Assembly: GCA_973895155.1 (NCBI GenBank)
Contig: OZ316892.1
Location: forward strand, 13,637,270 to 13,701,269
Reading direction: 5' to 3'
DNA from: Marsupella aquatica
Taxonomy: Eukaryota > Plantae > Marchantiophyta
DNA length: 64,000 nucleotides
Of the stretch, positions 1-64,000 are shown in pieces. Positions within the stretch are counted from its first letter, which is position 1; every line of letters begins with the position of its first letter. The translations under genes were made by a program, and so were the position numbers. The notes beneath the pieces are model-generated. The model had not been told where the DNA came from, searched no databases, and saw only the letters and a program-made list of their open reading frames with translations.

Positions 1-148
1 GTAACCAACGGTACATAACAGTTTTACTTGTTCTAGTGCTTTTGGTGCCCTCCAATGACACTTTTTTGCATACGGACCTTCTTTACTTTGTGAAGATTGT
101 GAAAGTGATGTGTCGTTGAACTGAAGTTAGCAGTGTACTGTTTTTAAG

Positions 149-205
149 GTAACTTGGGTGTTCGGGTATCTTATCATATCGCAATCTATCTATTATATGG
201 CTTGA
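149..205 (+). CDS. Probable terminal exon of an unidentified gene entering from the left edge (VTWVFGYLIISQSIYYMA*)
   Basis: Window begins with gtaacc (donor-like). A T-rich tract and ttttaag| acceptor at 148 precede a hydrophobic 18-codon frame ending TGA at 203-205. Family not recognised. Confidence 0.35.
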   Translation, partial: VTWVFGYLIISQSIYYMA

Positions 206-2199
206 AAGCACTCTTGAAACGACGTTATTACAGGCACGGACTTCCAAAAAATAACGGAGCACCGCCCATGGAGGATCTAGAAGTACAGGAGGAACAACAG
301 TGGTGTAAATGTACACTAGGACATTTACGATCTATTTCGCGGCACTATGCCACAGAGGTGATTTGCTTCGTTGCGTTTTACTCTCGTAACGACAGATTCA
401 CAACAGGCAATGAAATCTTGAAAATCTTGGAATAGGGGTATCGATGGCTGACCTCCGTGGTCAAGTATATTTGGAGTGAAAACTCACAGCTGTTCTTGTC
501 ATGGTGATCCTGCAGGTGTGGGCTTTGATGGAAAAATTAGATACAGAGGTTTTCACTGGCACTGTCCATCCAACTGTGTCCCTAACAGCTTTCTCAGGCT
601 TCAGAAGACATTGGTAGTAATAATAAGGGACGAAGAAATCTCATTAGTGAACTGCCTAATGTAAATGAGGAATAGAAACATCCAAACCTTTCTCCTGAAC
701 CCCTAACATCTGTTCTGTTCAGTGTGGTTGGATAGAAGTTTGGAAGCGGTCTTGAGGTCCATGTGTCGGAAATTGGGTACCCCGTCCCTTCAACCTGAAG
801 TTAAAAAAGAAGGGTTTCCAGGGCCCATTCTTAAATTTTGTTCTTCTCGTTTCAGTGTTTGAAGTTGCTTGGTTTGACGTTTAGCTTGACCAGCTGTGTC
901 ATCCCATAACGAGATAAGTCTTCGGATTTTCTCTCATATGCATGTTTTGTAAATCTGAGCTGTACATCCTCCTGATTGAGTTTGACAGAACCATGAATTA
1001 ATCATTCGACAACTTCATTTGGGAAATCATGCAGGCTGAGATGCTCGTTTCCGTGCATTTGACTAAGTCGTTTAAGTAAGTTGTTGATAGATAGTAGTAT
1101 TTTCTTTGGCCAGAATTACCTATGGGCTCGGCATTTTGCTATGGTGCGTGAGGTTTTCCATGTGACTGTTCATGTAACTGTTTATCAAAACCACAAACCA
1201 ACCAGTACATGACTTCGACGTTAAAAGCTATATTCTCATTTAAACCATTCTCCACAAATGTTGATCGCGTTGTTCTGACGCATTCTTCAACGCCTGAATG
1301 TATTGGTTGCATCTAACATAACGTGGAAAAGTTTTTCACAGGTGAGACTTAGTTTTAATTGCTCAGATGTATAGGTTGAAAGATGAACTAATCCTTATCA
1401 GGGAACTCTGTTGTCAGGTGCAGTGTGCAACCTCTCACATTAGTTTTTGCATTCTGCTTTCAAAAGCGGTTTTCCATTCAAGCTTAGTTCACCAAAGAGA
1501 ATCCTCACAATGTAATTTGTGCGATTCTAAGAACAGGTACCGTGAAAACATTGACAGAGAAGTTTCTTAGAGGTTTTCTTGATAGGAAGGTACTGTTTTA
1601 ACAATTCGCTGATTCGCTTATTATATTACCTACCATTATTAGAGTTTCGTATCCTTGCACGATACTCTTTCCTGCCCCTGTTATATGCTCCTAGCTGCCC
1701 GCTGCATACGCTTACCGAATGATGATGATCACTTTTTCCCTCACATGGCTAGCTGGCGATCATGGGTATCTAGCATTCCTTAGCCACAACTGCAGCATCC
1801 CCATCCATAACTTGTGACGATTTGCATCATGTGTTTCTTTCGTATTATTATTACTACTAGTCTTCACCTTTTGCCCCATGCCCTTTATCTTCCCCTCGTC
1901 TCAAGCTCTATCTGGATGAGACTTGTGAGAGGATGAGGATCCTCATACTTTCAGCTCAGTAGTGCCTCCTGTCTCTCATGGCTGTTCACCGACCGCCCCT
2001 TCCCAATTTTCGTTGCATGGTTGCAACCAGGGTCCAAACGTTCTGAATATTCGCAGTTTTGACATACCTCGTCTTTGTGGCTATGTGAATGTGCTGGTGA
2101 CAAGGATAAGGGCAAGGCTCCATTGCATTCAACTCTCAACCATCTGAAAACTGGGTTGGCTGAATATTTTCAGGAGGGCACCAATTGACTCTATTAAGC

Positions 2200-3100
2200 T
2201 CCTCATTATAAAAAGGGTATTCCTAGAGACATTCCTCGAAGAGTCTTTACCTTGCAAAAAAGGAGTTATTCTATCAACACTGCAATAACCAGGTCAGTTA
2301 TCCATACCACCTGGTCATGGAAGGCACATCTGGAATAAATGACTTTAGAAAGAGAATGGGAATTTCTAGATCCCTCTTTCAAAGTGTACCAGGAAATATC
2401 GGCCGGGAAATTCTAGGGTGAAACGAGATGAACCCTTCATACACTTCTGACTTTGAAGGAATCTGATGGTGCCAAAACAAACTTTTCTTGATGAAGGGCC
2501 AGGATTTTGTAGAAACACAAACCCACCTTTTTGGTGGGATCTTTCATAACAGTGTTTGATGTCATTGATGGGATTTAAATGTTGTACAAATCACACACTT
2601 TGATTATTCACTTCACTGATAGGCATTGACATAAGGAAATCCTTGGCCCTCCATCTTAGATTACTTTATTGTGGCTGGCAAAGAGAATAGTTTCCAAGCA
2701 ACCACAAGCATGGTTTATTTAGTTAGCTTTTATAAGTTTCATGCATTTACATGGAGGTAGTGTATGTGCAGATAAGCAAAGCTGCCAACCTGGTCTTCTC
2801 CGAAAGAGATCTCACACCACCTTCCAAAGTCAGTTGTGTGCAATCACAAAAGTGACTATCTTAGAGCATTGTACCACTCCCTCCTGGGGGCAACCTCTGG
2901 TCTAGCCCAAATCCCCCAAGGTCTTTTGAGCAAAGCTTAGCCATTGATCTTTTGGATTGTGGCCACTTGAGTTGCAGTCAGATTGAAAAGCGTTTGAGTG
3001 CTTTTCCCTTTTGTTGTTCCCTTTTGATAGCAGGCTTAACAGTTAGGGCCCGAGTTAGGGGTGTGAGGTGTGTGAAATAGTGCTCTTGTGGATCTAAGAA
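2200..3100 (+). mobile_element. Possible highly decayed Copia-like retrotransposon remnant
   Basis: Broken frames loosely echo integrase/RNase H segments and end in purine-rich gagttagggg followed by tgtg (~3052-3066). No intact ORF. Confidence 0.25.
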
Positions 3101-6100
3101 ATTGTATGCCTAGCTATGAAATGACACAGGGTGGAATTCATGTCAGTCATAGTTCTAAAATCTAACACTTTCCAGTAGCATAATACAATCATCTTAAGTG
3201 AGTATTCGGAAAGAAAAATCTACGACAATCTATAAAAAATAAGCAAATATATTCTTGCGTGTTCTGCAACTCATAACGTAGTTGTCAATCTCCACATTAA
3301 GATGTGTGGGAAGACTAATGTGCCTTGCAAATCAATTGCCGATGAAATAGTTCTCCTCCAATAAAAAAAGCAATGTGGGTTTCATCATTGCCCTGCCAGA
3401 GGATACAACCAGTCATTGTACATCCCAAGAGGATCAAACACCAATGCAAATACTGCAAGAGTGTGTCTCAAGTCTTCATATATACCATAATACCCCCATA
3501 AGAGTGGGTGGAGGGGGGAAGGGGGCTGAAGTCAACATGGGGTCCACCTTTTAATCTCCCATAGGCACGGCATAATGGTCAGCCCAATTGCAATCATTTT
3601 CATGCAAATCGTAACCCACTTTCATCTACACCTTTAATTTGCTATAATCCAGCCCAGCCCTGCTGTGCAAGCATTGTGAAAGCAAGCAAGCAAGGTTGCT
3701 GGAACCATGCCAGGTCATGGGCCTTGATCCAGCAACCTTGCCCTACTTGATCAAGGGCCCTTAGGGGTGGCCAGGGGCATTGCATCTATACCACTAATAG
3801 CAAAGAGCATTACTGTGGAGACGGTGTAATAGATTCAGGGGCATAACCACAGGAGGGGGCGACCTGCAGGGGGCTTTCACACGAAATATGGACGTAACAG
3901 TAAGTAAAGGGACATAGTGCATGTGTTTGAGGAAAAACAATGTTTGATGCGCAAAACACAGGTAGTCACTCCTCATTGGTTAGAGCCTTTGTTGAAGTGC
4001 TGCAAAAAGTTGCTAGTATCTATACCATGCGTGACCACCACACCTAAAAACAGAAAACAATGGACGGCCAGTCGTATCCAAAGAGTTTTCTATTAGGATA
4101 CTCCTTTTAGGCAAAAAATCTTATATAATAAGGGACTGGCTGGGACATGAAAGATGGTGTAGATTGATCCATTATCAAAACAAACTCATCTCACTAGCTA
4201 AGTAACTAATTGAACCTGTTAGTAGGTGCCTGTGTGTGTTGTGCAAACAAACTGTAGTTGAAAATGAGAATGAATGAACTTTTACACTTGCTTGGCTAAT
4301 TTAGTAGCAGACCCATACTGCACTAATTGTAGGAGAGGACCCATGATCTGCTACTTTTGGCAATGGACCAATGCTTGGTTGTTTAAAGAAGCACACCCCG
4401 TATTTGTTTGACGGTCGTGCTTGGACCATCGTAAAAGATTATAATATTTGATTTCCATTCCTAGTGAACACGGCGCCTGAATAGAGAAGAAAACAGACTT
4501 CCCTTGTAGAGAAGCCATAAGACCTGCTCAGGAAGTTTGATTTGTCTTATGAAAGTCCTTTCTTTGGATATCTATCCATGTGAAACTGAAGGTGAACCCC
4601 CTTATAAGATTTAAATTCTTTTATCTTATCTTTCAATTAACCCCTAAAAATTATTTTGGAACAGAGTTCACCCTTATCACATGACATAAATGCATTTAAT
4701 AAAAAGAATTCCAGTTCACTGTAGGGATGATTTATTTGTAATTTGTGTCACTTAGTATTAATACATCTAATCAAGCAAAGTCCCTAGGAATAATTATTTT
4801 AAAGGGATATCATTAGAATAGAACAATTACCCTTGTGATTTTTCACAAGATTAAATAGAAACAATCTTTATTATAAACAGACTCAGGGAGAAGCAGGCTT
4901 ATTGGCTCTGAAGTCTTTAAGGGTTTTCAGTTGTTTTCTCCATTTTATTAGGTCTCATGCCTTTCCTATGTTTTCTCCATGTTATTGGGTCTCATGCCTT
5001 TCAGTTGGGACTCCATGTGGGCACCTCTTGGTTTTGTGAACGTGATATATATATTTCCACGATGACCATACTACAGATAGAAAGAAAGATGACAGATAGA
5101 GTGTCCACTAACTTAAGTCTTCGAGTATTATTAAATGAAGGGTTGCAGTGGAAATGAATTCGGCTGGATTAAGGAATGCGGCATGGAGCCTCTTGCCATG
5201 TCATGGAAGGGCATGGCGCGACATGGCTTGGCACGGGATGGGATGGGATCGCGGGCATGGGATGGACTCAACGTATGGGACCAAAATACGGGTGCAATCA
5301 TTTCCTTTTTATGGCTTGTCTATTTTTTTATGGAAGATCATTCGCTTGTTTGATACGTAAACTGCCCTCATGTATTGTTTTGTGTAAATTTAGATCTCGA
5401 AATTCTGCTTTTGCGTTAATTAAATACGTCTGTTTAAATTCGGTTTCACATGCAAGGTCGGGAATTAATGTAGCGGTGGTACATGACTTCATTTGCAGCC
5501 CTTGATTGGAAATCGCTTACACTATCAGTGGCCTGGAGAATTCCAGGTAATCTTAGCACTGTACACATGGGAGAGAATATTTGGTTCCTTGGAGATCGCT
5601 ATGTACTGTAGCAATGTGATCGATAATTCAGGTTTCAACTTGAATATGCCCTTCATATCCCTTTACTTCATGGACACGTTCGACCTCAATCCTTCCAGTG
5701 TTTTTTTCTCCACCAGTAAGCACATAAATGTCACCCTGCTTGGCAGCTCAGCACTTACCTTTCTAGAGAGGCTCTGTCCTGCTCGTGAGAATTCCTTATA
5801 GGGTCACATTAGTTTTGCTCACTTTATGCCATGTCTCAATAAGTCATGGAGAATATATATTTCTTTTTGACCATTGAAGCCAGATCTACTCATCTGGAAA
5901 GCTAAAGTGATGATTGGCCCTAATTCATGAAAAAAAAACATAAGAGACTTGTAGCAAAACTGCAGTAGCAGCCCTGCTCCTAGTTGCGCCCCCCCCCCCC
6001 CCCCCCCCCAATTGTTACTCTCCTCTATATATGGTGCCAGCCCCTGCTTTGTCATTGCTGCTCATGTGATCTTGTGTGCATTTGTTTGTGTCATGTCTAT

Positions 6101-7889
6101 CAGATGCATAAAGTGGCCACGAGTGAATTCAAGCAAACACCATCAATTTGGAAAAACATTCCCTTGCTCAGCAAATTTGTTCCAACACCATACTCCCTTG
6201 CTTCTCACATCCCTCCCACCTTCTATGCTTGACAAACTTTGGTAGTGGAACCACACAATCTAAATTTAGGATGCCTCTGGGCTTGGCTAAGTTTAGTGCC
6301 AATATATGCTTGACTATTTTTTTGGGGGCCACCGCATGGCTGGAGATAAAGAGATTTTGAGCAAGTTGAGCCATGATGGGCTTCTCACTAAAGCTGCTGG
6401 CCGCTGTGAATGGATGTTATTAAGAAACAACAGTGCTTGAAGATAAAAACAAGAATAGAAAGATAGTTTTGCTAGGGATTAGGCTAGGGCTGAGACAGTG
6501 GTACCTCAATGCAGACATGGCCTGGCCTGGCATAGGTAGGATTGCATCACCTCACACACACAGCAGCCCCCACTGGAAGGAGTTAGAGCATCTTGCATGC
6601 AGACCTACCATCTCTCTGTATGGGTTGGTGACATGATGTGAAGGGGTGGAAGAAAACCTTGCAAAATGGAGTAAACTAATCTAATGTTGAAAGGGCTGAA
6701 AAGGAATCGGAAAATCACCAACAGGAAAGCAAGGTAGGAAGGATCCCTTCTAAGGATTGTCAAGATTGAAGGAAACAAGGAACACGTTATTACTTTTATT
6801 TACAAAGAACAAAGCTACTGTAGCACTCCTGAAAATCATTGCAAACATCTTTCTAGTTAGAGAAATAAAACCTGTTTTTGATTGATAAGAGTATATGTAT
6901 GCCATAGTTTATGGTATGTGGACCATTTTTGAGCCATGAAAGTCACAGTTCTGTGCAGATTTGTACTTCAAAAAGGAACTCCTTGACTCCTCTACAAAGT
7001 GATGTGAATGACAAGAACCTACAGGTTTGTCTTGAAATCAATTTTTTTCATTTGTCCAAACAAATGCAAATTTGTTATACTGTGCAAATTTGTTATACTG
7101 GGTGGGTTTCCCTGCTTGCTCGATGTGAGGTAGCATCTGACTGGTCGGTGGTGAATAAAGCTTTCCATCTCCTCCAAAAACAATCCATAACATACCTGAC
7201 AACCCTGAAGTGAGAATCATCCAGGGAAACAACAGGAAACTCCAATTTTCACACAAATGCTAACGAAGAATTAAGCTGCTCATAGCTCCTTCACACAAGA
7301 TTATTCTCAGCATGCGTATGCTACTAAAATTGAATCATGCATGGACTCCAGGTTACATTAGTTGAGCATCTCCTAAAAATAATCTGCATAGATCTGATCC
7401 TAAAATCATCCGAGCAGGAGCATCATACTTTATATATAAATGAATTAAGCAGAGTAGTTATGCAAAAGGAGTAAAACTGCGGCAACAGAAGGGGAAGCAA
7501 TGGCGAAATGGCCGCGGTACCGACGGGCCGTGTCCCTGTCAGAGCGCGCAGGGGGTGGGATGGGGACATCCCCACGACATGCCAGTCCGTAATGAGGGCG
7601 AGGAAAGCAAAGCACGCAAGCAACCACGCACGAAACCAAGCGAGCAACCAAGCGAAAGTGTAGCGGTCTACAAAGTAAATAAATAACAAGCCACGCTAGT
7701 ACACTACTCCTGTACGCAGCCACCGTAATTAATAATTAAGAGGAGCGCCTCCCATTCATTCCCTCCACTACTCTACAGCAGTAGAGGTGGCGAATGCTCC
7801 TTCCTTACCGCCCCTGGCCTTCCGCCCCTCACCCCTTGTCATATAAGGACGGGGCCTTGCCCTCTCTCCTCCATCTTTGCAGCGATTGC

Positions 7890-8975
7890 CAGAGGAGAGG
7901 AGAGGAGAGGAGAGGAGAGCACTTTTTACTGGAGAGAGAGAGAGGAGAGAGAGGAGAGAGGCCTTGCAAAACAAGGCAAGGCAAGGCAAGGAAAGGCAGA
8001 AGGATAAAGGGAGTGGATGGATGGGGGTGTGGGGGAGGAAATAGTGTCATCAGTCTGTCAGCCATTTCCGCTCTATTTCCTTGCTTGCTTTCTCGTCCGC
8101 ACTCGGGCTTTATTTTAAGCACGTAGACGATTGCAGCGGTGTCTGTTTGTGTGTATAGACAGGGCAGAAGAGTCCAGACTCCAGAGCGTGGGGTTCACGG
8201 AACAACGAGGATTGGAGGAGGAGGGTTGAGCGTTGCATTGCATTGCATTGCACTGCACTGCACTGCACTGCACTGCACTGCAGGGAGGAGGAGCGGAGAA
8301 CAAAATAGGCGACGACTACAGTAGTAGTAGAGGAAACGAGTACTGCTAGGGTGGTGCACTTCGTTGGAGCAGGGCGAGGCGAGGAAAAGGGCGTACTGTA
8401 GTTTTGGGGCCAGGCGGAGGAGAGGGAGGGGGGGGAGGGGGGAGGGGGGAGGATGGAGGGACTCATGTTGGGGAGGAGAAGGGGGCTGGCTGGGCTGGGC
8501 GGGGCAGGGGGGCCCGCCGATTGCTTCCGCAGGGGAGAGGAAACTGAGGCAGGAAGCAGATAGGCAGATACTACGGAGATAATAGGCACAGAGAGAGAGA
8601 GGGAGAGGGCGTGCGTGCGTGCTGTGCGTAAAAATCGAGAAGAAACGGAGAGGATCGGAGAGGAGGACAACACATCTGGGAAGAGAGAAAGGGGCTGGCT
8701 CCGAAGGAAGGACGAAAGGAAGGAAGGAAAGAAAGAAGAGGGGAAGGGTGGCGAAAGGTGTTTCCGGAGGAGGAGGAAAGGCGAGGAAAGGAAAGGAAAG
8801 GATCGTCGTTGTCGTCGTCGTCGTCGTCGTCGTGGTGTGTAGACGGACGAACGAACGAACGAACGAAGGAACGAAGGAAGGAGGCGAAATTCGGAAGGGA
8901 GGGCACAATGTATGAGAAAAGCAGAGAACGAGGGAGGTGAGGGAGCGGGGGGACAACGGTGGGGAAGGTATTTTT
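7890..8975 (+). repeat. Microsatellite-rich promoter/5' leader of UPL3: (GAGAG)n, (GGCAA)n, (TGCAT/TGCAC)n at ~8234-8282, (GTC)n, (CGAA)n
   Basis: Simple repeats read directly. They account for the many low-complexity ORFs on both strands here. Confidence 0.85.
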
Positions 8976-11900
8976 ATGGAAACGCGCAGCCGCAAGCGGG
9001 CGGAGGCCACGTCGCATCGGCCATCCCCTGCCACACCCTCGAGGTCTTCTAAGCGCGCGCGTGTGTCTGGTGCTGCGAACTCGAACTCCTCGTCGGCGTC
9101 TGCTGCTGCTGCTACTGCTGTCGCTGCTGTCTCCACTGCAACCTTTGCGTCTCCGCGGTCACGACCTTCCACCCGTGCTGTTAGTTCTGCTGCCCCCACC
9201 GTTCCTCCTGTTCACCACAATCATCATCATCATCATCATCACCATCATCATCTAGTGCCTGCTGTTGCTGCTACACCCTCCGCTCCACCGATGGATTCTT
9301 CGTCTTCTGCGTCGGGCTCCAAGCGCTCGCATGACAAAGGCGCCAAGAACAAGGAATCGGAGAAAGAAGAAGTCACGGACAAGGAAAAGGATCCGATCAA
9401 AGAGAGGGAAGTAGATAAAGGAAAGGAAAAGGAACCAGATAAGGAGAAGGAGAAGGATCATCGAGGCCGTGATAGGGATAGGACTGCCGCTGCCGCTGCC
9501 GCTGCCGCTGCTGCAGCTGCGGCAAGCGGAGGAGGAGGCGATGATGACCACGACGGCGAAGGCGGTAGTTCGCTTCACCAGAATTTGCAGTCCGCTAGCA
9601 GCGCTCTACACGGATTGTTGAGAAAACTTGGTGCTGGATTGGACGACCTCTTGCCGTCATCCACTCCATCATCCCATCAGAATAGCAGGTTGAAGCGAAT
9701 TCTCTCCGGGTTACGTGCTGAAGGAGAGGAGGGGCGGCAATTAGATTCATTATCCCAACTGTGTGAATTGCTATCCATCGGAACCGAAGACTCACTCAGC
9801 AGCTTCTCCGTAGACTCGTTTGTTCCGGTGTTGGTGGGGCTTCTCAATTACGAGTACAATCCGGACATGATGCTACTGGCAGCCCGTGCCTTGACCCATT
9901 TGTGTGACGTGCTGCCATCTTCATGTGCAGCAGTGGTGCATTACGGAGCTGTTCCCTGCTTTTGCACTCGCCTTCTCACAATCGAGTACATCGACCTGGC
10001 GGAACAGGTGACCCGGCTTCTCACTCACATCCCTGGCCTGAACTACACCACATCCTACCCTACCGTCTCTGAGTGCACTGCGCCGAGTTCATGTGTTTCT
10101 TTGGAATCGGTCAGCTGGAGATGAGACGGGGTCAATTTCATGAATCAATGTAATTTCTCAAAGCGCAGATTGTGACAGGGCTGGCAGGAGGCCGTTCCAG
10201 CTGCGATCTATTGCCCTGCTCTCGAGCCCTGCAGGGTTTTGGTCCGTCGCCCGTTTCGTTTTTGCGATCGATTTTGGCAGTTGAAGTAGGCCAGGCCATT
10301 CCAAGAATTAGTTCATTGTCCCCAAACTGTACATATCGTTTGACCTTGGTGACTTCAATGTCAAATACACTTCGTTTAGTCAGGCGATGCATCCAACTTG
10401 CGTCTCACGAATTCTGGTCAAATCGTAGGTTTGTGGCAAGATCTATGGGGATCGAAGGGTTTCTGATGTATGTCAGGGGATTTACCTTTGAGTTTAATGG
10501 AAACGGCTGCTAAATGAGAATAATTGCTTGCAATGTGCAGTCTCTTCAAGCCCTGGAGAAGATATCTCATGAGCATCCTACTGCTTGCCTACGTGCTGGT
10601 GCCCTTATAGCCGTCCTCTTTCATCTAGATTTCTTCTCAACGGGTGTTCAAGTAAGTACAACACAGTACACTTCGGACCTCTCGGAGTTGAGAGGATCGC
10701 TTGCAGATTTTGGTGCCGTACGTTCATTTTAGGTCTTCCGAGCATTCAATTTCTCATGTGCTATCTCAGGGTACTTAGCCCCAATTGAAACCTTTGAGTC
10801 AAACTATTAGGTTTAGCGGAGTTTTTGGTTTTGACTCTCTGCTGTGGCTAATCTTTCATCATGCGTTTCGTCGGGTCGTGGTCATGATTTAGTTTGTTTT
10901 GCCTATGCCACTGGCTGACAAAATTCGCCATCTGATTTGGTCTGAATCAGAGAGTTGCAGTCTCTACTGCAGCCAACATTTGCAGGCAGTTACCCTCAGA
11001 TGCAGCAGACTTCGTCATGGAAGCCGTTCCTCTGCTGACTAATCTTTTGCAGTATCAAGACTCAAAGGTAACCAATCGTTAGCTTGGCTAGCCAGGGTTG
11101 TGATAATTTATCGCGCTTAAATTTTTGCTTCCGACGCTAACGCGTGACCGTTCGGTGGTCTGCAGGTGGTAGAGCACGCCTCTGTGTGCCTCACGCGAAT
11201 TGCAGAAGCATTTGCTTCGGCTCCGGAGAAGCTTGACAACCTGTGCTCGCATGGATTGATCCCACAAGCTGCACGTCTAATTTCTGTAGGAAATTCCTCC
11301 AGCAATTTGGTGCCTCAAACCTCCCTTAGTACATCCACCTACACGGTACGATACAATTTGTGGGCTTTCAAAACGGTTTCTTGGTGCAGTTTCTCTTGGT
11401 CTTGCTTAGGGAAAAATGATGTTGACTACTCGTCGTTTACAGGGATTAATACGGCTGCTCTCCACTTGTGCAAGTGGGTCGGCATCAGCAGCCGAAAGCC
11501 TCCTCCTGTTGCGCATCAGTAGCATATTGAAGGACATTCTTGCTGGAGCTGGGCTTGTGCCAAGCACTACCGTAGCCCCTTCTTCTGTGAATAGACCTCC
11601 AGAGCAGGTAAGTCAGAAATTCGTATCAGTATAATTTCTGTCATCGCAGTGCGTTTCACAGTTCTATCGTATACTGGAACTCTATCGTAAAATTTTGTTC
11701 AGAGTCCATGCTTGTTAATATGTGTTGTTTGCGACATATCTGAGCCATCTTTATATTGTGCTTATTGCTTTACTACAACGGGAATCTTGCCTGATGTTCT
11801 TGTTTGCAACGTTATTTCAACCTAAACTAGCACTTGGTGTATGTCACACACAGTCTATACCCTCATGTTCAGTAACAACTGGTCTTTTCTCTCCTTAATA

Positions 11901-14900
11901 GCAGAAGAAATATATCTAGAGAAGCAAGGATAGTTTTTACAAGGTGCAATGCTCGCTATTCCTAACCCGTCTATGTTTTTGTCGGGTTCAGCTCTATGAG
12001 ATTGTTACTCTGGTCAACGAATTGCTGCCACCAATGCCTGAAAGTAGTGGTTCAATTTTTGCATCAACCTCCAATGGTATCAGTGGGTCCAGACTTTCCT
12101 CGAGAAAGTATTCTGCTGTGATAATAAGCTCTGCTAAAACGGACGAAGCTGGGCACGGGACTTCAGGAGAAACAGGCCCTCGGGAAAAGCTCTTACGTGA
12201 ACAACCTGACCTTCTGGTGCAATTCGGGGTGGACCTCTTTCCGGTTTTAGTTCAGGTCAGTCAGTAGCGCCAAGAGACACACCACGTTAATATTGCTTTG
12301 GATCTTTTCTCTGGCTTTTTTATACTTGATGTTAATATTGGGTAGCCTGATTATCTTCTGGCGACATCGTCCTTTACAGGTTTATGGCTCCAGCGTGAAT
12401 CCACCTGTTCGACACAAGTGTCTTGCCGCTATTAATAAGTTGTTACATTTCAGTACGCCTGACATGTTGCGTTCGTTGCTCAAAGAATCGAACATATCAA
12501 GGTAATTTATAGATTCTCTAGGTTCACACGTCTTTCTCGGGTGGCCTCGCCAATTCGATTGCAGAAGTTTCATTCGCTACGAGTCACTAGCCCGGCACGG
12601 ATTGACAGTCTTGTTGGGATGACCTGTACGTGTATTGCAGCTTCCTGGCCGGGGTGCTGGCATCCAAGGATGCATCGATTCTCATCACTGCACTGCAGAT
12701 TGCTGAGATGCTAATGCAGAAAGTGCCAGATGTTTTTGCCAAAATGTTTGTTAAGGAAGGAGTAGTGCACGCCATCGATGTCCTTATAGCTTCAGAAATT
12801 CCGAAACAATCTCCACCGTCCACAGCAGAAAAGTCTGGAGATGCGTCAACGAGTGGTGTTAGTGTAGCACCATCCTCTCAAAGGCCACGCCGAGGGGGTT
12901 CCGGACGGCGACGGTCCACGGGAAACAATAATGACACTGCGACTGTGGAGGAGCCGGGTGGTTCTGGTGCCACTCATATGGGATCACCGTCAAATGTTGG
13001 CCCTGAGCCAGCATTCCGAACCTTGCGGTCAGGACTTAGGGCAACAGCAATTGCGGCAGCCAAGCATTTTAAGGAAACACATTTCTCGGGAGATTCAAGC
13101 CTTACTGATGCAGGGGCCACAGAAAGTCTTCGGAAGTTGAAAACCCTTTGTGCGAAGCTGAACGGTGAGGGAGCTGTAGAAGTGAAAGGAAAGGGGAAAG
13201 GAAAAGCAAAAATTGCTGGAACGTCGTCTCTCAGTGAAGATGATTTGGCAGCAGTGATGTCTGAGATTCTGGCAGAGCTTGGGGGTGAAGATGGAGTCTC
13301 GACCTTTGAGTTTGTAGGAAGTGGAATTGTTGCGTCCCTATTGAATTACTTTGCTGTTGGAAGTGCTCCCAAAGATAAAGCATCTGACCCCAATTTAGTC
13401 AATGTCAGGCAAGATGCCCTGAAGCGATTCAAGCAGTTTGTAGAGCTCTCACTTCCCTTGTCCAGTAGTGGGAAAGAGGCCCCTTTGACCATGCTGGTTC
13501 GCAAATTACAGAATGCTCTCTCGTCATTGGAGCGGTTCCCTGTTGTTCTCAGCCACACACCACGTTCGAACAGTGGGGCCCCTAGTATTACTGCAGGATT
13601 GAACGCTCTTACACAACCTTTCAAGTTGCGACTTTCAAGAGCTTCGAATGAAAAGGTTCTACGGGACTACTCTTCCAAAATTGTGCTCATAGAACCTTTG
13701 GCAACCTTGGTTGCGGTCGAAGATTTTCTTTGGCCTCGTGTTAAGCGGCATGATGCAGTGTTTCCCGCTGCAGCCAGCAGCGCTGCTGACGTAGCGCTCA
13801 ATTCCGTGACACCTGCCCCAACCCCTTCAGTTTCAGCTCCTGTAAGTGTTGAGAGACGTCCGTCCACAAGGTCCAGGGCAGCAGCTGCAAGCGCTACCGT
13901 TTCTGGGAATGAGGAACCAGAGGGTATGAACATGACCACCGCCAAAGGAAAAGGAAAAGCCTTGTCGAGAGGCACTGTTGACAGTGCAGATGATCATCCG
14001 GGCCCGGAAACACGTAATGCCGCTGCTCGGAGGAGAGCTGCAGCCGTGGGAGTTGCTGCTGCCAAACAGGCAATCCAAGGCGTTGGTGCTCAATGTGAAA
14101 GTGAGGTAGGTGTCGACCTCGCTGCTGTATTCCCTTACACCATGTTTTCTGTCGTCACAAAATATCTTTCCATCTCTGGGCTCGAGATAAGTTAAGTTTA
14201 AAATATCAAGTTCATTTTACTGTCGGTGTTGGTTTGTCCTTGCTCCTGAGGAATACTGGCATTAATGCCATCATTTTTACAACCATTTTAATCCAAGTGT
14301 TCTCCTGGACGTACTCTGCTATAAGGTCCGACTCTAAATACAACAGTTTTTATCCGAGGTTTGGTCCGTCCATCCTCACTTCAACTCCTATTCTTATGCT
14401 CTTTGTTCTTGATACCTCATAACAGCACATTACAGTGAGCAATCTCTTCAACTTCCAGATCTGGAGAACTGATCTGGGAAGCGGGATCAAGGTATCTCTG
14501 TTCAGATAAGGGAAACAGACAACTTTGAACGTTGCCTTAACGATGTTTAACTCCTGGTCCGTTAAAATAAATTAAAATTCGGTATCCTGAACAGTACAAT
14601 GAAAATAGTAAGAGAATCAGTTTTTCTTGTCGGGGCGATTATTTTGTACTCGATATAATAAATATCTGAGACTGAAACACGTTTGCAGTGTAGATGACAC
14701 AAGAATGGCTCCTTCCTCACCAGCAACTGAAATTTCGTTGAAGTTTTAAGATTTCACTTAAAACTTGTCTTATACTTGCCACTCAACAGTGTCCTCTCAA
14801 AACAAAGAATATCAATGAGAGTTCCCATTCTTAGCCCCTGATTTGAATACTGAAAGGTTAAGTTGGCTTCAAAATGGGAGGATGGAAGACATTAGGGAGT

Positions 14901-17900
14901 CTGCGAAGCATTCTACCTCAGGAAATTTGCTAATCATTGCCGAAAATAAAGAGCTGAGACCCTGATGGTGTTTTATCTGTGTCTGGCCGTCCTTTGCAAC
15001 GTAAATAGGATGAAGAGTTGGACGCATCTCCGGTGGAAATTGAGGATGCCGTTGCCATGGAGGAAGATGATCTATCTGTAGAGGAGGATGACGAAGATGA
15101 TGATGATCACGAAGAGGTAATCTTTATGTCTTGATCAGCAGGTTGGATGCTTTCGTCTCAGTGCTTTGGATATTTTACTTCAAAATTAGCATGGTAGAAG
15201 TTTTTGATGGCTGACGGGCGTGATGGCACAGAGTGGAGGAAGAGGTGGCCTAGGTCATTAATGGTGGATTACAGGACCACCAATTGTTTAGTCGGTCTAT
15301 CATGTTAAATACAGAGAATGGAAGTAGGGGACACATGATGGCGAAAAATCTTATTTCTTTGCGTGTTGTTGTGTTGAAAGGTTTTCGGTGAGGAGCCAGC
15401 TTCAGGATGTATAGGAGTGCGTGTCCATGATGTAAACGTGGGAGATGGTGGGGATACTGGAACCGCATCAACAAGCACACCTGGCATTGAAGTGGTATCT
15501 CAGCCTTCTGGGTTTAGCTCAGGACTTGCTGGAGTAAGCTTGGGGGGAAAAGGTAGTTTCTTAAGTGGAAGCGACATACCTACCATACGGACCGGACTCT
15601 CGCTGGGTACCAAGGGTTCAATGTCTTTTGCAGCAGCTGCTATGGCAGGGATGGCCTCAGCCAGTGGGAATGGTTCGAGAACAGTTTTGCGCGCGAGCGC
15701 TGCCAATTCCCTTCCAAAGTTGATCTTTTCAATGGGTGGGAAGCCACTGACCAGGTCGCTCACCATTTTTCAAGCCATACAGAGGCAAGCCGTAGCTGGG
15801 GATGATGACGAGGAGGAGCGGTATGCTGGTCCAGACTATCCTCTGGGCGGTGGTAGGAGGCTTTGGGATGAGGTGTATACTATTAACTATCAAAGGGCTG
15901 ATTCATCTGGGGATCAAGTCCCTGCGGGACCTTTAAGTCCAAACACCATTTCTCCGAGTACAGCAGGTGCAGGTCAAAGAGGGGCTATTCATACGTCTAG
16001 TACAGAGAGTTCATGGCAGCAAGCGTCCCTTTTGGACAGTATGCTTGAGGGGGAGCTTCCATGCGATTTAGAGAAGTCCAATCCTACATACAATATCTTG
16101 TTACTACTTCGCATCTTGGAAGGTTTGAATCATCTAGCTCCCAGGTTACGCTTTGAAGGAACTGCAGATTCTTTTGCAGAATCGGGCAATGTGGACAATC
16201 CGGATGGTTGGCAAGTTCCTGGCCCAGTTGTCCCACAGGAAGAGTTTCTAAGCAGCAAGCTTACCCCAAAATTAGCTCGTCAAATGCAGGATGCTCTGGC
16301 GTTGTGTAGTGGTGGTCTGCCTGCGTGGTGTCATCAGCTGACCAGAGCTTGTCCCTTTCTCTTTCCCTTCGAAACACGGAGGCAGTATTTCCATTCTACA
16401 GCTTTTGGACTCTCTAGAGCTCTTCAGCGCTTGCAACAGCAACAAAGTGCGGATGGGCCTGCTCGCAATCATGATCGGGAACTTCGTGTTGGCAGGCTTC
16501 AAAGGCAAAAGGTTCGGGTTGCAAGACATAAGATCCTGGATTCAGCTGCCAAGGTCATGGAGATGTATTCAGGTCACAAGGCTGTATTGGAGGTCGAGTA
16601 CTTTGGCGAAGTTGGGACTGGACTGGGTCCAACATTAGAGTTCTATACATTACTTAGTCATGAGCTGCAAGGGAGTTCTCTAGAATTATGGCGAACAGAT
16701 TCTAGTAGAGATGATGCACATGGTGATGTCGAGATGCCAGATGCAGATGTCGGCCATGTAGATGACAGCTATGCAGCCCTAGGGGTGAACAGTGCTGGCC
16801 TGGACTCTACACGCAGGAAGGGGGATTATGTCCGCGCGCCACATGGCTTGTTCCCTCGACCTTGGCCTCCTGGTGTAGACACCGTTGCAAATGGCAAATA
16901 TGGGAAGGTCATTGAGCACTTTCGGTTACTAGGGCGCGTGATGGCCAAGGCTTTGCAGGATGGACGCATGTTGGACTTGTCCTTATCCGCAGCCTTCTAC
17001 AAGTTAGTTTTCGGAAAGGTAACTTATATTTTCGTTTCCCACATCACTTTTATGTAAGCAGGTCGAGCATCCTTGTTGGAGCGCACCGAAGTTCATTTGA
17101 ACAGGTCATCATCCCACTGAAAAGCATGTGAATTTCATGAGAAACTACTCGAGTCGGGTATTGAAACTCTCTCCATGTGATTCACTAATCAAGAACTTAT
17201 GATATTTCTTGTGCAGGAGCTTGATTCCTATGATATTAGGTCTATCGATCCAGAGCTTGGTCGGACTCTGCAACAGCTGCAGTTATTGGTTTGCAGGAAA
17301 CAGTTTCTTGAGAGTTCCGGAGCTGACACGAAGCAAGCTGTAGAGGCATTGCGGTTCAGAGGTTCGAGAATCGAAGATCTTTGTCTGGACTTTACACTCC
17401 CTGGGTACCCAGACTATGTCCTCAAGCCCGGAGGAGGTGATGAAATGGTATGTACCCCTTGGTGAATATGTAAAATCCCTGCCCAGTGGGAGAGCGCCTC
17501 ATAACACTACCGAAGGAGGAGAACCGAGGCATTTTGTGTCTGCAAAAGTATGTCTTCATTATATCCAATGCACGAGTTCTTTTTCTTTGCTAATATCTGC
17601 GTCCTGTCTTGGGCAGGTGAACCTTGACAACTTAAACGAGTATGTCACATTGGTGGTGGATGCAACTGTCAAAACGGGGATAACTGCGCAGCTAGAGGCA
17701 TTTCGTTCTGGTTTTAACCAAGTACGTTGCGTATTGCTCTCATACATGCCATTAGTCTCTACATCTGATCCCAAAATTGTGAAACTGTTGTACATTCTTT
17801 ACGCGGCCTCCTCATAATGTAGGCTTAAATCCTGGCATCCTTCATATTGCCGGACAGTTTCCTACGTCCGGTGCGGTTTATGAGGATCTGGCCTTGCTTA

Positions 17901-19426
17901 TCAAAATCCTGTTAAGCAATAAAGGACAGCGAGCTCTAGAAAGTTAGGTATCAGTTTAGGAACTCTTTTGATTTCTTTCACTTGCCTCTAGTATTCCTTG
18001 TACATCTTTGGTTCTCCCTTGCCAACCTTATCACTTTGTAGTTGTTGTACAAGTCAGGCTGATTTTGTAGATTTTTTTTTTTTTTAAATTTTTTTTTTTG
18101 TGATTTTGTAGATTATAACAATGAATAATCAAATTTTGTTTCATTGTTATCGTCAGTTGTCCTAAAAGATGGATCCAGATCGTGAGTTTTGTTCATCCAT
18201 TTTTGTCTACAGGTTTTCCAGTTATCTGCATTACAAATATTCAACGAGGATGAACTAGATTCATTGCTATGTGGACGACGAGAGCAATGGATGGTGAGTC
18301 GTTAACGTTGTATTTTACTATGACTGGATTATAGTAATTTACGGTACTTGTTCTATTCGGGAGTGTTCTTTTTTTTAAGATAACTCACTTCGGAACTGTT
18401 ATGTTTGTCGTATCTGTTCGTTTCTACAGCCTGAGACACTGTCGGATCTATTAAAGTTTGATCATGGCTACACTGCCAGCAGCCCACCCATTCGAAATGT
18501 AAGCAAAACGGCTATGTTTTTTTCTTCATATTTTTGTTGGCCCCCTACTAGGTTTCATCTGTGGTGAGAAAATTATCACTGTATTCACGAGCAAAGGCCC
18601 TCTTCTGTGTGCAGCTTCTTGAGCTTATGGGAGAATTTACTCCCGATGAACAGCAGGCATTTCTGCGATTTGTTACCGGGGCACCGAGGCTTCCACCTGG
18701 CGGATTATCTACATTGAGTCCCAAACTCACAATTGTGCGAAAGGTAAACCTGATCGGCATTGTTAAGATGGTGTTACGTATATTTGGCAATACTGCACTT
18801 GCATTCAAAGAGAGGTTTTTTTTTTTTCCTTTTTAAGAGTGCTGAACAGCCGAAGCCACTCAAGAAGGTCATAGAATGATCTCGTATTTGTTGGGTTGCG
18901 CACTTATGAAATATGGGCTCTCGCATTAATCTTAGGGGTAGCCGCTGTGCCATAAAAATCTAAATTCTGTGGGGGTAGAGTAGTCCGCTTTTCTTTTACT
19001 GTTTCTGGCCAAGAGAATTTATTTGCTAACAAGGGTACGATTGGCTGGTTTTTTTTATCAGCATCCTATGGGTGTCACCAGTACTGGAACTCCTGTGCTT
19101 GGATCGACACCCCCAGGTGCGGCGTCCAGCTTTGGGACTACTCTGGCCGATGGAGACTTACCTAGTGTCATGACTTGTGCAAATTATTTGAAACTGCCAC
19201 CATATTCGTGCAAGGTGAGTTTTTGTAAAATATTCATGCGTCCGATATTCATTGTTCAATCATAAATATCTATTTCTAATAAAATTTATGAACCGTGGAA
19301 TTCACAGTTTGATCATATGATGTATTCAATGCTGACTGGAAGACATCGTTTTGGATGCAGGAGGTTATGAGGAATAGGTTGATGTATGCCATATGGGAGG
19401 GACAAGGATCTTTTGACCTTTCCTGA
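8976..19426 (+). CDS. UPL3: HECT-type E3 ubiquitin ligase UPL3/KAKTUS (TRIP12/Ufd4 family), 17 exons: 8976-10007, 10541-10651, 10951-11067, 11166-11345, 11443-11607, 11992-12255, 12380-12501, 12641-14105, 15009-15116, 15381-17018, 17217-17447, 17617-17721, 18213-18293, 18430-18498, 18615-18743, 19062-19214, 19361-19426
   Basis: METRSRKRAEA start; ARM region (LHGLLRKLGAGLDDLLP, LLTIEYIDLAEQ); HECT motifs LEVEYFGEVGTGLGPTLEFY and DLPSVMTCANYLKLPPYS (catalytic Cys); C-terminus EGQGSFDLS*. All introns are GT-AG and phase-consistent. Confidence 0.97.
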
Positions 19427-22410
19427 GCCTGTGGTCGTCAAATACAGAGACAAGTATATGAAGACCATCACAGATGAGGATTTAGATACGACGGCTGAAA
19501 AGCTTGTAGATGGTGCCAATGGATTGGTAAAACAGGCCATTTCCTACGAAATGTTGCAGCTAGATGAATTTTAGTCATAGGATTTCTTTGTGCAGATTCA
19601 CATTCTTGAAGCCTACTTGTACAGTTTGTGAATATTCAGTTGAAAAAGTTAGCGGTCTGTGATCCAAAGGCGCTGATTTCGAGTGGTCAACTTTTCAGAT
19701 CTTGGAACATGACAGCGGGTATATTTAGGTAGGATAAGTTTTGGAGTGAGCAAGTAAGTTGCTGTCATTGGTACAGGACCACATTTATGGTCAGCTCTAT
19801 TAAATGGCACCTCCGTGTGTGCAGGGAGATCAGCCTGGTTTCTTCTCCCAATGGGTGCATCTATATTCTGGAGCGAGTTGTAGCAATTATCATACTTTAG
19901 TTGATTCTGAAGGTTCATTTCGTATGACATTTGAGGTTCAGATGGATAGAACTATTTTGGGCCCAGTCCCGTGTAGCTTTTATGGAAAGGAATAGGGATC
20001 TCAACCACTCTAGGATGCTTGCAGGTTAAGGAGGATCCACTCGATTCCTATGTGTCATACATTGTCGCTCTTCCTGCAGTCCTCAGTTGGGCCCTCACCA
20101 TGACATGTGGCGCTTGTATTGAAGCCAATAGCTTGCCGGCATGTTTTGAAGAATTGCATCCAAGCTGAATTCTTGCTCGTGATATACAATCCCACTTGAA
20201 TTGACTCAATGAGTTGTCAATTTTGACCGCAACTTATTTGTTGTGGTTCTGGAGTCATTGCAAATCTATAGAGCCCGCCCTTTTACCCTGTCTGTCTTTC
20301 GAAGTGTGTAACTACACATCTTGTTTATCCCTCGAGAAAACTTGGTCTTGCTCATAGTGCCTGATGACCAGTTGTGATATTATCGACTTGATATTAATAC
20401 AAGGTAGCTTTATGCTATGCTTACTATTGCATCTGCGGGGAAAGGGGGCCATACAATTTATAGCGCTACTACTACTCAAGAAGCGAATTGCATTATGCAC
20501 CTGAATTGTGATTTGTTAGTACATTAGCTAGTAATTTACCCTGCACATGACACTCTCGGGGCCTCATCACCTTTCTTTTGGCAACGAAATGTGTCCGGTG
20601 AAAGACGACTCTGGAGGCTTCTGGTCCTTGCAACCTAGACAGAGCCACAAGCAGAGGTTTCCATATTGTTGGTTTTGTCTGGCGGTTTTACATCGGAGTA
20701 TGAAAATGTTGGTTTCAGTTTTGTGGATAGGGATGATTGTCTTGACGCCTGACCTTTGTTCTTTTAGTCATCGTGTGAAACGCTGCATCATACGTGCGTT
20801 TATAATCAGGGGTTTTGGGTCCCGCTGAAGTTCAGTCCACACAGGATTCGTTGGCAGTGTTTTTATTTTAATAGTCTGGTCGGGGTGGTCTTAATTGGTA
20901 ACTGGCATTGTTCCAGTGATTTTCCTGTCGGAAGTGCTGACGATCGTCTTGGCGTGAAAGTGTCTTGTTACTTTTGTCTGGGGGTGAAGCTCTTGACGGT
21001 TTACATTTTCTTGAGGATTTGTATGCCCACACAGCTTGCTGGTAAATTGAGAGTTTCAAGAGGTCTGCAGCTGGACGGCAACTGAATTAGTTGGTAAGTA
21101 GTGAGGCTAGAGACATCATCAGGAGGTTGTGTCAGGTGAGAAACTTTTCATTTTGCAGATAACACACACAGCGGTGGAAGCTGCCTACTGAGTGAAAAAT
21201 GTTCTCAAAGCCACCTACACGCTGACCTCCAAACGAAAAGCGTATCGAGGGTACATTTTGTATTCACTCAAACGGTAAGCAGGTGTCTGTCCGATAGCAC
21301 TCCGTCCAGAAAACTGTGGCCTTGAAGGTCAGTTACTGGTTTAATCATTGGGTAGAAGGAAGGTCAGTTACTCGTCTAATCGTTGGGTTGAATTGAAAGC
21401 ATCTGTATGTCAAAAGACTTTCAGGTGATTCCTTCTGGCCCTAGACCTGATCATGAATGAACATCTTCTAATTTGACAGTGAGGCAGAAAAGTCAATTGC
21501 GTAACTCCAAGACACCTTGTGGGGAAAACGGAGGTTGTTCTGGGCCCCCTCAAGACACCTTATTGGGACAACAGAGGTTGTCCTGAGGCCTTTACTTCTA
21601 AAGACTCCAGGGTGATAATTAGAAGTGGGTAAGACAAGCAGCCCTGCAGAAGCTATCATTTTCCCACCAGCCGGGAGTGGGTTGACCTCTCCCAGAGTCT
21701 CCACAGCCTAGCAACCTTTGGGCGCACTATAAAGAATTCAAAAGAAAAATCAGCCTATAATTGAATTTCAGAAAATTCTTCAGGCACATACTGGTGCCCT
21801 GGAGAATCAAGATTTTTGGGTGACTTCCCCCCTCTACCTTGAGCTAAAAAGCCTTCACAATAAGCAATCCATGACATTTCTGCAGACTGAATGCCCTTAG
21901 TGAGTTTTCTCTTTGTAATGTTTGGTGCTTTATGGAGTGCTTTATCGAGAAGAATATGACATTCCTATGGATTGAATGCCCCTTGTGATTTTTCTCTTTG
22001 TAATGTTTGGTGCTTTATGTAGAATGCACAATCCAGACTTGAAACTGGCCATTATCGACAACACTAGGCCGACACTTGAATCTGGCCATTATCAACAAAA
22101 GTAGGCTGTCAAAACTCAAGCTAAAGCCTCATTTTGGGGGGCATTACCCACAATGCAGGGACTACCACAGTGGCACTACACACCTTCATCCCATTGATTT
22201 TCCTGCAGCTAAGGTGCCCTGCTCTCTTACATCACTAGGTTCTGATATGCAGGCTTTGCAGAACTATAGCACCCCTTCCTTCCTCCTAGATATAATAATA
22301 TTCCTGGCCTAGATATAATAATATTCCTGGCCCTAAGCATCACTGTACCAAAATGCTTGGTGATGGACTATAGTACTGCATCTCAAAGCAGGCTCTAAAG
22401 AAAGAAAAGT

Positions 22411-22630
22411 AACAGGACACCAATTGTGCCCATAAAACACCATATGACTAGACTAAGAAAAGTTACAGGACACCAATTGTGCACACAAAACACCTTAAGA
22501 CCATATTTCACAAGCCACTGTAAAAACAAGTTACAGGACACCAATTGTGCTCATAAAACACCTTATGACCAGACTTTACAGGACACCAATTGTGCCCATA
22601 AAACACCTTATGACCAGACTTTACAGGCAA
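22411..22630. repeat. ~45-bp tandem repeat, about 4 copies (ttacaggacaccaattgtgcccataaaacaccttatgaccagact)
   Basis: Direct repeats visible; the last two copies are near-identical. Confidence 0.9.
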
Positions 22631-23945
22631 TTACAGATTCTCTTTCCCAGTGCGCCAGCAAATGCCATGACCATCGTCCATATAATTGGAGGTGACATTC
22701 AGGCGAATAACAGCTATCACACCGTCTTGCACAGACAAGTATCCTGCTCATTGAATAAAGAAATCAAACTGGCCCCAAGATGGCCGATGTTCATCCAAGT
22801 CTATTGAACTAAAATTCCAATTGGTGCTGAGAATTGAACTGAGATCCAAGTCCCCACGATCTCCTTTTCTGCAGAGGAGCCAGACCTGGAGACCGTTGTC
22901 TGATAAGTTTTTTCTGCTGATCACCAAACCTGAAAGAGTGTCTCTTGACGGATGTCTTGGTAGTTCGAGGAGCAATGGCATGCATGAATATTTATTGTGC
23001 TGTGCTTTACTTTTGTGCTGTAATGGGTTACCTTGGATGGAAATGAACAAGGTGAACTGGGTTATGCCAGAGGGGTTAAATGCTACGGTAGACAGGACTC
23101 ATTTGGCAACAGCTTCTCTCATGAATTTCTCTCAACTGCATTCAATTGTCTCAAGGTACCAAAGAGTAGGAGTGGGGCATTAAGGAAAGGTAACTGAACT
23201 AATTTTCACTTGAGTTTGGGGGATTTTCCCAACCGGAAGAGGATTTTTTTGCAATCTGTACATGGAGACATTCTCCTGTCTCAGGCCTGCAGAGTTGGGA
23301 CAGATAGAAAAGGCAAAACCAAAGGGCATAAACGATTATCCTCTGCCCAATAATCTTAATCATATCTTTTGCATACATAACAAACAAATCTCACCATGTG
23401 CAGCTCCAAAAACCAATTGAGAAGATCGCTACCACAGGTTCCAGAGTTTGCACCACAGGAAATGCAAAACATGAAACTCACTGGATGAAATGGGCATTGT
23501 CTCAATTGTTTGCTAAGCAAACACAAGTTGGCCTAATCAAATATGTCCCTAAGGTGAAGTGTCAATGCATGAGAGATAGATTACATTTTCAGTAAATCTC
23601 ACACTAGAATGAGCACCATCACATGTCATTACAACACACAATACAAACTTTAAAGCACATTAGAAGCAAACAATTTAGAAGCTCTTCCAAATGTATTGGA
23701 TTGACATTCAGAGAATTCAAATTACACTGGGTTTTCGCATCGAGGTTGCCTCACTCACTTGGGCTAAATCTTTCATCCAGCAGCTCTTCCAAATGTACTT
23801 GATTGAGGTTCAGAGAATTCAACTAACACGAGGGTTCTTGCATCGAGGTTTCTTGCAAGTGAGCTCGATAGATCAGCTCACATTTCATGTTACGAGGTCT
23901 ATTTGGACATTCAATTGTCCTCATTCCACGGGATAAATGCTGACC

Positions 23946-24101
23946 CCGTTCTTTACCCACAACAGCATCCAGTTCCTGCTGCAGGCGATGTAACACTAGG
24001 TGGCGTACCAGTTCTACTAGGGCCCACGATACTTCGGTTCCAGTGGTGTCGACGCCGCCGCCTAACATTTCCTCAATTAGTGCTATCACACTGTCATCGT
24101 T
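23946..24101 (-). pseudogene. Cytochrome P450 fragment (I-helix to J-helix)
   Basis: NDDSVIALIEEMLGGGVDTTGTEVSWALVELVRH-LVLHRLQQELDAVVGKER matches the A/G-G-x-D-T-T I-helix and the QxELDxVVG motif of plant CYP71-clan enzymes. No heme motif nearby. Confidence 0.8.
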
Positions 24102-24216
24102 GGTAACCCGTATCTGAGTTGAAGAAGCACGATTTGTCAATTTTCTTTCGTTTTCGTAGATCTTAGTGACAATCAGCTAAGAGGATCAATTCCCTCCATC
24201 GTCGAAACTGAAAATC

Positions 24217-25382
24217 TTAAGGCCCGTCTTTGAGTAGATCCATCCACTGAGCAGCTTCCTCCAGAGATTTCCCTGCTCGAGCCAAATCACTGATCACCTG
24301 CATCTTTTTGTCAATTTGTGCTAGGTGGAGTTGATGTTTCCTGTCAACTCGAGCTCGTTTGTTCAGTGCTTCTTCGGCTTGACGTCTGGCTTCCCGTTGC
24401 TCTGCTAGTTCAGCCATTTTCCATTGCTCTTTGCTGTCAGCTTGCTTGCTTCGGTACGCTACTATTTCTTGTAAGTTCTTTGAGTACAAACAGAGGAGAG
24501 TCGTTCTTGGAGTTGGTTTATCAGCCTCACCCAAAGTCGATGCAGACCTGGATCCGGATGCTGGTCCCTTGCGTTTTCCTCTCCTCTGTGCTTGCGAGTC
24601 TTGTTGGTTCTGCGGTGTAGTGTGCGCCTTTGCCTGATGCGTAGGAGATTCAGCCATTGAATCATTTCGTTCCGAGTGAATGGAGAATTCTCCATTGGAT
24701 CATTGTCGTTTAAATCAGAAACCTCTACAATGTCGACTATCGGCAGCTCAATATGAATCCGAAATTCAGGTGCACTAGTGTCACACTCCTCATCGTCGGG
24801 GTCTTCATCCTGGTCCGGGCCTTCATCGCTGTGTGCATCATATTTGTTCGGGACCCCAATGCAACCCTGTGAAGGAGGGTCCATATTGGATCTTCTCCTG
24901 AATAGAGCATCCATTCTCTCAAAATTTGGGCACAAATTTTTGAATTTCTCTTCCCATGTCATGCCCGCACTGAGCTTGAGTTCAGACAATCCTCTGCCTG
25001 ATTGGCCAAGCTCAAGCTTGGCCTTCTTGTATCTATCATGGTACCGTTCCCATTTTTTTCATCACATCTCCATTGAGGTCCGATACATCTTTCCAACCCA
25101 TCCCTCCTAGAGTGACAGCCATGTTCCTGAATGCACTTATCTTGGAGATGAGTTTGCCACCGATCTGAGTCTTCTGACCAGTTCCATAGAGAACTTGAAA
25201 GTTCTCTTTGTTTTCCATGTAATCAAGCATGCGCTCGTATCCATCAGAAGAGATTCTGAACCTCTTTGCCTTTTTCGGTACCCTACATTTGTGAACTCTG
25301 GCAGAGCACTTTTCCCACGAACCATGATCTCATGAAGTTCAACATGAATCGGACTCTCTATCTGAAGGGAATTGATATACAT
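24217..25382 (-). pseudogene. Harbinger-type Myb/SANT-like DNA-binding protein (ORF1), frameshifted
   Basis: Overlapping frames join to DYMENKENFQVLYGTGQKTQIGGK...MKK/WERYHDRYKKAK...SGRGLSE...EEKFKNLCPNFERMDALF..RSNMDPP, followed by an acidic tract and a coiled-coil tail. One frameshift falls at the T-run ~25053-25059. Confidence 0.7.
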
Positions 25383-26559
25383 TTGGATTCTCCCGCAAGA
25401 ACCAGAACTACAATTTGCAAGAGTGGCGGGGATTAGAATTGTCTATGACCACAACGCTGCAAGTTACAGCCCCGGTGACAGCATGAATACTCCTTCAAAA
25501 CCAGGGAATCTCGCGGAGAGTTCCAGCTCATAAGGGAATTCAGGGGAATTCAACTGTCGACAACAACGACACCTGCAAACCGTGGACACAGACACAGACT
25601 ACCGCCCTACTCCAACAACACCTGCAAGCCGTGTCCGGCTTTGTCACCATCCATAACATACGTATTTTACCCTATAATATGTTTTTATGGGACGTGTCAA
25701 AATATGTATCCCCTGCCTGTACAAATGCCTGTAACTTGTTTTATGGCTCATTTTATTACGGACACAGGACAGGGCTTACGGGAGCGTTTTGACACGCCCT
25801 ATTGGTTACAGGGGGGATATACAATGACCAGTGCCATAAAGGATGAGTTATAGGTACTCCCCCTTAGAGTAAGTGTTTATGGCCCGTCCCTGTTGGAAAA
25901 GTCCAAGCCTATTACCTCGACAAGCGGTCACAATAGCATTCTCATAATACACAGTGATTGACATGTCGTTTATGTCCTTGGATGATGAGATGCTGTGATG
26001 ACTCTATGTTGTTATGACGCGAATTCAAAGTCTCAGAGTTAAAATTATGGGTTTCAGTCAGCAACTATGGCACTTTCTTACGGAAGCCAATTTTGGCCGC
26101 CCACAACTTTTTATGGCTGTTCTGGTAACTCAGTCCTTCCGGCCAACTCATAACTCGTTACGTCCGTGCTTTGAGATGCCCTGGCAGTTAGATTACACTC
26201 CAAAACCTTGCCGATCACTCTCTTTAAGTGATGTGTCATTTGTTAGCTGAAATGTCACTTCAATAATTTTGCTGGTGCACTGTAGTGGGGCCCCTTAGTA
26301 TATTGGGGCTCAATATGTTGGGGGAGGATATAAGCCATAAAACTAGAGCGCAAGAACAGCCATACCAGGTATACTGAAAAGAGTTGAGTGCACTGTGAAA
26401 GTCCAGTCATATGTGACCTACTTTTTTCATCATAGACCTACTTGACTGAACAAAGTGAGGTCAAGCAAAGTGACCTCAGAATCTACGATTAGTGTTCAAC
26501 GATAGAAATCCCTGATGGTGTCCGATGTAGGGTTCCTGTGTTTGAGAGTAGCCCCGAGA

Positions 26560-27102
26560 AAGGGTTATAGCCCATCATCTCCAAGTGGGAATGAGTTCCC
26601 TAGCATAAGCCCCAAACAAAGTTTTGAAGCATTATCCTCACTTTTATAATGCAAAATTGCCATCTGCCACTGGTTGCCACGTGTGTCTTGCCTGTATTCT
26701 CATTCCCAATGCAAGGCTGGCACAGGGGTTCCGTGGCTCATTACCTTTAACCTTCTATACAAATACAAAGAAAAAACTACACGAGGGGTTATGTGTAAGG
26801 TAACCCATCCCCAAGATGGGTTAGTGGGATGTAATCCCAGAGGGTGCTGAGTGCAAGGGGGCTAGAGCCCATTATCCTCAAGTGGGGATAAATTACTGAG
26901 CACACAGCCCAAGTGCATTTTTGAACAATTCATTTCATTTTTACATTGCAAAAGTTTTATCTGTCACTTGCACCTTACTGTATTTCTCATTCAAATTTGA
27001 GAGTCCCCAAGCCATGCCGGCAGAGGGGTCCCATGGCCCCACCCGGGGGTAATGTCTCATAACCATGTACAGACATACAAATTAAAAATACACAAAGGGT
27101 TT
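26560..27102. repeat. Diverged ~300-bp tandem duplication (~26560-26790 and ~26855-27102)
   Basis: Collinear shared blocks: agcccatcatctccaagtggg / agcccattatcctcaagtggg, ctgtattctcatt / ctgtatttctcatt, ggcacaggggttcc / ggcagaggggtccc, atacaaa..tacac..gggtt. Confidence 0.7.
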
Positions 27103-27587
27103 AGGGTAGTTTAACCTTGATAAAGCGCCCTTTGCACCCCGGTTTACTTGAATATATTAGGCACTTGGATGCCTTCACCTAAAATTAAAAAGTAACCAAG
27201 GTAAGGTCTGTTGAGTGGTGGAAAATCAGTTCAGTCTTTGTGTGACCAAACAGCTACTGTATTTGATGAGAACCCTGGTATGTAAAGTGTCACCAGTTCG
27301 CAGCCCTACCTATAGCTCTGTATAAATAAGCGTACCTGGACTCCACTGTAAAGTTCTGATGAGTGCTCTGTTCCTCGCAAAAAGAGTCATGTTCAGCTCC
27401 CCTATCTGTAAGCGATGCTGTAATTGTCCACTGCAATTGTCTCATGTTCAAGGGTAACAAATTGTTTCATGTTCAAGAAATTGTTCTTTGGGGGTCCTCT
27501 TCTTCGACTTGAAAAATACTTCAGGATGTTTTGAATCGGATCTTCCAGATTCTCTACAATTTGATTGGGTTCTCGATCGCTTCGAAG

Positions 27588-29867
27588 ATGCCTCCTCCGT
27601 CAAGTTTGCAGCCGATTTCCATCATAAATGTGGATTCTGTTTCCTCATTTTCGAAATTGCAGCAATGCGTGCATATCTCTTCTCTTGCTCTTTCACGTCC
27701 CTTTGTTTCCATTGAAATTGTCGCCGGGAAAGCTCGAACGATTGCAAATGTAAGTTCTCAATGCTGGCCTTGTTCCGCCACACCGCCATCATCTTCGTTG
27801 ATGCGAGAAGTGTCTGGTCGCTTCCACCACCGTGGTTACCTTGCTGGTGGAGCTGCTGGACGCGAACCGACTGACCACACCTCTGGGAAGTTTTCTGGTT
27901 CCGGTTCACCATGGAGAACAAGCTGGTTCTATTCCGTCCCCACCTCCGCTTCCCCCGGAGCAGTGAAAGGAGCTGAAAGGGCTTCAGGTATGTGTGATTG
28001 CTTTCACCCCTAAACTCTACTGAGTCTGTTTGTATGGATGCATGGAGTAGTCTTTCAATCGAGTATGATGGGTCTAATTGTCTGGGGATTACGCCTATTG
28101 TTCAGAGACCCGTTTGTGATCGAGGTTTTTGAATTTTGCAGGGTTAGCAGTGGATAGCGGGGCAGTTGGCGCTCCCCTTGCGATTGCCATAAAACAATTG
28201 TCTCTGTCTGTAAAGAGCGATAGAGGGGACGTCCCTGTATTGAAAGATTGCTCGCTGAATGTTCCAGAGGGTCAATTCTGGATGCTCTTGGGACCAAATG
28301 GGTGTGGAAAGTCTACCCTCCTCAAGGCCAGTCTCACCTTTTGTTGGTTATTACCTCTTCTCTTTCCCTCAGCAACGCTTCTCCTTTCGACCAACTTAAC
28401 TTTCAGTATTAAAGTCTGACTTGTTGCAGCAGTGCATTACACCTAAGCTGCAAGTTCACATGAGTATTTGCTAAGTTGATTGACTTTTCTTTTTCAAGTG
28501 AATGATTTGTGAACAGTCAGAAGGTTGACACCGTGGCTGTAGTTCTGTAAACTGAGGTTTGAGACAGTGGGTGTGTGGTAACACCAAATAAGAAAAGAAC
28601 TGGATAAACTTAATGCTTCTAGTGTCCTATTTTTTTGTTGTCTAGGGTATTAACTTTGAAAACATGTTGAAAGGGCATAGTTTTGCCAAGGACAGATTAG
28701 ATGGATGGAGCAACTTTGTTGTCATAGAGTTCATTTTCCCCTCCTGCAGAATGTCTGATAATTGAACTTTGTCTCGCATAACGGTAGTTTAGACATGCTT
28801 CGCATTCGTGAAATATCCAGAAAGCAAGACCTCGTTAGTTTATGCTTTACTCCGTTTTTGCTGAGATGAATGTCCTTGTACATTCACAGGCCATGGCTGG
28901 GCTTTTGAGACCCAACGGGGGACAAATGTACGTCATTGGGCCTAGGAGCTTTGTATTTCAAAATCCCGATCATCAGGTGGGCTCCCAATGTTTGTGAACA
29001 GTTCAAAATTCTGCTTTGTATTGGGATTCATCTTTAGTATTGTGCTGCTGTGTGATCCCTACTCTGTTGCAAAGCCACCTCTCCTACTATCAAACTCTAA
29101 ATGTTTTGTCTGGTGCAATGTCAACAGGTTGTCATGCCAACTGCTGAAGCAGATGTTGCATTTGGCTCAGGACGATTTAATTTACCTCTTGAAGAAGTTC
29201 GCAAGAGAGTATATGAGTCTCTAGACGCTGTTGGAATGGCTGAGTATGCTCAGGTTGATCGAATCTCCATGTCTGACTGTATTGATCCCTTCTTTTGACC
29301 TCTGCTGAATTTCTACGTACCGGTTGAAGCCTGTGTAATATTTTGTGGGTGTTGATTGACATTTGAATGCATCTTCTTGTCCTCTCTATCTAGGTTGCTG
29401 ACGTTAAGTGTGTAGTATTGGCAGAGATCAGTGCAGACTCTTAGTGGTGGCCAAAAGCAGCGCATTGCAATTGCAGGGGCATTGGCGGAGTCCAGCCGTT
29501 TGCTACTGCTGGACGAGCTTACGACTTATCTCGACAGTGGTGATCAGGTTTATAGCTCAAAACCCTAGGTCCACCAGTCTTTTCTCGTTTGCATATTGTG
29601 TCGATCGTGAAATTTAACGGTTCAATTTTGCTGTTAATGAATAATGAGCAGATTGGCGTACTAGAAGCAGTGCGTAAAGTAGTTAAAGGTCCACAGGCAG
29701 TGACTGCACTGTGGGTCACACATCGATTGGAGGAACTAGAATATGCTGATGGGGCAGCCTATATGGAGAATGGAAGAGTGGTACTTAGCGGCAGTGTGGC
29801 CGACATCAAGAAACACATTCAGATGCAGCAGGAGGCATTTTTTAAGGGCCAGGGTGCACTCCGATAG
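27588..29867 (+). CDS. ABCI10: Plastid ABC transporter I family ATPase (ABCI10/NAP13-like, EcfA/CbiO-type), 6 exons: 27588-27987, 28142-28326, 28890-28976, 29128-29253, 29425-29547, 29652-29867
   Basis: Ser-rich transit-peptide-like N-terminus; Walker A GPNGCGKS; Q-loop [14 protein letters not shown]; signature [13 protein letters not shown]; Walker [12 protein letters not shown]; H-loop [10 protein letters not shown]. Confidence 0.92.
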
Positions 29868-30779
29868 TGTTCCGGGCCAGATCATTGTAGAGTCATTTCA
29901 CTCACTAGGAGGATGTGAACCATTCTTTTCCAAACTGGGTATATTGCATTGCCCCACGGAAGGTCTCTTAAATGATACCAATTCATCCTACCAGAGCAGA
30001 AAAGCTGTCAATTTTAAGTCCCAACTCAGACAAATGCCTATCACACTGATTTCTGCTGAGACACCCATACAGCGGAGGGCAGAAATTTTCCTTCACAGGA
30101 GCAAAGTTTCACAGGGATCATACAAGATGCTTCAACCGGACTTGGACTGCTTCAGATGATTCATGCTCTGGCAAAGGTTATTGTAGATTTAGCTCTAGTC
30201 ACTTGTACAGTAGGCACTGCAGTTGGGGGTGCAACACGATCAAGGTACCTTCACACGAGCCCCTTGGTTCTCTTGTAACCTCCAGCAGCCTCCAGAGTTT
30301 CTCCGATTTAGAACAACCACATTATATGTGCATCTAAAGATATCGAAGTAAGCACGAGCTACTCTTCTGTGGAAGTATGGATCCATGAAGTTCAACGTGT
30401 TATGGGGCTAAGATTTGTTCAATATGAGAAATTGTGCAGCATCAAAGATACCAAATATTGCTCAATAAGAATTGAAGACGGTATAAATCCAAGGCTACAT
30501 CTTAAACTGGGGAACTTTTGCTTTTCAATAATGGTCCAAACTAGAGTCCTAGACTGACGTATTAGTAAGACCGAGCCAGACAAAGTGCTACTTAACATAT
30601 ATTCAACTAACTTGCTTCAACCCTAAACTTGTCTAGGTACACAGAAACTTGCCTTGACATCCGACTATGGACATCATATTCCTTCAAACAGACACTAAGT
30701 TCACTCCTGATGGTACTCATTACATGGTAAGGGGTACTTTACACTTCATTCGTCTACCGCTCCTCAGGTTTTTCAAATT

Positions 30780-31800
30780 CACCTATTCCTGCAAAAGTCC
30801 ATGGTTATGAGCTTGGCCAACATCACTTTGTCTCTTCCTTCCTTCTTTCAAGTCACCTGCGATGGAAGCCAATGCAAAATTTTCGGAGTGTAGGGAACAT
30901 GCTTCTGTTTTGTTGGCCACTGCCTTTGTAATTCTGGTGGAATTGGGAGTAGGTGCATTGGGTGCTGGTACAGATTATGGCTTTTCCCGATGCTCCATTT
31001 GGGTAGGTGCCAGACTTTTCGATTCTCCGGCCATAGCAAATTATCCAATTCAACCTGTTCAGAACATCGTTTGGAACATGCATCCGAAGGCTATGCAAAG
31101 GACCTGATTCGTTTTTCATAGTTGGCAACCTTGCAGAGGTCCATTGTAGCTTAGCATCAGAAACATCCTTAAGTTGTGTGGTATTTTTAGGTAGCCTCAG
31201 CGTTTTTGTCCACTCTACCCTGCTTGTTCATGCATATGCAAAAGAAAGTCCCTTCATCGTACCCCAGACTCCCCACGCCCGTCTCTCGTACAGACTATGG
31301 AGAAATTCGTTCAATCCGTCAGTCAACCAGATCCAAAGACGGAGTTGTATCTTGAGTGAATGAAAAAGCTCACCTTTACCTACCAAATACGGAACAGAGA
31401 CAACTCAATGTTGAAGTGTGGGCCGATTCCACGATACAATTGGCTAGCTCCTGCTCGCGACCATGAGCAAATTTTCAAAATCATCAAGGGAGATCTTCAG
31501 ATTGCGATGAACGCCACACCTTGAGAGCAAAATCTAATTCCAGAATAAGCATGGACAATACCAGAGCACCAAGTTCGAACAGCAGAATTATTGTGGGCGA
31601 TGCATTTTGAGGGTTTGGGAGCTCCGAAATGATGTCCTCAATCAATGACGAGGGTCTCGGGAATGAACTCTGTCTATAAATTTCATCGTAGGCGATTAGA
31701 TATTTCGTAGAGATATGGCATTTGAGCAGGCACAAGGAGGAGGGTGCAATGAACGAAAGACGTAAAGATCACAATGAAATCTAGAGAGATTTCGGTTGAT
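30780..31800 (-). pseudogene. Probable decayed alpha/beta-hydrolase (SERAC1-like) gene, possibly hydrolase-NLR type
   Basis: Broken frames give LIAYD...LIEDII...PTIILLFELGALVLSMLIL (cf. PIILVGHSLGGLVxK), then GELFHSLKI...LNEFLHSLYERRAWGVWG, then IPPELQ...KFCIG/LPSQV (GLPL-like). Many stops and frameshifts. Confidence 0.4.
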
Positions 31801-32756
31801 TTCGTTGGGTATGACAGTTCTTTCATTCACAACCATTTGGTCCGGATCAAGTGCTTTGGAGAGTCCTTCAGATCCGCATCGTCTCATCAAGGGAGCTTGT
31901 CACGGATCTGCAACAATGCAGCGTCCCGGCACGTTCGGCGCGTTCCACTCAATCTGCGTCATCAAGCAACTTCGTTCTGTCCTCTTGATCCGTAGCTTCG
32001 ACCGCTCGAGCAGCAGGAATTACAAGATTGCAGCTCCCTGTTTTGACGATGGGAAAATGCAGGGTCTGGCCGTGAGACAGCAGACAGACGTACAACGCCA
32101 TCTTTGTTTCAATTCCTCTGGGCATCAGAATTTTGATTGAGGCAGCGCGAGTGTCAGTGCGCGAGGCAGAGAGAGCGAGACGTCATGCTTCCGAGTCCCG
32201 ACCGTTCCCGCTCCTTTCCTCACGGCGGGCTCGCGTCCCGCGGTCACGGTGGGCCTCATTAATAAATCCACCCTCCTCTTGCCCTCGTGCTTTAATAACC
32301 CGCACTTAAGTACTGTGAGACACGGTGCCTTCGCGGGATGCGCTCACTGCTATTATTTTACGGCTGTTCTTCGGACTTGTAATTAGCCGCAGGGCTTAAC
32401 TCGCCGCGTACCTACTGTCAGTGTCCACCACCTTCACAGACGGGAATGTTTCAGCCAAAGCAGATTCACGCATGACGTTTGACTTGCAGACATGTGAGCC
32501 AGAGGCGTCGTTTTTTCATTTTCATTTTCATTTTCATTTTTTTCACTTTCTGTACACTGCTGATGCGTCGGAAAGTAGTATAGACGATTGTAAGGAAGGA
32601 ACAATCGTCTTCTGTTCTTGGCGGCCGTGTTTCTCGAGCTGGGCTGAGCTGAGCTGAGCTGAGCTGATCGATCAGTCATCAGCGACTACTGTGGGGGAAA
32701 ACCTGGCCGTCGTACTGCTGCAGGAGAAGGCAGACAATCTCAATGTTGGTCCTCGA

Positions 32757-32879
32757 ATGATGATGCGTCGCCCTCCATCGTCAGCTCGGCGACACCAGGC
32801 TCCCACTCGACAGCACTGGCTGCGGACGACATTTCTCCCACAATTTGGGTCACCGAAACTGATGGGGGGGCTGGTTTGA
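32757..32879 (+). promoter_or_regulatory. Upstream ORF (40 aa, starts ATGATGATG) ending 11 nt before the predicted main ATG
   Basis: MMMRRPPSS...MGGLV*, in a different frame from the ATG at 32891. Assumes transcription starts upstream of it. Confidence 0.45.
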
Positions 32880-32890
32880 AGGTTCTGGGA

Positions 32891-35890
32891 ATGCCGATGC
32901 CAATGATACGCATGGCGACAAACGACACGCCTCCGCCGCAGGGGTTCTGGAGTACAGTCCGTGGTATGCTTCCAACCTGTCAGCTTTACCGCCCATGAGC
33001 CCATCCATCAGCTGATCAGCCCCCCGCCCTGGCGATGGTTTGTCATCCACTGCATTTGCATTGTGGTTGGCTTTTTCCTCAAATTTAGAATGTCTGTGTA
33101 CTGTGCGCTGAGTGGCTGAGTGTCTGAGCAATTGTGTGAGACTGTGAGCGTCTCGCCGACAGTCCAGGAAATGGTTGTGAGCATCGGAAGGACTCGTGAT
33201 AACTTTTTATGATGAATGAATGAGGAAACTCAATCGCTTTAAGGCTGAATCTAGATGATAATCTGTCTGGTACTTAAGTACTGAAATGTGGAAAGCGCCC
33301 GAGGACGTAGGAAAAGTGAGAAATCTGAGCAGCAGTCTGGCAATTGTTTTCTGTAAGGTGAATATCTTAAGCCTGACAACGTGATCGGTGGCTTTTGTGG
33401 TCCCCACTGTAGTGTGTGGCGCTAACCCTTGGTATATGTTATCGACGAAGATGTTGTCAGATGTAATCGAAAAGATGGCAAAAGGTGGCAATGCTCTCGG
33501 GAAGTGGTTCCGGGCCAAAAGTACTGTGAACGGCATGTCGGTAGGGGTCGGAACCGGCCCAAGCGTTCGACTGAAGGCTACTCTGCAACCTCTGATGTTC
33601 CTGCCACTCCCTCACTGGGCGCGATTTCTTCTGTCAGCATGGCAGCAGCAGCTCAAGGCGTCCTGTCCGGTGCGGCGTACAATAAACTTCAGCTGCTTTC
33701 GCCTCTGCCGAGCGATCGACCGAATCTGGTATAGACCTACTTCAAATCACGCCTTTTCCCCAACCACGGGAAACTCTTAAGATTTTCACTAGGTTTGCAT
33801 CAGTCGATGATGCTCTGATGTTGGATACACCCTGGCTGTGCATCTTGCTCTCGAAGACTTCCCATAGGAAAAGACAACATTAGTAATGATGTGCACGGCA
33901 GAGCAGAACGCTTCCCAGACTTCGATTTGGGTGAAGATGTTGCCAGACCATGTTACCCTCGAAAGGTATCTGCGGGCTCTTCTTCAGTTTGAGTACCCGA
34001 GCTTGACGATCCAACGGCCAAATTTCTCATGCGCCGGGAGGGGGTGGGGTCTGTCGTAGTTTTGTACCGTGTCTCCGGTTGACAGATGTCTTGAGCTTCG
34101 TAGAAACGTGAATCAATCTGTTGCCTCCTTTTGCCCCTTGCGCATCATCACTTACTGACATTGATGGTATGTTCTGGTTGTGCATTCAGTGGCCATGCGA
34201 TTCAAGTCATGGTCTCGTTCCATCGGCTTCGTCCTCTCAGGTCAGTCGAGAGCTTCCCGTCCGGGCAGCAACTCTGCCAAGCCGCTTTGAGAAAGCAGCC
34301 AGGGTGAAGATCCTCTATGACAGAGTCCGGTACAACTTCCCTTACTTCGATCCCTCTGTTGGGAAGGACAACCCTGTCTTCATGGAGAATGCCGGGGGCA
34401 GCCAATGTCCAGACGTGGTAATCGACGCCATAAGCAACTACATGAAGACCTCGTATGTGCAGCCTGGAGCTGGGTACGACATCTCTACCAGAGCCAACGA
34501 AACTGTGAAAGTTGCACACGATCACATGAAGACTTTTACCAATGCACATGGGTTTGGCGAGGTGGTTTTTGGACCATCCACGTCCCTGTTGATGACGAAT
34601 ATCAGCAACTGCTATAGTTATGTTCTCCAGGAAGGAGATGAGGTGATCATCCACGAGGCAAACCACGAGGCTAATGTGTCCCCTTGGTTGAGAATGGCTG
34701 CAAGATGTGGAGCATCTATCAAATGGTGGAGAATCAACTATGAAACTTTTGAATCGGACATCGACGATTTGGCCCACCTTCTTTCTCCTCGCACTAGAAT
34801 TGTGGCCGTGCCACACGTGTCGAACATTCTCGGAGAAATATTGGATCTAGGAAAGATAGTCAAGGTGGTAAAGTCGAGGATTTATGAATGTCCAGTTCGT
34901 GTGGTCGCTGACGGAGTTGCATATGCGCCTCACCGGGCTGTGGATGTGGCAAAGTGGGGGATTGACTGGTATGTGTTCAGTTCTTATAAAGTATATGGTC
35001 CACACATGGCAGTGCTCTTTGGTACACACGACGCGTTCACGGACATTCAAGATCACAGTCCCAATTGGAGTTTGCTTGCTACCGATGACGTGACTAAAAA
35101 GTTCGAACTGGGTGGTGTTTGCCATGAAGCATGTGCTGGAATAGTTGCTCTGTCTCAGTACTTCGGAGCTTTGGCTAGGATTGGAGAGGCCTACTCGTTG
35201 TGTTCTGAAGGAGGTAGGAATGGGCTCCAACATGCTCCAGGGAATGGTTTGGTTGCTCAAGCAGAGAACGGAGGCTTTACACTGTTCGACTCTACTTGTA
35301 AAGCTGAGGATGCAACAAATATGTCTCCAGTGCCCGAACGGACACTAAAGAGCCTGGGTGGAGTGTCGCTGGATCTCCAGGCTGTGCCCGAAGAATTTTT
35401 GGAAGATATGGCATCCTCATCTTTGAGTGATTGGGAGGATGCATTGCAGGGCACGACATTTGGCCAGGAAGCCATAGGCTTTGGTGAAACAGTATCAATT
35501 CGCCCAGAACGTGTAATAGTTGAGGCTGCATACGACACAATCAAACTACTAGAGCAGCCATTACAAGAAAAGCTTCTTGCCTTTCTGAGGTCCAGAAACG
35601 ACGTCATCATCTTCGGTCCCAAATCGTCTGGGGCAGATTTCAGAGTTCCAACCGTTAGTTTTATTCACAAAACGAGGAATTCCGCAGACATCTCGCGAGC
35701 TTTGCAAACTGCAGGCTTCGCTGTCCGGCACGGAAACATGTACTCTTTTCGTCTCCTCTCAGGTTTGGCATCCCAGAAGAAGCTAACTGTCAACTCTCCC
35801 GATGATGGAGCCGTGAGGATATCTATGGTACACTACAACACTCCCATCGAGGTAGCGCGCCTTACAGCATGCTTACAATCAATTCTATAG
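32891..35890 (+). CDS. WRC zinc-finger / class-V PLP-dependent (cysteine desulfurase-like, VC1184-type) fusion protein, ~696 aa; exons 32891-32963, 33451-33669, 33868-33965, 34190-35890
   Basis: WRC: RCNRKDGKRWQCSREVVPGQKYCERHVGRGRNR (C-x9-C-x10-C-x2-H). Enzyme motifs: FMENAGGSQ, NHEANVSPW, DGVAYAPH, FSSYKVYGPH (PLP Lys at 34988-34990), VRISMVHYNT. GT-AG introns of phase 1, 1, 0 keep one frame (2091 nt). The enzyme domain is certain; the fusion splice is inferred. Confidence 0.8.
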
Positions 35891-36052
35891 AATTTTTACC
35901 TACGTGGAGAGTTTAATTACCAAATAGCCTCAAATGTTCGCCCGTAGATTTGGTGTAATATGGCTAGAACCAAGATATTAGAAGTACCTCTTGCACAACC
36001 TGAAACGTTGGTTCTTTGTGCTAAGGAGTGTAGGCTTTAGGGTTAAAGATAT

Positions 36053-36193
36053 CCCCTCCTGGAGCAGTTCGAAGTAGGAATAACACATACCTTAGAAGTA
36101 CCAAGCAACTCTCAATACTGTGCACAACCCGGAACGTTGGTTCGTTGGTTCTTTTTGCTAGGGAGTTCCTACTTCGTACTGCTCCAGGAGGGG
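36053..36193. repeat. Inverted repeat: 28-bp arms (1 mismatch), 85-nt spacer
   Basis: cccctcctggagcagttcgaagtaggaa (36053-36080) pairs with ttcctacttcgtactgctccaggagggg (36166-36193). Confidence 0.9.
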
Positions 36194-36628
36194 TTATGTT
36201 ACCGAGTAATGTTGGAACATCGAATAAAGCTGTTTCTTCATTGATATCTCCAGAGAATTTTCGCTTACAGACGTCCGTCGGAAAGGTGATCATGCATATT
36301 TGGAGTTCATATGCACTAGCCTTTGAGCACTCAAGAATTGCAATCTCACCGTTTGAGTTTTAGTTCCCAAGAACTACATCTCACCGCTGCAATATAATAG
36401 AAGTAACTCGTAGGCTCACAGTCCAGGACCCAAACTTCGTCTTGGCATCACAAAGGATCAGAACAGCCTCACACTAAAAAATGTCTGGAAATCATTGAGA
36501 CAAATTGAATAGCAATGCATATTACGGGTGCACCGGGAAGACAATCGATGTATACAAGGGCAATACTCACATTGGAGTGGGATTATGATACACTTTCTCA
36601 AGAGCACGAGAAGAAAATGTACAAATTA

Positions 36629-39600
36629 TTACTGTTGCCGTTGCCTCTTTAATCTAGCCATTGCGCCCAATTTCTCCTCAGGGTCTGCCTCTCTCTTTCC
36701 TTCTCTACTTACAGCATCAGCACCCTCTAGCGTTATACTTGCAAGTCCCCCATACACACCCTCGGGCACAGCCTTTTGAGAGATATCCACACCTACGTCC
36801 TCCTCTTCTTCACTCTCTTCCTCCAATTCAATCTCATCAGGGTTCAGTGCTACACTACGTCGAGGACTAGTGTCTTTCTGCCCCTCTACTCCTCCACTAA
36901 TAAATCCTAGAGATCTCATGCCTTCCTTCAGAGGACTTCTTGGTGGGGCAATTTGCCTCTCGAGAGCTGCCATCTCATCTTCCGGAACACCAGCGCGCTT
37001 CAGAGTATCCACAGCTTCCTCAAGAGAGACATTGCCAGATTCTCTTTGCATTAAATATTCCGGTAAAATAAAATGCATCTGCAACACAGTTTACAGGTCA
37101 GTCGGTAACATTACATCATGTGTCATTTCAACCACCAAGACAAGCTAGAAAGCAGAATAAAAACTCTTAACATTTACAGACATAGGTGCTAGATGTAACT
37201 CTACATTGTCCGACCTCAATCATTTAGCGAGTGCCAATTTACCTGACTGTAACTTGCAGATACACTTCGTTTGATGCGCAGCATTTCACGAAAAGTATCC
37301 TCATTGCCGTGCTGCACCTCAAAATTATTCCATTTGCTCCAAAAGTCCGAGTCAGATCGTGGATCCGACATTTGTGCTGCATGTACATATATTGCACGTG
37401 CTCTGTCTATTTCTCCCAGGTTCCGCTCCAGCTCGGCATACTTCAAACACATCACCTTCACATCTTTGTCCGGTAGTCCCGACTGAATCGCAAGCTGAAA
37501 ATTAACGAAAAGGTGTGAGAACTGATCATTTCCTTTGATGAAGAAAGTTGACTACACGCAAGCTCCACTCAGAAGTAAGAACACATGATTACTAGCAAGC
37601 ACCATTTATGCAATGTACTAATCAAGAGTTGAAGCCGGACACGAGAATCAAAAGCCCAGCTGACAACACAAACCTCGTATATTTTCCGGGTTTTAGGAAC
37701 TCCAAAGAATTCTGCAGCTCGAGCAATGTAAATCTCATAGATGCTGATCTTCTCAGAATCTGCAACAGACTTTGTTGCCCTTTCGTATACAACCATGGCA
37801 TGTCGAGCAAGTCCGAAGTCCTCTTCCAATTTCGCATACTGAAGGTACAATGGCTTTGCATCTTCTGGTGGTACCTGTAAAATGCAAGGGTTCCACCACA
37901 TATTGCATTAGTTCATCGTCACCGGAGATCATTTACAACACAACATCCCCATGGACACCATAGAATTAACGCTTCACTGGCTGTAACCTTTAAAGTGGGA
38001 ATTTCCTCCTTTTCTCTGCTTCTTACAAGTCCAAAGTTGCAACCCTGTCCATTCTTTCATGCCCCTGGTCTCTTCAGCTTATACATAGCATGATTCCCCT
38101 CATCAGTCAGACATGCACATGAGCTGAAGCAATGTCACCACAGGGAGAGCAATCTATGTGATGGCTGTGCATCATTTGTGTAGCTTCTCTATACATTCTT
38201 GCGTCAGAGCTTATTTCTCCATATATAACAATACTGTGCATTGCATTAAACAATCAGACGCTCGTGGATTTTCTCTAACATGTTACGTCAACTTACGCCC
38301 CTGGTATAATATTGAAGCTCTTGGCTGGCCAATTTCTACAATTCCCTACAAACGACTGGAACTACTTCCTATAACATAGCACTCCGATTAGGTTAACAAT
38401 AGAAGTGGGCAGAATCCAATCAATTATGCTTTGATTTATTGCAAGGTCATTTCTGTTACACACGTACCTTCTCAACTGCCTGCTCAAATAAGTCACGGGC
38501 ACGCTCCAACTTCTTTGCTCCATATCGGGAAACGAACTTCAGCAAGTATGTCGTCCAGATTTCTCGAACATGGGGATACTTAAAAAGTCGAACCCCCCGT
38601 TCATAAACCTTGAAGGCATCTTCGAAGTACTTGTTACTCTGCACGAGACAATCAGGTTCAAATAAGTGACTGCCTACAGCAGCAGGTTGAATCTGAACAT
38701 GTCTCAATCAATACAATGCTGCCTCTTCAACCTAAAAGTTATTGCCCTACACTCCCAGATCTCCGCACAGAAGTTCGAAATTATCATAAGCGGATTGATT
38801 TATATACTCTGGCTCAAGAATGGTAGGGGGCTCGGAACATTACCTCTAGCATGTACGCATACTGCAAAATAATTTGTGGTGTGGCTATTTTGAGATCTAA
38901 AATGCGCTCGTATAATTTCCGCGTTTCCTCAAGTGTGCCCAGACTCTCTTCCAGATCCACATAAAATGTCCAAAGCTTCAAAGATCTGTACACGCGCATT
39001 TGGACCGGTTCCTCCCCCAGCGTAGCAACTGTATTTCAAAGCAAATAGGACAGTTTGTGGGAGTCAGCTCAGATTTCTTTGACTTCAAATGACTCAAAAG
39101 TCCTGACCATCTCTGCTCCAAACAGGGTGCAGAGAAGGAACCTCTACAGAACAGTTCAAGCAGGATCGCATGCAATGTAGACTCAAGATAATGGAAAGAA
39201 GTGAGAGAGGCAGGAATTTAAAAAACCGCAGATTTCTGGCATCCTTAGAAGCTCTGGATATCATACGAAGTATCTCACCTGTTCTTTTCACCTGGACTGA
39301 TGGTTCTGTGGTTGCTCGCCACATAAGATTGAGCGCACCCTTGAAGTTTTTATGGCGAATGAGCATCTCTGCCCACTCACACCAAACTGTTGCTAAATCA
39401 TCCACTGCTTTGAACCCGACCTGGACAGCTTTGTCAAAAATCTTCCCAGCATTGACGATGTCCTGGTGAGTTTCATAGAGTTTAGCAAAAGCAACCCACA
39501 ATGTATGTGGCTTTCCAACTGCCTTAAAAGGATCCACTGTTCTGACAGCCTCCGTGTAGGTCAAAATTTGGCGAGTAGGATTGCCTTCAAATAGCTTCAC

Positions 39601-40827
39601 TCTCTTATGCCATTCGTGTACGTTGTGTGGATTTTGCCTCAACAAGACACTACTGACCAATTCAGGTCGACGATTCATAAGGTGTTCAAACCGTGCAAGT
39701 CTCAAATCTATGTCATCCTCATCTTTCCGCCAGAAATCAGGCCAAATTTCTTTTTCCCATCGCTCTAACAAATCCTTTCCACTCTTGTCCTTTGCTGATT
39801 TCGAATCCATCATGATCCCGTCTTCAGCCGCAAGCGCTTGACCGTTCTCATGGTGGTTCTCATGCGACCCTCCATCGTGGTCCTCGTCTTCTCCATTCGC
39901 TTCTATACTCTCTATTTTTGCTGTAAGCAAACTTTCCTCAAATTGAGCGTAGGCATCAAAAATTGTACTGAAATCCCTCACGGTAACTACACTTGACATA
40001 CCCTCTTCAAATACGTCTCTTGCCTTTTCGAATAAACTTCTCCTAATGTAGTAATCTGCCAGAGATGTCCAAAGGCGGCCCACTTCGTCCGTGAACCTCC
40101 GAATTCCACCTCGAATGATCGCATCGACCTGCAACCCAGAAACCTCACTCGCATGCTTGGTTAGCAGATTACAAAGCTCTAGCCAGAGCTGATGCCGCGA
40201 CTTGCCCTTCACTGAATGGAACGTCTCGTCATTCAAAACCTGCGCCAGCTTCTCCGCGGCTTCTTGCCAGAGCTCAGAAGCGAGCAAAAAGTCGATAAAC
40301 TCCTCGACGTGAGTTGGATCGAATTTGAGATACCTGCGGTAAACCCTAAGAGAGGTTTCTATGGGTATCCCTGGCTGACCAACAAACTTCACGTAAAGTT
40401 CCCAGATGCGGTCATGTTGAGTCACAGGCAGAGAACACAAAGCTCTGTCGAACGTGCGCCTTGCCCTAGTGAGGTACTTCTGCTCCGTAAGAGTCTGCAG
40501 GTACAGAATCCAAATTCTGGGCATTTTGTGCATAGTAACCAGGGCACGCTCGAAGGTGTTATTGACATTCTCGTACGCAGAATGTGCCACTGGAAGTCCT
40601 CGCACTCCCTCTAGCTTCTCCCTCAAATACCGATACCATAACTTGTAGCTGCCAGGCAAGGCTTTCAGAGCTCGCTCAAATAAAATGGATCGTTTCTTGA
40701 CGGGGGCCTCGCGCCGAGCTTGCAGATAGCGCCACCATAGCTTCAGGCTGAACGGATTTCTCAAAATCTCCTCCTCGTAGACCAAATCCTCCTCCGCTGG
40801 GTACAAATCTTGCGGTATTGACGGCAT
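36629..40827 (-). CDS. SYF1: Pre-mRNA splicing factor SYF1/XAB2 (HAT-repeat protein), 6 exons: 40827-39279, 39028-38844, 38638-38468, 37874-37674, 37494-37243, 37078-36629
   Basis: DLYPAEEDLVYEEEILRNPFSLKLWWRYL, ERALKALPGSYKLW, LLRQNPHNVHEWHKRV, FEVQHGNEDTFREMLRIKRSV, NPDEIEL. GT-AG introns in phase. In-frame upstream ATGs (40866, 40917) make the start uncertain. Confidence 0.95.
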
Positions 40828-41626
40828 CTTTCTTCCTTTCGGGTGACTGTCACTACTCATGGACATCACTCCTTCTCCATCTCCTCCTAGCGCCTCCTTG
40901 TGAACATGACCCGGCATCACTTTCTCACTTTGCTCCAGCTGTCAAACCAAACCCGCAGAGCATCGCATCGCATCGCAATGCACTACTATCAATTCCCACT
41001 ACAGTCGACAAACAATAATGGGCATGTCAAAACTACATTTCTCGGTGAAATACGGGTAAGGGAAAGTGTGAACACTTTCACGAACATTCGTTCGACAACA
41101 TTGAATTAAACCCTAGATCGCACATCAGAAACCGAGGGGCACAGACCCGTGGTTACTTTCTAGCTCATAACTGTGTGATCTTTGGTCGGAATGAAAAGAT
41201 GGTGGGCTCGTTACAAAGCTGCCTTCATTCCGCTTCTAATGAGCTATGGTAACTAGTCAGCAGGTTGATGTAAGCGAACATATATGACTCGAAAATCGGT
41301 GACGGGAAACTTGACGGGGAATCGCAAACAGAGGTATTCCGTCCGTGAGGGAGCACGGATAATCCCTGAAGAAATAATAATAATAACTCCCCCCCTTTTG
41401 AGTTCTTCCTTCCTTCTTTTCCGTCTGACTCTCCTTACACACGGGGAAGTGTCAGGCAACCAGGCTTCCCATAGTGCTGCCCAGAAATCCTTGGCCCCCC
41501 ATGAGAAATGAAGAAAAGTAGTACAGTTGATTCTAAATGTGATCCTAAATCGCAGTCACAAGTGAGCCTTGTTGAGTAAAGATTAGATTCACAATGGCAT
41601 GTCCATGTACACTTAATGAACAAGTA

Positions 41627-41685
41627 CATAATTGTATCTCCTTCAGTCTAAATTGTATCTTTAGACTGAAGGAGATACAATTATG
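41627..41685. repeat. Perfect 26-bp-stem hairpin with 7-nt loop
   Basis: cataattgtatctccttcagtctaaa - ttgtatc - tttagactgaaggagatacaattatg. Confidence 0.95.
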
Positions 41686-41950
41686 CGATAACATCAATAC
41701 ATGTAAACAATATCTATAGACTCAACAATGAAGGTCATATAATTCACCTTGTTTGGGTTACATTCACGGAAGTGAGAGAAATTGAGTACTACTCAACACA
41801 ATTATAAATGCTCCATAGCCCACATGCTCCTCCTCCTCTCACCTTCTCATTTTGTCTCCTAGAGAATTAATCTTCAAATGTGAGCACAAGTTTGTGTCCC
41901 CTTGGGTATACCCTCTCCCATGGTCTATGGGAAACTAGAACTCAAACTAA

Positions 41951-42260
41951 TGTTATCATAGTCTATTAAAGTCTGGCTAATATCATGGAAATATATAGGT
42001 TATACTAGAGGCATAACCTAACACGCAAGAACACAAGAGTTTTATTGCATTCTAGGCCCGTGGGTCATATTGAGTCTCTACAACACAATCTCTCTTTATC
42101 TCTCAACTTGCTTCGTAAAAATGAAACTGATTTCCTCCTCCACAAGCAAGTAGTGTTTGGATGTATAGGATGCAACACGGCTAACCTAACCAAGCCCATG
42201 ATTACAGCTAGCCTAATTATGGTTAGATCTTAACTCTAGACCTAAGAATAAAAGTCTAAC
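41951..42260 (-). mobile_element. LTR relic (same family as 53539-53886) with adjacent polypurine-tract-like sequence
   Basis: Starts tgtt, ends ctaac, followed by gccccc (ggggc PPT-like on the minus strand). Collinear with 53539-53886 (tttattgca.tctaggcc, taacctaaccaag, taactctagacctaaga). Confidence 0.7.
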
Positions 42261-43076
42261 GCCCCCGAGCTGGAATCTCACACAAAGACCACACTCAGGC
42301 ATTCTTTGCACTTGCCCGCAAGGATGTGAGCCGTGGCTAGCTTTGGATGGGATCTAGAACACTGGCACACAAGGGTGTATTAAGGCAGGGCTAGAACCTG
42401 GGTGGAGAGAGCACCAGGCAAACAAGCTACAAGACAATCCCAATAAATATGCATCACTCTGCTAGAAAACAGAAACTCCAAACCAGACTACCTGGTTTCA
42501 AAGGCAAAGCAACCCAATAAAGTAGTTGGAGAGTTGTTCCAACTTCTTATTTAAAATAAATCATATTCTTTGACATCATTTAAAAATGGTACGAAAGTCA
42601 AAATTTGAAAATTCATAGAGTCATCATCACAAGTTAGGCACACTCTCAGAAAATAAGACAAGACCTATGAATTAAACATTAAGCAAAAACCTTAGAATAA
42701 ATTCCCAGATTTTTCTAGAAATCTAAGGGAGTTAATTTATTGTCTGTTTTTAGGATACCACAGGCTATCTTGACCTAACTAAATACTCATATTTATAAAT
42801 AATCCTATTTTGAATCAAGAACTATAATACAAGGTACCGCTCTTTTATAGAGTGGTCGTCTTTTGAATTTGCAGGGCCCTTAAAAGCAAACAATCTGACA
42901 ATGAGAAGGAATAGACAAAAGCATAATTACATTTACAGTGTGAAGTGAAAAGGAAAAGGTGACACCCTTTTCCAAGCAAGAAAAGTGGGCTGCCAATGCA
43001 CAAGAGTCTTTTTGGTACCATCCATGCACAAAAGCGTTCCCGAAAGTGTTACTCCCTCTGTCATTTTTTATCACTA

Positions 43077-43357
43077 CTAGCCCCGACTACCCAATCTTTG
43101 AACGTGAATAGCGGGGAGGACAATAAAAATGTCACCAAAATATATTCCTTATTCACATATTTTGAACGTTAATGAAATGATAAAAAAGTTATCATGCATA
43201 TCATCATTTTAATAATCAGACATAACATACCATAGTACTCTTTTCTATGCACATCCCTAGTTTTTCTATCCTACATCCCACTTATGCACATATAATATGG
43301 TGGGGCCATAGAGATCAGTTTTTAATATAAATAGAAATCATAACAAAAAGCAGTCAT
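43077..43357 (-). mobile_element. Helitron-like 3' end (dispersed repeat; second copy at 63745-64000)
   Basis: On the minus strand: degenerate cccgttc-ttt-gaac hairpin about 10 nt before CTAG|T. About 280 bp collinear with the copy at the window end. Confidence 0.65.
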
Positions 43358-43699
43358 GATTATCATTTGATATGACATACATCATAGACATCAGTTTTCT
43401 CATCATTCCACATGAACCATGGAGTTACTCTCTAGAGGCTTCACTCTAAAAGCGTAGGCCCCAACTCTAGCTTGTAGTTGCAGATTTATAAGTAAGATTA
43501 TGCCCAATAATACAATGCTGAGTATTTTTTTCCGTGATTGTCATTCAAAATTGATGGGGAATTTTGGGTGGAAAAAATTGACACTAAAAAAAGTGGAAGC
43601 TTTAAATTAACAGCAAAAAGCACCGAGTGCACAAAAAGTCTCCCGGTGACCCCGGTATCCCTCCGGCACCCCAACAAGCCCAACTGTGCCGCGATGTTG

Positions 43700-44050
43700 C
43701 TCCCTCCCCGACAAGCCCCAATGACCTCGCTCCCTCCCCTGACCTTGCTCCCTCCCCCCAACAACCTTGCTCCCTCCCCCCAACAACCTTGCTCCCTCCC
43801 TTGACGAGCCCTGATGAGCCTACCATCCGGGACCCTTCCCCCTTGCCCCAACTCCCGCTCCCTCCATTGCCTCAGCCTCTATCGACTCCCACCCCTCGCC
43901 TTGCCTGCCTCAACCTCGCTCCATTGCATTGCCTCCGTCTTGCCCTGCCCTCCCTTGCCTCGCCTTTCCTCCCTCAACTCCAGCTCCCTCACTGTGCCCT
44001 TGCCTCGCCCAAGTCCCTCCTCCTCCTCCTCCACGCCAGCCCGGCTCTGC
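43700..44050. repeat. C-rich low-complexity repeat (ccttgctccctcccc units)
   Basis: Repeated units visible; they produce spurious Pro/Leu-rich ORFs. Confidence 0.7.
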
Positions 44051-45503
44051 CTTAATGGTGTTGCATTGCAGTGCACACTCAGTAAGGAAGACCAATGGAT
44101 TTTAAGGTTAGCAGGTACTAGATTTCAACTTTGGTCAACGAGTTCTTTACAAGGGGAAGGGTACAAAAATTGTGAATTGTTGTGATTGAGGTAAGTTGTA
44201 TATAACACATTGTAGAAGAAAATCCAGTCAATCCACATAACATCTAGTCTCTAGGAACATACATTTTATAGAGCATTGTTAACCATGATGCCCCCAAAAC
44301 AAGGGTTTTAGCTCAAGTTTGGAGAGTTTATATTGCGCATAATCAGGTAATAGGAAGTTAACACACCTGAAGAGTAAGAGATTTTCATTTTCCTTACTTT
44401 AGTAAAAGTAGAGGAGAAATCTCATAATGTGGCCATCCAAATGTTGAATGTGCATTTTTGTTGATAAATGCCCTGAAATTCATTACAAAAAGAAAAATTA
44501 TGAAGTGCATTAAGCTAGGAAGTGATCAAAGATAGATTATCTTATTTATGATGGCCTTCAAAGAGTTTATAATGGCCTTCAAATGGTTCTCTATTCTTCT
44601 CATTTGACTATCCATGTGTGCATTGGAGGATATGAACATACTTCAAAATTTTCACTGTCCATTATGAGAGCCTTTGTAAATGTTTGCAATTAGAAGAAAT
44701 TAAGGTATCCTGTTTAGTGATTTTTGTTATCTCTATCAAAATACATAATACACTGTTGCACCAAAAAATGGCTGTGGCCGTCATTTGAATTTAGTGTGGC
44801 GTTTGAGGTGGGAAGTACCAAACTGTAAAAAGAAAGGAACAAAGCTGAAAAAAACCGTCCCTCAACTTCTCTCCCCGTGACCCTCTCCTCTCGGCCCTCA
44901 ATGAACTCCGGCACGACCACCTGTTGCTCTCCCTCCCCCCCCTCCCCTTGACACCTTTCACATAATGACATCTTTCTTCTTAACAACATCTTTCACATAA
45001 ACACAATAATTTTTTTCTCAACTACATCTTGGGCCACAAGAGATCTTTCTTCCAATGCACAAGTATTGAGCTGGTATCTCATAATGCCCTCTAACCATGA
45101 AACTATCCTATTCACAATACTCTTCAAATCAAGGACTTTGGCCTATAAGTGCATAATTTCTCAATTGCACGTATGCCTTGCTCCAATACAAGTACAAGTG
45201 CACACAAGGGTCTTTGTCACGAGGCCTTGCTCTCAAGAGGTTCAGCTGTAAATGTCATGGAGAGAAGGGGCAGAGAGAATTGTCCGCCATGTTTGCCATC
45301 TCTCATGCAAAGAGGTTTTTTATTAGTCGCGAGGAAGGTCGATCCATTTCTGCCATACCTGCCCAATCCGTTGTTGCCACTCTACTCAGAATCTAGTACT
45401 GTAAAGATTCTCACAATAGAAGCACACACCATTATTAGAAAACTATACCAACTACGGAGGAGCATTGAACTTTACCAATGACTCCCGCTTTTTGGTCAGT
45501 TCC

Positions 45504-45593
45504 AATTCGTCTATTCGCTTCTTCAATTCGCCAAAGCACAAAGTGATGAATTCGTCTATTCGCTTCGTCAATTCGCCAAAGCACACAGTGATG
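45504..45593. repeat. 45-bp tandem duplication (aattcgtctattcgcttc.tcaattcgccaaagcaca.agtgatg x2)
   Basis: Two adjacent near-identical copies. Confidence 0.85.
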
Positions 45594-46215
45594 AAGACAG
45601 AGGATCGAGCACAAATCTCGACCGAAGAAGTCTCTGGAATCGTTGCAGGGCAGAGCTGTGAGCCTCTCGATTACTACACGGGAAGGTTGACGAATCATTG
45701 CGCGGAATCTCGAAATTTATATGGAGTGATTGTGTGGTGTATGAGTTCTCTCTCGGGTTCTAGCTGCGAACAAGGGACTGACTGTGATGCACGAAAGTTT
45801 CTCTTCGTGTGAAGGCAACGAGCTAACTCAAGTGCTGTACTCTTGGCCACCCCGTACTTACCCCTGGGTTTCATTTGCCGGAATTGATGCGCAGCGGTGG
45901 GCGAGATACAGTCCAGTGGATCCCACGAGAGCATAATTTTCAAGATCATTTATCAGTAGTCAGTGAGACCGGAAGGGCCTGAGTGATTATAGTTCAGACC
46001 GTGCTCTCGTTCCAGTATGCTGCATCCATTTCTTGTTTGAGTTGGATTTGATTGGATTAGATTAGATCAAATCGGCAGTGAGACAATCGCGACGCAGCAT
46101 TTTAAGACTTTTGAGTGCTTGCCTTCTGTGCATTCATTCGACTTCACTTTCTGTAACTCTCTTTCTCTCACGCACACACACAGAGGGAGCTGGTGGAGGA
46201 GAGACAGACAGAGAG

Positions 46216-47391
46216 ATGGCACTGGAACGGAGCAGGAGGAGTAGTGACGGGGCTATGATAGATATAATTTTTCTACTGGGGATGATGATGTCTATGTATG
46301 TGATGCTGCCGGCGGGTGTGAGGGCAGAAGAAGCCGCGGTGAAGCCTGACCTTGCCGTAATTGAAATGAAGGTACCAAATCTGTACCCAGAGAGCTTCGA
46401 TTGGGATGCCAAGCACAAGAGATTCCTGGTAGGTTCCACAAGTCTGGGGCGGCTGGTGACTGTCACGGAGGAGGGCGTGGTGGACGACTTCGTCAAGGAT
46501 GAAGAGTACGCTGATGCCGGAGCAATGATCCTAGGCGTGACGGTGGATTCTATCCGCAACCGTGTGCTCGCTGTGGTGCACAAAACTGCGGATCCGCCCG
46601 ATGGACGGCCCATTGGTGTCGTGGCTGCTTATGATCTCGACTCGAAGAAGAGAACTCTCTTTGTGAATCTTCTTGAGGAGGATGAGGATGGCTCGATAAT
46701 CGGCACCGAAAAGTTTATGGCTAATGATGTAGCCGTGGATGACAACGGCAACGCCTACATCACCAATTCTTTGGGCTATTCGATCTGGAAAGTGACCCCA
46801 GAAGGTGTCAAGAGTGTATTCGTTGACTCGGTTCCTCAGCTGCCAATCGCGGTGGAGGTGGAGGAGTTCCAAAAGGGCGTCACATTGAATGGCATCGTGC
46901 ACGACGACGGCTACCTCCTCATTTCCCAGAGCAATTCGGGAGCTCTCTTTAGGGTTAGACTTGCCAATAAAGAAGTACAGGCAGTGAAGATCAAGGAAGG
47001 AATAATGATGCCGGGAGCGGACGGCATGGCATTGCGACTGGATGGGTCGCTAGTGGTGATATCCATGCACACCGCCTATTTGCTATCTAGTACGGATTCC
47101 TGGCGGTCTGCCACCGTGTTGGATAAAGTTCCATTGGATTCAGCAGACTTCAGCACTAGTGCAACTGTCGTCAATGACTTGCGTGTCTTCACCATCCATC
47201 ACCATTATCTCGATAGGTTGAACGGAGTGGACCGGGACTCATTCAAAATTCTCGAGATGGAGTTCCCTCATGATTTGAACGACAGTCCTCTTTGGCTCTT
47301 GGCGGTTGTAGGTATTTTTGCCGTTCTCATACTTGCCTGGAAATTCCAGTTGAGTCAGTTCAACAAGGAGTACACCAAGAAAAGAGTTTGA
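46216..47391 (+). CDS. Single-exon SMP-30/gluconolactonase-like (calcium-dependent phosphotriesterase superfamily) beta-propeller with signal peptide and C-terminal TM anchor
   Basis: NLYPESFDWD, ANDVAVDDNGNAYITNS, LNGIV, GADGMALR. Hydrophobic N-terminal segment, C-terminal TM (LWLLAVVGIFAVLILAW) and KKRV* end. Confidence 0.88.
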   Translation: MALERSRRSSDGAMIDIIFLLGMMMSMYVMLPAGVRAEEAAVKPDLAVIEMKVPNLYPESFDWDAKHKRFLVGSTSLGRLVTVTEEGVVDDFVKDEEYADAGAMILGVTVDSIRNRVLAVVHKTADPPDGRPIGVVAAYDLDSKKRTLFVNLLEEDEDGSIIGTEKFMANDVAVDDNGNAYITNSLGYSIWKVTPEGVKSVFVDSVPQLPIAVEVEEFQKGVTLNGIVHDDGYLLISQSNSGALFRVRLANKEVQAVKIKEGIMMPGADGMALRLDGSLVVISMHTAYLLSSTDSWRSATVLDKVPLDSADFSTSATVVNDLRVFTIHHHYLDRLNGVDRDSFKILEMEFPHDLNDSPLWLLAVVGIFAVLILAWKFQLSQFNKEYTKKRV

Positions 47392-48809
47392 TGGGCGCTG
47401 AGAGGGCCAGGGCCCGGCTGAAAGTTTCGCATCGGTATGGTATAAGTCGTCAAGTTATTACATAAATTATGAAAAGCTCCTGATGAAGCTCCAGGTTCTG
47501 TACAGGAGGTTTAGTGCGGTACAGTAGATTGTACTATCTCACTTAGCTGATTGGGTGTCACATGATGTTCGAGTCTCTAGCTTTTATAGCTGTAGCCGGG
47601 CCTCGATTTTTATTTGTTGTCGATCATGGTCGTCTGTGCTCCATTTTGTTGGTGTGCGCCAAGCATTTGATAGTTCACCTCTGTGGTCTGTTGGTGTCTG
47701 TTTTATCTCTTGACCATCAAGACCTCAGAAGTGGAATTGAATTCAATCCTTCCGGGGTTAGCAAGTTCGACTACTCAGTGTTGCCGTAGGACATGTGCAT
47801 CTTCGCTTCTAATCCGCCACTAGGATTGCATCGAAGAACAAAATTATCCCGGAGTCGAATGCGTACCCACTGCCAAGACTGTCTGTCATCTTGCGGACCA
47901 CCATTGCAAATTTCTCCAACACCTTTTACAGATGAGATTTTTCTGTGATTATTCTCGAGAGGCATCATAGCCTTGGCCTCTCATGGGGGTTTATGAATTT
48001 GTCCTTCATGAGACAGCAGCTCGTGTGGGGCAAAGAAGACACGGCTCATGAACAAAACAGACCACTCATTCTCAAGCGGAACTTCAATCCCAACTTGTCC
48101 ATTCATGTCCCAGTTTGATTTCTACGCCAATCAATCGTAGCAGCAACTGCACGTAACTATGAACACTTGCTTCTTCTAGTCCAGACGCTTGCTTGCTTCA
48201 CAATACAACCAGAAGCTGACCTGAAATTTGTCATATGATGGCAAATCCTATCCCACAACGTAGTGCACTTGCAATATAAAGTTCTTAGTGAGGGTAAGGT
48301 ACCGCTGCTCGTTCCATACATATCATTCTTGTCCTTTGGAACAGTTTTCAAGGAACAGACACCTGGGGAGAATCCAATGTCTTCTCACAAGTTGGTACCC
48401 TATTACCAGTTAGAGCTTCTTCCAGAGAGGCCCAATGGCTTCGAGATCGTTACCTTGTTCAGGGTTTAGGGAGGACTTGGAGGGAGGACCCAATGTAAGG
48501 CACACGGAAAACACGTTTCCACTAGTCTGTTCTCGTTTTGTCAAAAGATGGAAGCAAACAACGAAGCAATTGTATGGTATCTTCAAATCGAACCTGCTCC
48601 ACTTTCACCTTCGGTATTCCGCATGATGCGCATCATGCGTTCATCTGTCTCATCAAGTCGAACTTGAGTCTCATTGACATTGGGTATTCCATAGTGTGTC
48701 CATCAACGGAGCATAAAATAACTAAAGCATTCGGTATTGAGATCTGTAATAATACAAAACCAGGTCTTTCGTGAGAGAAACATTCATGTGCATAGACCGC
48801 CGCAATGTG

Positions 48810-48893
48810 TGCTAGCTGTGGGGTTTGAACCCACGCATGCTGACGCATAGGCGATCTTAAGTCGCCCCCCTTAGACCACTCGGGCAAGCTAGC
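48810..48893 (-). tRNA. trnL-UAA: tRNA-Leu(UAA)
   Basis: GCTAGCT acceptor stem, D-loop GAGTGGTCTAAGG, anticodon arm GGCGA-CTTAAGA-TCGCC, long variable arm, T arm GTGGG-TTCAAAC-CCCAC, discriminator A; 84 nt. Confidence 0.96.
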
Positions 48894-50164
48894 AATCGCA
48901 CAAGTTTGGCTCCGGTTCTTATGTATACTAAGTACAAAGCAGAAAAATATATAAAAGCTTTTTTGCCTATCAGTCGAAAACAGTCTATTTCTGTGCTGAT
49001 GGTATCGTTTAGATTGACAGAACTGTAGAGAGCGAGACCCCTCTGGAGCATTTCTTGCTGACCAGACATAATGGGTATTCCTCACAACAAAGTGAATCAT
49101 AGCTGGTTTTTGCAAAACATAAAGTTAAAGCGGCTCAGTCATGTCCTTGTTACTAGCGAGAACCTAGAACAATTTCGTGGGGGAAAAGCCTGTTGATCAC
49201 TGGGTTTCAAGCGACATTAAGTGATAGACCCGGTTGAGGACAAAGACGGTGCCCAAGTGTTATCTTTATTGTTCTCTCAAAAAGATACTCTTTATCCTTA
49301 AATGCCCAGTGCAGAATTCTGGGAGTGTAATGCTACCACTGGACTGGAATGTATATGTGAGGCTTAATCATGAATGAGCTTTAGGTACATAAAAATGATT
49401 GATCCTGTTTTCTGAATTTTTTGGGGATCTTTCTGTTGGGGCAACCCATGGAGATTATTTTGCAATGCCAGACTACCTTTCGTTATGTGGTTGTCCTAGG
49501 TAGTCTTTTCACTCAGTAATTGGTGTGGATTGCTAATCAGTTGGTGAATTTGAACCTTTTATACAGCAAGATTCAGTCGACTTTGGCTGCTATCAGCTAT
49601 TGAAAACGCTTAGACTAGGCACTACGTGAACAAACTCTTCAAGGATATGGGCTGAGATTTCATATCACTCACTGCCACAGCAAGCATCCAGTCTGGCTGT
49701 TGGCCTCTCACTTGGTAGAGGCAGCCTCAGTTTCCTGGTAGTGTTGAGTTTCTCCAGGTCTTTTAAGGAGAGAATTGCGTTCTGTGGACTGTGTAGCTCA
49801 AAGAAATCTACCCATGCGCAGTTGGGTACTAGATCACTACTGAGTGTGCTCGACTGGTTTCTCAAGAGAAACGTCCGGAGAACATATAACTCCTGAAGGT
49901 GGACGAGTGATCATTTTCCGAATGCCGCCCAGTAGGGTCTCAGTTTGGTGCTCAGTAGGGTTTTAGTTCTTTCATGTTGTTGAGGACTCCCGGGCTTTTT
50001 TGGATCTGTGGTCTTCCCGGGTTTTTCCCTTATCTTCTCCCCTACATTGGGTTATCTGGCCTTTGGGATCATTTCTCCTGGTTTGCAGCTTTTTCTTCTT
50101 TTGTAGTGTTGTATATAACTGGAACACCTTCAAAGTATGCATGATCCTGTCGTTGCCTCAATGA

Positions 50165-50362
50165 ATGATAAAACGAGAATTGGAACCAAGTGATGTCATT
50201 TCATCCCGCACACTAATCAGTTGTGTTTGCATGATAAAAAGAGAACTGGAACCAAGTGATGTCACGTCAACCCGCAAAGTAATCAGTTGTCTTTGCATCA
50301 TAAAAAGAGAACTGGAACCAAGTGATGTCACTTCAACCCACACAGTAATCAGTGGTGTTGAT
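50165..50362. repeat. 66-bp tandem repeat x3
   Basis: atgataaaa.gagaa.tggaaccaagtgatgtca..tca.ccc..a...taatcagt repeated three times; reads in frame as (M/I)IKRELEPSDV... x3. Confidence 0.9.
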
Positions 50363-51322
50363 TGACGGTAAGAGAATGCCGAATTGCCATTTGTGGGGAC
50401 CAAGATCTTCCAGTTTGATGTCTCTCAACACAAACAATAGTCGATTTTAAGAAGGCTTGATGTCAGTTTTTTTGGGGGAAACGAGAGAGGAAAACGATGT
50501 CAGCCTTGGAAAATGGACAGTATCCTAATCTATTAACTTCTGGTGGATCTTTTTGAACTTTTGAAAATTGGGTTTCAGCTACTACTGCTCGGGGCCTCCA
50601 CGGAACTGGGAGGTACCTAAACTCTAAACCCTAAATCTGTATCAACGCTGAGTGGCAAGGATGAAGTCTGGCAAACTCTTCGCTCATCACTTGCTTCTTC
50701 AGAAATTATACTTGATGATAAACAGATAGCTGAGTATATTCCATAAAAGCTTGTAGTATCCCATCCAAAACGACTTCGTCATTCTGGCAAACTGTTATCG
50801 CATCACTTGCTTCTTGAGAAATTAAACTTCATGCTAGACCCAGATATGTTCATACGATCACAATGGAGCTGGTAGAATCCCATACAGAAAACAACTTATC
50901 TCTTTCAATTGATATGACTCGTTTGTGTCTTATGCCCACATTTTCTGACCCTATACTTGAGACTAAACTACAGCATATCTGCCTATTCACTGGACCAACG
51001 GAACGTGATGAAGCAAGACAAAACCTGTCGAGACATTGCAAAGGTGATGCTATGCTTGCCTCAAGATTACTCTGGCAATTTCTCAAACCCTAATTCTACC
51101 GAGGAGGAGGAATAGTCCCCCTCTCTTCCTTCCCCTCCTCCTCAAATCACGAACATTCGTGCACCCGCTGCTTCTGCTGCTGGTGCAGCATGAGGTCGGT
51201 GGGTTTCCAAATGTAGTGAGATTCAAGAACTGCAATTGGGTGGAAGAACCTCTAATGCTGCCCCTGCTTTTGAGATCAAGGGCTCCAGGGTGTTTCACCA
51301 CGAGGGACGAGGACGACGTGTC

Positions 51323-51961
51323 TCAAGTTTTCGCCCATGAAGGCTTTTGGCGATTCTTTTTCTTTTTCCAGAATTTCTTCCCACCCGCCTCCTTCTGCTC
51401 TTGGATCTGGAGATACTTCCGCTTCCGGTACGTTTGGAGAGAAGAATCGGTGAGCAGCTCGTCAGCAAAAGTCGTTTTGCGCTCCTTCTTCGTTAGCCGT
51501 CCAGAGTAGAAGTCCGCCGCCCCCTCCACGACGGTTCCGACCTGAAAAAATTTGGGAGTGGCCTTAGAGTCATTGGCCTTGTAGTGGCGCTTGGGGTCCA
51601 ATACACCTCGCAGCCTCAGAAGCTGTAGCTCCTGCTTCATCTCAGGCGTCATCGTGGCAGCTGGCATGTCGAACCATTTCGATCCTGCAGTCTCTCTCAC
51701 GTTCTTCTTCTCCACTTTCTTCTGCTTGCGGGAATCGACGGGCGGAACTAGTAGCCCATCAACGAGGTCGTTTCCTTTCTCTTTCTGCCATACAGAGCTC
51801 ACAACAGGCAGCATCTTACTGACCAATGCATCGACATGTCCAGAAGCATTGGATCTTCTTGCAGCTGACGATCCTCCTCCTCCTCCTCCTCCTCCTCCTC
51901 GTCCTACGAATGGAAGTCCCGTGTCGGGCTTCCAGGAAACATTCATCGCCGCTGCAGCCAT
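51323..51961 (-). CDS. FCF2: rRNA-processing protein Fcf2 (DNTTIP2-like C-terminal domain), intronless
   Basis: TAGSKWFDMPA, ELQLLRLRGVLDPKRHYK, PKFFQVGTVVEGAADFYSGRLTKKERKTTFADELL. Confidence 0.93.
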   Translation of the reverse strand: MAAAAMNVSWKPDTGLPFVGRGGGGGGGGGSSAARRSNASGHVDALVSKMLPVVSSVWQKEKGNDLVDGLLVPPVDSRKQKKVEKKNVRETAGSKWFDMPAATMTPEMKQELQLLRLRGVLDPKRHYKANDSKATPKFFQVGTVVEGAADFYSGRLTKKERKTTFADELLTDSSLQTYRKRKYLQIQEQKEAGGKKFWKKKKNRQKPSWAKT

Positions 51962-52384
51962 TTGTTCCGACTACCAACGATCCACCATCCCCAGAAGTGA
52001 CCAAATCTCTTACGCGAATGCTTCCGTCGTCAAGTATGCTCACAATTTAGGGCTTTGCGGCGAAACCACATTCCCGTAGATCGGACGTGAAGTACCTCAT
52101 CGAAAATCCGCGCAAAACTTTCCAATCGAAGCAGAAATGGATCCTTGAATCGCTGCCTCTGTCACCCTTTGTTTCGAGCATACCCTTTCTCTTTCTGCCA
52201 TACAGAGCTCACAACAGGCAGCTTCTTACTAGCCATCCTCCTTCTCTGGCTCTATCGGAGATGGTGCTCTGCAACCACCTGGTGGATGGGTTCAAAGCTC
52301 CCCTTCAAAACCGAAATTACATTGTCGTGCACTAAAGATTTCATTGCACAAAGATGTCATTTGCAAAAAAATGTTTTTTCAAAA

Positions 52385-52608
52385 GCCCTATAAGGCACGG
52401 CACAAGGAGGGCTGGCCCATAGGGAGTTGAGCCTGAGCATTTATGGGGCAGCGTGGGGAAGCACATATGCGCCAGGGGGTGCCCATTTCTTTCATCAATG
52501 GTCAAAGAAAACGACCAAATGAATCCAACGGCTGTGGATCTTTCCCGCCCAGGAGCTCTTTTGTATTGCAATGAAGGATGAAAAAACATGGGATCCCTTA
52601 TTATAGTT
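52385..52608 (-). mobile_element. ~225-bp mini-Helitron-like element, copy 1 (inverted relative to 54470-54693)
   Basis: Reverse complement aligns to 54470-54693 (actataataagggatccc...ggaaagatccacagcc...ccctatgggcc.gccctccttg). 3' hairpin degenerate. Confidence 0.6.
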
Positions 52609-53538
52609 ATAGAGATTGCAAAAAATGTCATTTGCGTAGAAGATGATGTTGTGCAAATGATTTCATTGTGTAAATGATATGATGTTGCAGAGAAAATGTA
52701 GTTGCGCAAAGAGCAAGATGACCATTCGCAAAACACTTCAAAAATGGAAGAAAGTAAAAAATACTTCTTGCTCATCCTTCTTTCTTTGCCCCTAATTGTC
52801 ATACCCACTTACCATGGAGTGTAGACTATATGTATCCATACCTTGCACTTCCCATACCATGTACTCATGTGAATTGTATTCACTACACATTGGGCCAGTA
52901 CTCCTATACAGTTGCTAAGTTTATAGCATGTCCCATTTTCAGATGATAATCATGCGGCCCAAGAAACTAAGAGAGTAAATCTGAAGGGGTGTCATGGATT
53001 CAATCCAAAAGTTACTTGAACTGACTAAGACTCCTTTTGGCAAGATTAGATATTACTGTGGTTGATTTGTTGTTTAATAAAGTACTTTACAACCTGATTT
53101 ACAAGACTGGGTGGCCAACAATTTAGCTTCAGTTTCAAGATTTTGCTTTTTAGATTTGATGACAACTGTTCACTTTGGTATTACATGAAGTTGAGAGGCT
53201 ACATCTACTGGGGTTGATTTCCCCCAAATAACTGTGTACTGCAAAATTTGGCCAAAGTTTAAACCACTTTGAGAGGTGGTATTTTGAAAGGACTTCTTGA
53301 TCGCTAATTTTGGCCAATGTTTAGACCACCTCTCGAGGTCATATGTTTCTAGGCTGTCATTGCAAGTGTGTTGTTTTTTTCTACTTGGTTCTTGTTTGTG
53401 CGATCAGGTTATGGTTGCAGAAGTGTACTCATTTCAATTGGGTGGTTGTTGCAAAATTATTGTCTTTTTTGTTCAATGCTATTGTTGCAAAAGTGATGTT
53501 GTTGGGGAGGCATGTGCAAGGGAGAGCAGGGACGGGAG

Positions 53539-53886
53539 TGTTGAGCATAGACGACAATCATAACGGCAAGCCCATGAACCATCAAACGCACAAGAATCGA
53601 CACAGAGAGATCATATGTGGTTCACCTTCACATGAGACTACGTCCACGGGAACACACATGAGCTTTATTGCACTCTAGGCCGATCGGCCATCCTAAGCAT
53701 CCACAGCATAAGCTCTCCCTATCTCTCAAATGGCTCCATAACAATGAGCCTGAGTTTCCACTCTCCAAGCAAACACCGCTTGGGTATAGAGTGTGCACAA
53801 CATGAGTAACCTAACCAAGTCTATGACTAAGGTTAGCCTTAACTATGGTACAGTCGTAACTCTAGACCTAAGAGTAAATCCTAAGA
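53539..53886 (-). mobile_element. Solo LTR (348 bp) flanked by 5-bp target-site duplication GGGAG
   Basis: gggag|tgttgagc...aatcctaaga|gggag; terminal CA appears mutated to GA. Homologous to 41951-42260. Confidence 0.8.
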
Positions 53887-53910
53887 GGGAGCAGGGCAAG
53901 TGTAAGACAA

Positions 53911-54200
53911 GAAAGCAAGAGATCAATTTGTACCATGGTGCCAAGGCATGTTAGTGTTTGATTTAGAGAGATATGAATGTTTTCTAAAGACAACTCCATA
54001 GATTCCTGTCCTCACTTTGCACTTCTAGAAGTTTTTGAGCTATTAACTTTGAAATTCAATGTCACCCTTGATATGCAATAGGAATCTAATTTTTGGGTTT
54101 GATACAAAAGGGTGGAAAGGTATTTGCATTGAGCCTAATTGTCAAGTTTCATTGAGAGTAGAGAGACCAACAAATTTGTACAAATTGATCTCTTGCTTTC
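53911..54200. repeat. Perfect 23-bp inverted repeat around a ~245-bp spacer (MITE-like)
   Basis: gaaagcaagagatcaatttgtac (53911-53933) and gtacaaattgatctcttgctttc (54178-54200). Confidence 0.85.
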
Positions 54201-54469
54201 CTTTCACATCTCACTATTTCACTTAACAATGTAATATGTACTATGTGGGGGGAAAATAGGGGTTTGCATACCATCTGGTGCACTTTGGCAAACTGGGAGG
54301 TCCACCTTCAATTTCCAGGCAGAAAAACAAACAAACTGGTAAGTTATAATTGGGGATGCCCAGAAGAGGTTTGTGGTAGAACTGTCAAGGCCAGTAGAGG
54401 GACTGATTCACAATGGGGCATGTCAAAGCACTATCATAATCAAGGTCTTATGGGTGTAATTAGTGTACA

Positions 54470-54693
54470 ACTATAATAAGGGATCCCGCCTTTTTTCGTC
54501 CTTCATTCCAATACAAAAAAGCTCCTGGCCGGGAAAGATCCACAGCCATTGGATTTGATTAGTTGTTTTTGCTGACCATTGATGGGAGAAATGTACACCC
54601 CTAGCACATATTTGCTTCCCGCTTTCAAATGCCCCGGCCAACCCCTATGGGCCTGCCCTCCTTGCACAGTGCAAAGCACTGGCATAGGGCTCG
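54470..54693 (+). mobile_element. ~225-bp mini-Helitron-like element, copy 2
   Basis: 5' actataataag; 3' hairpin cagtgc-aaa-gcactg, then 8 nt, then CTCG|T (a variant of the CTRR|T end). Confidence 0.62.
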
Positions 54694-54841
54694 TCAGGCA
54701 TAAAATGACAACTTGTCATTGTAGACATCTGATCCTCATGGGCCCCTTTATAGGTATCCATTTAAGGTTTTTTTGTCATGGCCATAGAAGCAAGCTTTTC
54801 ATCGCAATTAGTTATATAATTAATTTTTACCATAATAAATT

Positions 54842-55640
54842 GGTGTCTAAAAATGTGGAATATTAATTATGCACTGAGAAATAGATATATAGATAATTTC
54901 TAATGTGAGAAAACCAAATGAAGCGAGGATAGACCTCTGAGTTTGTCAAAATGTTCCGATTTTAGTAACTTAGACTGACCCCATTTTACTCACAATGTCA
55001 CAGGGAATATTCTTAAAAGTCCATACTGATTGTGTGATTTCTGTCTATTGTACACGGGAGCATAATTTTCGGGAAAAAATGGTGTCTAAAAATGTGGAAT
55101 ATTATTCAGTGAGAAATAAACCAAGTGTGATTTCTGTCTACGGTCCATGGGATGGGAGCATAATTTTAGTGGAAAAAAGGTGTCTAAAACTGTGGAATAT
55201 TATTCAGTGAGAAATAAACCAAGTGTGATTTCTGTCTAGGGTCCATTGGAGAATCATTTTAGTGAAAGACGGTGTCTTAAAATGTGGTATTATTCAGTGA
55301 GAAATAAACCAAGTGTGATTTCTGTGTAGGGTCCATGGGAGCATCATTTTAGTGAAAAAGGGTGTCTTAAAATGTGGTATTATTCAGTGATAAATAAACC
55401 AAGTGTGATTTTTGTTTACGGTCCACGGGAGCATCAGTTTCCTGAAAAAAACTGGGTCTAAACATGTGGAATGTTATTCAGTGAGAAATAAACGAAGTCT
55501 GAATTCTATCTACGGTCCATGGGAGCATCATTTTCGTGAAAAAACTCGGTCTAAAAATGTGGAATATTATTCAGTGAGAAATAAACCAACCGACTGCGGC
55601 CAAAATGTGGAATATTATTCAGTGAGCAATAAAGCAACCG
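54842..55640. repeat. ~90-98-bp minisatellite array (about 6 copies plus partial units) upstream of the complex I gene
   Basis: Unit ggtgtctaaaaatgtggaatattattcagtgagaaataaaccaagtgtgatttctgtctacggtccatgggagcatcattttagtgaaaaa starts at about 55081, 55179, 55271, 55362, 55455, 55547; partials at ~54842 and ~55602. Confidence 0.93.
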
Positions 55641-55999
55641 AGTGAGGCGGAAGGGAAAGCACGGGACGCCTGTCCGTTGCTTCGTGTTTCGCCCGAAGAG
55701 AATCAGCCTCGAGGGAGAGGCGGGACCGCTGATTTTCGCAAGACGGATTGTAATTTTGGGAGCCGATGTTCTGTAGAGCTGCCCAAAGCAACATTGCGGA
55801 GTAGGTTACTGAGAACCCAGGGGATCGCTTCGCATCAAGCACCGATGAGCACTCGAAAAAATCGGAGGAAAAGTGTTCGGCTTGAGTAGACGAGTAACAG
55901 TAGGTAGACACAGACGCACGAGACGAAGAAGGGGTGAGGGATTGGAACATATAGGTATCACAGAGGCCGACAGAAGTGTTGGGTGCACGGAGGGCGAAG

Positions 56000-58900
56000 A
56001 TGTCTTCGCTTCTTCACCGGCGATACCCTCTCCGAGTGATTTTGAGGCGATCGCTCGGTGTAGGTCCTCGATCTGCGAGAGGATTGGCTTCAGATTTCGA
56101 TGTAATCTCGAGAGGAGCAGAAAATGGCAGCGGAGGACAATTGGGGCGTAGGCTTTCGGCAATTGCGTGGCGCTCAGGAGTACTTGGGAGGCATTCCAAT
56201 GGCTTCTCGGCAAAGGAGACGCAGGTGGAGAGCTGGATTACGGGGAGCCGATCGCAGCTGGGCGGAGTTCGCCTTGCGGCGAGTGTGGCTGTGCAGCAGG
56301 CTCCGGGGCCAAGAGTTCCGAAACCGGAGGATATGATCGAAGTGAGCGTGGACGGGAGTCCTGTGAGTGTTACGAAAGGGATGACCGTGCTGCAAGCTTG
56401 CGAGGTTGCGGGAATTGACATTCCCAGGTTTTGCTATCATCCGCGTCTGTCGATTGCAGGCAATTGCCGCATGTGCCTCGTTGAAGTTGAGAAGACGCCT
56501 AAACCCGTGGCCTCCTGTGCTATGCCCGCGCTTCCAGGTACTGTCCCTCTTCTGGACTCTTGCTCTGCTCGGGGTTTGTTAAACTTTTGCCGTACCTGAT
56601 TAATGAAGATGAGCAATTCTAACGACACGATTGCGTGATGTACCGATAGGAATGAAAATCAAAACTCTGACTCCGCTCGTAAAGAAGGCAAGAGAAGGGG
56701 TCATGGAGTTTCTACTCATGAATCATCCGCTGGACTGCCCGATCTGCGATCAGGGTGGAGAGTGCGATTTGCAAGATCAGTCCATGGTTTACGGATCGGA
56801 TCGGGGGCGCTTTATTGAATCCAAACGGACAGTGGTGGACAAAAATCTGGGCCCCTTCGTGAAAACAGTCATGACTCGATGTATTCAATGCACAAGGTTT
56901 TCCCATTCCTCCCAACTTGTCGTCTCGCCCCAAATGTTCCCCAAATTCTTCTACTAGACTAAGCATTTCCTTAACAGGGCTAGTTTTAAGATTGTTTTCT
57001 GGCATTTGGTCTCCACGTAGCAATGGAAAGATCAGCTCGAGTGAGCTGGCATTTCAGAGGATGCTCATTCTGTGGCAAGTATAGTCGAGGTTAGGGTCTC
57101 GTATTGAGCTTCGTATACGTGTACATTTATATACCTGGATGTCGGATTTCATTTTCCCAACTCTGTCTAAAGCCTGCTACGGTATGGCATCTTCTCTGCA
57201 GAATTGTATAGTTTGTGCTGGTCATCCGTCTCAAATTTGCAGCAAGTTTTGATGACACGGGATAAATGTATCTTCGACACGATTTTCTGAGTTTTTGTGT
57301 ATTTCTGTGGCCAGAATAGTAGCGGTTTTCTCAGTGATTTTTTTCTTCCAGTAGAAACCGTCACCGGGCCTGGACATTGTCTGACTAGTTGTGCTGATCC
57401 TCTTACGGAGCAGGTGTGTGAGGTTTGCCACAGAGATTGCCGGAGTGCAGGACTTGGGTGTCTTGGGTCGCGGGGGTGCTGAGGAGATTGGAACATATGT
57501 TGAGCGCCTAATGACCAGCGAGCTCTCAGGCAATGTTATTGATATCTGTCCAGTTGGGGCCTTGACTTCAAAACCGTTTGCTTTCACAGCGAGAAGCTGG
57601 GAATTGAAGAGCACTGAAAGTATCGATGTCACGGATTCTACTGGAGCCAATATTCGAATCGACAGTCGTGGCCCGGAAGTGTTGCGTGTCCTTCCTCGCC
57701 TGAATGAGGTCTCCCTCTTTTCTCCAGTCAACTCAACCTTCTTTTTCGAATAGGAGACACTGCTCCCGGGCTCTGGTTCGTGGAGTAGCAAGAATATCAA
57801 AATATCCTTCCTCAGAAACATTCAACCAGAAGATCTGTTTCTCTGTTGTTCATGATAGAATCTATTTTGAGAAGTGCAGGCTATTCATTCGTAACACTGT
57901 TTACTTTGATGGTGATTTTCGTACTATAATCAACTTTGTGAATGAGTCTCGACTCTGAATTCTGACTAGCCAGAGTTGTTCTTTGTGTATTAGGAAGTTA
58001 ACGAAGAGTGGATATCAGATAAAGCTCGATTTTGTTATGATGGCCTTAAACGACAGAGGCTCAATGAGCCAATGATCCGTAGTGCAACTGGACAACTGCA
58101 GCCAGTTACGTGGGCTCAAGCTCTCAAAGCTGTTGCAGAGGCTGCCATCAAAACAAAGCCAAGTGAGATGATGGGTATAGCGGGAAAGCTCTCGGACGCT
58201 GAATCAATGATCGCATTAAAGGATTATCTGAACAGGCTGGGCTGTGAAAGACTTCAAGTCGAGGGAAATGGTGAAAATCCTGTTGCTGATCTTCGCTCAC
58301 ATTATCTTGTCAACTCCACTATAGCAGGCCTGGAGCAAACAGATGTAGCTCTGGTGATTGGCACAGAGGTGAGAAGAAAACCTGATTGATGGCATTTCCC
58401 TGTATGGCGCCCTAAATGGCTTGTGTGAATAAGTGTATGATTATCTCGTGAACGCCCATTGTTTGTTGTTGTGGTATTCCGTCCGTTCAGGGCCTGGGGT
58501 CTATGGCCGTTATATTTCTCCAAACCTGTGCACGGACGTGAAAATCTGCATATCTCCTTCTAATGCATAACTAACTTAACTTCCCAGCAATTGTCAGCAA
58601 GTGGTGTATGATTAGCTGTCGAGAATGGATTTCCAAGTTCACTGACCAATATCTGAGCTCGCTATTGCATTTTAAATAAAGTAGATTCTTCTCTCCAAGG
58701 TTGAGAGGTCGAGCGGTGATGACTCTTTGTATTGTCCTTATGGTGTCCGATTAGGGCTAATTGACTTGTGTTGACTTTCGTTTTTTTGCAGCTCCGGATT
58801 GAGGCTCCGCTACTGAATCTGAGATTGAGAAAATCTGTTAGGACTGCCGACACAAAAGTGGGTGTTATCGGCCCTGTCCAGGACTTGCATTATGAATTCG

Positions 58901-59700
58901 AGCACTTGGGAACCACCACTGAAGCTCTGTTGGCAGTAGCACAGGGTCAACATCCATTCTGCAAAAAATTGTTTAAAGCAAAATATCCCAGTATTGTCGT
59001 GGGTTCTGGCGTGCTGCAGCGCAAAGATAAAGAAGCAGTTCTTGCTGCTGTCCAGAAAATTGTCGAGGCGGCAGGGGTTATCAGGGACGATTGGAATGGC
59101 TACAACTTCTTGCTTGTGAATGCTGCGCAGGCTGCTGGACTTGATCTGGGATTTGTATCTGGCGCTAGAGCTCAAGCTGGGGACAAGAGTAATATTAAGT
59201 TCTTATACCTTCTAGGGGCAGATGATCTGACACCAGAAGATATCCCTGAAGATGCATTTGTGGTCTTTCAAGGTCATCATGGTGACCGAAGTGCGTACAG
59301 AGCTAATGTTATTCTTCCAGGTGTTGCTTTTACAGAAAAAGAAGGAACATATGCGAATGTGGAGGGACGTACACAAACAACCCGACCTGCTGTTCCCACT
59401 GTCGGTGATGCTCGAGATGATTGGAAAATTGTGCGTGCTCTGTCAGAGGTCACCGGAGTTACGCTGCCGTATGATACAACGAATGCGGTCCGTGCTCGCT
59501 TACTTGCAGTCGCACCTAATCTATTCAGATTGGATGGATTGGAGCCTGCCATTCCATTGCCTCGGAGTAGTTTACCGGACCCAAAAGCCAAGTTGGCTTT
59601 GTCACCTTTCCAGAAAGCCATAGACAATTTTTATATGACTGATTCTATCACCAGAGCATCAAAGAATATGGCTCAGGCCACAGCAGCATATTCAAGCTAA
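56000..59700 (+). CDS. NDUFS1: Mitochondrial complex I 75-kDa Fe-S subunit (NDUFS1/NuoG/Nad11), 5 exons: 56000-56537, 56650-56896, 57414-57708, 57994-58368, 58792-59700
   Basis: Arg/Ser-rich presequence; [22 protein letters not shown]; [19 protein letters not shown]; [13 protein letters not shown]; [10 protein letters not shown]; [11 protein letters not shown]; [11 protein letters not shown]. Confidence 0.97.
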
Positions 59701-61939
59701 GTTGTGCCCTTTTGTGGGAATTAAACTCTCCCTTGTATCAAATTTTGGATTGGACTTTATCAGCATCCAGTCTTTCGAAATCTTAGTTATTCTTTATACT
59801 GATCAGTTAGGGGCCTCTTCCGGGATAACCTCACAAGCAAGACCGCCGTATACATGTCACACAGGGATCGTTGGTCGCTGTGGTTTGTGATACCTTTCAA
59901 GCACAAATCTGCTTTAAATAAGATCAAAGCTGGTCAAATCTATATTATCGATTGTACAACAGTTTTGGCCCTCTTTGTAGCACAAAGGCTTGGTATTTCA
60001 GTATTATGTCTATCCTAAAATGAAATGCAGTTCTTTTGGGAATCCGTTTGGACTTTAAAAATGATTGAGGGTCAACAGGAAGAGCTGTTACTGTCGCTTG
60101 GATTTCAAAGTTGTGTAGGTAATGAATCATCGACATCCAGGAGTGCTAATCTGGATCATAATTCTTTGTGCAAGGAGCACTCCTGGAACCCGATACGTAC
60201 TTCCCTTAATTTCGTCCCCCGTTTTCTGTTCGTTGCCCGAGAGGTTCTCGTGTATATCACTAGAGGACTGAGTAACGGTATAACACCTACCGCTTCATTT
60301 ACTCTTGTGCTCGTTGCCTGAGCGGTTTTCGTGTTCATCACTACGGGAGTCGAATAAGGTTACTATCTACAGCGTCCCTTTGTTTCGAGGTACTTGCCCA
60401 GTTTTGAAAATGTTTCTGATATCAATGCCAATTGCATTTAGAATTGGCAAACAGTAGTGCGTTATTCGCAGGAAGGTCATCATCAGGTGGCTCTTAGTGT
60501 TGGCAACAGTATTTCGTTGCTTACAGGAAGGTTATCATCAGGTCGCCGGAAGCAAATCTTGGAGGTACGTGGGAATTTAGACTTGGAAATCCCTCGGTTT
60601 TATCTTCGGTTTGAGGAATAGTTCTCGAGCAGAAATTGAAGGGAACACATGGGACCAATTGTCAATGGACATGGAAAATCAAGAGGGCAAACATCTTTTG
60701 TACTTGAATTTCCTTTGTTAACTGACGGAGATCTAGCCACAATAGAATGCATCGAGTGCAATGGAAAGACTTTGCAAGTTTGCAACTCAACTTTGAGAAG
60801 GTATCAACAAGGCTAATTCGAAATACATACGTCCAGCAGAATATCAAAATAATATGATGTGGCATCTTCCAGAGTACTTCTTCGAGGAAGGATACATGAG
60901 TAAGAAACCTTTTATTCTCATTAGGTAGTGGCGACCTCCTCAACTTCAAAAGGGACTTCCTTAATTAGATGGTAGGGAAGTGGGGTCTGTTCACGGTAGG
61001 AGAAACATCACTTCAAACAGCAAGATGATATCAAAACACATGTTGCTCTTATAAGACACCACCTTAAGATTAAGATTGGACCATTGTCCTACTTTAGGTT
61101 AGCAAAGTGAGTCAAGGTGTTGATGTTCTGGTGACTTGAAGGAGTTGGTGCCCACAGCAAGCTATCAATTGATTCATGGACCCTATCCTACTCTCTCCTT
61201 TTATTTGTTTTTAAAATTTAATTAGAGATGTGTTTATGTGAACTATGCTCATGTGAATAGAGCATGTGGGCCCAAGGAGGAACCTAGAAGACCAAGCCTC
61301 AGTGAATTTGTTTTTGCTTAGAATTTTTTAAACCATTTTTGAAAAATATTTTCAATGAACCTAGTGTTAAATTTTATCAAATATTGAAGAGCTCATAAAA
61401 TTTTGAATGATTCTACCATTTTCTTGAGAGTCACTATGTTGGGCTGAAAATCAATTTTAAGTTTCTCGTTGATCTTCTCAATAAAACCTTTTATGCACAA
61501 AACTCCTGGAAAAAAATTTGGAATAGCTCTTCAATGATCTTGACATTGTTAAAGTTCATCCAGTACTAAAGAGCTCATGTGATTTCATCAATTATCAAAG
61601 AGTTCAAGGATTTCTTATTGCTATGTTCTTTCTTGAAAGTCTGTCTTCAGTAGAAAACTATTCTAAAGTTTTCATTATCTCTTAATGAAATCTTGTGTGC
61701 TTAAACATTTCAGCTTTTGAGTACATTGTCACTAAATATATTTGAATTTACAATATTATCATTCTTTTTATTGCATTTATATATATCTCACAATATTCGT
61801 ATATAGTTCACTTCAACCATTTATAAAACCCTGACATATTTATAGATTAAAAAAAAGCACAGTGATAATACTGTCATTAAAAGCATCTTTAGAGACACAA
61901 GTACATAAAAGTTGTTGAAGATTATATATGTTTTGGATA

Positions 61940-62470
61940 TACATTTCTAGTGAACCTAACATTGCCAGAGTTTGTCAAGCACTAAGAAGATAGTGAATTT
62001 ATAAATTTATAAGCCTACATATTTTGTCAAGTGCAAAGAAGATTCTTAGTTTCTTAAATGCTTTAGCTTTCCCATGAACTTGACATTTGCAAAATGAGAA
62101 CATGAATTTTGGATTTTTTTCTAGCTTTCCAATGAGCCTACCATTGACAGATTTTGCCAGGTATTATAGAGATCATGAGTTTATTAATTTCTCTAGCTTT
62201 CTAATGAATGTGACATTGAGCTATTGTGGCAAGTACTTAAGAGATAGAGTTTACGAGTTTCTACAATTTCCAACGAGCCTCACATTGACAGATTTCATGT
62301 CAAATGTTCTCAAATACTAAGGATATCATGAGTTTATGTATGTATTTCTATAATTTTCCAATGAATGTGACATTGGGAGATTCAGTCAAGTGGCAAAGAG
62401 ATCCCAAGTTTATGTACTTGTCTTGTTTTTTCATGAACCTAACATTGGAAGATTTTGTCAAGTACTAATT
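61940..62470. repeat. Degenerate AT-rich tandem array, period roughly 60-65 bp
   Basis: Recurring blocks (tttctagctttccaatga...acattg..agattttgtcaagtactaagaga...gagttt) seen about 8 times. Confidence 0.6.
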
Positions 62471-63744
62471 GGTTTTACAGTAAGCAACGCAAGGGTTCTA
62501 ACTATGTACATTTCTATCTGATGGTTTTTTTTAGAAACTTGCAAATAATTAAAAATATAAGCATTTTGATGAAATACATTGATATATTATTAACAAGACA
62601 TCCAATTTGTTGCTTGGTTTTACCTTGCATTTTGCTTATTGAGTTACCCAACTGGTGAGGTGAGATTGTGTTGATGACATGGATTGGTCTGGACCGTCTT
62701 TATGTCCCAGCCAATCCCCTTACTACAAAAGAAAATATTGGGTTAATGCGTGTGTCTCTGCAAAAATTTGTGAACTTTGTTGTTGCATTGCTCTCAACTG
62801 TGCCATAGCATAGCAATAAAACATGGCAGAAAAAAAGTGAAACCCTCCAGCCAGGCAGGTTTTAGCGCCCAAATGTGAATTCTCAGTGGGACAGAGATAT
62901 GAATAGATGGACATGGAAAGCAACCTGGAAAATGGGGCCCCAACAGTAGCAACGCAGTGTCTTCACCTAGAAAGTGGGGGGGGGGGGGAGGGGTGTGAAG
63001 AACTGGGGTGTGCATGTAGACATCCCTGGTTTGTTTCATTTCGTGATGTGTTTTTCAATTGTTTACATTTGATTTTTTATGTTCTTAGTCTCAAAAGCTT
63101 TTCATGGGTATTGCATTGTTTACAATGCATTTTCCTGTCTCTAGGTGACATCAAATTTGAAGAAACAAACCTTCATGTGCATGCTTCCATGCTGGGTGGT
63201 TTTCCTTTCAAGCAGCAATAAGAAGCTGCTATTATTGCAACAAAACTAACCATTCATATTAACACCAGATATCATATGACTCCGAAGCAATCTTGAAATT
63301 GGTCTATCATGAGTGCTGGGGTTTATCCGAGTTGTGTTTGAGATGTTGTGGTCCATTGGGACTTCTTTCACAAAAAACAATGCCCGTATCTTGATTATTA
63401 AACTTAAGTCAATAATACAATACATAATTTGTTGAGCTCTAAGCTCAGATTTGATCCCAAAACTAAATCTGTGTAATCCTGGTTGAAATATGTGTTTTAT
63501 AGACCTTTGGATGGAAGACTTGAAATGGAATCCCATCTGAGTTTACAGCTCGTGTATTTTATGCATTTTGTGTAGTAGAACACCTTCCAGGCAATCATGG
63601 CATTCTCCAAACCCAAGGACTTATTTGGAAGATCTCCCAAAGAGGAGGGTATTTGTGCCTGACATGAGATTTTCCAAAATACATAAGGATGAGATAAATT
63701 GAAATTTCCCTCCTACTTTGTGAACTCCTCATACATTAGTCTAA

Positions 63745-64000
63745 CTAGCCTGGACTACCCGTTCTTTGAACATGAATAGCAGGGAGGAGAATAAAATGTC
63801 ACCAAAAATAGCCCTTATTCACATTCTTTGAAGATTAATGAAATAAAAAAACAAATATCATTCATGTCATCATTTTAATAATCATCCATAACAAACCATA
63901 CTCTTTTCTATGCACATCTCTCTTTCTATGCACATGTGTTATGGTGGGACCATAGAGTACATTTTATAATGTAAATAGAAAACATGACAAAAAGCATGCA
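63745..64000 (-). mobile_element. Helitron-like 3' end, second copy (runs off the window)
   Basis: a|ctagcctggactacccgttctttgaac... collinear with 43077-43357. Confidence 0.65.

Follow-up and report, generated by a model that had tools for sequence, protein, structure and literature searches.

Bacterial regulators of the MocR/GabR type, such as GabR of B. subtilis, carry an N-terminal DNA-binding-type domain, a flexible linker and a C-terminal fold-type I PLP domain. In GabR, dimerisation and sensing reside in the aminotransferase-like domain, whose catalytic activity is described as not essential (PMC6522883). The WRC zinc finger is known as the DNA-binding and nuclear-signal domain of the plant GRFs (PMC7380329, PMC6507847), a family whose membership needs both QLQ and WRC (PMC7380329, PMC10795294). 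WRC is also frequently swapped between proteins and occurs in 26 architectures, many of them uncharacterised (PMC6507847).

On the enzyme side, the closest solved proteins by sequence are two stand-alone fungal biosynthetic enzymes, the retro-aldol lyase Fgm3 (PDB 9x4u; E 5e-64) and the decarboxylative aldolase UstD (PDB 7mkv; E 2e-35). Fgm3 cleaves 4-hydroxy-arginine (PMC10967133). A related class V protein, Rv3778c (PDB 3cai; E 4e-23), lacks the PLP lysine and is called likely noncatalytic (PMC12910592).

Here we describe a gene in the window (the whole 64,000-nucleotide stretch of Marsupella aquatica DNA analysed) that places a WRC finger ahead of a class V PLP fold. It shares the layout of MocR/GabR, although its N-terminal domain is a WRC zinc finger and not a GntR helix-turn-helix (WRC is the only Pfam domain at the N-terminus), its PLP domain is of class V whereas theirs is of class I, and it is eukaryotic and of independent origin. 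With GRFs it shares the C-x9-C-x10-C-x2-H finger; unlike them, it has no QLQ and no miR396 site, four of its finger residues are changed, and a PLP fold is attached. Its likeness to Fgm3 and UstD lies in the enzyme part, in sequence and fold alone; no gene cluster surrounds the liverwort gene, and the His of their pocket loop is Trp in the liverwort protein. Nothing on this His was found in the available part of the UstD paper. The missing lysine of Rv3778c is matched in the liverwort genus Riccia, but Rv3778c is bacterial, stand-alone and without a DNA-binding domain.

Gene structure and transcript support

The fusion gene has three coding exons and encodes a protein of 683 aa with both domains in one frame (Table 1). 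An earlier sequence-only reading had joined the domains through four exons into a 696-aa frame. Those exons do translate without a stop, but the supported exons give the shorter product. Where that reading had placed two introns (33670-33867 and 33966-34189) around a 98-nt bridging exon, contigs and homologues support one intron, 33729-34189. By tblastn, the Calypogeia fissa protein covers 33450-33728 at 96% and picks up again at 34190, and no match to the bridging exon (33868-33965) came from any of seven homologues at E values up to 10. This exon is no better than chance, because 82 different stop-free GT/AG bridging exons are possible within the same gap. A TAG at 33734, considered as a possible end of the WRC exon, falls within intron 2.

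Contigs from two runs, X1 and X2, were used to follow splicing; both runs are from related species (<95% alike to the window) and not from M. aquatica, and their RNA origin is only guessed. An X1 contig spans 32676-32962 (13 gap letters) and then joins exon 2, skipping intron 1 as the sequence-only reading had drawn it, with 74 letters on the shorter side. Intron 2 is skipped in an X1 contig with 234 letters on the shorter side (461 nt, GT..AG), and in a second X1 contig this donor is likewise followed by exon-3 sequence, the X1 matches ending at 33727. An X2 contig match stops at 33728 and continues with 29 letters like the start of exon 3, a hint only against a bar of 31 letters. An assembly or annotation artefact was ruled out: two DNA runs near-identical to the window (X3 and X5) are unbroken over the intron-2 donor, and the fusion is found in five other species. 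The spliced contigs of relatives, together with orthologues annotated in five further liverwort species, support finger and enzyme as one protein.

The 3' part of intron 1 (33239-33450) also aligns with contigs of both X1 and X2, two other species. One X2 contig matches 33293 to 33728, unspliced across the intron-1 acceptor, and 33239-33383 is spanned by an X1 contig. This part may be a retained intron or a second, internal start; judging from the sequence, Met88 is a possible start of a WRC-less isoform of 596 aa. At the other end of the gene, Calypogeia gene models have ~110 additional N-terminal residues, partly matching 32415-32456 and 32765-32890, an extension that may be an annotation artefact because Marchantia and Riccia start later.

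Table 1. Features of the fusion gene and of the genes around it, in window coordinates
Feature	Position	Strand	Basis or remark
TRIP12/UPL3-type HECT ligase	8916-17817	+	
Coding exon 1	32891..32963	+	aligned with Marchantia and Riccia protein N-termini; X1 contig
First in-frame ATG	32891	+	further ATGs at 32897, 32903, 32912
Intron 1, 487 nt, GT-AG, phase 1	32964..33450	+	skipped in X1 contig
Coding exon 2: WRC finger, basic tail, first part of linker	33451..33728	+	tblastn, X1 contigs
WRC zinc-finger motif C29-x9-C39-x10-C50-x2-H53	33462..33536	+	PF08879; codons checked
In-frame Met88 after WRC finger	33639..33641	+	Met in 9/9 fused proteins
Intron 2, 461 nt, GT-AG, phase 0	33729..34189	+	X1 contig joint; Calypogeia protein uninterrupted across
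Coding exon 3: rest of linker and entire class V PLP fold (TIGR01976/Fgm3-like)	34190..35890	+	PF00266
Lys384, predicted PLP Schiff-base lysine	34988..34990	+	aligns with Lys of Fgm3 and UstD
PLP-fold insertion, about 117 residues (441-558)	35159..35512	+	alignment with unfused homologues
Stop codon	35888-35890	+	
SYF1 splicing factor	36629-40941	-	
Fcf2	51323-51970	-	
NADH dehydrogenase 75-kDa subunit	55955-59700	+	

The gene neighbourhood in the window is not a pathway cluster. It also holds a 441-aa ORF with a hydrophobic N-terminus (46066-47391, +) and two overlapping ORFs of 160 and 198 aa (24217-25058, -), none of which has a Pfam match at E 0.01. A strong hairpin lies 3' of the stop codon on the plus strand (36041-36204; 35-nt arms, 91% complementary, -74.4 kcal/mol, z -7.2) and is covered by an X1 contig of the fusion gene. 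It has no Rfam match and no second copy within the window, and could be a 3' UTR structure, a small-RNA precursor or a small transposon remnant.

Distribution and origin of the fusion

Proteins with WRC followed by a class V PLP domain are annotated in Calypogeia, two Marchantia species (Marchantia orthologue Mp4g21870) and two Riccia species. The sequence-only reading had allowed that the architecture might already be annotated with a known function; it is indeed present in UniRef/NCBI, but only without a function, as "WRC domain-containing protein" or "hypothetical". In a search with the enzyme part, the combination of WRC and PF00266 was found in four clusters among the best 120 of 845 matches, all from liverworts, with Calypogeia at 89% identity to the window. 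The members of these clusters extend the list to M. paleacea, R. fluitans and a second copy each in Calypogeia and R. sorocarpa. When the N-terminal region was the query, the same four fused clusters were recovered among 118 candidates. Overall, the finger was present in nine of 250 enzyme-side proteins, all from liverworts, and the enzyme in none of 149 other WRC proteins.

In a tree of 54 selected enzyme domains (other fetched rows were excluded), the fused proteins form one clade of seven rows with support 100/98. It is nested within a land-plant clade (100/99) that also takes in Sphagnum, Diphasiastrum, Ginkgo and Cryptomeria; relatives from algae and bacteria fall outside that larger clade. 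The moss, lycophyte, gymnosperm and algal orthologues have no WRC. Based on this topology, we infer that the enzyme descended within the green lineage and acquired its finger a single time, before leafy and complex-thalloid liverworts split, an event dated to >400 million years ago. Several unfused copies were seen in gymnosperms, with two in Cryptomeria and three neighbouring gene numbers in Ginkgo (P0008, P0327, P0010, P0157, P0158).

Among the best 120 matches listed, many of them unnamed, neither an unfused copy from a liverwort nor any flowering-plant protein is named; both enzyme searches scored ~8000 candidates, so the absence of such proteins is provisional. On these sequences the fusion appears to have taken the place of the stand-alone gene in liverworts. 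It may also be the sole source of the enzyme activity there, since the full catalytic set is kept and no unfused liverwort copy is named.

The WRC finger

The WRC motif noticed in the sequence-only reading is a clear match to PF08879 (63.9 bits against a cut-off of 28.6; E 1.1e-17). Over residues 25-62, the Calypogeia protein shows 100% identity to that of the window, and the Marchantia and Riccia proteins show 95%. Across liverworts, identity is higher in the finger (95%-100%) than in the enzyme part (68%-91%), with the linker at 41%-90%; both the finger and the enzyme part are demonstrably under selection. The closest overall matches are GRF fingers, with up to 25 identities in the core. Four positions that are 97%-100% invariant among 69 GRF fingers are changed here, including the Arg of W-R-C, so a DNA target would probably differ from that of GRFs. 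In its second half and in the basic tail the sequence follows the GRF pattern; the first half of the finger looks like that of multi-WRC proteins and of second fingers. Six large proteins of the multi-WRC kind have four or five fingers (P0179, P0182, P0183, P0186, P0188, P0193); neither motif scan nor Pfam detected QLQ in them.

A true GRF was rejected on the lack of QLQ: as the sequence-only reading had seen, PF08880 is absent from the upstream ORF, and it is absent also from four full-length orthologues. Marchantia's single MpGRF is a separate gene (Mapoly1350s0001). The miR396 site is absent as well, the stretch after WRC being 11 mismatches from miR396; this was given no weight, as the available literature leaves liverwort miR396 unsettled. 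A PDB search with the finger sequence gave no matches at E 10. In the model of the Marchantia orthologue, residues 1-110 have low confidence (finger pLDDT <50). A complex prediction of the WRC part with the PLP part, made without an alignment, scored 0.00 and is not counted as evidence.

The PLP fold

The ORF at 34112-35890 had been assigned to class V, and Pfam agrees (PF00266, E 2.3e-50, against E 0.011 for PF00155, class I). The top NCBIfam family is TIGR01976, with stand-alone orthologues in Sphagnum, Diphasiastrum, Ginkgo, Cryptomeria and green algae. The nearest bacterial matches bear its cysteine desulfurase-like name. The window protein departs from this family in its fusion to WRC, its longer insertion with an acidic motif, its pocket changes and its score, which stays below the cut-off (291 bits vs. 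352, in two stretches divided by the insertion). It keeps 110 of 118 positions that are at least 90% conserved in 117 unfused homologues. The neighbours of 80 bacterial loci showed only antisense shadow ORFs and lineage-level synteny, with no common pathway.

Cysteine desulfurases carry the catalytic-loop motif RxGHHC. The desulfurase Cys is absent from the C-terminal loop of the window protein (Tyr635 region), and scores are far below the family cut-offs (SufS, 178 bits vs. 475; IscS, 37 vs. 643); SufS and IscS were therefore rejected. The PLP lysine motif and the adjacent Tyr/His residues align with Fgm3 and UstD. The Marchantia model is confident in the fold (390/676 residues at pLDDT of at least 90) but not in the insertion; with this model, Foldseek gave SufS and UstD as top rows, and Fgm3 was not among the matches listed.

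In liverworts the insertion measures 117-132 aa, compared with 12-91 aa in eight unfused homologues. It closes with a conserved acidic, aromatic stretch that, in an alignment of 20 sequences, is confined to the fused proteins. Two changes near the predicted pocket, His410Trp and Tyr420Lys, are common to all eight liverwort sequences (8/8). The first is not specific to the fusion, because position 410 is also altered in gymnosperm orthologues.

Loss of the catalytic lysine in Riccia

Lys384 is present in 117/117 unfused homologues, the window, Calypogeia, Marchantia and four X1/X2 contigs of relatives. These four contigs encode the full predicted catalytic set, and 43 of the 53 codons that differ in them leave the amino acid unchanged. 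In all three Riccia proteins (3/3; two species, gene predictions), position 384 is Thr, and Tyr635, which is Tyr in 116/117 unfused homologues, is Gly. The Riccia proteins nevertheless keep 110-113 of the 118 conserved positions, comparable to the 110 of the window, among them Asn184, His276, Asp358, His389 and Arg660; the rest of the pocket is thereby retained. The Riccia stem branch in the enzyme-domain tree is short (0.064).

From these residues, a PLP aldimine can probably still form in M. aquatica, Calypogeia and Marchantia, which may also keep some lyase activity, and the Riccia form would be a pseudoenzyme. Catalysis thus looks dispensable in one lineage. The comparison with GabR is limited by the same change: GabR-style covalent aldimine sensing is ruled out in Riccia by the lysine loss, which argues against it as the universal mechanism of these proteins.

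Discussion

The fusion is real, conserved and uncharacterised. No description of it was found in a literature search that excluded subscription journals and the Marchantia genome and atlas supplements, and the Marchantia gene (Mapoly0090s0035) was not found in the available part of a published Marchantia transcription-factor list (PMC6174852 supplement).

The protein may well be a gene regulator, because Riccia lost the catalytic lysine and kept the rest. Fold-type I PLP proteins are dimers. The reading we favor, at somewhat under an even chance, is a dimeric nuclear regulator in which the PLP fold is a dimerisation and ligand-binding module, convergent with MocR/GabR and not a member of that family. 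The dimer would present two WRC fingers to paired DNA sites, and the main tasks of the enzyme fold would be finger pairing and small-molecule binding. Binding or output might be tuned by PLP or a PLP-amino acid adduct occupying the pocket, and the acidic insertion may contact co-regulators. The MocR/GabR-like idea, raised in the sequence-only reading, is plausible and is strengthened by the lysine loss in Riccia. Its fullest form is possible but doubtful: a eukaryotic counterpart of MocR/GabR evolved independently in liverworts, a transcription factor whose captured class V lyase fold would detect vitamin B6 or an amino acid, with Riccia a step from enzyme to pure receptor.

Alternatively, the protein may be an active PLP lyase that cleaves a C-C bond in a modified amino acid in the manner of Fgm3/UstD and is imported into the nucleus or chromatin-tethered by WRC, with a later local loss in Riccia. 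The best solved relatives fit such chemistry, the predicted catalytic residues are all kept in the window, Calypogeia, Marchantia and the four relatives' contigs, and the mostly silent codon changes in these contigs and the seeming replacement of the stand-alone gene agree with it. Since most liverworts keep the catalytic set and seem to be without another copy, a nucleus-tethered lyase remains likely enough to be weighed seriously. Yet pure catalysis does not explain a whole domain and a 95% identical finger in Riccia without the lysine, the near-invariance of 38 finger residues exceeds the needs of a nuclear signal, and neither the neighbours in the window nor the 80 bacterial loci suggest a pathway. 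On balance, we hold this lyase, with its local loss in Riccia, to be on the unlikely side.

The contigs over the 3' part of intron 1 raise another option, that one gene makes a long nuclear WRC form and a short enzyme-only form from Met88, through intron-1 retention or an internal start. Met88 is shared by all fused proteins, and a 565-aa WRC-less ORF of Marchantia type is known (P0124), which, however, may be an ORF call on unspliced DNA. The X1 and X2 contigs say nothing about transcript starts or levels and could derive from partly spliced RNA, the 29 exon-3-like letters that follow the unspliced X2 stretch fall short of the bar, and five out-of-frame ATGs precede Met88 in exon 2; we regard two products as improbable. 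More improbable still, in our judgment, is that the finger, by binding protein or RNA instead of DNA, brings the PLP fold into a complex. The four altered GRF-invariant positions and the many uncharacterised WRC architectures would allow it, but the finger's second half and the basic tail are like those of GRFs, and DNA binding is the sole WRC activity reported in the available parts of PMC7380329 and PMC6507847.

Returning to the dimeric regulator, what is at stake is a lineage-defining gene fusion that is present in the model plant Marchantia (Mp4g21870). The green-plant parent enzyme family has no assigned substrate either, and the lysine-less form of Riccia offers a natural comparison between enzyme and pseudoenzyme. 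If the PLP pocket regulates genes, this would be a direct amino-acid- or vitamin B6-sensing transcription factor in a plant, a type that, to our knowledge, is known from bacteria only.
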